Part shown: positions 1 to 64,000 of the stretch, one piece after another
Numbering within the stretch: position 1 is the first letter of the stretch
How the letters are laid out: the number at the start of each line of letters is the position of its first letter
Assembly (NCBI RefSeq): GCF_044704955.1
Contig: NC_091995.1
Location: 52,824,001 to 52,888,000 of the forward strand
Length of the DNA: 64,000 nt
From: Pristiophorus japonicus
Taxonomy: Eukaryota
Reading direction: 5' to 3'
Position numbers and translations under genes: made by a program
Notes under the pieces: model-generated
The model's input: only the letters and a program-made list of their open reading frames with translations
What the model was told of the DNA's origin: nothing
Database searches by the model: none

Positions 1-3000
1 TGGTGCTCTCCACTCTCTGTCCTGTGACAGTTGGAACTGGTGCTCTCCACTCTCTGTCCTGTGACAGTTTGAACTGGTGCTCTCCACTCTCTGTCCTGTG
101 ACAGTTGGAACTGCTGCTCTCCACTCTCTGTCCTGTGACAGTTGAAACTGATGCTCTCCACTCTCTGTCCTGTGACAGTTGGAACTGGTGCTCTCCACTC
201 TCTGTCCTGTGACAGTTGGAACTGGTGCTCTCCACTCTCTGTCCTGTGACAGTTTGAACTGGTGCTCTCCACTCTCTGTCCTGTGACAGTTGGAACTGGT
301 GCTCTCCACTCTCTGTCCTGTGATAGTTTGAACTGGTGCTCTCCACTCTCCCGTCCTGTGACAGTTGGAACTGGTGCTCTCCATGCTCTGTCCTGTGACA
401 GTTTGAACTGGTGCTCTCCACTCTCTCTCCTGTGACAGTTTGAACTGGTGCTCTCCACTCTCTGTCCTGTGACAGTTTGAACTGGTGCTCTCCACTCTCT
501 GTCCTGTGACAGTTTGAACTGGTGCTCTCCACTCTCTGTCTGTGACAGTTGGAACTGGTGCTCTCCACTCTCTGTCCTGTGACAGTTTGAACTGGTGCTC
601 TCCACTCTCTGTCCTGTGACAGTTGGAACTGGTGCTCTCCACTCTCTGTCCTGTGACAGTTTGAACTGGTGCTCTCCACTTTCTATCCTGTGACAGTTGG
701 AAATGGTGCTCTCCACTCTCTGTCCTGTGACAGTTTGAACTGGTGCTCTCCACTCTCTGTCCTGTGACAGTTGGAACTGGTGCTCTCCACGCTCTGTCCT
801 GTGACAGTTTGAACTGGTGCTGTCCACTCTCTGTCCTGTGACAGTTGGAACTGGTGCTCTCCACTCTCTGTCCTGTGACAGTTTGAACTGGTGCTCTCCA
901 CTCTCTGTCCTGTGACAGTTTGAACTGGTGCTCTCCACTCTCTGTCCTGTGACAGTTTGAACTGGTGCTCTCCACTCTCTGTCCTGTGACAGTTGGAACT
1001 GGTGCTCTCCACTCTCTGTCCTGTGACAGTTTGAACTGGTGCTCTCCACTCTCTGTCCTGTGACAGTTTGAACTGGTGCTCTCCACTCTCTGTCCTGTGA
1101 CAGTTTGAACTGGTGCTCTCCACTCTCCCGTCCTGTGACAGTTGGAACTGGTGCTCTCCACACTCTGTCCTGTGACAGTTTGAACTGGTGCTCTCCACTC
1201 TCTGTCCTGTGACAGTTTGAACTGGTGCTCTCCACTCTCTGTCCTGTGACAGTTGGAACTGGTGCTCTCCACTCTCTGTCCTGTGACAGTTTGAACTGGT
1301 GCTCTCCACTCTCTGTCCTGTGACAGTTTGAACTGGTGCTCTCCACTCTCTGTCCTGTGACAGTTTGAACTGGTGCTCTCCACTCTCTGTCCTGTGACAG
1401 TTGGAACTGGTGCTCTCCACTCTCTGTCCTGTGACAGTTGGAACTGGTGCTCTCCACTCTCTGTCCTGTGACAGTTTGAACTGGTGCTCTCCACTCTCTG
1501 TCCTGTGACAGTTTGAACTCGTGCTCTCCACTCTCTGTCCTGTGACAGTTGGAACTGGTGCTCTCCACTCTCTGTCCTGTGACAGTTTGAACTGGTGCTC
1601 TCCACTCTCTGTCCTGTGACAGTTTGAACTGGTGCTCTCCACTCTCTGTCCTGTGACAGTTGGAACTGGTGCTCTCCACTCTCTGTCCTGTGACAGTTGG
1701 AACTGGTGCTCTCCACTCTCTGTCCTGTGACAGTTGGAACTGGTGCTCTCCACTCTCTGTCCTGTGACAGTTTGAACTGATGCTCTCCACTCTCTGTCCT
1801 GTGACAGTTTGAACTGGTGCTCTCCACTCTCTGTCCTGTGACAGTTTGAACTGTTGCTCTCCACTCACTGTCCTGTTACAGTTTGAACTGGTGCTCTCCA
1901 CTCTCTGTCCTCTGACAGTTTGAACTGGTGCTCTCCACTCTCCCATCCTGTGACAGTTTGAACTGGTGCTCTCCACTCTCTGTCCTGTGACAGTTGGAAC
2001 TGGTGCTCTCCACTCACTGTCCTGTGACAGTTTGAACTGGTGCTCTCCACTCTCTGTCCTGTGACAGTTTGAACTGGTGCTGTCCACTCTCTGTCCTGTG
2101 ACAGTTTGAACTGGTGCTCTCCACTCTCTGTCCTGTGACAGTTGGAACTGGTGCTCTCCACTCTCTGTCCTGTGACAGTTTGAACTGGTGCTCTCCACTC
2201 TCTGTCCTGTGACAGTTGGAACTGGTGCTCTCCACTCTCTGTCCTGTGACAGTTTGAACTGGTGCTCTCCACTCTCTGTCCTGTGACAGTTTGAACTGGT
2301 GCTCTCCACTCTCTGTCCTGTGACAGTTGGAACTGGTGCTCTCCACTCTCTGTCCTGTGACAGTTTGAACTGGTGCTCTGCACTCTCTGTCCTGTGACAG
2401 TTTGAACTGGTGCTCTCCACTCTCTGTCCTGTGACAGTTGTAACTGGTGCTCTCCACTCTCTGTCCTGTGAGAGTTGGAACTGGTGCTCTCCACTCTCTG
2501 TCCTGTGACAGTTTGAACTGGTGCTCTCCACTCTCTGTCCTGTGACAGTTGGAACTGGTGCTCCCCACTCTCTGTCCTGTGACAGTGTGAACTGGTGCTC
2601 TCCACTCTCCCGTCCTGTGACAGTTGGAACTGGTGCTCTCCACTCACTGTCCTGTGACAGTTTGAACTGGTGCTCTCCACTCTCTGTCCTGTGACAGTTG
2701 GAACTGGTGCTCTCCACTCTCTGTCCTGTGACAGTTTGAACTGGTGCTCTCCACTCTCTGTCCTGTGACAGTTGGAACTGGTGCTCTCCACTCTCTGTCC
2801 TGTGACAGTTGAAACTGATGCTCTCCACTCTCTGTCCTGTGACAGTTGGAACTGGTGCTCTCCACTCTCTGTCCTGTGACAGTTGGAACTGGTGCTCTCC
2901 ACTCTCTGTCCTGTGACAGTTTGAACTGGTGCTCTCCACTCTCTGTCCTGTGACAGTTGGAACTGGTGCTCTCCACTCTCTGTCCTGTGATAGTTTGAAC

Positions 3001-6000
3001 TGGTGCTCTCCACTCTCCCGTCCTGTGACAGTTGGAACTGGTGCTCTCCATGCTCTGTCCTGTGACAGTTTGAACTGGTGCTCTCCACTCTCTCTCCTGT
3101 GACAGTTTGAACTGGTGCTCTCCACTCTCTGTCCTGTGACAGTTTGAACTGGTGCTCTCCACTCTCTGTCCTGTGACAGTTTTAACTGGTGCTCTCCACT
3201 CTCTGTCTGTGACAGTTGGAACTGGTGCTCTCCACTCTCTGTCCTGTGACAGTTTGAACTGGTGCTCTCCACTCTCTGTCCTGTGACAGTTGGAACTGGT
3301 GCTCTCCACTCTCTGTCCTGTGACAGTTTGAACTGGTGCTCTCCACTTTCTATCCTGTGACAGTTGGAACTGGTGCTCTCCACTCTCTGTCCTGTGATAG
3401 TTTGAACTGGTGCTCTCCACTCTCTGTCCTGTGACAGTTGGAACTGGTGCTCTCCACGCTCTGTCCTGTGACAGTTTGAACTGGTGCTGTCCACTCTCTG
3501 TCCTGTGACAGTTGGAACTGGTGCTCTCCACTCTCTGTCCTGTGACAGTTTGAACTGGTGCTCTCCACTCTCTGTCCTGTGACAGTTTGAACTGGTGCTC
3601 TCCACTCTCTGTCCTGTGACAGTTTGAACTGGTGCTCTCCACTCTCTGTCCTGTGACAGTTGGGACTGGTGCTCTCCACTCTCTGTCCTGTGACAGTTTG
3701 AACTGGTGCTCTCCACTCTCTGTCCTGTGACAGTTTGAACTGGTGCTCTCCACTCTCTGTCCTGTGACAGTTTGAACTGGTGCTCTCCACTCTCCCGTCC
3801 TGTGACAGTTGGAACTGGTGCTCTCCACACTCTGTCCTGTGACAGTTTGAACTGGTGCTCTCCACTCTCTGTCCTGTGACAGTTTGAACTGGTGCTCTCC
3901 ACTCTCTGTCCTGTGACAGTTGGAACTGGTGCTCTCCACTCTCTGTCCTGTGACAGTTTGAACTGGTGCTCTCCACTCTCTGTCCTGTGACAGTTTGAAC
4001 TGGTGCTCTCCACTCTCTGTCCTGTGACAGTTGGAACTGGTGCTCTCCACTCTCTGTCCTGTGACAGTTGGAACTGGTGCTCTCCACTCTCTGTCCTGTG
4101 ACAGTTTGAACTGGTGCTCTCCTCTCTCTCTCCTGTGACAGTTTGAACTGGTGCTCTCCACTCTCTCTCCTGTGACAGTTTGAACTGGTGCTCTCCACTC
4201 TCTGTCCTGTGACAGTTTGAACTGGTGCTCTCCACTCTCTGTCCTGTGACAGTTTGAACTGGTGCTCTCCACTCACTGTCCTGTGACAGTTTGAACTGGT
4301 GCTCTCCACTCTCTGTCCTCTGACAGTTTGAACTGGTGCTCTCCACTCTCCCATCCTGTGACAGTTTGAACTGGTGCTCTCCACTCTCTGTCCTGTGACA
4401 GTTGGAACTGGTGCTCTCCACTCACTGTCCTGTGACAGTTTGAACTGGTGCTCTCCACTCTCTGTCCTGTGACAGTTTGAACTGGTGCTGTCCACTCTCT
4501 GTCCTGTGACAGTTTGAACTGGTGCTCTCCACTCTCTGTCCTGTGACAGTTTGAACTGGTGCTCTCCACTCTCTGTCCTGTGACAGTTTGAACTGGTGCT
4601 CTCCATTCTCTGTCCTGTGACAGTTTGAACTGGTGCTCTCCACTCTCTGTCCTGTGACAGTTGGAACTGGTGCTCTCCACTCTCTGTCCTGTGACAGTTT
4701 GAACTGGTGCTCTCCACTCTCTGTCCTGTGACAGTTTGAACTGGTGCTCTCCACTCTCTGTCCTGTGACAGTTTGAACTGGTGCTCTCCACTCTCTGTCC
4801 TGTGACAGTTGGAACTGGTGCTCTCCACTCTCTGTCCTGTGAAAGTTTGAACTGGTGCTCTCCACTCTCTGTCCTGTGACAGTTTGAACTGGTGCTCTCC
4901 ACTCTCTGGCCTGTGACAGTTGGAACTGGTGCTCTCCACTCTCTGTCCTGTGAGAGTTGGAACTGGTGCTCTCCACTCTCTGTCCTGTGACAGTTTGAAC
5001 TGGTGCTCTCCACTCTCTGTCCTGTGACAGTTGGAACTGGTGCTCCCCAATCTCTGTCCTGTGACAGTGTGAACTGGTGCTCTCCACTCTCCCGTCCTGT
5101 GACAGTTGGAACTGGTGCTCTCCACTCACTGTCCTGTGACAGTTTGAACTGGTGCTCTCCACTCTCTGTCCTGTGACAGTTGGAACTGGTGCTCTCCACT
5201 CTCTGTCCTGTGACAGTTTGAACTGGTGCTCTCCACTCTCTGTCCTGTGACAGTTGGAACTGGTGCTCTCCACTCTCTGTCCTGTGACTGTTGAAACTGA
5301 TGCTCTCCACTCTCTGTCCTGTGACAGTTGGAACTGGTGCTCTCCACTCTCTGTCCTGTGACAGTTGGAACTGGTGCTCTCCACTCTCTGTCCTGTGACA
5401 GTTTGAACTGGTGCTCTCCACTCTCTGTCCTGTGACAGTTGGAACTGGTGCTCTCCACTCTCTGTCCTGTGATAGTTTGAACTGGTGCTCTCCACTCTCC
5501 CGTCCTGTGACAGTTGGAACTGGTGCTCTCCACGCTCTGTCCTGTGACAGTTTGAACTGGTGCTCTCCACTCTCTCTCCTGTGACAGTTTGAACTGGTGC
5601 TCTCCACTCTCTGTCCTGTGACAGTTTGAACTGGTGCTCTCCACTCTCTGTCCTGTGACAGTTTGAACTGGTGCTCTCCACTCTCTGTCCTGTGACAGTT
5701 GGAACTGGTGCTCTCCACTCTCTGTCCTGTGACAGTTTGAACTGGTGCTCTCCACTCTCTGTCCTGTGACAGTTGGAACTGGTGCTCTCCACTCTCTGTC
5801 CTGTGACAGTTTGAACTGGTGCTCTCCACTCTCTGTCCTGTGACAGTTGGAACTGGTGCTCTCCACTCTCTGTCCTGTGACAGTTTGAACTGGTGCTCTC
5901 CACTCTCTGTCCTGTGACAGTTGGAACTGGTGCTCTCCACGCTCTGTCCTGTGACAGTTTGAACTGGTGCTGTCCACTCTCTGTCCTGTGACAGTTGGAA

Positions 6001-9000
6001 CTGGTGCTCTCCACTCTCTGTCCTGTGACAGTTTGAACTGGTGCTCTCCACTCTCTGTCCTGTGACAGTTTGAACTGGTGCTCTCCACTCTCTGTCCTGT
6101 GACAGTTTGAACTGGTGCTCTCCACTCTCTGTCCTGTGACAGTTGGAACTGGTGCTCTCCACTCTCTGTCCTGTGACAGTTTGAACTGGTGCTCTCCACT
6201 CTCTGTCCTGTGACAGTTGGAACTGGTGCTCTCCACTCTCTGTCCTGTGACAGTTTGAACTGGTGCTCTCCACTCTCTGTCCTGTGACAGTTTGAACTGG
6301 TGCTCTCCACTCTCTGTCCTGTGACAGTTTGAACTGGTGCTCTCCATTCTCTGTCCTGTGACAGTTTGAACTGGTGCTCTCCACTCTCTGTCATGTGACA
6401 GTTTGAACTGGTGCTCTCCACTCTCTGTCCTGTGACAGTTGGAACTGGTGCTCTCCACTCTCTGTCCTGTGACAGTTTGAACTGGTGCTCTCCACTCTCT
6501 GTCCTGTGACAGTTTGAACTCGTGCTCTCCACTCTCTGTCCTGTGACAGTTGAAACTGATGCTCTCCACTCTCTGTCCTGTGACAGTTGGAACTGGTGCT
6601 CTCCACTCTCTGTCCTGTGACAGTTGGAACTGGTGCTCTCCACTCTCTGTCCTGCGACAGTTTGAACTAGTGCTCTCCACTCTCTGTCCTGTGACAGTTG
6701 GAACTGGTGCTCTCCATTCTCTGTCCTGTGACAGTTTGAACTGGTGCTCTCCACTCTCCCGTCCTGTGACAGTTGGAACTGGTGCTCTCCACTCTCTGTC
6801 CTGTGACAGTTTGAACTGGTGCTCTCCACTCTCCCGTCCTGTGACAGTTGGAACTGGTGCTCTCCACTCTCTGTCCTGTGACAGTTTGAACTGGTGCTCT
6901 CCACTCTCTGTCCTGTGACAGTTGGAACTGGTGCTCTCCACTCACTGTCCTGTGACAGTTTGAACTGGTGCTCTCCACTCTCTGTCCTGTGACAGTTTGA
7001 ACTGGTGCTCTCCACTCTCCCGTCCTGTGACAGTGGGAACTGGTGCTCACACTCTCTGTCCTGTGACAGTTGGAACTGGTGCTCTCCACTCTCTGTCCTG
7101 TGACAGTTTGAACTGGTGCTCTCCACTCTCTGTCCTGTGACAGTTTGAACTGGTGCTGTCCACTCTCTGTCCTGTGACAGTTTGAACTGGTGCTCTCCAC
7201 TCTCTGTCCTGTGACAGTTGGAACTGGTGCTCTCCACTCTCTGTCCTGTGACAGTTTGAACTGGTGCTCTCCACTCTCTGTCCTGTGACAGTTTGAACTG
7301 GTGCTCTCCACTCTCTGTCCTGTGACAGTTGGAACTGGTGCTCTCCACTCTCTGTCCTGTGACAGTTTGAACTGGTGCTCTCCACTCTCTGTCCTGTGAC
7401 AGTTGGAACTGGTGCTCTCCACTCTCTGTCCTGTGACAGTTTGAACTGGTGCTCTCCACTCTCTGTCCTGTGACAGTTGGAACTGGTGCTCTCCACTCTC
7501 TGTCCTGTGACAGTTGGAACTGGTGCTCTCCACTCTCTGTCCTGTGACAGTTGGAACTGGTGCTCTCCACTCTCTGTCCTGTGACAATTTGAACTGGTGC
7601 TCTCCACTCTCTGTCCTGTGACAGTTTGAACTGGTGCTCTCCACTCTCTGTCCTGTGACAGTTGGAACTGGTGCTCTCCACTCTCTGTCCTGTGACAGTT
7701 GGAACTGGTGCTCTCCATTCTCTGTCCTGTGACAGTTTGAACTGGTGCTCTCCACTCTCCTGTGACAGTTGGGACTGGTGCTCTCCACTCTCTGTCCTGT
7801 GACAGTTGGAACTGGTGCTCTGCACTCTCTGTCCTGTGACAGTTTGAACTGGTGCTCTCCACTCTCTGTCCTGTGACAGTTTGAACTGGTGCTCTCCACT
7901 CTCCCGTCCTGTGACAGTTGGAACTGGTGCTCTGCACTCTCTGTCCTGTGACAGTTTGAACTGGTGCTCTCCACTCTCTGTCCTGTGACAGTTTGAACTG
8001 GTGCTCTCCACTCTCTGTCCTGCGACAGTTTGAACTGGTGCTCTCCACTCTCTGTCCTGTGACAGTTGGAACTGGTGCTCTCCACTCTCTGTCCTGTGAC
8101 AGTTTGAACTGGTGCTCTCCACTCTCTGTCCTGTGACAGTTTGAACTGGTGCTCTCCACTCTCTGTCCTGTGACAGTTTGAACTGATGCTCTCCACTCTC
8201 TGTCCTGCGACAGTTTGAACTGGTGCTCTCCACTCTCTGTCCTGTGACAGTTGGAACTGGTGCTCTCCACTCTCTGTCCTGTGACAGTTGAAACTGATGC
8301 TCTCCACTCTCTGTCCTGTGACAGTTGGAACTGGTGCTCTCCACTCTCTGTCCTGTGACAGTTGGAACTGGTGCTCTCCACTCTCTGTCCTGTGACAGTT
8401 TGAACTGGTGCTCTCCACTCTCTGTCCTGTGACAGTTGGAACTGGTGCTCTCCACTCTCTGTCCTGTGATAGTTTGAACTGGTGCTCTCCACTCTCCCGT
8501 CCTGTGACAGTTGGAACTGGTGCTCTCCACTCTCTGTCCTGTGACAGTTTGAACTGGTGCTCTCCACTCTCTCTCCTGTGACAGTTTGAACTGGTGCTCT
8601 CCACTCTCTGTCCTGTGACAGTTTGAACTGGTGCTCTCCACGCTCTGTCCTGTGACAGTTTGAACTGGTGCTCTCCACTCTCTGTCCTGTGACAGTTGGA
8701 ACTGGTGCTCTCCACTCTCTGTCCTGTGACAGTTTGAACTGGTGCTCTCCACTCTCTGTCCTGTGACAGTTGGAACTGGTGCTCTCCACTCTCTGTCCTG
8801 TGACAGTTTGAACTGGTGCTCTCCACTCTCTGTCCTGTGACAGTTGGAACTGGTGCTCTCCACTCTCTGTCCTGTGACAGTTTGAACTGGTGCTCTCCAC
8901 TCTCTGTCCTGTGACAGTTGGAACTGGTGCTCTCCACGCTCTGTCCTGTGACAGTTTGAACTGGTGCTGTCCACTCTCTGTCCTGTGACAGTTGGAACTG

Positions 9001-12000
9001 GTGCTCTCCACTCTCTGTCCTGTGACAGTTTGAACTGGTGCTCTCCACTCTCTGTCCTGTGACAGTTTGAACTGGTGCTCTCCACTCTCTGTCCTGTGAC
9101 ACTTTGAACTGGTGCTCTCCACTCTCTGTCCTGTGACAGTTGGAACTGGTGCTCTCCACTCTCTGTCCTGTGACAGTTGGAACTGGTGCTCTCCACTCTC
9201 TGTCCTGTGACAGTTTGAACTGGTGCTCTCCACTCTCTGTCCTGTGACAGTTTGAACTGGTGCTCTCCACTCTCTGTCCTGTGACAGTTGGAACTGGTGC
9301 TCTCCACTCTCTGTCCTGTGACAGTTTGAACTGGTGCTCTCCACTCTCTGTCCTGTGACAGTTTGAACTGGTGCTCTCCACTCTCTGTCCTGTGACAGTT
9401 GGAACTGGTGCTCTCCACTCTCTGTCCTGTGACAGTTGGAACTGGTGCTCTCCACTCTCTGTCCTGTGACAGTTGGAACTGGTGCTCTCCACTCTCTGTC
9501 CTGTGACAGTTTGAACTGGTGCTCTCCACTCTCTGTCCTGTGACAGTTGAAACTGGTGCTCTCCACTCTCTGTCCTGTGACAGTTGAAACTGATGCTCTC
9601 CACTCTCTGTCCTGTGACAGTTGGAACTGGTGCTCTCCACTCTCTGTCCTGTGACAGTTGGAACTGGTGCTCTCCACTCTCTGTCCTGCGACAGTTTGAA
9701 CTAGTGCTCTCCACTCTCTGTCCTGTGACAGTTGGAACTGGTGCTCTCCATTCTCTGTCCTGTGACAGTTTGAACTGGTGCTCTCCACTCTCCCGTCCTG
9801 TGACAGTTGGAACTGGTGCTCTCCACGCTCTGTCCTGTGACAGTTTGAACTGGTGCTCTCCACTCTCCCGTCCTGTGACAGTTGGAACTGGTGCTCTGCA
9901 CTCTCTGTCCTGTGACAGTTTGAACTGGTGCTCTCCACTCTCTGTCCTGTGACAGTTTGAACTGGTGCTCTCCACTCTCTGTCCTGTGACAGTTGGAACT
10001 GGTGCTCTCCACTCACTGTCCTGTGACAGTTTGAACTGGTGCTCTCCACTCTCTGTCCTGTGACAGTTTGAACTGGTGCTCTCCACTCTCCCGTCCTGTG
10101 ACAGTGGGAACTGGTGTTCACACTCTCTGTCCTGTGACAGTTTGAACTGGTGCTCTCCACTCTCTGTCCTGTGACAGTTTGAACTGGTGCTCTCCACTCT
10201 CTGTCCTGTGACAGTTTGAACTGGTGCTCTCCACTCTCCCGTCCGGTGACAGTTGGAACTGGTGCTCTCCACTCTCTGTCCTGTGACAGTTTGAACTGGT
10301 GCTCTCCACTCTCTGTCCTGTGACAGTTGGAACTGGTGCTCTCCACTCTCTGTCCTGTGACAGTTTGAACTGGTGCTCTCCACTCTCTGTCCTGTGACAG
10401 TTTGAACTGGTGCTCTCCACTCTCTGTCCTGTGACAGTTGGAACTGGTGCTCTCCACTCTCTGTCCTGTGAAAGTTTGAACTGGTGCTCTCCACTCTCTG
10501 TCCTGTGACAGTTGGAACTGGTGCTCTCCACTCTCTGTCCTGTGACAGTTTGAACTGGTGCTCTCCACTCTCTGTCCTGTGACAGTTTGAACTGGTGCTC
10601 TCCACTCTCCCGTCCTGTGACAGTTGGAACTGGTGCTCTGCACTCTCTGTCCTGTGACAGTTTGAACTGGTGCTCTCCACTCTCTGTCCTGTGACAGTTT
10701 GAACTGGTGCTCTCCACTCTCTGTCCTGCGACAGTTTGAACTGGTGCTCTCCACTCTCTGTCCTGTGACAGTTGGAACTGGTGCTCTCCACTCTCTGTCC
10801 TGTGACAGTGGGAACTGGTGCTCTCCACCCACTGTCCTGTGACAGTTGGAACTGGTGCTCTCCACTCTCTGTCCTGTGACAGTTTGAACTGGTGCTCTCC
10901 ACTCTCTGTCCTGTGACAGTTGGAACTGGTGCTCTCCACTCTCTGTCCTGTGACAGTTTGAACTGGTGCTCTCCACTCTCTGTCCTGTGACAGTTTGAAC
11001 TGGTGCTCTCCACTCTCTGTCCTGTGACAGTTGGAACTGGTGCTCTCCACTCTCTGTCCTGTGACAGTTTGAACTGGTGCTCTCCACTCTCTGTCCTGTG
11101 ACAGTTGGAACTGGTACTCTCCACTCTCTGTCCTGTGACAGTTGGAACTGGTGCTCTCCACTCTCTGTCCTGTGACAGTTGGAACTGGTGCTCTCCACTC
11201 TCTGTCCTGTGACAGTTTGAACTGGTGCTCTCCACTCTCTGTCCTGTGACAGTTGAAACTGGTGCTCTCCACTCTCTGTCCTGTGACAGTTGAAACTGAT
11301 GCTCTCCACTCTCTGTCCTGTGACAGTTGGAACTGGTGCTCTCCACTCTCTGTCCTGTGACAGTTGGAACTGGTGCTCTCCACTCTCTGTCCTGCGACAG
11401 TTTGAACTAGTGCTCTCCACTCTCTGTCCTGTGACAGTTGGAACTGGTGCTCTCCATTCTCTGTCCTGTGACAGTTTGAACTGGTGCTCTCCACTCTCCC
11501 GTCCTGTGACAGTTGGAACTGGTGCTCTCCACGCTCTGTCCTGTGACAGTTTGAACTGGTGCTCTCCACTCTCCCGTCCTGTGACAGTTGGAACTGGTGC
11601 TCTCCACTCTCTGTCCTGTGACAGTTTGAACTGGTGCTCTCCACTCTCTGTCCTGTGACAGTTTGAACTGGTGCTCTCCACTCTCTGTCCTGTGACAGTT
11701 GGAACTGGTGCTCTCCACTCACTGTCCTGTGACAGTTTGAACTGGTGCTCTCCACTCTCTGTCCTGTGACAGTTTGAACTGGTGCTCTCCACTCTCCCGT
11801 CCTGTGACAGTGGGAACTGGTGCTCACACTCTCTGTCCTGTGACAGTTTGAACTGGTGCTCTCCACTCTCTGTCCTGTGACAGTTGGAACTGGTGCTCTC
11901 CACTCACTGTCCTGTGACAGTTTGAACTGGTGCTCTCCACTCTCTGTCCTGTGACAGTTTGAACTGGTGCTCTCCACTCTCCCGTCCGGTGACAGTTGGA

Positions 12001-14509
12001 ACTGGTGCTCTCCACTCTCTGTCCTGTGACAGTTTGAACTGGTGCTCTCCACTCTCTGTCCTGTGACAGTTGGAACTGGTGCTCTCCACTCTCTGTCCTG
12101 TGACAGTTTGAACTGGTGCTCTCCACTCTCTGTCCTGTGACAGTTTGAACTGGTGCTCTCCACTCTCTGTCCTGTGACAGTTGGAACTGGTGCTCTCCAC
12201 TCTCTGTCCTGTGAAAGTTTGAACTGGTGCTCTCCACTCTCTGTCCTGTGACAGTTGGAACTGGTGCTCTCCACTCTCTGTCCTGTGACAGTTTGAACTG
12301 GTGCTCTCCACTCTCTGTCCTGTGACAGTTGGAACTGGTGCTCTCCACTCTCTGTCCTGTGACAGTTTGAACTGGTGCTCTCCACTCTCTGTCCTGTGAC
12401 AGTTGGAACTGGTGCTCTCCACTCTCTGTCCTGTGACAATTTGAACTGGTGCTCTCCACTCTCTGTCCTGTGACAGTTTGAACTGGTGCTCTCCACTCTC
12501 TGTCCTGTGACAGTTGGAACTGGTGCTCTCCACTCTCTGTCCTGTGACAGTTGGAACTGGTGCTCTCCATTCTCTGTCCTGTGACAGTTTGAACTGGTGC
12601 TCTCCACTCTCCTGTGACAGTTTGAACTGGTGCTCTCCACTCTCTGTCCTGTGACAGTTGGAACTGGTGCTCTGCACTCTCTGTCCTGTGACAGTTTGAA
12701 CTGGTGCTCTCCACTCTCTGTCCTGTGACAGTTTGAACTGGTGCTCTCCACTCTCCCGTCCTGTGACAGTTGGAACTGGTGCTCTGCACTCTCTGTCCTG
12801 TGACAGTTTGAACTGGTGCTCTCCACTCTCTGTCCTGTGACAGTTTGAACTGGTGCTCTCCACTCTCTGTCCTGCGACAGTTTGAACTGGTGCTCTCCAC
12901 TCTCTGTCCTGTGACAGTTGGAACTGGTGCTCTCCACTCTCTGTCCTGTGACAGTGGGAACTGGTGCTCTCCACCCACTGTCCTGTGACAGTTGGAACTG
13001 GTGCTCTCCACTCTCTGTCCTGTGACAGTTTGAACTGGTGCTCTCCACTCTCTGTCCTGTGACAGTTTGAACTGGTGCTCTCCACACTCTGTCCTGTGAC
13101 AGTTTGAACTGGTGCTCTCCACTCTCTGTCCTGTGACAGTTTGAACTGGTGCTCTCCACTCTCCCGTCCTGTGACAGTTGGAACTGGTGCTCTCCACTCT
13201 CTGTCCTGTGACAGTTTGAACTGGTGCTCTCCACTCTCTGTCCTGTGACAGTTTGAACTGGTGCTCTCCACTCTCTGTCCTGTGACAGTTTGAACTGATG
13301 CTCTCCACTCTCTGTCCTGCGACAGTTTGAACTGGTGCTCTCCACTCTCTGTCCTGTGACAGTTTGAACTGGTGCTCTCCACTCTCTGTCCTGTGACAGT
13401 TGGAACTGGTGCTCTCCACTCTCTGTCCTGTGACAGTTTGAACTGGTGCTCTCCACTCTCTGTCCTGTGACAGTTGGAACTGGTGCTCTCCACTCTCTCT
13501 CCTGTGACAGTTTGAACTGGTGCTCTCCACTCTCTGTCCTGTGACAGTGTGAACTGGTGCTCTCCACTCTCTGTCCTGTGACAGTGTGAACTGGTGCTCT
13601 CCACTCTCCCGTCCTATGACAGTTGGAACTGGTGCTCTCCACTCTCTCTCCTGTGACAGTTTGAACTGGTGCTCTCCACTCTCCCGTCCTATGACAGTGT
13701 GAACTGGTGCTCTCCACTCTCCCGTCCTATGACAGTGTGAACTGGTGCTCTCCACTCTCTGTCCTGTGACAGTTGGAACTGGTGCTCTCCACTCTCTCTC
13801 CTGTGACAGTTTGAACTGGTGCTCTCCACTCTCTGTCCTGTGACAGTTTGAACTGGTGCTCTCCACTCTCCCGTCCTATGACAGTTGGAACTGGTGCTCT
13901 CCACTCTCTCTCCTGTGACAGTTTGAACTGGTGCTCTCCACTCTCCCGTCCTATGACAGTGTGAACTGGTGCTCTCCACTCTCCCGTCCTATGACAGTGT
14001 GAACTGGTGCTCTCCACTCTCTGTCCTGTGACAGTTGGAACTGGTGCTCTCCACTCTCCCGTCCTATGACAGTTTGAACTGGTGCTCTCAACTCTCTGTC
14101 CTGCGACAGTTTGAACTGGTGCTCTCCACTCTCTGACATGCGACAGTTTGAACTGGTGCTCTCCACTCTCTGTCCTGTGACAGTTGGAACTGGTGCTCTC
14201 CACTCTCTGTCCTGTGACAGTTGGAACTGGTGCTCTCCACTCTCTGTCCTGTGACAGTTGGAACTGGTGCTCTCCACTCTCTGTCCTGTGACAGTTTGAA
14301 CTGGTGCTCTCCACTCTCTGTCCTGTGACAGTTGGAACTGGTGCTCTCCACTCTCTGTCCTGTGACAGTTTGAACTGGTGCTCTCCACTCTCTGTCCTGT
14401 GACAGTTTGAACTGGTGCTCTCCACTCTCTGTCCTGTGACAGTTTGAACTGGTGCTCTCCACTCTCTGTCCTGTGACAGTTGGAACTGGTGCTCTCCACT
14501 CTCCCGTCC
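1..14509. repeat. 37-bp tandem satellite array (about 390 units, runs off the left edge)
   Basis: Unit TGGTGCTCTCCACTCTCTGTCCTGTGACAGTT(T/G)GAAC repeats continuously with few variants, including some 36- and 38-bp units. It explains all the repetitive 'ESTSSNCHRT' ORFs. Confidence 0.98.
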
Positions 14510-14552
14510 TTGGAAGATTTCACTTCGTTAAAGGCGCTATATAAATACAAGT
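14510..14552 (+). mobile_element. Retroposon 3' tail (L2/SINE-type) at the satellite boundary
   Basis: CGTTAAAGGCGCTATATAAATACAAG(TTG)n. The same AAAGGCGCTATATAAAT motif ends the SINE at about 31605-31625. Confidence 0.6.
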
Positions 14553-15031
14553 TGTTGTTGTTTAGTTCCTCCCCTTGATTTATTTTAATTTTCCTCGTAT
14601 CTCCTATTAGGGGTATGTGCAGGTCTTGTATTCTACCAAATACTGTTTTTGAGCACCTCCCACTTTCATCTGTAGTTTTATCCATTAATAGTTCTGCCCA
14701 GTCTATTGTGGTCAATTCCTGCCTCATCTCTCCAATGTCAACCTTACCTAGATTTAAAACCTTGGTTCGTGACTCACCCTTTCCCTCTCAAACCTAATAT
14801 CGAATTCAATCATATTATGGTCACTGTTCGCTCGATGTTCCCACACCGTTAGATCATTGACTGATTCAGGCTCATTACTCATCACTAAATCTAAGATGGT
14901 CGGTTCTCTTCTTGGTTCGGGACCATATTGTTCTAGAAAACTGTCCCGAATACACTCAAGAAATTTGCTGCCTTTGCGACTCCAAAGACTCTGTGCTTTT
15001 GCTGCAATATCTCTGATCTCCATGTTTATAT

Positions 15032-15700
15032 CATCATAGGCGGTCCCTCGAAGCGAGGATGACTTACTTCCATGCCAAAAAGGGATGAGTTCACAGGTGT
15101 TTCAATGAAGGACCTAATATTCCAGATCCTGAACTACATCGTGAAGGGTGGAAGGTGCCTGTACTTGGATTTTTTTAACGTGTGGTGGCCGTTGCACACC
15201 AGCCACCACACGGGCTTGACAGAGCGAGGTCTTGGTCCAGTGACAAGGGTTAACCAAGACGAGTGGAGACCAGCTCTGCTGCACAGACCGAGCATGCACA
15301 CCTATCGCAGTGTGGGCTGACCCGTGCTGACCCTGGGCCTCGCCTCTTCTGAGCCCCAAACTCACACCGTTCCTGGGCCCCGGTCACTTCCATCTCCAAA
15401 CTCTTGCCGATCCTTCGCCCCTCCTGCTGTGCCTGCCTGCACTGCAATCAGCGACCTGGCTTCACAGCCGTTGCCCTCCTGCAGCAGTACGTGATGCTCC
15501 CTGTAGTGACATGCCGCTGCACGCTGTTCCCTCTAATGGCCCCGGCCTGCTGATGGTCTTGCAGGCCGGGACCACGCTGATTTCCGGGCCGGCCCGCCGC
15601 ACACGGCTCCCTCCATTGACCCCGGCCTGCTGATGGTCTTACAGGCTGGGACCACATCGATTTCCAGGCTGGGCCGCTACACGTTGTTCCTTCCAATGGC
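15032..15700 (-). mobile_element. Non-autonomous RTE-tailed retroposon
   Basis: The 3' end (reverse complement AAGTCATCCTCGCTTCGAGGGACCGCCTATGATGAT) matches the RTE LINE tail at 51971. The internal segment matches 63460-63570. No coding domain. Confidence 0.7.
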
Positions 15701-15842
15701 CCCAATATCCTGTTACTTTATCACTGCTATCACTGCTGTAGAAAACTCCCACCAAAGTCTTACATCCTTTTCTATTTCTCAGTTCTACCCATAGCGTTTC
15801 TACTGCCTGCTCACCCTGAGTGATATCTAATGCTGTAACAAT

Positions 15843-16606
15843 GAGGTAGCAATCCCGGCCTCCCCCGGGTCCATACGGAGTGTGTACAGACCCGGGAAGG
15901 CATCGCAAAAGCCGGTTTTCAGCGCACAATGCACATGTGCTGAAAACCGGCTTTCCCGATGTGTCAAGCTGGAACTTGACAGATCTTCTATATCACGGGA
16001 ACGAGGACATTTGCAAGGGCAAGATTGCGGGATTTACCCATATCTTGCCCAGCAAATATCCTCAAAACTCTTGCGCCTGATAAAAGCAGGTGCATAGCCT
16101 ACTTTTACAAGCGTAAGAGTTTTAAAACGCACTTAAAACATAAAAAATAACATTTGAAAAACACATTTTATTTTTAAAACCCTGCCCACTACGTTAAATT
16201 TATATTAAACCATAATTTTTTTAACTTTTTAAAAACACGGATTTTTTTTTCTCAGATATTTATTAACTTTCATTTCAATTCATTTTAATTATGTGAGGTG
16301 TGTTTTTTATTTTTTATTGGTGTTATTGTGTTTGGGATTTTTTGTTCTCAATAGCAGTGAGAACTTGTAGATACAGAGTTCCAATTGCTATTAATTGAGA
16401 ATACTTTACCTGATTGGTTGAGCAGTCACATGTGACTGCACCTTCTGCGTCCGTACCTCGAGGACGGGAGTGCGCTTCGCAGCACGGGAAGAGAAGGCCT
16501 CCCCACCGGAATCGAAGGGGTCTCCGGGACCACCAGGTACTTCCGGAAAATTTCTCCGGTCGGAGGCGTTAGTCCGAAAGAAGCCTCCGACCGGAATTTC
16601 AAGGCC
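15843..16606. mobile_element. MITE-like non-autonomous DNA transposon (possibly Harbinger-type)
   Basis: Inserted in CR1 with an AAT duplication. Termini are degenerate (GAGGTAGCAATCCCGG vs reverse complement GGCCTTGAAATTCCGG). There is an internal perfect 16-bp inverted repeat at 15908-15923/15939-15954 and an AT-rich core. Confidence 0.5.
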
Positions 16607-16660
16607 AATATTGCTGCTCCAATTTTCCTGACCTTCCTAAAGAACTAATAACCTAGAATC

Positions 16661-17200
16661 ATATTCTTGCTATTGAGGGAGTGCAGCGAAGGTTCACCAG
16701 ACTGATTCCCGGGATGGCGGGACTGACCTATCAAGAAAGACTGGATCAACTGGGCTTGTATTCACTGGAGTTCAGAAGAATGAGAGGGGACCTCATAGAA
16801 ACGTTTAAAATTCTGACGGGGTTAGACAGGTTAGATGCAGGAAGAATGTTCCCAATGTTGGGGAAGTCCAGAACCAGGGGACACAGTCTAAGGATAAGGG
16901 GGAAGCCATTTAGGACCGAGATGAGGAGGAATTTCTTCACCCAGAGAGTGGTGAACCTGTGGAATTCTCTACCACAGAAAGTTGTTGAGGCCAATTCACT
17001 AAATATATTCAAAAAGGAGTTAGATGAAGTCCTTACTACTAGGGGAATCAAGGGGTATGGTGAGAAAGCAGGAATGGGGTACTGAAGTTGCATGTTCAGC
17101 AATGAACTCATTGAATGGCGGTGCAGGCTAGAAGGGCCGAATGGCCTACTCCTGCACCTATTTTCTATGTTTCTATGTTTCTATGTTTCTATGTTTCTAT
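16661..17200 (+). mobile_element. Young 5'-truncated CR1 LINE (3' end)
   Basis: ORF 16681-17085 is nearly identical to the C-terminus of the intact ORF2 at 35761-38667. Ends in a (TTCTATGT)n tail. Confidence 0.92.
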
Positions 17201-17667
17201 CCCCAGCCAGGTCTCAGTGATGGCCTCTACGTCACATCCTTTAAACTGAATTTACATTTCTAATTCAATAAAAAAAACACGAGCAAACTAGCCAGTGATG
17301 AAGGACCAGAGATGAATAAAGAGATAAGGGCAAAATTGAAAGCAAAAGGCAGACACCAAGTACATAGACAATAAAGAAGAGAACGACAATAGGGAATACA
17401 AAGAGATTAGGATCAAAGACAAAAAAATAATCAGGAAGGCAAAAAGGATCTACGAAATTAAATTACCAAAGAATAGAAAAAGATTTGAAAAGTATTCTAC
17501 TGACGCAAAAATAACAAAAGGTAACACAGGATAGGAACAGGTCCAATAAGGGACACACACGATAAACTCACGGCGAAATAGCAGAAATATTGAATAATTA
17601 CTTTACCTCGGTATTGACCAGGAGCCTAACAGGGTTGACATGACGTTAGAAGATAGAAATATCGAAA

Positions 17668-17782
17668 TAGTGCCATGGGATCTCTTGCGTTCACCTGAGA
17701 GAGCAGACAGGGCCTCAGTTTGCCGACTCGTCTGAAAGACAGCACCTCTGACAGTGCAGCACACCCTCAGCACTGCACTGGG
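17668..17782 (-). mobile_element. DeuSINE central-domain fragment
   Basis: The reverse complement matches the centre of the SINE at 31325-31440. Confidence 0.65.
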
Positions 17783-18116
17783 GAAACCATCCCGTCCGCC
17801 ATCTTGGATCTTCCTCCGGCCGCTGGTCCCATCAACTGTGGAGCCCCTGGCGAGCACGTGGTGTGTGCAATGGCTGTGGCCACTCTGACCTCTCCTCCTT
17901 CCACAAAGTGGACCTCTGGCCATCCCAATGCCTGCCCTCAGTCAGGAGCTAGTACCTCAAATCTCTCACCCCCACTTCCCACACCTCAGATCTCTCACCA
18001 TCTCACTGAAGGGTGCTGCTCAGCCCCGAGCTTACAGCTCGCATCCCACTCGTAGGCAACTCGGCCTGTACAGGTCTCCAGTCGTCTTGGACCCCCTTGC
18101 CACTGGACCAAGACCA
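17783..18116 (+). mobile_element. Fragment of the RTE-related non-autonomous family
   Basis: Near-colinear with 63172-63510; the ORFs at 17603/62950 and 17928/63314 are paralogous. Confidence 0.75.
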
Positions 18117-19350
18117 CAAAAGCAAGAGACCTAATAATGAGCCCTGTGGAACCCCACTGGAAACAGCCTTCCAGTCACAAAAACACCCATCAACCATTAC
18201 TCTTTGCTTCCTGCCTCTGAGCCAATTTTGAATCCAACTTGCCACTTTCCCTTGGATCCCAAGGGCTTTTACTTTTCTGACCAGTCTGATATTTGGGACC
18301 TTATCAAAAGCCTTCCTACACTACACTACGTCATATGCACAACCCTCATCGACCCTCCTTGTTACCTCCTCAAAATATTCAATCAAGTTAGTCAGGCACG
18401 ACCTTCCCTTAACAAATCCACGCTGACTGTCCTTGATTAATCTGTTTCTTTCTAAATGAAGATTTATCCTGCCCCTCAGAATTTTTTGCAATAATTTGCC
18501 CACCACTGAGGTTAGGCTGACTGGCCTGTAATTACTCGGTCTATTCCTTTCTCCCTTTTGAAACAGCGGTACAACATTAGCAGTCCTCCAGTACCACACC
18601 TGTTGCCAGAGAGGATTGGAAAATGATAGTCAGAGCCTCTGCTATTTCCTCTTTTGCTTCTCTTAATAGCCTGGGATACATTTTATCCGGGCCTGGGGAT
18701 TTATTCACTTTCAAACTGTAATTGGAAAGTAATTTTCAACATAGAGAAGTGTGGGGTGATGCAATACGGTATGAAAAATAAGGAGGTCACATACTGCTTG
18801 GGTAACAAGAGTCGAAACGGGGTAGAGGAGCAAAGGGATTGTGGGGTACAGATACACAGATCATTAAAGGAGCAATTCAGGTTAACATGGTCATAAAAAT
18901 GCAAACAAAGCACTGGGGTTCATTTCTAGAAGAATAAAATTGAAAAGCAGAGCAGATACGTTGAAATTATATAGACCCTTGGTTAGATCACACATAGTAC
19001 AGTGCAAAGCTCTGATCTTCATATTTGATAGGTGAGACGAAGAGAAGATGTTTCCAATTGTTGGCAGAATCCAAAACTAGTGGCTTTAAATATAAGATAG
19101 TCACGAATAAATCCAATAATCAATTTTTAAAAACTTATTTTCTCAGAATGGTGAGAATGTAGAAATCGCTACTACAGGGAGCGGTTGAAACGAATATCAT
19201 AGATGGATTGAAGGGGAATCTAGATAAGTACAGCAGGGAGAATGGAATAGCAGCTTGTGCTGATAGGGTTAGATGAAGTTGGGTAGGAGCATAAACGCAG
19301 GCACAAACCTATTGGGCTGAATGGCCTGTTTATGTGCTGTAAATCGCATG
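18117..19350. mobile_element. Decayed CR1 fragments (minus-strand RT piece 18117-18715, plus-strand 3' piece 18715-19350)
   Basis: [29 protein letters not shown] and SGVPQGS motifs. Confidence 0.8.
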
Positions 19351-19366
19351 TAATTCTATATAATTA

Positions 19367-19899
19367 CCCTCTCTCACTCTCCCCTCAGTGCCCTACACTC
19401 CCAGTACTGGACATTCCCCACACTCACTGTGTCCCTCAGTTCTACATTCCCCTCTCTCACTCTCCCCTCAGGGCCCTGCACTCCCAGTACTGGACATTCC
19501 CCACACTCACTCTGTCCCTCAGTTCTACATTCCCCTCTCTCTCACTCTCCCCTCAGTGCCCTACACTCCCAGTACTGGACATTCCCCACACTCACTGTGT
19601 CCCTCAGTTCTACATTCCCCTCTCTCACTCTCCCCTCAGTGCCCTACACTCCCAGTACTGGACATTCCCCACACTCACTGTGTCCCTCAGTTCTACATTC
19701 CCCTCTCTCACTCTCCCCTCAGTGCCTTACACTCCCAGTACTGGACATTCCCCACACTCACTCTGTCCCTCAGTTCTACATTCCCCTCTCTCACTCTCCC
19801 CTCAGTGCCCTACACTCCCAGTACTGGACACTCCCTACATTCACTCTGTCCCTCAGTTCTGCATTCCCCTCTCTCACTCTCCCCTCAGTTCTACATTCC
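19367..19899. repeat. 83-bp C/T-rich minisatellite (about 6.4 copies) at the start of the intron after the TM exon
   Basis: The CCCAGTACTGG marker recurs at spacings of 83, 85, 83, 83 and 83 bp. Confidence 0.93.
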
Positions 19900-19917
19900 T
19901 TTGTATCTGATTCTTAC

Positions 19918-20031
19918 CTCTCCGTTGTTTTATCCAGATGACTATTCCGATAATCCCGAATGTAGCCAGTGCAACGATTAATCCAATGATAATATTAAGA
20001 TGGGAGCGTACACCAGTGTTTTCCGGTATTT
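19918..20031 (-). CDS. MHC class I heavy chain exon 5 (connecting peptide + transmembrane + basic stop-transfer)
   Basis: Acceptor tgtttcAG, donor G|gtaaga, phase 1, 114 nt: EIPENTGVRSHLNIIIGLIVALATFGIIGIVIWIKQRR. Confidence 0.85.
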
Positions 20032-20302
20032 CTGAAACACATTTGAATAATATCAGGATAGTCTGTCTGTTGCCAGATCCATTCCCAGTTCTGTGTTGAT
20101 GAGAGGACAATTTTCACCTCACCTACCCGTCGGTTATCTGACGGGATCGGGTCCATCACTGGTTTTACTGCCGCCTGATTTTACTCTCCACTGAAGATAA
20201 TAAAGTGTCACTTTGATGGTGGAATGAAACCGGGACTGCCCCGATCCCATGGGTTACCTGCCTGGCGAGTTCGCTTCTAATTACCCCCAATGTCTCTGTC
20301 CT

Positions 20303-21700
20303 AGAATCATAGCAAAATTACAACACAGAAGGAGGCCTTCGGCCCATCGTGTCCGTGTCGGGTGAAAAAGAGCTACCCAGCCTCATCCCACTTTCCAGCT
20401 CTTGGTCCGTAGCCCTGTAGGTTACGGAACTTCAAGTGCACGTCCAAGCACTTTTTAAATGTGATGAGAGTTTCTGCCTCTACCACCCTTTCAGGCAGTG
20501 AGTTCCAGACTCCCACCACCCTCTGGGTGAAAATTGTTTCCTCATTTCCCCTCTAATCCTTCTACCAACTACTTTAAATCTATGCCCCCTGATTATTGGC
20601 CCCCTCTGCGAAGGGAAATAGGTCATTCCTATCCACTCTATCTAGGCCCTTCATAATTTTATACACCTCAATAAGATCTCCCCTCAGCATCCTGTGTTCC
20701 AAAGAAAACGAACCCAGCCGACCCAATCTTTCCTCATAGCTAAAATTTTCCAGTCCTGGCAACATCCTCGTAAATCTCCTCTGTACCCGTTCTAGTGCAA
20801 TCACATCTTTCCTGTAATGTGGAGACCAGAACTGCACACAGTACTCCAGCTGTGGTCTAACTAGTGCTGTATACAGTTCTAGCATAACCTCCCTGCTCTT
20901 ATACTCTATGCCTCTGTTCCTCCCATTTATTATAAATTACGTTGCCGCCTTGCACCTTCCCAAATGCATTACCTCACACTTCTCCAGATTGAATTCCATT
21001 CTCCACTTTTCTGCCCAACTGACCAGTCCATCACACGGCCAATTTTTGTATTATCTGCAAACCTCTTTTATTATGCCCCTACATTTAAGTCTAAATCATT
21101 CATATATAGTACAAAAAGCAAGGACCCAGCACTGAGCCCTGCGGAACCCCACTGGTAACAGCCTTCCAATCATAAAAACACCCGTCAATCATTACCCTTT
21201 GCTTCCTGCCTCTGAGCCAATTTTGGATCCAACTTGCCACTCTCCCTTGGATCCCATGAGCTTTTACTTTTTTGACCAGCCTGCCATGTGGGACCTTGTC
21301 AACAACTTTGCTAAAATCCACGTAGACTACATCAAATGCACTGCTCTCATCGACACTCCTTGTTACTCCTCAAAAAATCCAATCCAGTTAGTCAGACATG
21401 ACCTTCCCTGAACAAATCCATGCTGACTGTCCTTGATTAATCTGTGTCTTTCTAAATGATGGTTTATAGCGTCCCCCAGAATTGATTCCAATAATTTGCC
21501 CACCAGCGAGGTTAAACAAATTGGCCTGTAATTACTCGGTCTAAACCTTCCTCCTTTTTAAACAATGGTACAAAGTTCGCAGTTCTCCAACCCTCTGGCA
21601 TCACTCCTGTAGCCAGGGAGGATTGGAAAATGATGGTCAGAGCCTCTGCAATTTCCTTCCTTGCTTCTTTTAATAGCCTAGGACATATTTCATCTGGCCT
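20303..21700 (-). mobile_element. Decayed CR1 LINE (RT to 3' end)
   Basis: [30 protein letters not shown] and [11 protein letters not shown] motifs. Confidence 0.85.
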
Positions 21701-21759
21701 TGGCCTTATTCCATCCCCAGGGTCACCAAGGAGTCAGCATCACTGATGGTTTTCACATC

Positions 21760-24700
21760 AAACTTCAAAGTAATGAAGAATAAATTGACTGCAGTAAACT
21801 GGGCTGAGCTGGTGATGAGTAAAACTACAGATAAATAGTGGGAACAGTTTAAAGGAAGTACTGGGTACAATACAACACCAGGACTTACCCGTACAATGCT
21901 AAGACTCCACTTCTGTAGTTAGGCAACCATGGTCAACAAATGAAAGAAGTGAGAGTATCAAGCTAAAGGGAAAGGCTGACACAAATGGTCAGAGATTGAG
22001 TTACAGAGCAGTTAGACAAGTATCAGCTCATCAGAGAGAGTCAGAATGGATTTTGAAGGGTAGGTCCTGTCTGACTAATCTCATTGAATTTTATGAGGAG
22101 GTCACTAACATGGTGGATAAGAGAGTGTCTATGGATGTTGTCTATATGGTATTCCAGAAGACATTTGATAAGGTTCTGCACAAGAGATTTTTAGCAAAAA
22201 GAACAGCGTACAGAATTGGAGCTAATCTTGTGACAGGGGTTGAAAGTTGGTTGGGAGGAAGGAGACAGAGAATAGGGATAAAGGGAATCTGCTCTGATTG
22301 GCAGGATGTGACGAGTGGTGTTCCCCAGGGATCTGGACTGAGGTCCCAGCATTTCACCATACATATTAATGACTTAATGAAGGAATAGAGACTTAATGAA
22401 GGATTAACCTGTGGAATTCCCTGCCGCAGAGAGTTGTTGATGCCAGTTCATTGGATATATTCAAGAGGGAGTTAGATATGGCCCTTACGGCTAAAGGGAT
22501 CAAGGGGTATGGAGAGAAAGCAGGAAAGGGGTACTGAGGGAATGATCAGCCATGATCTTATTGAATGGTGGTGCAGGTTCGAAGGGCCGAATGGCCTACT
22601 CCTGCACCTATTTTCTATGTTTCTATGTAAAGGCCAAGCTTGTATATCCAAGCTTGCAGATGGCACTAAGTTAGGAGACACAATAAAGGGACATTGACAG
22701 ATTAAATGAGTGAACTCCATCTGACATAGCTTTGCCCAATGTGGTGAAGTGTGAGATCATCCATATTAGATTGGAGGAAGACAAACTGGAATATTGTCTT
22801 CATGGTGAGAGACTTGGAACTGTAAAGGAGCAAAGAGATGTGGTGTCCATGTGCACAAATCACTAAAAGCTCGTGCACTGGTTTAAAAAAGCAATCCAAA
22901 AGGCTAATGGAATGTTGGCCTTTTCATAGAAACATAGAAAATAGGTGCAGGAGTAGGCCATTCGGCCCTTCGAACCTGCACCACCATTCAATAAGATCAT
23001 GGCTGATCATTCCCTCAGTACCCCTTTCCTGCTTTCTCTCCATACCCCTTGATCCCTTTAGCCGTAAGGGCCATATCTAACTCCCTCTTGAATATATCCA
23101 ATGAACTGGCATCAACAACTCTCTGCGGCAGGGAATTCCACAGGTTAACAACTTTCTGAGTGAAGAAGTTTCTCCTCATCTCAGTCCTAAATGGCCTACC
23201 CCGGATCCTAAGACTATGTCCCCTGGTTCTGGACTGCCCCAACATCGGGAACATTCTTCCCGCAGCTAACCTGTCCAGTCCCGTCAGAATCTTATACGTT
23301 TCTATGAGATCCCCTCTCATCCTTCTAAACTCCAGTGAATACAGGCCCAGTTGATCCAGTTTCTCCTCATATGTCAGTCCAGCCATCCCTGGAATCAATC
23401 TGGTGAACCTTCATTGCACTCCCTCAATAGCAAGAACATCCTTCCTCAGATTAGGAGACCAAAACTGAACACAATATTCCAGGTGAGGCCTCACTAAGGC
23501 CCTGTACAGCTGCAGTAAGACCTCCCTGCTCCTATACTCAAATCCCTTAGCTATGAAGGCCAACATACCATTTGCCTTCTTTACCGCCTGCTGTACCAAC
23601 ATGCCAACCTTCAATGACTGATGAACCATGACCCCAGGTCTCGTTGCACCTCCCCTTTTCCTAATGTGCCGCCATTCAGATAATATTCTGCCTTCGTGCT
23701 TTTTGCCCCCAAAATGGATAACCTCACATTTATCCACATTATACTGCATCTGCCATGCATTTGCCCACTCACCTAACCTGTCCAAGTCACCCTGCAGTCT
23801 CTTAGCGCCTCCTCACAGCTCACACCGCCACCCAGCTTAGTGTCATCTGCAAACTTGGAGATATTACACTCAATTCCTTCATCTAAATCGTTAATGTATA
23901 TTGTAAAGAGCTGGGGTCTCAGCACTGAGCCCTGCGGCACTCCACTAGTCACTGCCTGCCATTCTGAAAAGGACCCGTTTATCCCAACTTTCTGCTTCCT
24001 GTCTGCCAACCAGTTCTCTATCCACGTCGATACATTACCCCCAATACCATGTGCTTTGATTTTGCACATCAATCTCTTGTGTGGGACCTTGTCAAAAGCC
24101 TTTTGAAAGTCCAAATACACCACATCCACTGGTTCTCACTTGTCCACTCTACTAGTTACATCCTCAAAAAATTCCAGAAGATTCGTTAAGCGTGATTTTC
24201 CTTTCATAAATCCATGCTAATTTGGACCGATCCTGTCACTGCTTTCCAAATGGGCTGCTATTTCATCTTTAATAATTGATTCCAACATTTTCCCCACTAC
24301 TGATGTCAGGCTAATCGGTCGATAATTACTCGTTTTCTCTCTCCCTCCTTTTTTTTAAAGTGATGTTACATTAGCTACCCTCCAGTCCATGGGAACGGAT
24401 CCAGAGTCGATAGACTGTTGGAAAATGATCACCAATGCATCCACTATTTCTAGGGCCACTTCCTTAAGTACTCTGGGATGCAGACTATCAGGCCCCGGGG
24501 ATTTATTGGCCTTCAATCCCATCAATTTCCCTAACACAATTTCCCGCCTAATAAGGATATCCTTCAGTTCCTCCTTCTCACTCGACCCACTGTCCCCTAG
24601 TACATTCGGAAGGTTATTTTAGTCTTCCTTCGTGAAGACAGAACCAAAGTATTTGTTCAACTGGTCTGACATTTCTTTATTCCCCATTATAAATTCACCT

Positions 24701-26095
24701 GAATCCAACTGCAAGGGACCTACGTTTGTCTTCATTAATCTTTTTCTCTTCACATATTTAGAGAAGCTTTTGCAGTCAGTTTTTATGTTCCCTGCAAGCT
24801 TCCTCTCGTACTCTATTTTCCTCCTCTTAATTAAACCCTTTGTCCTCCTCTGTTGAATTCTAAATTTCTCCCAGTCCTCAGGTTTGTTGCTTTTTTAGCC
24901 AATTTATATGCCTCTTCCTTGGTTTTAACACCATCCTTAATTTCTCTTGTTAGCCACGGTTGAGCCACCTTCCCCGTTTTATTTTTACTCCAGACAGGGA
25001 TGTACAATTGCTGAAGTTCATCCATGTGATCTTTAAATGTTTGCCATTGCCTATCCACCGTCAACCCTTTAAGTGTCCTTTCCTTTGCCAGTCTATTCTA
25101 GCCAATTCACGCCTCATACCGTCGAAGTTACCTTTCCTTAAGTTCAGGGCCCTAGTTTCCGAATTAACTGTGTCACTCTCCATCTTAATAAAGAATTCTA
25201 CCATATTATGGTCACTCTTCCCCAAGGGGCCTCGCACAACAAGATTGCTAATTAGTCCCTTCTCATTACACCCAGTCTAGGATGGCCAGCTGTCGAGTTG
25301 GTTCCTCGACATATTGGTCTAGAAAACCATCCCTTATACACTCCAGGAAATCCTCCTCCACCACATTGCTACTAGTTTGGTTAGCCCAATCTATATGTAG
25401 ATTAAAGTCGCCCATAATAACTGCTCTACCTTTATTGCACACATCCCTTATTTCTTGTTTGATGCTGTCCCCAACCTCACTACTTCTGTTTGGTGGTCTG
25501 TACACAACTCCCACTCGCGTTTTCTGCCCTTTGGTATACCTCGAGGGGGCTAGAATACAAAGTGAGGAAATTATGCTTCAGTTGTACAGAGCCTTGGTCA
25601 GACTCCATCTGGTGTACGACATTCTGTTCTGGGCACCAAACCTCATGCACGATATATTGGCCTTGGAGGGGTACACTGCAGGTTCACCAGAATGAGACCA
25701 GCTCAGAGGGTTAAATTATGAGGACACATTTAGCTTGTATTTCCTTGAGATTAGAAGGGTGATCTAATCGAGAGATTTAAATTAATAAAGGGATTCGACA
25801 GAGTAGATACAGAGAAACTATTTTCTCTGGAGGTTAAGGTGGAACAAGAGAGCATTTAGGGTGAAATCAGAAAGCACTTTTTCACACAAAGGGTAGTAGC
25901 AATCTGGAACTCTCTCCTCCAAAAGGCGATGGATGCTGGCGGTTCAATTGAAGTTTTCAAGACTGAGATCAAGAGATGTTTGTTGGGTAAGGGTATCAAG
26001 GGATATAGAGCAATGGCAGGTAAATGGAGTTAAGGTACAGATCAGCCATGATCTCATTCAATGGTGGAACAGACTCAATATCCTACGTCTGTTCC
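21760..26095 (+). mobile_element. Old CR1 split by younger CR1 insertions (short + tail 22404-22628; large - copy 22925-25540)
   Basis: RT motifs continue across the insertions: GRSCLTNLIEF..., SKLADGTKLG..., LQLYRALVR... Confidence 0.7.
22925..25540 (-). mobile_element. CR1 LINE, ORF2 (EN+RT) frameshifted, with tail
   Basis: Successive ORFs 25514 to 23015 translate to CR1 ORF2 (YRPP, GDFN, FADD). CATAGAAACATAGAAA tail at 22925. Confidence 0.93.
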
Positions 26096-26109
26096 GATGT
26101 TCCATACCT

Positions 26110-26112
26110 GCG

Positions 26113-26150
<38 letters not shown>
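26110..26150. repeat. (CG)n(CA)n microsatellite just inside the intron after the alpha3 exon
   Basis: gcgcgcgcgcg followed by (ca)15. Confidence 0.95.
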
Positions 26151-26151
<1 letters not shown>

Positions 26152-26168
26152 CCAGTGCAGTTCCTTAC

Positions 26169-26447
26169 CCCACCGATAGACCTTTGCCTCTGCCAGGCTG
26201 CTGTGTTCAATTTGACAGGAGTATTGATCCTCATCCCCAGCATGTACTTCAATCTCTTTCTTGATCTGATGGGTCCCATTGTGGTTCGGTCGAACCCCTG
26301 AGGAGTGGCTCTCAGACACTAGCTCTCCATTCCTGAGCCAGATCACCTCGATGGCAATTGGGTAAAATCCAGTAACCAGGCAGGAGAGTGTGGGCAGTTT
26401 GTCCTGATGATTGGGGTCACTTCTGGAGATGAACACTTCAGGCTGAA
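26169..26447 (-). CDS. MHC class I heavy chain exon 4 (alpha3, IgSF C1 domain)
   Basis: 279 nt, ctttcAG / G|gtaagg, phase 1. VQPEVFIS..TLSCLVTGFYPIAIEVIWLRNG..GVRPNHNGTHQI..YSCQIEHSSL..RW has both C1 cysteines and the core Trp. Confidence 0.95.
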
Positions 26448-26553
26448 CTGAAAGGGGAAAGGGAGAAAACACAGACACCGAATGAAATGGGATAATAGTT
26501 TCCTAGATCTGTGAAGTTAGATCAGAACGTGGGATAAAAACTGAAATAAATAC

Positions 26554-26829
26554 CTTTCCTTGCAAAGTATTCCTTTCCAGCTCGCAAATATAAATGTAAA
26601 AACTGAACAAATCCTTCTTCCAGATGTGTTTTCCAATACTTGTTCCAGGATTCATCAGAATTCCATTTCTCCTTAGTCTTCACTGCATTATGATTGGTTG
26701 CGATCCATTTCATTCTGTCTGGTTCTAAACTAAGATAGTCCTTTCCATTATATCCAACATTCATCGATTTCTTAATGGAGCCGTCTTCTGTTATTTCAAC
26801 AGTTGAAATCCATTGAAAAATGTGAATTC
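26554..26829 (-). CDS. MHC class I heavy chain exon 3 (alpha2 domain, cysteine-less)
   Basis: 276 nt, tgacAG / G|gtattt, phase 1. GIHIFQW..GYNGKDYLSL..KWIA..KTKEKW..LEEGFVQFLHLYLRAGKE aligns to class I alpha2. A 106-bp intron separates it from alpha3. Confidence 0.92.
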
Positions 26830-27822
26830 CTGTCAGTAACCAAACAGGGATCAATAATCGGTTGTTAATGGGAAATCATAAATCAGTCTGATCAGAGGGG
26901 AATGAGCATCTCAAAGTATCAGGTAGAAATGGAGGGATAGAGTCACAGTCTGACAGGGGAAAGGGACTATAATATCAGGTAGAAATATCAGAAATGTTCC
27001 CAATGGAAGGCGATTATGGGACTTTGTGGCAGTGAGTTCACAAACCAGCCCGAACTTTCCAATAAGTTTCACCCGATTAATGGGCAGAAGTTGGATGGAA
27101 TGATTATTGGGAAATTGGGCAGAGCTCCATCCAAGATGGTTAATTCCCAATAGTGCAAGCAAAGAGGTTAATTCCCAGCACATCAATGAAAACGTTAATT
27201 CTCAGCATGCTAACAACAGGAGTTAATTCCTAGTACACTAACAAAAGGGATTCATTCGCAGCACGGATGTCCCAGGGATCGGTGCTGGGGGATGGGCTGA
27301 GTGGAGGTGTCCCAGGGGTCAGTGTTGGGATCCTACTGCATCCAGTCTCCCTAAACAACCTGGATTCAGAAACAGAGTGTAAGTTATACTGACACTGAAC
27401 TGCGGGGTAGGGGCAGCGCCTCTTCGAAGCGGCTAGAGGGCCCTGCACAAAATGTTGCAAATGTAATTTAGTAGTGAGGGTTCGGCACCAAGATGTAGTA
27501 TTAAAAAGTCGAAACAAGTTGCACAGATGACTGGGAGAGACAGTTAGAGTGAGAAATATTACAGAATTAGGTGGGATCATCGAAAATACAAAGAGGTCTA
27601 AGTTAGATTTAGAGTGCATGAGTGTAAATGCTGGAAATACTCAGCAAGTCAGGAAGCATCTATGGAGAGAGAAACTGAGTTAATGTTTCAGCTCGATGAC
27701 CTTTTATCAGAACCTTCAATATAGGACTGAAGACAGGCAGCATTTCTTCGTCCTAAAAGTGATCAGTGCCTGCAATGGTCTCTTGGTTAGGGTGCTGGGT
27801 TTAGGATACTCACTATCCTTCC

Positions 27823-30800
27823 TGTCATGTATGTACTTGTGGGTCACTAGCCACTAGATGGCGTCACTGTTGGAGGCCATTGGGCTGCACTTACATGTGT
27901 GCAGCCCAAGTATAAAAGCCCAGCCATTTTGTATTATACTCACTTTGGGCCTTAATAAAGCAGAGCCAAGATTATACCTTTTGGAGTCAACAATACTTAG
28001 TCTAACAAGTTATTACATACACAACATTTGGCGACGAGGCAACAACAACCTTTGCGTGCAAAAATGAGCACAATTGGATTGTTGGAGCGATTTGTGGAAG
28101 AAGATTGGGCCGACTTTGTGGCCAACAAAATGGAGGGGGAAGACGATGCAGATCGGCGCCGGGCAGTGTTCCTCACGGTTTGTGGTCTGAAAATTTATGG
28201 TCTTATAAAGAATCTCCTTTTGCCTGTGAGTCCAGCAGAGAAAAAGTATGAAGAATTATGTACCCTGGTATGTGACCACCTTAAGCCAGACGAAGGCATC
28301 ATCATCTCAAGAAACAGATTTTACACACAGAGGACCAGAATGTGGCGGAATTCCTTGCCGACCTGAGATGTCTAGCTGGACTGTGTAAGTTCGGTGCTGT
28401 GTTGGCAGACATGCTGCGGGACTTCTTTGTAATCGGCATCAACCACGAGATGATCCTGCGTAAACTACTGGCGGTGGAGACGTTGGACTTAAACAGGGCC
28501 ATCACTATCGCTCAGTCATGCATGACGACGGACAAAAGCTTAAAGCAGATATCAATGAAAAATCGAAACTCAGCAAGTACTGTAAATATGATTGATTTGG
28601 CGTTTGGCAGAGCGGCACATGGCAGGGCCTACCCGACTGCGTACATGAAACCTGTGGCTGCCCAAAGTCCGCCAACGAGAATGCATCCAATTTCTCCATG
28701 TTGGCATTGTGGGGGAAATCACCGGCACCATCAGTGTCGATTTAAACAAAATAGTTGTAAAGGTTGTTTGAGAGTGGGGCATTTCCAGCGCAAGTGTCTG
28801 CAACTGAGCAAGCGAGCTGTGACACACCACGTGGAGGATGATGAACAGTCTAGCACGGATCTGGATACGCAATCTGAGATACCAGAGGAGAAAGTGTATG
28901 GACTGTATACATTCCTAACTAAGAGCAAACCGATAATGATCAACGTGAAATTTAATGGGGTGCCGGTATCGATGGAACTGGACATGGGGGTGAGTCAATC
29001 GATGATGAGCCAGAGGGCATTCAACAAGTTGTGGGGTACTAAGGCTGTGAGGCCCAGGCTGAGTCCAGTCAATGCCAAGTTGTGTACGTACACTAAAGAA
29101 CTCATAACGGTGATTGGCAGTGCCAAAATTAAAGTGTCATATGACGGTGCAGTTCACGAGTTACCGCTCTGGATTGTCCCAGGCAATGGTCCAACACTGT
29201 TCGGCAGGAACTGGCTTGAAAAAATCAAATGCGATTGGAACGACATCAAGGCGTTGTCGTCGGAGGATGATTCATGTGCTCAAGTACTGAGCAAGTTCCC
29301 CTCGCTGTTCGAACCAGGTATCGGCAACTTCACGGGAGCTAAGATGCAGATCCACGTGGACTCGGATGTAAGACCCGTCCATCATAAAGCTCGGGCAGTG
29401 ATGTGTATGATGAGGGAGAAGGTCGAAATCGAACTGGACAGACTCCAGCGTGAAGGGATCATATCACCGGTTGAATTTAATGTATGGGCCAGCTCCATTG
29501 TTCCTGTGCTGAAAAGTGATGGCACAGTCAGAATCTGTGGAGACTACAAGGCTACAATCAACAGGGTTTCGAAACAGGATCAGTACCCATTACCGAAAGC
29601 TGATGACTTGTTTGCAACACTAGCAGGGAGGAAGTCGTTCACCAAACTGGACTTGACATTGGCCTACATGACACAGGAGCTGGTCGAGACATCGAAGAGA
29701 CTTACGTGCACTAACACGCATAAAGGACTATTTATTTATCACAGGTGCCCTTTCGGAATTCGCTCGGCTGCAGCAATATTTCAGAGGAACATGGAGAGTC
29801 TACTGAAGTCCGTTCCCAGAACCGTCGTGTTCCAAGATGACATCCTGATCACAAGTTGTGACTCCGAGGAACATCTGAACAACCTGGAAGAGGTTCTACA
29901 TCGTCTGGACAAAGTGGGACTCAGACTGAAACGCTCGAAGTGCATCTTCATGGCACCAGAGGTCGAATTCCTGGGGAGGAAAATTGCTGCTGACGGCATC
30001 AGGCCCATGGACGTGAAAACCAAGGCCTTCAAGAATGCACCCAAGCCGCTGAATGTGACGGAACTGCGTTCGTTCCTGGGTCTACTCAACTACTTCGGTA
30101 ACTTCTTACCTAGATTGAGCACCTTATTAGAACCACTGCACATGCTGCTAAGGAAAGGCGACAACTGGGCGTGGGGTGCGTCTCAAGACAGAGCTTTTGA
30201 GAAAGCCACTAATCTGTTTTTCTCTAACAAGCTGCTGGTAGATTATGACCCATGTAAATATTTAGTATTGGCCTGTGATGCTTGGTCATAGGGAATTGGT
30301 TGCGTACTCCAACAAGCTAATGAGTCGGGTAAACTTTAACCAGTCTCTTATGCTTCAAAAAGTTTGTCTAAAGCGGAAAGAGCCTACAGCATGGTAGAGA
30401 AAGAAGCACTAGCCTGTGTGTATGGGGTTAAAAAGATGCATCAGTACCTGTTCGGTCTTAGGTTTGAAATGGAAACAGATCACAAGCCACTCATTTGATT
30501 GTTTTCTGAAAACAAAGTTTTCAATACCAATCCCTGCCATTGCCACTCCCACCAGTCAGTCACCCAGCCACCAGTCACAACAGACTCTGAACACTCACCC
30601 AAGGCTGGAGTTGAACTGAGATGGTCAACCCGGGAGCGTAAAACACCGGACCGGTAAAAGACCGTGTCAACATCTCAGAGAGGGGTATTGTCATGTATGT
30701 ACTTTTGGGATCACTAGCCACGTATGTGCAGCCCAAGTATAAAAGACCAGCCATTTTGTATTATACTCACTTTGGGTCTCAATAAAACAGAGCCAAGGTT

Positions 30801-30853
30801 ATACCTTTTGGAATTAACAGTACTTAGTCTAACAAGTTATTGCATACACAACA
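27823..30853 (+). mobile_element. Gypsy/Ty3 LTR retrotransposon, defective (gag-PR-RT-partial RNase H, integrase deleted), in class I intron 2
   Basis: LTRs 27823-28026 and 30689-30853 (TG...CA), 5-bp TSD CTTCC, PBS TGGCGACGAG, purine tract before the 3' LTR. ORF 28342-30291 has zinc knuckles, protease ELDMG and RT FQDD. Confidence 0.93.
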
Positions 30854-31217
30854 CTTCCCTTATAATACAAGCACATGGACTCAAGAGATAGAGAGACCTC
30901 TGATTATTTAAAAATATACTAATACAACCCACTACATGCAGCACTCATGAAATCGGTACCAATTATACCCATGAACAGAGAACTCATCGCAGGTTCATAA
31001 TCTGTGTACTCCAGACTACTCAGGCTAGCCCCATGCAAGACTAGAAAGCGTTTCTAAAGTGTTCCTGTATCCAGTACCTTTATATGGTTAATCACGTAAG
31101 GCAAACAGGGGGTTAATACATAAGGACTTTTCTACTACCTGCAGTTAGTGTGGAAGTACACATGGTTAATATGTCATTGCACCAATAATCCTCCTCCCTA
31201 CATGCACTTGCTCATTA

Positions 31218-31634
31218 GTGTCAGCTGTGGCTCAGTGGGTTGCACCCTTGCCTCGGAGTCAGAAGATTGTGGGTTCAAATCCCACTCCAGGAACTTGAGC
31301 ACGTAAAAATCTAGGCTGATATGCCAGTACACTGCTGAGGGAGTGCTGCACTGTCAGAGGTGCCGTCTTTCAGATGAGATGTTAAACCGAGGCCCCCCTG
31401 CACTCTCAGGTGGATGTAAAAGATCCCATAGCACTATTTCAAAGAAGTGCAGCGGAGGTAACCCTCCATTAACTTATCCCATTGCTGTTTGTGGGAGCTT
31501 GCTATGTGCTAATTGGCTGCTGCGTTTCCCACATTACAACAGTGACTACACTCAAAAAGTACTTCATTGGCTGTGAAGCCCTTTAGGACGTCCTGAGATT
31601 GTGAAAGGCGCTATATAAATGCAAGTCTTTCTTT
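31218..31634 (+). mobile_element. tRNA-derived DeuSINE (SacSINE1-like)
   Basis: A box TGGCTCAGTGG and B box GGTTCAAATCC, a Deu-like core GTGCTGCACTGTCAGAGGTGCCGTCTTTCAGATGAG, and the tail AAAGGCGCTATATAAATGCAAGTC. Confidence 0.8.
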
Positions 31635-32314
31635 ATAAATCTGAAAATACTCAGCAGGTCAGGTGCAAGGCATCTGTGGAGAAAGAACATTTCAATGATT
31701 CAGCTCGCTGACCTTTTATCAAAACATCTGTTTCTCTCTCCACAGATGCCCCGTGACCTGCTGAGTAATTCCAGCAGTTTCTGTTTTTATTTCAGATGTC
31801 CAGTATCTGCAGGATTTTGCTTTTATTCATGTTACGATCTGTTGATTGTTCTCTGCAATTCTCCATCCAGCAGTGACTGCCTCTGTCCCTGACACTTTTC
31901 AATTCCTGATCTCTCTGAGGTATTTATTACCGAGAGCTCCATTCTCCTTTCACACTGCCTCCTGGATTGGCATTGCCCGTTCTGCTCTACTGGAGAAGAC
32001 CAATCTCATCCCCATATATAAGAATACTCAGCAAGAAGCCAGGATTTGACCAGCAATCTTCCCTTTCCCGGATGATCGCAACCATCTCACCATATTCTCA
32101 CCTTGCTTTATCACAAACCTGACCTTCATCAATGTGGACAGAACTTTGTAAATATCTCCATCAGAATAGAGAAAAGGAAGAGAATAACCATCCGTGTGAC
32201 CCTGATTCACACTACACCCCAGTGTCACAGAGTGCAGTATAACTAGGGCTGGGTACCTGTCCGGCATCCACTAAACAGGGCAGTCAGTAGATGATTCTGC
32301 ATCGCTGATCTTAC

Positions 32315-32575
32315 CGGATGTCTGGTTTGTCCCCTTCATTATCATATTCAGATTCTCCTTTGCCATGGCTGACCGTGTGTTCCCGAGATCTGTGAGAGAA
32401 TCCCAGTATTGCTCACTGAGATAGTCTGCCATGAACTGCTGCCTGGGAATTGCCCGGCGGATATCAGTGTCATGATAATTAAGTTGAACTCCCTTCACCA
32501 TCGCAACATTAATAACCTCGGGCAAGTCGCTAATGCCGGAGATTGCTGTGTACATCACAGTAAGTGATTTCGTGT
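32315..32575 (-). CDS. MHC class I heavy chain exon 2 (alpha1 domain)
   Basis: 261 nt, ttttacAG / G|gtaaga, phase 1. DTKSLTVMYTAISGISDLPEVINVAMVKGVQLNYHDTDIRRAIPRQQFM..QYWD..NQTS includes the conserved N86 sequon. Confidence 0.9.
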
Positions 32576-32749
32576 CTGTAAAACAAAAATTAAATGGACA
32601 GGTTATTAAACATATACAAGCATTGGCACCTAATCGAAGTGAAGCCTATCCACATAGTGACAATCTCCAATAATCCACCACTTTATCTCAACATCAGATC
32701 CTGTCAGATATTAACTGGCTCAGAATCAGATTAGAGCACTGCATACAGT

Positions 32750-33290
32750 TCTGATCGTCATATTTTAAAAAGGATATAGAGGCATTGGAGAGGCTGCAGA
32801 GAAGATTTACAAGGATGATACCAGAAATGCGAGGGTATACATTTCAGGAAAGGATGGACAGACTGGATCCCTTTTCTCTTGAAAAAAAGAAGGCTGAGGG
32901 GTGACCTAATAGAGGCCTTTAAAATTATGAAAGGTTTTGATAAAGTGGAAACAGAGAGAATGTTTCCACTTGTGGGGAAGAGCATAACTAGAGGCCATCA
33001 ATATAAGATAGTCACCAAGAAATTCAATAGGGGATTCAGAAGAAACTTCTTTACCCAGCAAGTGGTGAGAATGTGGAACTCACTACCACAGGGAGTGGTT
33101 GAAGCGAATAGTATCGATGCATTTAAGGGGAGGCAAGACATGCATATGAGGGAGAAGGGAATAGAGGGTTATGCTGATAGATTTAGATGAGGAAAGGCGG
33201 GAGGAGGCTCGAGTGGAGTATAATCGCTGGCATGGACTGGTTAGGACAAATGGCCTGTTTCTGTGCCATATATCCATGTAATCCTCTATA
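32750..33290 (+). mobile_element. CR1 3' fragment
   Basis: RRLRGDLIEAFKIMKG..RNFFTQQVVRMWNSLP. Confidence 0.85.
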
Positions 33291-33419
33291 AAGATGGCTG
33301 CAGCCTCTCAGAACAGGGACTAAACACGGAATCAGAGTCACTCAGACATCCGATGGATTCAATGTGTCCCACATGGGAGAGTCTGGGACACATTCGAGGA
33401 GTTTGAGTGTTAAATACAA

Positions 33420-35022
33420 GGGGGTCGAAATTCGGTGCTGCCGTTTTTTAGGTGGTGTCACCGTCTGAATGGAGATTTTACTACCAGGCGGCAGTTGCCA
33501 CCTCCAACTGCGAAATTCAGTTTTGCTGCCTGAAAAGGGAATTACAGCGTTAAATCGGGCGTCGCACGCTACTCTGGAGGCGGTAAATGTCGGTAAATGA
33601 GGCGGCAACATCCAGGCGTCAATCATCATTTGTAACTGCGCCACAGATATACTGCCGCCACCTGGATTCAATTGAGGCGGTGACTGGGTGTGACACTGCC
33701 TCGTGCATATATTCACTTGCTACACACTCTCACAGGGTGAAGATGCAGCAGCAGCTCACCAGCACGCTCACCGCTTCCCTGACGCCGCCGTCAATGCTCT
33801 GCTTGATGCCTTGGAGAGGCGTCGAGAACTACTGAGGACAGAGGCTGCGAGGAGGCCACAGCCTCAAACATTTCGCAGGCTATGGTGGAAAGTCGCTGAA
33901 ATATTGTCAGCGAGTGGCACTGCCCAGGACAGCGACCCAATGTTGTAAGAAGTGGAACGGTGTGACTTGGTTGCTCAGGGTGAATATATTTTACATTAAC
34001 CTGAACATGCCATGCTCTGAGCTCAATGGGCAGTCTTTCCTCAATTCGCCAGGACACTAGTCCCAGCCTGGTTCAAGTGAAGCCCATTCTGACGGAACAG
34101 CTCCCTCTTTCCCCAGTACTGGTGCCAGTGCCCCATGAATCAAAACCCATTTCTCCCACACCAATCTTTGAGCCACGCATTCATCTCTCTGATCTCATTT
34201 ACCCTATTCAAATTTGCACGTGGTTCAGGTAGTAATCCATAGATTATTATCTTTGTAGTTCTGCTTTTTAATTTAGCCACTAGTGGCTCATACACCCTCA
34301 GCAGAACCTCTTTGTTTGTCCTACCTGTGTCATTGATACCCAGGTGGACCACGACAACTGGATTTTTCCTCTCCCATTCCAAGTTCCTCTCCAGTCCAGA
34401 GAAGATGTCCTTAACCCTGACATCAGGCAGACAACACAGCCTTCGGGACACATCAGGTCTATCGCTAACCTGGAACAGTAACCTGGGATACACTTGGTCT
34501 ATCTCTAATCTGGGACACTAACCTGGGACACACCCAATCTATCTCTAACCTGGAACACTAACCTGGGACACACCCGGTCTATCGCTAACCTGGAACAGTA
34601 ATCTGGGACACACCCGGTCTATCTCGAACCTGGATCACTAACATGGGCCACACCCGGTCTATCTCTAACATGGGCCACACCCAGTCTATCTGAAACCAAG
34701 GGAAAGTGACATGGGATAGATCCAACTCTATCTGTAAGTTAAGACAGAGAACATCTGGAGGGAGGTATTAAGGAGACCCTGCTGACCAGGGAACATCTGG
34801 AGGGAGATATTAAGGATAACCCGAGGGCAGGTCTGTTGTCATGACCTGAAACATGTGGGAACAAAAATGTGATTGCCCCTGAAAACACATGCGGAAATCG
34901 CGATGTGCGATCAACCCGCGCCTATTCCAAGTAATGCAGGCAGCACGCAAACTTTGCCATTTTGGACACAAAACGACATGTAGCGAAGAAAAACCGGGCA
35001 CCACGGAGCCGAATTTCGTTTT
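33420..35022 (+). mobile_element. Harbinger-derived element with a Myb/SANT-like fragment, containing a CR1 ORF1 piece and a tandem repeat
   Basis: Inverted ends CGAAATTCGG / CCGAATTTCG. RFPDAAVNALLDALERRRELL..LWWKVAEIL..(frameshift)QCCKKWN resembles the Myb-like protein at 46535. A minus-strand CR1 esterase piece lies at 34020-34460. Confidence 0.55.
34445..34690. repeat. About 40-bp tandem repeat (about 6 copies)
   Basis: CACCCGGTCTATC(G/T)CTAACCTGGAACA(G/C)TAA.CTGGGACA with period 40. Confidence 0.8.
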
Positions 35023-35314
35023 AGAATACAAGAATGAAGAGAAACAGTGATGTTTGGGAAGATGAAGTGCGATGCTGTGGGGTGCGGTCACTGTATGAAC
35101 AGTCTCGCTGTACACCAGGAGTGTTGGACTAACAGGGGCAGCATCTCCACTGTGCTTAACATCCTATAATGACCACTTTAAACATGGCCAGTAGGGGCCC
35201 AAAGGATGTTGGTGGTGGATTGTCTGAGATAACCTGGTCTATTCAACCATGAGGGCATCACAGCTGTGCCTGAGGTGGGTGAGACATGGATTATTCTCCC
35301 CGTGTGTTTAGAAA

Positions 35315-38300
35315 TGGGAGGGAGAACAGCCAGTTGTCGTGGTGCACATTGGTACCAACGACATAGGTAAAAAAAGGGATGAGGTCCTACGAAACGAATT
35401 TCAGGAGCTAGGAGCTAAATTAAAAAGTAGGACCTCAAAAGTAGTAATCTCGGGATTGCTACCAGTGCCACGTGATAGTCAGAGTAGGAATCGCAGGATA
35501 GCGCAGATGAATACGTGGCTTGAGCAGTGGTGCAGCAGGGAGGGATTCAAATTCCTGGGGCATTGGGACCGGTTCTGGGGGAGGTGGGACCAGTACAAAC
35601 CGGACGGTCTGCACCTGGGCAGGACCGGAACCAATGTCCTAGGGGGAGTGTTTGCTAGTGCTGTTGGGGAGGATTTAAACTAATATGGCAGGGGGATGGG
35701 AACCAATGCAGGGAGACAGAGGGAAACAAAAAGGAGACAAAAGCAAAAGACAGAAAGGAGATGAGGAAAAGTGGAGGGCAGAGAAACCCAAGGCAAAGAA
35801 CAAAAAGGGCCACTGTACAGCAAAATTCTAAAAGGACAAAGGGTGTTAATAAAACAAGCCTGAAGGCTTTGTGTCTTAATGCAAGGAGTATCCGCAATAA
35901 GGTGGATGAATTAATTGTGCAAATAGATGTTAACAAATATGATGTGATTGGGATTACAGAGACGTGGCTCCAGGATGATCAGGGCTGGGAACTCAACATT
36001 CAGGGGTATTCAACATTCAGGAAGGATAGAATAAAAGGAAAAGGAGGTGGGGTAGCATTGCTGGTTAAAGAGGAGATTAATGCAATAGTTAGGAAAGACA
36101 TTAGCTTGGATGATGTGGAATCGATATGGGTAGAGCTGCAGAACACCAAAGGGCAAAAAACGTTAGTAGGAGTTGTGTACAGACCTCCAAACAGTAATAG
36201 GGATGTTGGGGAGGGCATCAAACAGGAAATTAGGGGTGCATGCAATAAAGGTGTAGCAGTTATAATGGGTGACTTTAATATGCACATAGATTGGGCTCGC
36301 CAAACTGGAAGCAATACGGTGGAGGAGGATTTCCTGGAGTGCATAAGGGATGGTTTTCTAGACCAATATGTTGAGGAACCAACTAGGGGGGAGGCCATCT
36401 TAGACTGGGTGTTGTGTAATGAGAGAGGATTAATTAGCAATCTCATTGTGCGAGGCCCCTTGGGGAAGAGTGACCATAATATGGTGGAATTCTGCATTAG
36501 GATGGAGAATGAAACAGTAATTTCAGAGACCATGGTCCAGAACTTAAAGAAGGGTAACTTTGAAGGTATGAGGCGTGAATTGGCTAGGATAGATTGGCGA
36601 ATGATACTTAGGGGGTTGACTGTGGATGGGCAATGGCAGACATTTAGAGACCGCATGGATGAATTACAACAATTGTACATTCCTGTCTGGCGTAAAAATA
36701 AAAAAGGGAAGGTGGCTCAACCGTGGCTATCTAGGGAAATCAGGGCTAGTATTAAAGCCAAGGAAGTGGCATACAAATTGGCCAGAAATAGCAGCGAACC
36801 TGGGGACTGGGAGAAATTTAGAACTCAGCAGAGGAGGACAAAGGGTTTGATTAGGGCAGGGAAAATGGAGTACGAGAAGAAGCTTGCAGGGAACATTAAG
36901 GCGGATTGCAAAAGTTTCTATAGGTATGTAAAGAGAAAAAGGTTGGTGAAGACAAACGTAGGTCCCCTGCAGTCAGAATCAGGGGAAGTCATAACGGGGA
37001 ACAAAGAAATGGCAGACCAATTGAACAAGTACTTTGGTTCGGTATTCACTAAGGAGGATACAAACAACCTTCCGGATATAAAAGGGGTCAGAGGGTCTAG
37101 TAAGGAGGGGGAACTGAGGGAAATCTTTATTAGTCGGGAAATTGTGTTGGGGAAATTGATGGGATTGAAGGCCGATAAATCCCCAGGGCCTGATGGACTG
37201 CATCCTAGAGTACTTAAGGAGGTGGCCTTGGAAATAGCGGATGCATTGACAGTCATTTTCCAACATTCCATTGACTCTGGATCAGTTCCTATGGAGTGGA
37301 GGGTAGCCAATGTAACCCCACTTTTTAAAAAAGGAGGGAGAGAGAAAACAGGGAATTATAGACCGGTCAGCCTGACCTCAGTAGTGGGTAAAATGATGGA
37401 ATCAATTATTAAGGATGTCATAGCAGTGCATCTGGAAAATGGTGACATGATAGGTCCAAGTCAGCATGGATTTGTGAAAGGGAAATCATGCTTGACAAAT
37501 CTTCTGGAATTTTTTGAGGATGTTTCCAGTAAAGTGGACAAAGGAGAACCAGTTGATGTGGTATATTTGGACTTTCAGAAGGCTTTCGACAAGGTCCCAC
37601 ACAAGAGATTAATGTGCAAAGTTAAAGCACATGGGATTGGGGGTAGTGTGCTGACGTGGATTGAGAACTGGTTGTCAGACAGGAAGCAAAGAGTAGGAGT
37701 AAACGGGTACTTTTCAGAATGGCAGGCAGTGACTAGTGGAGTGCCGCAAGGTTCTGTGCTGGGGCCCCAGCTGTTTACATTGTACATTAATGATTTAGAC
37801 GAGGGGATTAAATGCAGTATCTCCAAATTTGCGGATGATACTAAGTTGGGTGGCAGTGTGAGCTGCGAGGAGGATGCTATTAGGCTGCAGAGTGACTTGG
37901 ATAGGTTAGGTGAGTGGGCAAATGCATGGCAGATGAAGTATAATGTGGATAAATGTGAGGTTATCCACTTTGGTGGTAAAAACAGAGAGACAGACTATTA
38001 TCTGAATGGTGACAGATTAGGAAAAGGGAAGGTGCAACGAGACCTGGGTGTCATGGTACATCAGTCATTGAAGGTTAGCATGCAGGTACAGCAGGCGGTT
38101 AAGAAAGCAAATGGCATGTTGGCCTTCATAGCGAGGGGATTTGAATACAGGGGCAGGGAGGTGTTGCTACAGTTGTACAGGGCCTTGGTGAGGCCACACC
38201 TGGAGTATTGTGTAGAGTTTTGGTCTCCTAACTTGAGGAGGGACATTCTTGCTATTGAGGGAGTGCAGCGAAGGTTCACCAGACTGATTCCCGGGATGGC

Positions 38301-38766
38301 GGGACTGACCTATCAAGAAAGATTGGATCAACTGGGCTTGTATTCACTGGAGTTCAGAAGAATGAGAGGGGACCTCATAGAAACGTTTAAAATTCTGACG
38401 GGTTTAGACAGGTTAGATGCAGAAAGAATGTTCCCAATGTTGGGGAAGTCCAGAACCAGGGGTCACAGTCTGAGGATAAGGGGGAAGCCATTTAGGACCG
38501 AGATGAGGAGAAACTTCTTCACCCAGAGAGTGGTGAACCTGTGGAATTCTCTACCACAGAAAGTAGTTGAGGCCAATTCACTAAATATATTCAAAAGGGA
38601 GTTAGATGAAGTCCTTACTACTCGGGGGATCAAGGGTTATGGCGAGAAAGCAGGAAGGGGGTACTGAAGTTTCATGTTCAGCCATGAACTCATTGAATGG
38701 CGGTGCAGGCTAGAAGGGCTGAATGGCCTGCTCCTGCACCTATTTTCTATGTTTCTATGTTTCTAT
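35315..38766 (+). mobile_element. Young CR1 LINE in class I intron 1 (antisense to the gene): 3' half of ORF1, intact ORF2 and tail
   Basis: ORF1 SGNH-esterase-like part (VHIGTND, DGLH), uninterrupted ORF2, 3' UTR and (TTCTATGT)n tail. Confidence 0.96.
35761..38667 (+). CDS. CR1 ORF2: APE endonuclease + reverse transcriptase (968 aa, intact)
   Basis: EN motifs LNARS, ITETW, GDFN and SDH; RT motifs [10 protein letters not shown] and FADD; no stops. Confidence 0.95.
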   Translation: MRKSGGQRNPRQRTKRATVQQNSKRTKGVNKTSLKALCLNARSIRNKVDELIVQIDVNKYDVIGITETWLQDDQGWELNIQGYSTFRKDRIKGKGGGVALLVKEEINAIVRKDISLDDVESIWVELQNTKGQKTLVGVVYRPPNSNRDVGEGIKQEIRGACNKGVAVIMGDFNMHIDWARQTGSNTVEEDFLECIRDGFLDQYVEEPTRGEAILDWVLCNERGLISNLIVRGPLGKSDHNMVEFCIRMENETVISETMVQNLKKGNFEGMRRELARIDWRMILRGLTVDGQWQTFRDRMDELQQLYIPVWRKNKKGKVAQPWLSREIRASIKAKEVAYKLARNSSEPGDWEKFRTQQRRTKGLIRAGKMEYEKKLAGNIKADCKSFYRYVKRKRLVKTNVGPLQSESGEVITGNKEMADQLNKYFGSVFTKEDTNNLPDIKGVRGSSKEGELREIFISREIVLGKLMGLKADKSPGPDGLHPRVLKEVALEIADALTVIFQHSIDSGSVPMEWRVANVTPLFKKGGREKTGNYRPVSLTSVVGKMMESIIKDVIAVHLENGDMIGPSQHGFVKGKSCLTNLLEFFEDVSSKVDKGEPVDVVYLDFQKAFDKVPHKRLMCKVKAHGIGGSVLTWIENWLSDRKQRVGVNGYFSEWQAVTSGVPQGSVLGPQLFTLYINDLDEGIKCSISKFADDTKLGGSVSCEEDAIRLQSDLDRLGEWANAWQMKYNVDKCEVIHFGGKNRETDYYLNGDRLGKGKVQRDLGVMVHQSLKVSMQVQQAVKKANGMLAFIARGFEYRGREVLLQLYRALVRPHLEYCVEFWSPNLRRDILAIEGVQRRFTRLIPGMAGLTYQERLDQLGLYSLEFRRMRGDLIETFKILTGLDRLDAERMFPMLGKSRTRGHSLRIRGKPFRTEMRRNFFTQRVVNLWNSLPQKVVEANSLNIFKRELDEVLTTRGIKGYGEKAGRGY

Positions 38767-39074
38767 AACACTTTAGTCCAGGAATGGTGAAATTTTACCT
38801 GCTCCCAATCTGTGCGAACATTAAAATGACCCATTTTAACCACTTTCCATTTGCTACAAGCTTCTCTGCTCTCCGTGTTCCTGCATCCTGCTGTCAGGAG
38901 GCGTGTACACAACTCCCACCTCAGACTGACAGCCTGTGCTGGCTTCAGTGGTACAAAATATCAGGCAGTGTGTGTAACAGGCGGCTGATCAAATATCACC
39001 CGTTTCAAACTCTCGCTAAAAGTTCTGAATCACCCCCCAGAGAGTGAGAGTGGAGGGTTGAGTTCTTTACTTAC

Positions 39075-39126
39075 CGGGAGAGACCCAGGGAAAGCACAGG
39101 GATGTGGAGAGAAGGATCAGCAACAT
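39075..39126 (-). CDS. MHC class I heavy chain exon 1 (signal peptide)
   Basis: ATG..MLLILLSTSLCFPWVSP then G|gtaagt (phase 1). It joins exon 2 in frame (G+AC = Asp) and lies directly downstream of the TATA and SXY elements. Confidence 0.82.
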
Positions 39127-39197
39127 TCTGGGAATCCACTGCCCCTATTCCAATCGGTGACTGGGAATAAAACTCTCCGAGTGGGACACATCGACTG

Positions 39198-39401
39198 TTT
39201 ATAGACTGAAAAATACCCCAAATACACAACAGGTCTATTGGGGCCCCACTTTACTGTTTATCTTGAACTTTGATCATTTCCTTGATCTGAAAATGCAGAG
39301 CCAGAGGGTGAATGATTGGTTACTCTGGGAACAATCTCCAATGAAAGCACTTGGCAGTCCCCTGTCACCAGTTACCAGGAAGCTCAAACTGAGACCGGTT
39401 G
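39198..39401 (-). promoter_or_regulatory. MHC class I promoter: S box, X1/X2, Y box, CCAAT boxes, TATA
   Basis: Minus strand: CAACCG (39396-39401), 16 bp, CCTGGTAACTGGTGACA (X1/X2, 39363-39379), ATTGG (39338-39342), CCAAT (39315-39319 and 39237-39241), TATAAA (39198-39203). Confidence 0.78.
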
Positions 39402-39636
39402 AGAGTCAGTCTGTGAAATAGACTGAACAAGCCTCATACACCAGCTCCAGTGTAAAGGGCAGATATACTGGGATCCTGGGCTGCCCCACACAGTCAACAC
39501 ATTGACACTGGGCCCCTCCCACTGGGAACCTGTAAACTGGTTCTGATCCGGACTGTAGTTATACCACAACATGTTACAGCTATACATCATCTTTAATGTA
39601 CTGTAAACCACAAGGGGCATCACAGAGCAACGCATC

Positions 39637-39790
39637 GGGAGTGAGGGGAGGGGTCAAACTACGAGGCAGTGAGTCATTCTAACGGGGAGTGAGGGGAGGG
39701 GGTCAAACTAATGGAGTGAGGAGAGGGGTCAAACTAACGGAGTGAGGGGAGGGGTCAAACTAACGGAGTGAGGGGAGGGGTCAAACTAAC
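39637..39790. repeat. 26-bp G-rich minisatellite, left part
   Basis: GGAGTGAGGGGAGGGGTCAAACTAA(T/C) units. Confidence 0.88.
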
Positions 39791-42700
39791 TATTATGTTT
39801 AAACTGTACCTATGAATGACTCCACGAGGTAATGTGTTGTACTCAAACTGCAGTGACCTTGGTCCTTTATTCGCAAATCCAGAGTGAGGCAGCCGCTTGG
39901 TGGCTGCCCTTTTATACAGCCCCTGCCACCAGGGCAGGACAGGAAAGCCCGGTCTTCACCAGTTGCATCCTCTAGTGATGCCAGCATGTATATACACAGT
40001 GTAAACCTTATAAACAGGTAAACAAATCTCCATCTTATGCAACTATACAATGAGTACACAGAGAGTATATCTATAGTCTGCATATATAACATCACTCTCC
40101 CCCAAGTCCTTTGTGCCAATTACCTTTGCACTATGTGCTCTGGCTTAGTTCTCCCCAGACTTAAGTGCCAATAGCCCCTGCACTTTGGCTGTGCTTTGGC
40201 TTGGCTCTCTCCCTGTTAATCCCCAAGTCCTTTTGCCATAACATTGGGTAGTGGTTACCAGTTTGGATGGTTCAATGATGCAGTGGAGGTTCCAGTGGGT
40301 TTGTTGATTTCTGGATTCTTTTCCCTCAATCTGGTTCAGCAAAATTATTGAAACGAATACCGTTTGTGCTTTAAACAAAGCAAGCTTTTATTTAAAAAGC
40401 AAATCCCGATCGGGGACCTTATCAGACAGAAGGAATGCAACTCTGATAGAACGCACTCACTTCCTACGGACAAAGTGACGTTACATTGTAAAGGGACGAC
40501 GGTTATACATTTTCGGCAAAAGATAACAAGATACAATTAGAGTGACATCCTAGTCCAGCCTATCTCTTTTGATCCCTCTTTCCCTTTGTCCACTCATAAG
40601 CCGACCTAAGTATGGTCTGATTTTAAACAAAGACCTTCTGTTAATGTTTCAGGTTAATAACATGATTTAATAAGACCTTGAGGTTTTTCTGCAAGCTGTG
40701 GGTTTTGTTTCAATATGTGTTAGTGTTGTAACATTTCGCAGTCTCGAGTCTGAGATGTCATGGCTATTCCTCCATGAATTCTTTGTTAGCTTATACTGTC
40801 CCTATACAATTCCCACGTTCTCAACTTCAATGTCTCTATACATTTTTAAACATTCACATGTTCTGGGTGTGATCCATGGCTACATACATCCATTTCCACC
40901 TCCCCCCACCACACCCCCCCCCCCCCGCCCCCATCGAGATCATGCAGCTGGCCCGTTACATAAGCATACAGGATCAGACACAGTGCAAGTACAAAGAAAG
41001 GGAAAAAAAATATATCTTACAGTTTATGTCGTGACACCTTGGTTCAGTGACTTACATTTGTTACGTTTTACGGCCGTGGGCCAGGATTGGGTAGATTCCA
41101 TAATTAGTTCAGTCATGGTCAATACTGAGGTAGCTGTACAGGTATGTGAGGACGCTAGTTCCAGAGTAACCGGGCGGGGTTCTAGTTGTCTGATGGCGGT
41201 GCTGTGCCCCCTGCTAGCGGGTGGGCTTGGTTCACTCACCGTGCCAGGACTCAGGGCCTTTGCCGTTGCCTAGTGGTGGACAGAGCCACAGATGTGTGTG
41301 GCCTCCCTGTCCTCCTTTGAGGGCTGCAGAATCTTCTGCCTGCTTTCTAACGGTGTTGGGAACCTGGCTGTTCCAGGTCCCGTTTGGGGAACTCATTGGT
41401 ACTGACCCTTCGCTCCCAGACATGGCCGAGGTAGCGACTGAGTCTGGGGGCTGTGCCGTCTCCACCCGGGTGGTGGGTAATGGCGGCCGACTGCATATTG
41501 GCGCCGCTTTCGTTTCCAGGTGCGTGGTGAATAGTGCCATCGGGTGCCTGCAGCCTGGGATAGACCTGGGGCAGGGTATCAGGATCAGTGCCTTCACCCT
41601 CCTGAGGTCGCTGGCCTATAACTTGTGGGGACACCTGGGGCAGGGCATCTTTACCCTCCCGAATTCGCTCACTTGCTACTTTTGGGGACACTCTATTCCC
41701 GACATCTCGCAACATTTTGTTCTTTACATTCTTAATCGGTTTGTTACATTGATTGCCAATAATACAATGTCTCTTTAAGTTCAGTTAGTTGCAGGTCTCC
41801 TTTAAGAGAACCCTGCCAAGTCACGCTGCCCCTCGCTGCAGCAGGGACACCACCTTGCCTCCCTCCTCGGGGTGGACTGCCCTGATCCTACTCTCCCGCG
41901 ATTCTGTCACAAAAGCTGGAAGAGTGCCTGTGAATTCGATCTTCCTCCCCAGGATTCCAGCCACTGAAGCCGGGAAGGTACTTTTAGGTCATCCCGGTCG
42001 GATAATTGCCACGCAGTCGTGATGGACGGTCTGTGCCTCAGGTGCTGCACTGGTCTGTTCTCTGGTGCCTGGCCCAAGCGAAGGTGAGGTTTTGCTCTGC
42101 CACTGAGCATGGGGGTCATCGATTGCTGGAGTGAAGAGGTCTTCCCATTTCCACTGGATCTTCCCCATCCACCTTCTTCTGAGTAGCATTGGACCATCAC
42201 CTGCAACAATCCACAGAGGTAACTTGTGCACCACGCTATTATGGATTACACTTACATCCGCACTACCAAGGACTGGGATCAGCTCCTTGGTGTAGGTGCG
42301 CAACTTTTCCTGAACTGGAACCAGCTCAGGTCATTTTTCATTCCATAGCCTCTCAAAGGCACCCTGGCTCATCATTGACTGGCTCGCTCCCGTGTCCACC
42401 TCCATGAAGGCTGAAACGCCGTTTATCTCGACATCCATCTTCACTGGAGGACAATTGGCGGTGCAGGTATACACTTCAGACACTTCTTCTTGGGGCTGAG
42501 CTGCCTCTCTGGCCAAATCATCATACTCCCCGCTGGATTCAAAGTCATCTACCAACCCCTCTGCTAGATGGTGAGTCGTATTTCTTTTACACATACGCTG
42601 GAGGTGGCCCTTCATGTTACAGGCTTTGTATACGTACTCAGCAAACCGACACTGGTGAGCCCTATGATTTCCTCCGCAACGCCAGCATGGTGCTACTCGA

Positions 42701-43672
42701 TTAGCACCCCTCGGCAGACTCTGAGTTCTGGAACCCTGAGGTCTGTGCTCTCTGCCCTGGGCAGTGCCATGTTCTACAGTCTTGCCTGTGAAAGGCACCA
42801 TTCTGTGTACAGTACTTGCCGGGTTTGAGTCCACAGGATGAATGATTTGCTTGGTGCTGCAGGTCGAGGTCATGAACACCTGACTGATGCTGATGGCCTT
42901 CTGCAGGTTGACTGCGTTGTCGGCAGATAATAGCTTGTGAAGGAGGCCCTCGTGGCCAATTCCTATAACAAAGATGTCTCGCAATGCTTCATTGAGGTCC
43001 GTGCCAAAATCACACGGTGCTGCAAGTCTCCTGAGGTCGGCAGCATGTTTTGCAATCTCCTGGCCCTCAGGTCTGCGGTGAGTGTAGAATCTGTGCCTGG
43101 CCGTGAGGATGCTCTCTTTTGATTTAAGTTGGTCACAAATTAGTTCAGTCAGCTCGTCGTATGTCTTATCCGTGGCCTTCGTGGGTGCCAGCAAGTCTCT
43201 GAAGAGGCGGTAGACCTCAGGCCCACAACTGGTCAGCAATATAGCCTTGCGCTTCTCTGCCAATGTGTCCATCTCCCCTGCCAGGTCGTTTGCCACGAAA
43301 TATAGCTCGAGCCTTTCCGTGAAGGCATCCCAATCATCACCCTCTGCGAAGTCTTTTAGTGTGCCAGTTGTTATGTTTGTAATGTACCTATGAATGACTC
43401 CACGAGGCAATGTGTTGTACTCAAACTGCAGTGACCTTGGTCCTTTATTCCCAACTCAAGAGTGAGGCAGCCGCTTGCTGGCTCCCCTTTTATACAGCCC
43501 CTGCCACCAGGGCAGGAAACCCTTGTATCGACCAGTTGCACCCTCTAGTGGTGCCAACATGTATATACGCAGTGTAAACCTTATTGACAATACATCAGGT
43601 AAACAAGTCTCCATCTTATGCAACTATACAGTGACTACACAGAGAGTATATCTATAGTCTGCATATATAACA
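39791..43672 (-). mobile_element. Gypsy-type LTR element with gag + protease but no recognisable RT/integrase
   Basis: LTRs 43369-43672 and 39791-40091, TSD CTAAC, PPT GGGGGAGAGTGA. Gag ORF 42331-43410 has CWRCGGNHRAHQC / CKACNMKGHLQRMC and protease VDTGAS. Confidence 0.9.
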
Positions 43673-44590
43673 CTAACAGAGTGAGGGGAGGGGGTCAAAC
43701 AAATGGGGAAGGAGGTAAGGGGTTAAACTAACAGTGAGGGGAGGGAGGATGTCAAACTAACAGAGTGAGGGGAGGGGTTAAACTAACGGAGTGAAGGGAG
43801 AGGTCAAACTAACAGAAAGTGAGGCGAGGGGTCAAACTAATGGAGTGAGGGGAGAAGGTCAAACTAATGGAGTGAGGCAAGGGGTCAAACTAATGGAGTG
43901 AGGGGAGGGGTCAAACTAATGGAGTGAGGGGAGGGGTCAAACTAATGGAGTGAGGGGAGGGGTCAAACTAACGGAGTGAGGGGAGGGGTCAAACTAATGG
44001 AGTGATGCGAGGGGTCAAACTAATGGAGTGAGGGGAGGGGTCAAACTAATGGAGTGAGGGGAGGGGTCAAACTAATGGAGTGAGGGGAGGGGTCAAACTA
44101 ATGGAGTGAGGGGAGGGGTCAAACTAATGGAGTGAGGGGAGGGGTCAAACTAATGGAGTGAGGGGAGGGGTCAAACTAACGGAATGAGAGGACGGGTCAA
44201 ACTAACGGAGTGAGGGGAGGGGTCAAACTAACGGAGTGAGGGGAGGGGTCAAACTAATGGAGTGAGGGGAGGAGTCAAAACGGAGTGAGGGGAGGAGTCA
44301 AAATGGAGTGAGGGGAGGGGTCAAACTAGGAGTGAGGGGAGGGGTCAAACTAACAGGGAGTGATGGGAGGGGTCAAAACGGAGTGAGGGAGGGGTCAAAC
44401 TAACGGGGAGTGAGGGGAGGGGGTCAAACTAACCGAGTGAGGGGAGGGGTCAAACTAATGGAATGAGGGGAGGGTTCAAATTAACAGAGTGAGGGAGGGG
44501 TCAAATGAACGGAATGAGGGGAGGGTTCAAACTAACGGAGTGAGGGGAGGGTTCAAATTAACAGGAGGAGAATGAAGGGAGGGGTTGAGT
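43673..44590. repeat. 26-bp G-rich minisatellite, right part (about 35 units)
   Basis: Same unit as 39637-39790; the array is split by the LTR insertion. Confidence 0.92.
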
Positions 44591-44844
44591 GTCTCCCCTG
44601 TGTCCCGGTGATGTGAACTGGACTCCGTGCCAGTCAGAATGCTGGGTTCATAATTGATGTCTAGAAGTGAACGATGCTTTCGTTTGACCCATGAATGCCC
44701 TTAATTCTACCAGTTCACATTGAATTTGACCTGAACCGCTGCCAATTACAAGACCCACAAACCTCTGAGTGAATTAATTAAACCTTTCTTGCCCAATCGT
44801 CAAAGGAGAATTCAGACAAGTCAACAATTACCAGCGATTTGTAG

Positions 44845-46435
44845 ACTAAAGGCAGATAAATCCCCTGGACCTGCTTGCAGCCTTGGGTCTTAAGAGAAGT
44901 AACAGCAGGGATTGTGGATGCATTGGTTGTAATTTACCAAAATGCCTTGGATTCTGGGGGTCCCAGCACATTAGAAAACTGCAAATGTAATGCCCTATTC
45001 AAAAAGGAGGCAGACAAAAAGCAGGAAACTATAGACCAGTTAGCCTAACATCTGTGGTTGGGAAAATGTTGGAGTCCATTATTAAAGAACCAGTAGCAGG
45101 ACATTTGGAAAAGCAAAATTTGGTCAGGCAGAGTCAGCATGGATTATGAAGGGGAAGTCATGTTTGACAACTTTGCTGGAATTCTTTGAGGATGTAACAA
45201 ACAGGGTGGATAAAGGGGAACCAGTGGTTGTGGTGTATTTGGACTTCCAGAAGGCATTTGACAAAGTGCCACATAAAAGGTTACTGCACAATATAAAAGT
45301 TCACGGGGTTGGAGGTAATATATTAACATGGATAGAGGATTGGCTAACTAACAGAAAACAGAGAGTCGGAATAAATGATTCATTCTCGGGTTGGCAATCA
45401 TTACTAAGTGGGGTGCCGCAGGGATCAGCGCTGGGACCCCAACTATTTACAATCTATATTAACGACTATAAGAAAGGACTGAGTGTAACGTAGCCAAGTT
45501 TGTTGACGATACAAAGATGGGAGGAAAAGCAATGTGTGAGAAGGACACAAAAAACCTGCAAAAGGACATAGACAGGCTAAGTGAGTGGGCAGAAATTTGG
45601 CAGATGGAGTATAATGTTGGAAAGAATGAGGTCATGCACTTTGACAGAAAAAAAATCAAAGAGCAAGTTATCATTTAAATGGAGAAAGATTGCAAAGTGC
45701 TGCAGTACAGCGGGACCTGGGGGTACTTGTGTATGAAACACAAAAGGTTAGTGTGCAGGTACAGCAAGTGATCAGGAAGGCCAAAGGTATCTTGGCCTTT
45801 ATTGCAAAGGGGATGGAGTATAAAAGCAGGGAAGTCTTACTACAGTTATACAGGGTATTGGTGAGGCCACACCTGGAATACTGCGTGCAGTTTTAGTTTC
45901 CATATTTACGAAAGGATATACTTGCTTTGGAGGCAGTTCAGAGAAGGTTCACTTGGTTGATTCTAGAGATGAGCGGGTTGACTTATGAGGAAAGGTTGAG
46001 GAGGTTGGGCCTCTACTCATTGGAATTCAGAAGGATGAGAGGTGATCTTATCGAAACGTATAAGATTATGAGGGGGCTTGTCAAGATGGATGCAGAGAGG
46101 ATGTTTCCACTGATGGGGAGACTAGAACTAGTGGGCATGATCTTAGAATAAGGGGCCGCCCATTTAAAACAGAGATGAGGAGAAATTTCTTCTCTCAGAG
46201 GGCTGTAAATCTGTGGAATTCGCTGCCTCAGAGAGCTATGGAAGCTGGGACATTAAATAAATTTAAGACAGAAATAGATAGTTTCTTAAACGATAAGAGG
46301 ATAAGGGATTATGGGGAGTGGGCGGGGAAGTGGAGCTGAGTCCATGATCGGATCAGCCATGATCTTATTGAATGGCGGGGCAGGCTCGAGGGGCCGTATG
46401 GCCTACTCCTGTTCCTATTTCTTATGTGCTTATAT
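44845..46435 (+). mobile_element. Decayed CR1 LINE (RT to 3' end)
   Basis: KGKSCLTTLLEFF, DFQKAFDKVPH and LQLYRVLVRPHLEYC motifs; TTCTTATG tail. Confidence 0.88.
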
Positions 46436-46534
46436 GCACGACAAAAGCACCATCACTATCAAAATCATCACAGACATCACCTTTCATGACCATCACCAAA
46501 TGTGCATTGCAATGATTCTCATGAGGCCATCATT

Positions 46535-48250
46535 CTTTAGAGATTCTCCGACGAGGCAAATGCCTCCCTCCTGCAGTAGGTGGAGTCACGCTGGGGTCAG
46601 TTGACCCGGGGTGGGTGTGGGAAGCCCATCCCAAAGGTTTACCAGAAGATTTGGGCCGACATAGCTGAGGTGAACTCGTCAGCAACAAACGAGGTGCGTG
46701 AGGGCAGCCAGTGCCGCAAGCGCTGGAACGACCTTGTCGGATCCACCAGAGTAAGTATTACATTTATTTACATTTACTTATATATTTATATAATTTGAAT
46801 TGTAAGTGTAATGAGTGATTAAAATCAGATGTGATGTCTTGCACTTATACCGGGAATGTTTTACTCAAAGCCTGCGTTTACGGTGTATATCTTTAGGTAA
46901 ATAATGATAATGATCATAATAATAATGATTACATCTGTGGGTTATGTGTTGTATCAGTCTCTGTGACAATACCTAGCAATGATCTCACGCAATGATCTCA
47001 TGCCATGTCGTGCTGGTGTTACCTTTTGCAGAATAAGTTATGGAAGAATAGGGCCGAGCAGCAGTGCACGGGTGGCGGGCCAACGGTCTTCATTGAGTTC
47101 ACCGACATCGAGGAGCGGGTGCTGGCACTAGTGGGGAACCACCCCCGGTCAGCCACGCAAGCAGCAACAGAACCTGATGTGATGCCACGTGAGTAAAATA
47201 TACACCATTGCGTGATGTCAAGTCAATAGATGCCACACCCACTCATATCCGAACAATAATATAGGATAGATGATTGATAAAAGTGTTATCTAAATAATAA
47301 TGGCCACATGAAAATCATTGTAATGCAGAATTTGGTCATGGTCATGAAATGTGATGTCTGTGATGATTTTGATAGCGGTAGTGCTTTTGTCGTGCATATG
47401 CTGTATGTAGCGCTGGAATCACCTTGTGACCCTAGCACCCCCTTCTCCTCTAATAACCTAAGTTATATTTTGTAGCTCAGCCAGCAGCGGGCTCCATGCA
47501 ACACCACTGAGCCAAGAAGCTGCGGATCCGGCGACCTCGCCCAGGGATTGTCAATCTGGTGCTGAGGAGCCCCGAATCTCGCCCGTAGAGCTGCAGGGTG
47601 CCTTCTTCACTGATGAGACTGGCGACTTTGAGGAGCTCCATTATCTATGCAACCCTGATGACATCTAGTGCTCCTGTGGCCATGTTCTCCTCCACCGTGA
47701 AGGTAGCGGGCCCAAGCATCTTGCCACAGGGCGCCCCAAGTGTTTCCATCATGGCGCGGACCCCGCAGAGGTTGGTTCAATGCAGCAGGACTGCTCCACG
47801 AACTGTCCAGGAAGAGTGTTGACATAGGTCAGCAGATCCTCCAGACAATAGGGGGCATATCCCAACAGATGGCCAGCATGTCCACCACCATGGCGGAGTA
47901 CGTGTCGTGTATGGCGGAGGCCCTGGTGATGATAGCCAGGAATATTGGTACCAGAGGGCTACCAGTGGTCCCGGAGTGCGACACTGCACCCTAAGGTGCC
48001 ACACCCCCATTGCCAACGACACATGTGAGCCAGGAGGAAGGTCTTGCTTCTGGCTCGAAGGACGTTCCCTCCTCGGGACTGTCCTCTCCAGCAATCGGCC
48101 AACCAGCGGCTATGCCGATATCCCTCCCAATGAAGCAGTGCCTGAGGAGCAGTGTGGCAAAGTGGCTTGGAGTCGGGAGGGGAAGTGGTAGAGGTGGGGA
48201 GGAGAAGTGAGGGGGGGCACGGGAGAAGGAAAGTGAGGTGCATGGCTGCA
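46535..48250 (+). pseudogene. Harbinger Myb/SANT-like DNA-binding gene (spliced, decayed)
   Basis: RFSDEANASLL*..IWADIAEVNS..REGSQCRKRWNDL|gtaagt (46751). A second exon 47032-47188 (NKL..TGGGP..EERVLAL) is followed by an acceptor at 47475. Confidence 0.7.
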
Positions 48251-48665
48251 GGAGTTGCATTGGTCACAGTACTTTTATGTTGTTGTTGCTATTTTGTTGG
48301 GAGGTTTGAGGGGAGGGGGGTACCTTGTTTTTTTGGATTTGTGTTCTATGTTTATGAAGTTTCATTGGAAATGATAAAAATTTAATGAATTATATAAATT
48401 TGTGGTGGTGTGGGGTGTTTTTTACAGTTATAATTATGATTTTATACAAATGTTCTCATTAAATGTTTATTTCACATAACCTTGTTGCGCATTGTCTCAG
48501 ATAGCTGCACCGTTACACACTGGTGATCCCTTAACATGAAAGGGGATAATTCAACATCACCTGAATCAACTTAAACTTTAACTGTCACCAAGGTAATGCA
48601 CACCATTCATTTATGAGTTGCAGACACAGCAGTGTTGCAGCTTTGTAAATATCACCAATGTTATT

Positions 48666-49440
48666 TCAAGCAAAGCGCTCATTTATGAACTGCTGACGTA
48701 AGAGTCTTGCAGCTGTGGAGCCACCACGGGCCCTTTCCTGCGGTCTAGAGGGGGGCGGGGGCATGGCTGCATCGTCAGCCTGATTGTCTGCCCTGAGATC
48801 AGTGTCCACCTCCTCGTCCTCTCTCTCCTGAGGTGGACTGTCAGACTCATCAGGCAATTCTTGTCCCCTCCTGATAGCCAAGTTGTGCAGCATGGAGCAC
48901 ACCACCACGAATTGAGCTACCTGCTCAGGGTGGTATTGTAACTCACCTCCTGAGTGGTCCAGGCATTTAAAGCACTGCTTAAGCACTCCAATGGTCTTCT
49001 CGATGATATTGCGTGTGGCTCTGTGGCTCTCGTTGTATCGCTTCTCGGCTTCTGTCTGGGTGTTATGCACGGGGTCATCAGCCAGGTGGCGAGGTCATAT
49101 CCTTTGTCACCAAGCATCCAGCATTGACCTGTGGCTGACTGGTAAACATGTCAGATACAGTGCTCTCACGCAGGATGTGAGCCTCATAGATGCTTCCCAG
49201 AAATTTTGCATTTACTACCATTATAAGTTGTTGGTGGTCAATGAGTTGCACATTCAGGGAGTGGAAGGTTGGCACCTTGGAGAAGTTTGCAATTCTGGAG
49301 AATCCTAGAGCCCTCTCAGTCTGTGCCTCCTTGGTCATAGGGAAGCTGATAAAGTCCTTCCTGCGTGCATAAAGGGCTTCAGTGACCTGTTGAAAGCAGC
49401 AATGTGTGGCAAGCTGAGATATCACGCAAATATCGCCAGC
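48666..49440 (-). mobile_element. Harbinger (HARBI1-like) DDE transposase, decayed
   Basis: HSLNVQL, LGDKGY, YNESHRATRNIIEKTIGVLK and CSMLHN motifs. Convergent with the Myb-like gene, as in Harbinger elements. Confidence 0.85.
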
Positions 49441-49444
49441 TGAA

Positions 49445-51968
49445 TAATGGAAAGTCTAGACCAACATGTAGAGCCCCTACATGTGTTATTGCACAAAGGT
49501 GAGAACTGGGTATGGGGAAAAAAAACAAGTAATTGCTTTTGAGAAAGCTAGAAACATTTTATGCTCCAACAAGATGCTTGTATTTTATAACCCATGTAAA
49601 AGACTTGTGCTAGCATGTGACGCGTTGTCGTGCGGAGTCGGGTGCGTATTACAACAAGCTAATGTTGCGGGGAAGTTGCAACCTGTCACCTATGCTTCCA
49701 GGATCTTGTCTAAGGCCGAGAGGGCCGACAGTATGATTGAGAAAGAGGCATTAGCATGTGTGTTCGGTGTAAAGAAAATGCATCAGTAACTGTTTGGCCT
49801 CAAATTTGAGCTGGAAATCGATCACAAGCCCCTCATATCCCTGTTCGCTGAAAACAAGGCGATAAATACTAATGCCTCAGCCCGCATACAAAGGTGGGCA
49901 CTCGCGCTATCAGCATATAACTATACCATCCACCACAGGCCAGGCACCGAGAACTGTGCGGATGCTCTCAGTCATCTACCATTGCCCACCACGGGGGTGG
50001 AAATGGCGCAGCCTGCAAACTTGTTGATGGTGGCGCATCCCGCAGACTTGTTGATGGTCATGGAAGCGTTTGAAAATGATAAATCACCTGTCACGGCCTG
50101 CCAGATTAGGACTTGGACCAACCAAGATCCTCTGCTGTCCCTAGTAAAAAACTGAGTGCATGGGAGCTGGGCCAGCATCCCCGTTGAAATGCAAGAGCCA
50201 ATCAAGCCGTTCCAGCGGCGAAAGGACGAGCTGTCCATTCAGGCAGACTGCCTGTTGTGGGGTAACCGCGTAGTGCTACCACGATGAGGAGAAGCTTCTT
50301 CACCTAGAGAGTGGTGAGCCTGTGGAATTCTCTAGCACAGAAAGTTGTTGAGGCCAATTCACTAAATATATAAAAAAAGGAGTTGGATGTAGTCCTTACT
50401 ACTAGGGGGATCAAGGGGTATGGCAAGAAAGCAGGAATGGTGTCCTGAAGTTGCATGTTCAGCCATAAACTCATTGAATGACGGTGCAGGCTCAAAGGGC
50501 CGAATGGCCTACTCCTGCACCTATTTTCTATATTTCTATTTTTCTATGCTACCAAAAAAGGGCAGGGAGATGTTTCATCTCGGATCTCCACAGCACACAC
50601 CCGGGTATAGTAATGATGAAAGCGATAGCCAGATCCCACGTGTGGTGGCCCGGTATCGACTCTGACTTAGAGTCCTGTGTACGGCAATGCAGCGTATGTG
50701 CTCAGTTGAGCAATGCGCCCACAGAGGCACCACTATGTTTGTGGTCCTGGCCCTCCAGACCATGGTCGAGGATGCATATTGACTATGCGGGCCCGTTTCT
50801 CGGTAAAATGTTCCTGGTGGTGGTGGATACTTTCTCAAAATGGATTGAATGTGAAATAATGTCGGGAAGCACCGCCACCACCACCATTGAAAGCCTGAGG
50901 GCCATGTTTGCCACCCACGGCCTGCCTGACAGACTGGTCAGTGACAACGGGCTATGTTTCACCAGTGCCGAATTTAAACAATTCATGACCCGCAATGGGA
51001 TCAAACATGTCACCTCGGCCCCATTTAAACCAGCCTCCAATGGGCAGGCAGAGCGGGCAGTACAAACCATCAAACAGAGCCTTAAACGAGTCACAGAAGG
51101 CTCACTTCAAACCCGCCTGTCCCGAGTACTGCTCAGCTACCGCACGAGACCCCACTCGCTCACAGGGGTGCCCCCGGCTGAGCTACTCATGAAAAGGACA
51201 CTTACAACCAGCCTCTCGCTGGTTCACCCCAACCCGCATGATCAGGTAGAGAGCAGGCGGCAGCAACAAAATGTAAACGATGGTCACACCACTGTTTCAC
51301 GGGAAATTGATCTGAATGACCCTGTGTATGTGCTAAACTATGGACATGGTCCCAAGTGGATCGCGGGTACGGTGATAGCTAAAGAAGCAAATAGGGTGTT
51401 TGTAGTCAAATTAGACAATGGACAAATTTGTAGAAAGCACCTGGACCAAACGAGGCTGCGGTTCACAGACTGCCCTGAACAACCCACAGCAGACACCACC
51501 TTTTTCGAGCCCACAACACACACCCAAAGGATCAACAACACCACCCCGGACCAGGAAATCGAACCCATCACACCCAACAGCCCAGCAAGGCCAGGCTCAC
51601 CTAGCAGCCCTGCAGGGCCAACAACATGCCAGCCCAGCGAGGGCACAGCCAACACACCAGAACAGACATTTGTACCGAGGCGGTCCACCAGGGAAAGAAA
51701 GGCTCCCAACCACCTCACCTTGTAAATAGTTTTCACTTTGACTTTGGAGGGGAGTGATGTTGTGTATCTGTAAAGCATGCACTCCCATGTTCCGCCATCA
51801 GGGGGCTCATCCCCTGAAGTCCCAAGGGATCCCAGCATCCCTTGGGAGCACTGGCAAAAAAGCCGGCCCCTAAGGCCTGTTCCTCACTCTGGAGTGTCTT
51901 ATTAAAGACTGAGGTCACTGTTACTTTAATCTCCCTGTTGTAGCCTCATCTGTGTTAGGAACACAATA
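49445..51968 (+). mobile_element. Gypsy LTR retrotransposon 3' part (RNase H, integrase, PPT, 3' LTR 51758-51968)
   Basis: LACDA..IEKEALAC (RNase H); HHCC zinc finger and HIDYAGP/SDNG/AER integrase core. Confidence 0.9.
50282..50546 (+). mobile_element. Short CR1 3' end inserted in the Gypsy pol gene
   Basis: CR1 3' UTR and tail flanked by the 8-bp duplication TGCTACCA (50274-50281 and 50547-50554). Confidence 0.88.
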
Positions 51969-51970
51969 AT

Positions 51971-53660
51971 CTTCTTAGGCAGTCCCTCGGAGTCGAGGAT
52001 GACTTGCTTCTACACTAACAATGAGTTCTCAGGTGACTAATGAGTCCAATGTGGGACCTACACTCTCTGTCACAGGTGGGACAGACGGTGATTGAAGGAA
52101 TGGGTGGGTGGGGCGCTTGGGTTGCTGTGCGCTCCTTCCGCTCTCTACACTTGGCTTCAGCTTGCTCCCGGCGAAGAGACTCAAAGTGTTTGGCGCTTCT
52201 CCGAATGTTTTTCCTCCATTTTGAGCGATCATGAGCCAGGGATTCCCATGTGTCGGTGGGAATGTTGCACTTTTTCAAGGAGGCTTTGAAGGTATCCTTG
52301 AATCGTTTCTTCTGCCCACCTGGGGTTCACTTGCCATGTCGAAGCTCCAAGTAGAGCGCTTGTTTTGGGAGTCTCATATCAGGCATGTGGACGATGTGGC
52401 CTGTCCAGCAGAGCTGATAGAGCGGTTCTATACTTCGATGTTGGCCTGAGCGAGAACACTGACATTGGTGCACTTATCCAGCCAATGGATTTGCAGGATC
52501 TTGTGGGAGCAGCATTGATGGTACTTCTCCAGGGTTTTGAGAAGCCTGCTGTACATAATCCATGTCTCTGATCCATGTCGGAGGGTGGGTATCATCACTG
52601 CTCTGTAGACCATGAGGTGTGGAAAATGGTCCACATTGTCCAAGGCAGGCCATGGATTTTGATAATCAGGGGGGCAGGTTGGTAGAGGACCTTTGTCTTA
52701 TGGATGTTGAGTGTAAGGCCCATGCTCTCATAGGCTTCGGTGAGGATGTTGAAGGTGGCTTGGCATTCGGCCTCCGATTGTGCGCAGTCTGCATAATCTA
52801 ATTCAATGACCTTGGATCTGGCCTGAAAACGGCTGAGGTTGAACAGTTTCCCGTTTGGTCTGTAGATTAGCTCCAGTCCAGCGGGGAGTTTACTGAGGGT
52901 GAGATGGAGCATTGCAGCAAGGCAGACTGGGAAGAGCGTTTGTGCGATGACGCAGCCTTGCTTGACCCTGGTCCAAATGTGAATTGGGTCTGTGGTGGAT
53001 CCGTTGGTCTGGATCACGGCTTGCATGTCATCATGAAGCAGGCGAAGAATGGTGACAAACTTTTGAGGACAGGCAAATTTGGGGAGGATGCTCCATAATC
53101 CCTCATGGTTGACAGTGTCGAAGGCCTTTGTGAGGTCAAAGAAGGCCATGTACAGGGGTTGGTGCTGTTCCCTGCATTTCTCTTGGATTTGCCGCGCGGT
53201 GACGATTATGTCCATTGTGCCCCTTAGTGGGTGGAATCCGCATTGCGGCTCAGGGAGGAGCTCGTCAGGCTCAGAGAGAAGGCCATTGAAGATTCTTTCG
53301 AAGACCGTCCCTGTGGCAGACAGCAAGGAAACTCCTCTGTAATTACCGTAATTGGACTTGTCACCTTTCATTAAGCTGGTCACGATTACAGCATCTCTGA
53401 GATCCCCTGGCATGCTCTCCTCCTTCCAGAGAGAGAAATTAGATCATGTATTGGTGCTTCAGTGGGATTCAATCTGCTCCTGATGCCTTGTTTTTCAGCT
53501 GGCGGATGGCCTTTTCTACCCCATGCTGGGCTGGGATTGTGCTGAGATGATGGCGGGTAGCATGCTGCGGGATGGAGTCAAGGACACTCACGTCGAAGAC
53601 AGAGTCTCGGTTAAGGAGATCTTCGAAGTGCTCCTTCCAGCAGGCACTGACTGCCTCTCT
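51971..53660 (-). mobile_element. RTE-clade LINE, decayed RT to 3' end
   Basis: NYRGVSLLS, FFDLTKAFDTV, VKQGCVIA and YAD motifs; C-terminal CPTCDREC..GLISHLRTH; (AAG)n-like tail. Confidence 0.88.
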
Positions 53661-56600
53661 GTTGGGGGCACAATTTGTAAATTTGCAGATGAAGCCTAGA
53701 TCTATGTGAGTGTTAGAACTGTAGAAGATGCTGGTCTGCTTCAGGCAGATCTTAATGTGTTGGGAGATTGGGCTCGAAACTGGAAAATGATGTATAACTT
53801 AGATAAGTGCAGTGTTATGCATGTGGGCAGGGCAAATGCTCAACATTCATACACCCTCCAGGGAAAAGGTATTAAAGATGGTGGAGATAGAAAGAGATTT
53901 GGGCATTCTATTGCATACATCCTTAAAGGTACATGAGCAATGCTGTGCAGCGATAGCTAGAGCAAATAGGATTTTGGGGTGTAGCCATAGGACAATTGAG
54001 TATAAGACGTTTTGTCCTTGTACAAGACCTTAGTCAGGCTGCACTTGGAATACTGTGTCCATGGTGGATGATATTGATACTCTGGAAAGGGTGCAGAAGA
54101 GGGCCACTAGACTAATTCCAAGCCTAAAATATCTTAGTTATCAAGATGGGCTAAAAAGAGTTGGGACTCGATGCCTTAGAGCAGCGTAGTCTTAGGGGGA
54201 TTTGGTTGAAACATAGAAAGATAGAAAATAGGTGCAGGAGTAGGCCATTCGGCCCTTCGGGCCTGCACCACCATTCGATAAGATCATGGCTGATCATTCC
54301 CTCAGGACACTTTTCCTGCTTTCTCTCCATACCCCTTGATCCCCTTAGCCATAAGGGCCATCTCTAACTCCCTTTTGAATATATCCAATGAACTGGCATC
54401 AACAACTCTCTGTGGCAGGGAATTCCACAGGTCAACAACTCTCTGAGTGAAGAAGTTTCTCCTCATCTCAGTCCTAAATGGCCTACCCCTTATCCTAAGA
54501 CTATGCCCCCTGGTTCTGGACTTCCCCAACATCGGGAACATTCTTCCCGCATATAACCTGTCCAGTCCAGTCAGAATCTTATATGTTTCTATGAGATCCC
54601 CTCTCATTCTTCTAAATGCCAGTGAATAAAGGCCCAGTTGATCCAGTCTCTCCTCATATGACAGCCCAGCCATCCCTGGAATCAATCTGGTGAACCTTCG
54701 CTGCACTCCCTCAATAGAAAGAACATCCTTCCTCAGACCAGGAGACCAAAACTGAACACAATATTCCAGGTGAGGCCTCACTAAGGCCCTGTACAACCTC
54801 TAGTAAGACGTCCCAGCTCCTATATTCAAATCCCCTAGCTATGAAGGCCAACATACCATTTGCCTTCTTTACCGCCTGCTGTACCTGCATGCCCACTTTC
54901 AGTGACTGATGAACCATGACACCCAGATCTCGTTGCACCTCCCCTTTTTCTAGTCTGCCGCTGTTCAGATAATATTCTACCTTCGTGTTTTTGCCCCCAA
55001 AATGGATAACCTCACATTTATACACATTATACTGTATCTGCCATGTATCGGTCCACTCACCTAATCTGTCCAAATCACCCTGCAGCCTCTTAGCGCCTCC
55101 TCACAGCTCACATCGCCACCCAGTTTAGTGTCATCTGCAAACTTGGAGATATTACACTCTATTCCTTCATCCAAATCGTTAATGTATATTGTAAAGAGCT
55201 GGGGTCCCAGCACTGAGCCCTGCGGCACTCCACTAGTCACTGCCTGCCATTCTGAAAAGAACCCGTTTATCCCGACTCTCTGCTTCCTGTCTGCCAACCA
55301 GTTCTCCATCCACGCCAGTACATTACCCCCAATATCATGCGCTTTGATTTTGTACACCAATCTCTTGTGCGGGACCTTGACAAAAGCCTTTTGAAAGTCC
55401 AAATAGACATCCACTGGTTTTCCCTTGTCCACTCTGCTAGTTACATCCTCAACAAATTCCAGAAGATTCGTCAAGCATGATTTCCCTTTCATAAATCCAT
55501 GCTGACTCGGTCCGATCCTGTCACTGCTTTCCAAATGGGCTGCTATTTCATCCTTAATGATTGATTCCAACATTTTCCCCACTACTGATGTCAGGCTAAC
55601 CGGTCTATAATTACCCGCTTTCTCTCTCCCTCCTTTTTTAAACAGTGGCGTTACATTAGCTACCCTCCAGTCCATAGGAACTGATCCAGAGTCGATAGAT
55701 TGTTGGAAAATGATCACCAATGCATCTACTATTTCTAGGACCACTTCCTTAAGTACTCTGGGATGCAGACTATCAGGACCCGGGGATTTATCGGCCTTTA
55801 ATCCCATCAATTTCCCTAACACAATTTTCTGCCTAATAAGGATATCTTTCAGTTCCTCATTCTCACGAGACCCACTGTCCCCTAGTACATTCGGAAGGTT
55901 ATTTGTATCTTCCTTTGTGAAGACAGAACCAAAGTATTAGTTCAATTGGTCTGCCATTTCTTTGCTCCCCATTATAAATTCACTTGAATCCGACTGCAAG
56001 GGACCTACATTTGTCTTTACTAATCTTTTTCTCTTCACATATTTATAGAAGCTTTTGCAGTCAGTTTTTATGTTCCCTGCAAGCTTCCTCTCGTACTCTA
56101 TTTTCCCCTTCTTAATTAAACCCTTAGTCTCCTCTGTTGAATTCTAATTTCTCCCAGTCCTCAGGTTTGTTGCATTTTCTAGCCAATTTATATGCCTCTT
56201 CCTTGGTTTTAACACTATCCTTAATTTCCGTTGTTAGCCATGGTTGAGCCACCTTCCCAGTTTTATTTTTACTCCAGACAGGGATGTACAATTGCTGAAG
56301 TTCATCCATGTGATCTTTAAATGTTTGCCATTGCTTATCCACCGTCAACCCTTTAAGTATCTTCTGCCAGTCTATTCTCGCCAATTCACACCTCATACCG
56401 TCGAAGTTACCTTTCCTGAAGTTCAGGACCCTAGTTTCCAAATTAACTTTGTCACTCTCCATCTTAATATGGAATTCTACCATATTATGGTCACTTTTCC
56501 CCAAGGTGCCTCGCACAAGATTTCTAATTGGTCCCTTCTCATTACACATCACCCAGTCTCGGATGGCCAGCTCCCTGGTTGGTTCCTCGACATATTGGTC

Positions 56601-57440
56601 TAGAAAACCATCCCTAATACACTCCAGGAAATCCTCCTCTGCCGCATTGCTACCAGTTAGGTTAGCCCAATCTATATGTAGATTAAAGTCACCCATGACT
56701 ACTGCTGTACCTTTATTGCACACATCCCTTATTTCTTGTTTGATGCTGTCCCCAGCCTCACTACTACTATTTGGTGGTCTATACACAACTCCCACTCGCG
56801 TATTCTGCCCTTTGGAATTCCGCAGCTCCGCCCATACTGATTCCACATCATCCAGGCTAATGTCCTTCCTTACGATTGCATTGATTTACTCTTTAACCAG
56901 CAACGCCACCCCGCCTCCTTTTCTTTTCTGTCTATCCTTCCTAAATGCTGAATACCCCTGGATGTTGAGTTCCCAGCTTGGTCACTAGAGGGCCACTAGA
57001 CTAATTCCAAGTCTAAAGCATCTTAGTTATCAAGGCATAGTTGGAACTCTATACCTTAGAGCAGCGTAGTCTAAGGGGGATTTGGTTGAGGTTTATAAGA
57101 TAATGAAGGGAATCGACAGTGTTCCAGCTGACATTTTACTTCAATTAAATAGGTTAGGCAGGATCAGGGGTCACACATTTAAGTTGTATGAGGCTAGTTG
57201 TATAGAGCTGCTCCAAGGTATAGAGTCACAACTCTTTTAGCCTTTCTTAATAACTAAGAAGCTTTAGACTTGGAATTAATCTAGGTTAGATGGAATTAAT
57301 CTAGGTCAAGTGGTGTTTTTTCCCCCAGGGAATAGTAGACCTCTGGAACAAGCTGCAGTTTCATGTGGCGGATGCAGACTCACTGAGTTTCTTCAAGCGA
57401 AAGCTTGATTTATTTCTGGCTGCGGCGGAGATCATCTCTT
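53660..57440 (+). mobile_element. Old CR1-group fragment interrupted by the CR1 at 54211-56984
   Basis: LQADLNVLGDWARNWKMMYNLDKCSVMH motif; the sequence continues after 56985. Confidence 0.6.
54211..56984 (-). mobile_element. CR1 LINE, ORF2 frameshifted
   Basis: ORFs 56846 to 54302 translate to CR1 EN+RT; tail at 54211. Confidence 0.93.
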
Positions 57441-57469
57441 ATAGAAGGTAGGTACTGTAGAGAATTCAC

Positions 57470-60400
57470 GTTGCTACCACTGCCACGTGCTAGTCAGAGT
57501 AGGAATTGCAGGATAGTTCAGATGAATACATGGCTTGAGGAATGGTGCAAGGGGGAGCGATTCAAATTCCTGGGACATTGGAACCGGTTCTGGGGGAGGT
57601 GGGACCAGTACAAACCGGACGGTCTGCACCTGGGCAGGACCAGAACCAATGTCCTCGGCAGAGTGCTTGCTAGTGCTGTTGGGGAGGGGTTAAACTAAAA
57701 TGGCAGGGGGATGGGAATCTATGCAGGGAGACAGAGGGAAGTAAAAAGCAAAAGGTAGGAAGGAGAAAAGCAAGCGTGGAGGACAGAGAAATCAAGGGCA
57801 AAAATCAAAAAGAGCCACATTACAACATAATTCTAAAAGGACAAAGAGTGTTAAAAAAAACAAGTGTGAAGGCTCTGTGCCTCAATGCGAAGAGCATTTG
57901 TAATAAGATGGATGAATTGACTGCACAGATAGCTGTTAACGGATGTGATGTCATTGGGATTACGGAGACATGGCTCCAAGGTAACCAAGGCTGGGAACTC
58001 AACATCCAGGGGTATTCAATATTCAGGAAGGACAGGCAGGAAGGAAAACGAGGTGGGGTAGCGTTACTTGTTAAAGAGGAGATTAACACAATAGTAAGGA
58101 AGGACATTAGCGTGGATGATGTGAAATCTATATGGGTAGAGCTGCGAAACACCAAAGGGCAGAAAACGTTAGTGGGAGTTGTGTACAGACCACCAAACAG
58201 TAGTAGGGAGGTTGGGGATGGCATCAAACAGGAAATTATGGATGCGTGCAATAAGGGTACAATAGTTATCATGGGTGACTTTAATCTATATATTGATTGG
58301 GCCAACCAAACTGGTAGCAATGCTGTGGAGGAGGATTTCCTGAAGTGTATAAGGGATGGTTTTCTAGACCAATATGTTGAGGAACCAACTAGGGGGGAGG
58401 CCATCCTAAACTGGGTCTTGTGTAACGAGAGAGGATTAATTAGCAATTTGGTCGTGCGGGGCCCTTTGGGGAAGAGTGACCATAATATCGTAGAATTCTT
58501 CATTAAGATGGAGAGTGACACAGTTAATTCAGAGACTAGAGGCCTGAACTTAAAGAAAGGAAACTTCGACGGTATGAGACGTGAATTGCCTAGGATAGAC
58601 TGGAGAATGATACTTAAAGGTTTGACGCTGGATAGACAATGGCAGACATTTAAATATCACATGGATGACCTACAACAATTGTACATCCCTGTGTGGTGTA
58701 AGAATAAAAAAAGGAAGTGGCTCAACCATGGCTAACAAGGGAAATTAGGGAACATGTTAAACCCAAGGAAGAGGCATATAAATTGGCCAGAAAAAGCAGC
58801 AAACCTGAGGACTGGGAGAAACTTAGAATTCAGGAGAGGAGGACAAAGGGTTTATTTAGGAGGGGGAAAATAGAGTATGAGAGGAAGCTTGACGGGAACA
58901 TAAAAACTGACTGCAAAAGCTTCTATAGATATGTGAAGAGAAAACGATTAGTGAAGATTAATGTAGGTCCTTTGCAGTCAGAATCAGGTGAATTCATAAT
59001 GGGGAACAATGAAATGGCAGACCAATTGATCAAATACTTTGGTTCTGTCTTCACTAAGGAAGACACAAATAACCTTCTGAAAGTACTAGAGGACCAAGGG
59101 TCTAGCGAGAAGGGGGAACTGAGGGAAATCCTTGTTAGTCAGGAAATGGTGTTAGGGAAATTGAAGGGACTGAAGGCCGATAAATCCCCAGGGTCTGATA
59201 GTCTGCATCCCAGAGTACTTAAGGAAGTGGCCCTAGAAATAGTAGATGCATTGGTGGTCATTTTCCAACATTCCATGGATTCTGGATCAGTTCCTATGGA
59301 CTGGAGGGTAGCTAATGTAACCCCACTTTTTAAAAAAAGGAGAGAGAGAGAAAACGGGTAATTATAGACCGGTTAGCCTGACATCAGTAGTGGGGAAAAT
59401 GCTGGAATCAATTATTAAAAATGTAATAGCAGCGCATTTGGAAAGCAGTGACAGGATCGGTCCAAGTCAGCATGGATTTATGAAAGGGAAATCATGCTTG
59501 AGAAATCTTCTAGAATCTTTTGAGGATGTAACTAGTAGAGTGGACAAGGGAGAACCAGTGGATGTAGTGTATTTGGACTTTCAAAAGGCTTTTGACAAGG
59601 TCCCACACAAGAGAATAGTGTGCAAAATTAAGGCAATACATTAAGGGGGTAATGTATTGAAGTGGATAGAGAACTGGTTGGCAGACAGGAAGCAAAGAGT
59701 GGGAATAAACAGGTCCTTTTCAGAATGGCAGGCAGTGACTAGTGGGGTGCCGCAGGGTTCAGTGCTGGGACCCCAGCTATTTGCAATATACATTAATGAT
59801 TTAGATGAAGGAATTGAATGTAATATCTCCAAGTTTGCAGATGACACTAAGCTGGGTGTTAGTGCGAGCTGAGAGGAGGATGCTCGGAGGCTGCAGGGCG
59901 ACTTGGACAGGTTAGGTGAGTGGGCAAATGCATGGCAGATGCAGTATAATGTGGATAAATGTGAGGTTGTCCACTTTGGGGTCAAAAACACGAAGGCAGA
60001 ATATTATCTGAATGGCGGCAGATTAGGAAAAGGGGAGGTCATGGTTCATCAGTCATTGAAAGTTGGCTTGCAGATACAGCAGGCGGTGAAGAAGGCAAAT
60101 GGTATGTTGGCCTTCATAGCAAAGGGATTTGAGTACAGTAGCAGGGACGTCTTACTGTAGTTGTACAGGGCCTTGGTGAGGCCCCACCTGGAATATTGTG
60201 TTCAGTTTTGGTCTCCTAATCTCAGGAAGGACGTTCTTGCTATTGAGGGAGTGCAGCGAAGGTTCACCAGACTGATTCCCGGGATAGCAGGACTGACATA
60301 TGAGGAGAGACTGGATCGACTGGGCCTGTATTCACTGGAGTTTAGAAGGATGAGAGGGGATCTCATAGGAACATATAAATTTCAGACGGGACTGGACAGG

Positions 60401-60752
60401 TTAGATGCAGGAAGAATGTTCCCGATGTTGGGGAAGTCCAGAACCAGGGGACATAGTCTTAGGATAAGGGGTAAGCCATTTAGGACTGAGATGAGGAGGA
60501 ACTTCTTCAGTCAGAGAGTTGTTAACCTGTGGAATTCCCTGCCGGAGAGAGTTGTTGATGGCAGTTCATTGGATATATTCAAGAGGAAGTTAGAAAAGGC
60601 CCTTACGGCTAAAGGGATCAAGGGGTATGGAGAGAAAGCAGGAAAGGGGTACTGAAGGAATGATCAGCCATGATCTTATTGAATTGTGGTGCAGGCTCGA
60701 AGGGCCGAATGGCCTACTCCTGCACCTATTTTCTATGTTTCTATGTTTCTAT
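57470..60752 (+). mobile_element. CR1 LINE (ORF1 3' part + full-length but disrupted ORF2 + tail)
   Basis: Colinear with 35455-38766, with frameshifts and stops. Confidence 0.93.
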
Positions 60753-60759
60753 CCCAATA

Positions 60760-63700
60760 ATTGAAGGGGGAACTTAAAATAATCACTATCACTAGAAAAA
60801 AGTCCTTGGCAAACTAATGGGACCAAAGGTGAACAAGTCCCCTGGACCTGATGGCGTATATTCTAGGTCTTAAAAGAAGTGGCTGCAGAGATAGTGGATG
60901 CATTTGCTGTAATCTACCAAAATTCCCTGGATTCTGGGGAGATCCTAGCGGATTGGAAAACCGCAAATGTAACGGCCCTATTTAAGAAAGGAAGGAGACA
61001 GAAAGCAAGAAACTATGGACCAGTTAGCCTGATCAATAACACCTGTCATTGGGAAAATGCTGGAGTTCATTATTAAGGAAATAGTAGCAGAAACATTTAG
61101 AAAATCAAAATACAGTCAAGCAGCGTCCGCATGGTTTTATGAAAGGGAAATCATGTTTGACAAATTGGCTGGAGTTCTTTGAGAATGTAACGAGCAGGGT
61201 GGATAAAGGGGAACCAGTAGATGTGTATTTGGATTTCCAGCAGGCATTCGATAAAGTGCCACATAAAAGGTTACTGCACAAGATAAAAGCTCACAGGGTT
61301 AGGGGATATATGTTAGCATGGATAGAGGATTGGCTAGCTAACAGAAAACAGAGTCGGGATAAATGGGTCATTTTCAGATTGGCAAACTGTAACTAGTGGG
61401 GTGCCACAGGTTCAGTTCTAGGGCCTCAACTCTTTACAATCTATATTAATGACTTGGATGAAGGGATCGAGTGTAATATAGCCAAATGTGCTGGTGATAC
61501 AAAGATAGGTGGGAAAGCAAGTTGTGAGGAGGACGTAAAGAATCTGCAAAAGGATATAGATAGGCTAAGTGAGTGGGCAAACATTTGGCAGATGGATTAT
61601 AATGTAGGACAATGTGAGGTTTGGTAGGCAAAATAAAAAAGCAAATTATTATTTAAATGAGGTGAGATTACAAAACTCTAAGGTACAGAGGGATCTGGGG
61701 GGTCCTTGTGCATGAAACACAAACAGTTAGCATGCAGATACAGCATATAATTAGGAAGGCAAATTGCAAGGGGGCTGGAATAGAAAAGCAGGAAGTCCTG
61801 CTACAACTGCACAGGGTATTGGTGAGACCACACCTGGAGTACTGCGTACAGTTTTGGTCACCGTATTTAAGGAGGGAGATACGTGCAATGGAGGCAGTTC
61901 AGAGAAGGTTCACGAGTTTGATTCCTGAGGTGAGGGGGTTATCATATGAAGAAAGGTAGGGCCGATACTCATTGGAGCTTTGAAGACTGAGAGGCGATCT
62001 TGTTGAAGCAGATAAGATTTTGCGGGGGCTTGACAGGGTAGATGCACAGAGGATGTTTCCTCTCATGGAAGAGTCTAAAATTAGGGGGCATAGTCTCAGA
62101 ATAAAGGGTCGCACATTGAAAACGAACATCGCTGGAGGAAGGAAGGAAGGAAGGCCCAACCGTCGCCGGAGGGATGGAGGCCCAAACGTTGCCGGAGGGA
62201 TGGAGGCCGAACGTTGCCGGAGGGATGGAGGCCCAAACGTTGCCGGAGGGATGGAGGCCCAAACGTTGCCGGAGGGATGGAGGCCCAAACGTTGCCGGAG
62301 GGATGGAGGGCCGAACGTTGCCGGAGGGATGGAGGGCCGAACGTTGCCGGAGGGATGGAGGCCCAAACGTTGCCGGAGGGATGGAGGGCCGAACGTTGCC
62401 GGTGGGATGGAGGGCCGAACGTTGCCGGTGGGATGGAGGGCCGAACGTTGCCGGAGGGATGGAGGGCCGAACGTCGCCGGAGGGATGGAGGGCCGAACAT
62501 CGCTGGAGGGATGGAGGGCCGAACGTTGCCGGAGGGATGGAGGGCCGAACGTTGCCGGAGGGATGGAGGGCCGAACGTTGCTGGAGGGATGGAGGGCCGA
62601 ACGTTGCCGGAGGGATGGAGGGCCGAACGTTGCCGGAGGGATGGAGGGCCGAACGTTGCCGGAGGGATGGAGGGCCGAACGTCGCCCGAGGGATGGAGGG
62701 CCGAACGTTGCCGGAGGGATGGAGGGCCGAACGTTGCCGGAGGGATGGAAGGCCGAACGTCGCCCGAGGGAGGAAGCAAGGCCCGAGCGTGAGGGCAGAA
62801 AGAAGTTAGAGCCAAAACCAGTGGTCGGGGCTGGTTGGAGGCTCATCGGTCGCCGACGGGGATCAGGTGGAGCAGCCGAGTCGGCCACGTCCAGTGGGGA
62901 GCGAAAGGCTTGGCAGCAGGAAGGTCGATCTGGAAGGTAAGTTCGACACTCAGTGATGGAGGTGAGCAGGCATGGTTGGGGGATGTTCAGTACACCCAGG
63001 TAGCTGCCCTTTCAGCACGGGGTTTAGGGATAAGGGAAATACTTCAGGGGGAGGAAATGCACCCACTATTAGGCTTAAACTGTGGGGAGGGGAGATTGGG
63101 GGAGAGAAGAGTGAAGGATGGCAGCAGATGGCCAGAGGGAAATTTGTTCCGGGAGAGCTCCCTGGGGAGCTGCCATCCCGTCCGCCATCCTGGATCTTTC
63201 TCCGGCCGCTGGTCCCATCAACTGCGGAGCTCCTGGCGAGCACATGGTGTGTGCAATGGCTGCGGCCACTCTGACCTCTTCTCCTTCCACAAAATGAACC
63301 TCTGGCCATCCCAATGCCTGCCCTCAGTCAGGAGTTAGTACCTCAACTCTCTCACCCCCACTTCCCACGCCACGGATCTCTCACCATCTCACCGAAGGGT
63401 GCTGCTCAGCCCCGAGCTTACGGCTCACATCCCACTTGTAGGCAACTAGGCCCAAAACGCAGAGCCTGGTCTCCAGTCATCATGGACCCCCCTTGCCACT
63501 GGACCAAGACCTTGCTCTGCTAAGCCTGTTTGATAGCTGGTGTGCAACGGCCACCCCACGTTAAAACATCTCACACACAGGCACCTTCCACCCCTTCAAA
63601 AAGTCTGCCTTGATTTCAAGGGACTGCCAATGATTATTTAAAAGGAAATGAGGAGGAATTTATTTTCTCAGAGGGTAGTGAGACTTTGGAATTCTCTACC

Positions 63701-63900
63701 CCAGAGAGCTGTGAGGCTGGGTCATTGAATATATTTAAGGTGGAGATAGAGGGATTTTTGGGAGATAAGGAAGTCAATGGTTATGGGGAGAGGGCAGGGA
63801 AGTGGAGGCCACGATCAGATCAGCCATGATCTTATTAAACAGCGGATCAGGCTCGAGGGGCCAGATGGCCTACTTCTGCTCCTATTTCTTATGTTCTTAT
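60760..63900 (+). mobile_element. Decayed CR1 interrupted at about 62120 by the RTE-tailed element
   Basis: RT motifs at 60879-62110. The 3' portion resumes at about 63637 (AAATGAGGAGGAATTT) and runs to a TTCTTATG tail. Confidence 0.8.
62120..63636 (+). mobile_element. Non-autonomous RTE-tailed retroposon with CpG-rich 26-bp tandem repeats at its 5' end
   Basis: About 23 copies of GGAGGGATGGAGGGCCGAACGTTGCC (62160-62770). The body is shared with 17783-18116 and 15170-15290, and the tail AAGTCTGCCTTGATTTCAAGGGACTGCCAATGAT resembles the RTE tail. Confidence 0.75.
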
Positions 63901-64000
63901 GTATTCCCTTGAATATAGAAGATTAAGGGGAGATCTAAATGAGGTGTTTAAGATGATCAAAGTAGTTGATGGGGTAGTTGGAGAGAAACTGTTTCCTCTG

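Follow-up and report, generated by a model that had tools for sequence, protein, structure and literature searches.

The window, a 64,000-nucleotide stretch of contig NC_091995.1 from the genome of the Japanese sawshark, Pristiophorus japonicus, contains an MHC class I-like gene on its minus strand. Five exons were identified, encoding the leader, the alpha1, alpha2 and alpha3 domains, and the connecting peptide with the transmembrane (TM) segment. Exon 1 (39075–39126; 52 nt, or 17 codons plus 1 nt) carries the start codon and signal peptide and is followed by the donor GTAAGT. The alpha1 domain is encoded by exon 2 (32315–32575; 261 nt, phase 1 to 1), which covers positions 3–88 of the MHC_I profile and specifies an N-glycosylation site (NQT) at the N86 position, Val at position 7 and Gly at position 84. 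Exon 3 (26554–26829; 276 nt) encodes an alpha2 domain in which T143, K146, W147 and Y171 are retained and position 159 is His; Val stands at the position of Cys101 (26800–26798) and Phe at that of Cys164 (26611–26609). An intron of 106 nt (26448–26553) separates it from exon 4 (26169–26447; 279 nt), which encodes a C1-set Ig domain, alpha3, with both of its cysteines (LSC and YSC). There is no cysteine in the alpha1 exon or in the alpha2 exon. Exon 5 (19918–20031; 114 nt) encodes the connecting peptide and TM segment and ends in phase 1 with AGAG before the donor GTAAGA; read-through of this donor would add 14 codons before a stop. The exons sum to 982 nt (327 codons plus 1 nt) and contain no in-frame stop. 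All acceptors end in AG, all donors start with GT, and every junction is in phase 1; the model finishes at the donor of exon 5, and for this reason the frame has no stop codon.

Immediately downstream, an 83-bp tandem repeat (19363–19889) adjoins the TM exon donor, and the region where cytoplasmic exons would be expected is occupied by about 391 copies of a 37-bp satellite (1–14503). Searches of the 64-kb window with the cytoplasmic tail of a sister copy, P0193, using exact 6-mers and low-stringency tblastn, found no similar cytoplasmic exons and returned only chance matches in the satellite. From 39.3 to 64 kb only transposon-type ORFs were found, with no MHC framework gene, and no other host gene was found in the window. 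The gene copy is intact through its TM exon, with the 3′ end beyond that exon not placed in the window.

Profile tests were run exon by exon, and whole-protein tests were run on the public proteins P0193 and P0330. The alpha2 exon scored 62 bits against Pfam MHC_I and the alpha3 exon 61 bits against C1-set, and the alpha1 exon, when scored alone, reached 25 bits against MHC_I, under the cut-off of 28.3; the same 327 residues scored 93.6 bits against MHC_I within P0330. The product therefore has the parts of an MHC class I heavy chain, namely an MHC_I platform, a C1-set Ig domain and a TM segment on separate phase-1 exons, and of the features of class I it lacks the Cys101-Cys164 disulfide, with Val and Phe at those positions. 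HMMER alignments to the solved chains 7cpo, 7edo and 4e0r placed Val opposite Cys101 and Phe opposite Cys164. An earlier note, made from the sequence alone, had described an open five-exon, 327-codon gene with GT-AG phase-1 junctions, in which both alpha2 cysteines are replaced and the alpha3 pair is kept; the first part was confirmed by the splice sites, frame and Pfam domains, and the second by the alignments to solved chains. The idea that the loss is an artefact of alignment or exon calling can be given almost no credence, and no support for it was found. The alignments to several solved chains are free of gaps and concur, the exon is exactly 276 nt, a typical size for alpha2, no cysteine occurs anywhere in alpha1 or alpha2, and the same pattern recurs in about 88 related alpha2 domains; exon calls, alignments and relatives together rule it out. 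The gene is genuine and looks intact, a shark MHC class I-like gene without the usual alpha2 disulfide.

The locus has already been modelled in public databases as P0330, whose residues 1–327 (residues 1–17 being the product of exon 1) are identical to the spliced product of the window. Past residue 327, P0330 continues into an unrelated ZSWIM1/3-MULE part that is not encoded in the window. A sister copy in P. japonicus is represented by P0193 and P0327–P0329. P0193 is identical to the window gene in alpha1 (100%) and in TM, and has one difference in alpha2 (F to S); unlike the window gene, it has a paralogue-type alpha3 and a normal cytoplasmic tail of 38 residues (ETYEAGNPQQ...). An RNA-like contig skips the 106-nt intron (26448–26553) exactly at the predicted alpha2/alpha3 junction. 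At 26169 the RNA contigs have a loose end that agrees with the TM exon over its initial 30 nt (30/30), and the other loose ends of the spliced contigs match the end of the alpha1 exon. We considered whether the spliced contig could be the window gene's own transcript and rejected this, as its sole difference is the F-to-S change of P0193: the contig that covers alpha2 has G at 26601, specifying Ser, where the window copy has A. Further copy-specific sites lie in alpha3, at 26280, 26281, 26287, 26321, 26330, 26349, 26354 and 26408. For the same reason it is not evidence that the window copy is expressed, and the spliced contigs, judged by this variant, appear to derive from the near-identical sister copy and not demonstrably from the window copy. 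The earlier note had proposed looking for RNA-seq junction reads; RNA contigs bear out exact use of the alpha2/alpha3 junction, with the variant of the sister copy.

These observations bear on whether the window copy is a young pseudogene, that is, a 3′-truncated or silenced duplicate of a working sister gene whose intact exons reflect recent duplication. The 19.9 kb downstream hold no native cytoplasmic exons of the kind found in P0193, this space being taken up by the 83-bp tandem repeat and the 14.5-kb satellite, and in P0330 the TM exon is joined to a ZSWIM1/3-MULE gene. In addition, the sole RNA contig covering alpha2 has the Ser variant of the sister, and the only alpha3 contigs seen are paralogue-type. 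However, none of the five exons is interrupted and their splice sites are perfect, and a 3′ intron of more than 20 kb is possible because introns at this locus already reach 5.5–6.5 kb. Even if the TM donor were read through, the product would be a short-tailed membrane protein, and the missing RNA contig is uninformative because contigs drop rare variants. We therefore regard a dead copy as rather unlikely, though well worth bearing in mind, and in either case the loss of the cysteines is a trait of the family and not decay.

Protein searches recovered members of this family from 12 shark species, with none among the ray or chimaera matches. The genera represented were Heterodontus, Mustelus, Hemiscyllium, Scyliorhinus (two species), Carcharodon, Chiloscyllium (two species), Stegostoma, Rhincodon, Cetorhinus, Heptranchias and Pristiophorus. 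Each has many paralogues, and at 90% identity the family comprises more than 90 clusters, many per species. The sublineage of the window gene, marked by the motif GFVQ, is also present in galeomorph sharks, at 70–73% identity in alpha1 and 75–79% in alpha2. The nearest chimaera and lungfish matches are about 30% identical and have both cysteines, and identity between the family and classical UAA is about 34%. Among 59 full-length members, position 101 is Val in 56, Ile in two and Ala in one, and never Cys (0/59). Position 164 in the same set (n = 59) is L20, F16, C5, S5, Y4, G4, D2, W1 and T1, and across the family it takes L, F, C, S, Y, G, D, W, T, H and V; some members thus still carry an unpaired Cys164. 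The alpha3 pair (C203 and C259), N86 and W147 are invariant in the 59 sequences. Y7 is absent from all of them, and T143, K146 and W147 are largely retained in the family; in a comparison set of other shark class I sequences, Y7 and Y159 were present in 13 of 13. Outside the family, both cysteines were kept in 146 of the 156 alpha2 domains retrieved.

In a tree of alpha2 domains, the family formed a single clade (SH-aLRT 98, stem length 0.99), and both cysteines were retained in every other shark class I clade. Only one change between Cys and non-Cys was required at position 101, and at least 25 changes were required at position 164, which ranked 4th of 91 columns for variability. Because Cys101 is gone from 59 of 59 members, the alpha3 pair, N86 and W147 are invariant, and the loss falls on one branch, the loss of Cys101 appears from these comparisons to be old, shared across a large shark-only family, and selected rather than a product of decay. 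The earlier note had read the paired replacement as a stable, selected variant. Selection over decay is upheld by this single-branch loss, but the two residues are not a matched hydrophobic pair, as position 101 is fixed and position 164 is variable. The domain phylogeny that it called for, run here on alpha2, placed the family in one clade with Cys101 lost on one branch.

As to which lineage this is, published accounts treat UEA as a shark class Ib lineage with multiple copies, located together with UDA and UFA in a class Ib cluster (PMC10751288, PMC12562908). The present family likewise is a large multigene family, present in sharks and undetected in rays and chimaeras. In the work of Almeida and colleagues, whose data set probably did not include the sawshark, the invariant residues that hold the peptide termini are reportedly not conserved in UEA. 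UEA is most likely the right name for the family, because the family is multicopy, confined to sharks and has lost invariant peptide-anchor residues; the name is the best fit by elimination and by the reported description of UEA. Other lineages were assessed in the same way. UDA, an ancient single-copy clade that sharks share with chimaeras, does not match; a clade containing a nurse shark "nonclassical MHC class I antigen" and a Callorhinchus protein, which we infer to be UDA, lies apart from the family and keeps both cysteines. Nor does the gene have the full set of residues of classical class I (Y7, Y59, R/Y84, T143, K146, W147, Y159, Y171), having V7, G84 and H159.

It is improbable that the family represents a class I lineage apart from all those named (UAA to UGA). 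A tie to UEA is indeed absent from database names and reference sequences: cluster look-ups found no family protein called UEA, only automatic RefSeq names, the automatic annotation being "F10 alpha chain-like", and genes in the supplement of PMC10751288 carry just the label "MHC-Ib", with neither a lineage name nor a protein accession. T143, K146 and W147 are also largely kept in the family, in contrast to the invariant residues reportedly not conserved in UEA. Against this, reviews recognize just two class Ib families that have expanded in sharks: UBA, which derives from UAA, and the more ancient UEA (PMC12562908). The present family has expanded, occurs in sharks only and shares no more than about 34% identity with UAA, and a separate multicopy clade with both cysteines fits UBA; genome surveys of whale shark and bamboo shark could hardly have overlooked a family so large. 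The suggestion of the earlier note that the lineage is undescribed was therefore not borne out, given that P0330 already models the locus and that the family is large, already annotated and fits the published properties of UEA. We consider it highly probable that the gene is a sawshark member of a shark-restricted nonclassical class Ib family, most likely UEA, whose ancestor exchanged Cys101 for Val, and that it is intact through TM. Outside the primary lineage descriptions, the literature searched contained no statement on the alpha2 cysteines of shark class Ib lineages.

An AlphaFold2 model of the sister copy P0193 had a pLDDT of about 95 over alpha1-alpha2 and a target TM-score of about 0.87 against solved class I chains. 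The Cys101-Cys164 disulfide, near-universal in class I, is yet not essential to the fold. As a possible course of events, the family ancestor would have swapped Cys101, on the floor strand of alpha2, for Val, freeing Cys164 on the alpha2 helix to become a variable position that marks sublineages, with Phe in that of the window gene. The protein is predicted to fold into a normal class I platform and Ig domain, with Val101 packing hydrophobically on residue 164 in place of the covalent pin; the heavy chain would pair with beta2-microglobulin and be held in the membrane by its TM segment. Within the predicted groove, the C-terminal anchors T143, K146 and W147 are retained but Y7, R/Y84 and Y159 are lost, so that its ligand is probably not a standard peptide, or is a peptide bound in a non-standard mode. 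The ligand might then be presented to an innate-like T cell or an NK-type receptor.

The Cys101-Cys164 bond is generally seen as a defining feature of class I and class I-like molecules. It serves in mammals as a checkpoint of heavy-chain folding, and in classical class I an oxidoreductase step, with ERp57/PDI, acts on the alpha2 bond. An expanded shark family that appears to have been conserved without this bond for a very long time would be a natural test of its purpose, the position of the former partner, 164, having become among the most variable of the helix after the loss. It may be, and we suggest this only tentatively, that the whole UEA-type family has lacked the alpha2 disulfide since before the squalomorph/galeomorph split, with Val101 fixed and 164 a diversifying residue of the groove and helix. 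If so, and if so far undescribed or unstudied structurally, no larger natural collection of class I platforms lacking this disulfide would exist than the family, and its folding and loading would be predicted to be independent of the ERp57/PDI oxidoreductase step. The family also draws attention to class Ib molecules whose folding and ligand loading may differ. The single gene is more ordinary: it belongs to a known lineage, has already been modelled in the sawshark, and does not represent a new kind of molecule.

Compared with known systems, the family shares with the CD1-like UFA/UGA genes a nonclassical character, those being MHC-linked elasmobranch class Ib genes with altered grooves (PMC10751288, PMC12562908). 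In published descriptions, however, UFA and UGA have one or few copies and occur in rays as well as sharks (PMC10751288, PMC12562908), and the family, which is highly multicopy and was seen in sharks only, does not correspond to them. Classical UAA (7cpo, 6lup) has the same exon plan and fold as the window gene, as well as the N86 glycan site, the alpha3 cysteine pair, T143, K146, W147 and Y171, but UAA keeps Cys101-Cys164, Y7, R84 and Y159, which the window gene lacks. The closest likeness, as compared by description, is to UEA (Almeida et al. 2021, J Immunol 207:824, as cited in PMC10751288 and PMC12562908), which is likewise multicopy and, reportedly, confined to sharks, divergent from UAA and without conservation of the invariant residues at the peptide termini.

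The class I-like gene lies on the minus strand and consists of a 52-nt leader exon (39126-39075), an alpha1 exon of 261 nt (32575-32315), an alpha2 exon of 276 nt (26829-26554), an alpha3 exon of 279 nt (26447-26169), and a 114-nt exon for the connecting peptide and transmembrane (TM) segment (20031-19918). These proposed exons and their flanks were read and then checked by script, which found a pyrimidine tract followed by AG at all acceptors, GT at all donors, phase 1 at every junction, and no in-frame stops across the five exons. Their sum of 982 nt equals 327 codons plus one base, so the model stops at a splice donor and lacks a stop codon. The intact five-exon, phase-1 frame of 327 open codons described in the earlier note was therefore borne out. 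Exon by exon, Pfam assigned MHC_I to alpha1 (25 bits alone) and alpha2 (62 bits), and C1-set to alpha3 (61 bits). When the alpha2 exon was aligned without gaps to solved class I chains using HMMER, including shark 7cpo, 7edo, and chicken 4e0r, Val stood opposite Cys101 and Phe opposite Cys164 (HLA-A2 numbering). As claimed previously, the alpha1-alpha2 platform contains no Cys, and both alpha3 cysteines are present. Among solved structures searched in the PDB with the alpha2 exon, no Cys-less relative appeared.

A public protein model from P. japonicus (P0330; 832 aa) is identical over residues 1-327 to the product of the five exons, showing that this locus has already been modeled publicly. 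The remaining 505 residues match the Pfam ZSWIM1-3 RNaseH-like and MULE transposase families, and coding sequence for none of them was found within the window. P0330 is probably a read-through annotation artifact, with a real chimeric transcript carrying the ZSWIM1/3-MULE fusion as a possible alternative. Models of a sister copy (P0193, P0327-P0329) are identical to the window product in alpha1 and TM, differ by one change in alpha2 (F to S), and have a paralog-type alpha3 and a normal cytoplasmic tail of 38 residues. This tail had no match in the window. Cytoplasmic exons may be located past a satellite, outside the window; the TM donor may be read through, adding 14 codons before a stop; or the window copy may be truncated at its 3′ end. 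The satellite (1-14503; 14.5 kb) consists of ~391 copies of a 37-bp unit with 95% matches, extends off the window start, and shows a strong AT skew and a weaker GC skew. An 83-bp tandem repeat (6.3 copies; 19363-19889) starts 29 bp beyond the TM exon donor and creates, on the plus strand, long ORFs that are spurious and have a high content of S, P, and L.

Other elements occur in and around the gene. Intron 1 harbors, antisense to the class I gene, an uninterrupted 968-codon ORF of the LINE ORF2 type (35761-38667, plus strand) with endonuclease- and reverse-transcriptase-like motifs, decayed copies of which are numerous throughout the window. Long retroelement ORFs of the protease/RT pol type (28342-30291, plus strand; intron 2), the integrase type (50478-51725, plus strand), and a gag-like type with a zinc knuckle (42331-43410, minus strand) were also observed. 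A (CA/TG)n microsatellite followed by (CG)n occupies 26115-26165, beginning ~15 bp past the alpha3 exon donor. No additional host genes were seen at 39.3-64 kb, and a coding-like tandem repeat in a GC-rich stretch at 61899-62940, with units such as 'PSIPPATFGPPSLRQRSALHPSGNVR', is open on both strands.

Window positions 26160-27100 were compared with one DNA-like run and three runs behaving as RNA from the same organism. RNA-like contigs ended precisely at the predicted exon boundaries, and a 594-nt contig had the 106-nt intron spliced out (26447 to 26554; CT..AC on the plus strand). Of the loose contig ends, those at 26830 corresponded to the end of the alpha1 exon, and those at 26169 agreed with the TM exon over its first 30 nt (30/30). 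These results show that the predicted splicing is in use. The contig covering alpha2 carried G at 26601, the Ser variant of P0193, and abundant RNA-like contigs belonged to another paralog, of the P0187 type. The A/G difference at 26601 between the window and this contig (and P0193) changes Phe to Ser on the alpha2 helix, where classical class I has W167, which belongs to the N-terminal end of the groove. The junction check proposed in the earlier note returned the predicted splicing, and none of the contigs over this interval was specific to the window's copy; because contigs drop rare variants, this says nothing for or against expression of that copy. In alpha3, a same-species DNA contig differed from the window at four sites, all matching the paralog type, and eight differing sites were listed between the window (26160-26447) and the abundant paralog transcript. 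Six of the differing sites change an amino acid, and every change is toward the paralog type, which suggests gene conversion between copies or polymorphism.

With the alpha2 exon as query, all 1.84 billion representative proteins were scanned by HMMER, and the best full-length match seeded a second, family search. Combined, the searches yielded >90 clusters of close relatives from Heterodontus francisci, Mustelus asterias, Hemiscyllium ocellatum, Scyliorhinus canicula, S. torazame, Carcharodon carcharias, Chiloscyllium plagiosum, C. punctatum, Stegostoma tigrinum, Rhincodon typus, Cetorhinus maximus, Heptranchias perlo, and P. japonicus; neither search retrieved ray or chimaera proteins at the family level. 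Among 59 aligned full-length members, position 101 was Val in 56, Ile in two, Ala in one, and never Cys. Position 164 was Leu (20), Phe (16), Cys (5), Ser (5), Tyr (4), Gly (4), Asp (2), Trp (1), or Thr (1), the Cys in those five members being unpaired. N86, W147, and the alpha3 cysteines were invariant, and Y7 was missing from all 59. C101, C164, Y7, and Y159 were all present in the 13 other shark class I sequences of this alignment, and alpha2 domains retrieved from outside the family had both cysteines in 146 of 156 cases and lacked both in only one. As judged from these alignments, the missing disulfide is a trait of the whole family.

In an alpha2 tree computed with columns 101 and 164 excluded, the family and the window gene formed a single clade (SH-aLRT 98; stem length 0.99), apart from classical UAA sequences of Triakis, which keep both cysteines. 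A nurse shark 'nonclassical MHC class I antigen' and a Callorhinchus protein formed a separate clade with both cysteines, as did an additional multicopy group distinct from the family. One change suffices to explain the Cys/non-Cys state at 101; position 164 required at least 25 changes inside the family, ranking fourth among 91 alpha2 columns, and its neighbors on the alpha2 helix (exon columns 67, 68, 72, 75, 76, and 79) were comparably variable. The two replacements are therefore not the matched hydrophobic pair that had been supposed. Cys101 gave way a single time to a fixed Val, its former partner then becoming part of a variable helix stretch. The combination of fixed Val101, variable 164, and otherwise conserved class I-like features may already be in the literature and is of modest structural interest.

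Within the family, the window alpha2 was closest to P0193, then to a Heterodontus gene, then to a 'GFVQ' group (75-79% identity) with members in Chiloscyllium, Hemiscyllium, Stegostoma, Cetorhinus, and Carcharodon; the same genes were the best matches of alpha1 (70-73%). Alpha3 was nearest to other squalomorph genes regardless of sublineage, the usual sign of within-species homogenization. Conservation of alpha1 and alpha2 between squalomorphs and galeomorphs, with frames open throughout, argues for purifying selection on both domains and supports the earlier reading of a selected variant rather than decay. An AlphaFold2 model of P0193, built with the family alignment, had a pLDDT of ~95 across alpha1 and alpha2, including the blocks with residues 101 and 164, between which we infer a contact. 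In Foldseek, this model matched MR1 as well as solved class I chains of chicken, duck, and shark (target TM-score, up to 0.89).

According to a 2021 abstract, UEA is reportedly a complex multigene family found only in sharks, without conserved anchor residues and with three sublineages. Two papers (PMC10751288, PMC12562908) list UAA, UBA, UCA, UDA, UEA, UFA, and UGA as lineages of cartilaginous fish, describe two expanded shark families, the UAA-derived UBA and the more ancient UEA, and assign UEA to a single class Ib cluster together with UDA and UFA. No database entry among the family matches carries the name UEA. Like UEA as described, our family is expanded, seen only in sharks, and devoid of the invariant anchor residues; it shares ~34% identity with UAA and is likely, by elimination, to be UEA. 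An undescribed lineage, as previously envisaged, is thus very improbable, the more so since P0330 already models the locus, and the window gene represents, in the sawshark, a kind that is already known.

What the first reader, a model, noticed from the sequence alone, without database searches (positions are those of the whole stretch)
39198..39401. Complete S-X-Y enhanceosome module with mammalian class I spacing
Seen on the minus strand: CAACCG, 16 bp, CCTGGTAACTGGTGACA, then ATTGG starting exactly 37 bp after the X-box start, followed by CCAAT boxes and TATAAA about 72 bp before the ATG. Established: RFX (X1), CREB/ATF (X2) and NF-Y (Y) bind the SXY module, with strict spacing, to recruit NLRC5 or CIITA. 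As I recall it, HLA-B has CAACCT-N16-CCAGGATACTCGTGACG with the same 37-bp X-to-Y distance; this needs verifying. Inference: this divergent gene kept classical-type transcriptional wiring, which argues for function, and the enhanceosome geometry would be conserved across jawed vertebrates.
Basis: partly seen in the sequence, partly recalled or inferred. Interest (0 to 1): 0.7.

Follow-up and report, generated by a model that had tools for sequence, protein, structure and literature searches.

The report
Shark MHC lineages share SXY promoter
The spaced control boxes that switch on mammalian MHC immune genes sit, with the same spacing, in front of this shark non-classical class I gene and of the genome's other MHC genes; this copy has lost the neighbouring interferon-response motif, and its promoter is nearly identical to that of a very distant class I lineage, likely through gene conversion.

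Summary
Observation confirmed. The module lies 253 bp above the leader of a sawshark non-classical class I gene, probably UEA. It is not chance. An X-Y pattern hits 14 of 42 times in 3.9 Mb of the MHC of a 5.9-Gb genome. The same geometry precedes classical UAA-type, UBA-like, B2M and class II genes and mouse H2-K. In another species' contigs the Y box keeps its place while the spacer has diverged. Corrections: (1) the 16/37 spacing is not class I-specific, only the S-box sequence is; (2) TATAAA is doubtful as a TATA box, since a spliced contig runs 70 nt past it; (3) the module says little about this copy's function, because a ~1-kb promoter-leader cassette is 94% identical to that of UDA (35% protein identity), likely by gene conversion; (4) this copy lost the adjacent ISRE that its three sister promoters keep. 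RFX/CREB/NF-Y/NLRC5 use is inferred, not tested. This scan had already noted SXY modules on other shark and ray DNA.

The parts
39415..39420 (-). ISRE remnant (TTTC half only); a 14-bp deletion relative to the three sister promoters lies between 39420 and 39419
39396..39401 (-). S box CAACCG (5 of 6 to CAACCT of the classical UAA-type promoters)
39363..39379 (-). X1/X2 box (predicted RFX and CREB/ATF sites)
39338..39342 (-). Y box ATTGG (predicted NF-Y site), X start + 37; same place in contigs of another organism
39315..39319 (-). second CCAAT (AACCAATCA); with the Y box it flanks a segment that is inverted in the UDA copy
39237..39241 (-). third CCAAT; likely inside the 5' UTR; changed in one other species
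39198..39203 (-). TATAAA, doubtful as a TATA box (spanned by a spliced contig)
39117..39191 (-). out-of-frame upstream ORF, 24 codons, stop overlapping the start of the leader
39075..39126 (-). exon 1 coding part, 17-aa leader, phase-1 donor
38794..39790 (-). promoter + exon 1 + start of intron 1, cassette 94% identical to the UDA copy (L004)
32315..32575 (-). alpha1 exon
26554..26829 (-). alpha2 exon, lacks both canonical cysteines (family-wide)
26169..26447 (-). alpha3 exon
19918..20031 (-). transmembrane exon
1..14510 (.). tandem-repeat array in the intron after the TM exon; it runs into a 200-N assembly gap about 2.9 kb before the window, where the tail exons are missing

Best explanation
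This is a class I-type S-X-Y promoter module in front of a shark non-classical MHC class I gene (likely UEA), which would bind RFX, CREB/ATF and NF-Y and likely recruit NLRC5, as at mammalian class I genes. Shown: the boxes, their spacing, the open exons 1-5, the same module at UAA-type, UBA-like, B2M and class II genes, and NLRC5-type CARD, RFX5 and RFXAP domains in the genome. Inferred: factor binding; NLRC5 rather than CIITA (from the S box); a start site near or above 39273 rather than below TATAAA. The promoter and leader are likely homogenised by gene conversion among three UEA-like genes and UDA. This copy alone lost the ISRE, so it would be less directly IRF-inducible than its sisters.
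For: Enrichment in the MHC. CAACCT-16-X-20-ATTGG at two UAA-type and one UBA-like proximal promoter, each above an identified leader; CAAACT-16-X-20-ATTGG at two B2M genes. Against the UAA-type promoter the boxes match better than the X-Y spacer: S 5/6, X 11/17, Y 5/5, X-Y spacer 7/20. S plus spacer matches H2-K at 12 of 22 positions and H2-Eb at 6 of 22 (hand count; p 0.003 and 0.48). Shark class II promoters lack the AACC core at the S position (CTCGCT, TTCAGA). In run X7, 2 contigs match 39355-39404 with 6-7 differences in 50, and their loose end puts ATTGG at 39342-39338 with only 3 of 12 adjoining spacer letters shared (hand count). Trans factors. Conversion: 94% over 1,014 nt including intron against 96/272 protein identity; sawshark L6/T8 in both the UDA and UEA-like leaders, F6/I8 in most other sharks.
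Against: No binding or reporter data. Only 1 of 8 runs laid covered S-X; it is one organism, its RNA/DNA nature is a guess and the paralog is unknown. The S box is a 6-mer found after looking, and CAACAG also sits at a class II-region site (55.917 Mb). In salmon cells and zebrafish, IFN-gamma induction appears to run through IRF1/STAT1 rather than the enhanceosome (PMC7573153). The Y-box flank here (CTCCAAT on the other strand) is a weaker NF-Y context than the second CCAAT (recalled consensus). No laid contig carried this copy's own variants throughout; the X24 contig carries sister-copy variants. A CIITA gene was not searched for. UDA and UEA leaders differ at 2 or more sites in runs X1 and X5 and in Heterodontus, so homogenisation is not complete everywhere.
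Confidence: 0.78

Rival explanations
1. The module is real but a passenger at this copy: it was inherited by recent duplication or conversion, while this copy is weakly expressed or decaying (ISRE lost, tail exons not seen).
For: 97-98% identity to sister copies over kilobases of intron; ISRE deletion in this copy only, 1 of 4; tail exons found for 2 sister genes but not in the window or the 100 kb fetched beyond it; the X24 contig carries sister variants.
Against: Exons 1-5 are open with canonical splice sites; the tail exons would fall at a 200-N gap; S, X and Y are unchanged in all 4 copies.
Confidence: 0.3
2. The module works, but through CIITA or through either co-activator; the NLRC5/CIITA split by S box is not yet present in sharks.
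For: X and Y boxes and spacing do not separate class I from class II here (X identity 13/17 to class II beta, 11/17 to UAA-type).
Against: The S position does separate them: AACC/AAAC core at class I and B2M, not at class II alpha or beta. In mouse the S region decides NLRC5 use.
Confidence: 0.15
3. The window copy is an uncollapsed second haplotype of the gene at 53.92 Mb, so the ISRE loss is an allele and not a paralog difference.
For: alpha1 100% and alpha2 99% identical to that gene; the copy ends at an assembly gap.
Against: alpha3 is only 92% identical, and that gene's alpha3 is closer to the third copy; introns differ by 2-3%; the neighbouring divergent copy occurs once.
Confidence: 0.12
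4. Chance motif match.
For: Short motifs; the genome patterns also gave 18-19 control hits.
Against: MHC enrichment, the position above a leader exon and the cross-species Y position.
Confidence: 0.02

Closest known systems
NLRC5-dependent SXY module of mammalian MHC class I, B2M and non-classical H2-Q/T/M3 (mouse H2-K; PMC4374748)
   Same: S-X 16, 17-nt X, X-Y 20, ATTGG; AACC core in S; an ISRE just upstream in the sister copies
   Different: Cartilaginous fish, untested; this copy lacks the ISRE; an extra CCAAT in inverted-repeat arrangement; S ends in G
CIITA-dependent W/S-X-Y module of MHC class II (mouse H2-Eb; PMC4374748, PMC4381081)
   Same: Same order and nearly the same spacing (16; 36 against 37)
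   Different: S sequence (GGACCT in H2-Eb); it precedes a class I heavy-chain gene here
Teleost classical UBA promoters (Atlantic salmon, trout; PMC1971071, PMC7573153)
   Same: ISRE, W/S, site alpha/X2 and enhancer B already described in fish
   Different: Those are classical genes; salmonid non-classical L-lineage promoters are described by ISRE/GAS elements (PMC11695323)
Shark non-classical class I lineage UEA (record labelled 'Gcirratum_UCA' in supplement file 10 of PMC10751288)
   Same: Near-identical alpha2/alpha3 motifs, no alpha2 cysteines, multicopy, next to UDA and UFA in the MHC
   Different: The name UEA is inferred: the supplement has no record so labelled and the defining paper is not held; the spiny dogfish UCA record is visibly more distant

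Membership tests
MHC SXY enhanceosome module | X1/X2 box followed by ATTGG at 20-22 nt | tested here: met
   20 nt; rule; H2-K 20
MHC SXY enhanceosome module | S box 16 nt upstream of X | tested here: met
   CAACCG at 16; CAACCT at 16 in UAA-type and UBA-like promoters
MHC SXY enhanceosome module | Lies upstream of the start site of an MHC-pathway gene, in sense orientation | tested here: met
   253 bp above the leader ATG; the longest spliced contig reaches 39273, below the Y box; the start site itself is not mapped
MHC SXY enhanceosome module | Boxes and spacing conserved, spacers free | tested here: met
   paralogs and one other organism (2 contigs of 1 run)
MHC SXY enhanceosome module | Binds RFX, CREB/ATF, NF-Y; activity depends on them | not testable with these tools
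   RFX5_N and RFXAP domains exist in the genome; no binding data
NLRC5-type (class I) SXY | Class I-type S box, distinct from class II | tested here: met
   12/22 to H2-K against 6/22 to H2-Eb; differs from shark class II; modest strength
NLRC5-type (class I) SXY | Spacing diagnostic of class I | tested here: not met
   shark class II beta 37, class II alpha 36, H2-Eb 36; spacing does not define the class
NLRC5-type (class I) SXY | Transactivated by NLRC5, not CIITA | not testable with these tools
   one atypical-CARD locus present
Classical class I proximal promoter | ISRE directly upstream of S | tested here: not met
   absent in this copy, present in 3 of 3 sister copies; ISRE-like TTTCACTTTC in UAA-type and UBA-like promoters
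Classical class I proximal promoter | TATA box 25-30 nt above the start site | tested here: inconclusive
   contigs spanning TATAAA in X11 and X24, part of it missing in X5; others end at 39166-39205; contigs cannot map starts
Shark UEA lineage | Sequence groups with the nurse shark record labelled UCA; alpha2 without cysteines; multicopy, linked to UDA | tested here: met
   comparison by eye; no tree built
Shark UEA lineage | Matches sequences named UEA in the defining paper | not testable with these tools
   paper not held; no UEA-labelled record in the supplement

The most novel reading that the evidence does not exclude
Two shark class I lineages that split before sharks and chimaeras did (UDA has a chimaera member) have kept one interchangeable promoter-plus-leader cassette by repeated gene conversion. 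Their expression would thus be locked together while their binding grooves diverge, and single-copy edits (ISRE deletion here, Y-box flank inversion in UDA) would tune it. With the class I/class II difference at the S box, this would put the NLRC5/CIITA division of labour at the root of jawed vertebrates.
Probability: 0.45. Interest if true: 0.65.

Novelty: new member of a known kind. Interest (0 to 1): 0.45.

Why it matters
It extends the MHC enhanceosome geometry, known from mammals and in outline from teleosts, to a shark, across class Ia, three class Ib lineages, B2M and class II. It yields a natural panel for testing whether the S box already separated NLRC5 from CIITA: this copy (no ISRE), its sisters (ISRE), UDA (inverted Y flank), UAA-type, class II, and a UGA-related group with a degenerate Y. 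The shared UDA/UEA cassette also warns that a tidy promoter is not evidence that a given copy is functional.

Tried and rejected
No RNA holder was listed on record for the exons; this is no evidence on expression. The first TM-exon scan missed the exon; it was found with P0002. The class II beta family search found nothing; the gene was identified from its beta2 exon and a leader instead, and beta1 was not located. Both genome patterns missed the UAA-type proximal promoters (against 79, 96), so no hit is not absence. No site scoring 15 or more was found in 17 of the 29 stretches scanned, including those above 6 UGA-like alpha1 exons and 40 kb above UFA; promoters may lie further off. One search was misaligned (L004 in the wrong orientation) and was replaced. 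A kB-like GGGGCAGCCC at 39487 and a GAS-like site at 39134 were judged too weak to claim. The MHC-ZSWIM fusion model P0034 was rejected as a likely cross-gap artefact. Almeida 2020, Almeida 2021 and Meissner 2012 are not held; the Almeida papers may already describe the shared leader.

Full report
Observation.

The gene. The ATG opens a 17-residue leader exon, followed by alpha1, alpha2, alpha3 and TM exons on the minus strand. The window is G000:C19:52.824-52.888 Mb of a 5.9-Gb genome. The nearest named proteins are labelled Pristiophorus japonicus, and P0034 is this copy's own model. The family lacks both alpha2 cysteines in the 10 members aligned. By eye it matches the nurse shark record labelled UCA in supplement file 10 of PMC10751288. 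Being multicopy and next to UDA, it is probably the lineage now called UEA (the naming link is recalled). The cytoplasmic exons were found for two sister genes but not for this one; its repeat array runs into a 200-N gap. P0034's fusion to a ZSWIM-type neighbour is therefore likely an annotation artefact.

Not chance. Two degenerate X-Y patterns gave 46 and 42 genome hits, against 19 and 18 for reversed controls. In one search, 14 of 42 fall in 3.9 Mb of the MHC, or 9 of 27 after collapsing duplicates (p 1e-22 for that span, chosen after the fact; 4e-10 for all of C19). Those I could assign lie above the three UEA-like genes, UDA, two B2M genes and class II beta; six other sites (seven hits) have no gene assigned. 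ISRE-like-CAACCT-16-X-20-ATTGG stands at two UAA-type genes and one UBA-like gene, and an X-Y of 36 at class II alpha. A good X with a degenerate Y (ACTGG) stands at five UGA-related genes. No site was found in 17 of the 29 stretches.

Comparison with mammals. The primers in PMC4374748 (counted by hand) give H2-K TAACCT-16-X-20-ATTGG (37) and H2-Eb GGACCT-16-X-19-ATTGG (36). The text gives 16 and 20-22, taken from class II. Spacing is thus common to both classes. The class I character lies in the S region: 12 of 22 matches to H2-K against 6 of 22 to H2-Eb, and no AACC core at shark class II alpha or beta. In Ludigs's swaps the S-side fragment decided NLRC5 use; that fragment also includes the H2-K ISRE. 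The recalled HLA-B sequence was not checked.

Other species. Eight coded runs were laid, all as contigs, with RNA status guessed. Only X7 covered S-X: two contigs with 6-7 differences in 50 letters. Their unaligned continuation places ATTGG exactly at 39342-39338 with 3 of 12 spacer letters shared. This is the best sign of selection on spacing, but it comes from one organism and an unknown paralog.

TATA box. In X11 a contig spliced to a UEA-type alpha1 runs to 39273, through an unchanged TATAAA, and ends in what I recall as Illumina adapter sequence. X24's contig reaches 39249. X5's deepest contig appears to lack 39187-39200 and continue about 50 nt further (hand alignment). Contigs of X7, X9, X17 and X20 end between 39166 and about 39205, which is uninformative. 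TATAAA is therefore inside at least some transcripts; the start site is not mapped. Such transcripts would carry the out-of-frame ATG at 39191.

Shared cassette. The promoter occurs four times at 93-100%. One copy (53.253 Mb, plus strand) is 12 kb above a UDA alpha1 exon. It matches this one at 94% over 1,014 nt, intron included, while alpha1-alpha3 proteins share 96 of 272 residues. Leaders of this type head UDA proteins in five named sharks, and in runs X1 and X5 they are spliced both to UDA-type and to UEA-type alpha1. Sawshark UDA and UEA-like leaders share L6 and T8. All other-species contigs covering 39111 read the F6 base, and those of X1, X5 and X7 the I8 base; L6 recurs in Hemiscyllium. 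Heptranchias has R14 in both lineages, though R14 recurs in other sharks. This pattern suggests gene conversion. It is incomplete in X1, X5 and Heterodontus, and no promoter tree could be built. It weakens the argument from promoter to function of this copy.

Copy-specific edits. Three sister promoters have GTTTC-N2-TTTC 13 nt above S; this copy has lost 14 bp with the first half. In the UDA copy the segment between ATTGG and the second CCAAT is inverted, which changes the Y flank while keeping X-Y at 37.

Mechanism. RFX on X1, CREB/ATF on X2 and NF-Y on Y would form a phased platform for NLRC5 (established for mammals). An atypical CARD, RFX5_N and RFXAP domains are in this genome. Binding and activity are untested, and salmon and zebrafish data favour IRF1/STAT1 for IFN-gamma induction, which makes the ISRE loss potentially more important than the module.

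Literature. Seen: passages of PMC10751288 (plus supplement parts 1, 97, 98 and a term search), PMC12562908, PMC7573153, PMC3837245, PMC4374748 (plus section 21 and the primer list), PMC4381081, PMC11695323 and PMC1971071. W/S-X2-Y elements are already described in teleost class I promoters. The listings of searches showed no title on shark MHC promoters or a UDA/UEA shared leader; I did not open most of those papers, and the two lineage papers are not held. This scan's earlier notes already report SXY modules in this genome and in other sharks and a ray; the sequence look-up for this promoter found none.

Verdict. The shared UDA/UEA cassette and the ISRE loss are the parts a specialist may not expect. 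Interest 0.45.

Noticed in passing
G000:C3:316.6-319.3 Mb: About 9 class I-like copies with alpha1-alpha3 adjacent in single long open frames (419-777 aa), off the MHC contig; they look like processed copies, whereas PMC10751288 reports no class Ib outside the elasmobranch MHC.
   Followed up: no
G000:C11:25.61-25.69 Mb (5), C17:111.0 Mb (2), C413 (1); L024-L028: A repeated, good S-X-Y (CAAACT-16-X-21-ATTGG in L024 and L025) outside the MHC; the gene behind it was not identified.
   Followed up: partly
G000:C19:55.87-55.93 Mb; L038, L040, L052, L058: Four X-Y modules on the minus strand downstream of class II beta with no gene found; they resemble distal inverted enhancers of class II loci (recalled).
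   Followed up: partly
L099, L110: UAA-type and UBA-like promoters carry a second X-Y module about 100 bp below the first.
   Followed up: no
L102, L104, L105, L112, L113: Five UGA-related genes have a near-perfect X box but ACTGG at the Y position and no class I S box.
   Followed up: no
G000:C19:54.867 and 55.006 Mb; L055, L056: Two near-identical B2M promoters and leader exons; exon 2 confirmed for the first.
   Followed up: partly
window 1-14510 and L080:6935-7134: The intronic repeat array ends at an assembly gap; protein model P0034 joins this gene's TM exon to a ZSWIM/MULE-type gene across it.
   Followed up: yes
G000:C19:52.92-53.01 Mb; L045, L046: The neighbouring UEA-like gene has alpha1/alpha2 only 55/63% identical but promoter 95%, alpha3 93% and an identical TM: flanks homogenised, groove exons old.
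   Followed up: partly
window 35659-38667 (+): A 1,002-codon open frame of LINE type (endonuclease and reverse-transcriptase motifs by eye) inside intron 1, antisense to the gene.
   Followed up: no
L101:4586-4990: A repeat made of X-box-like units with ATTGG at +37, antisense, upstream of a UGA-related alpha1 exon.
   Followed up: no
G000:C6:35351065 and C6:62074109: A class II alpha1-like and a class I alpha1-like match off the MHC contig.
   Followed up: no
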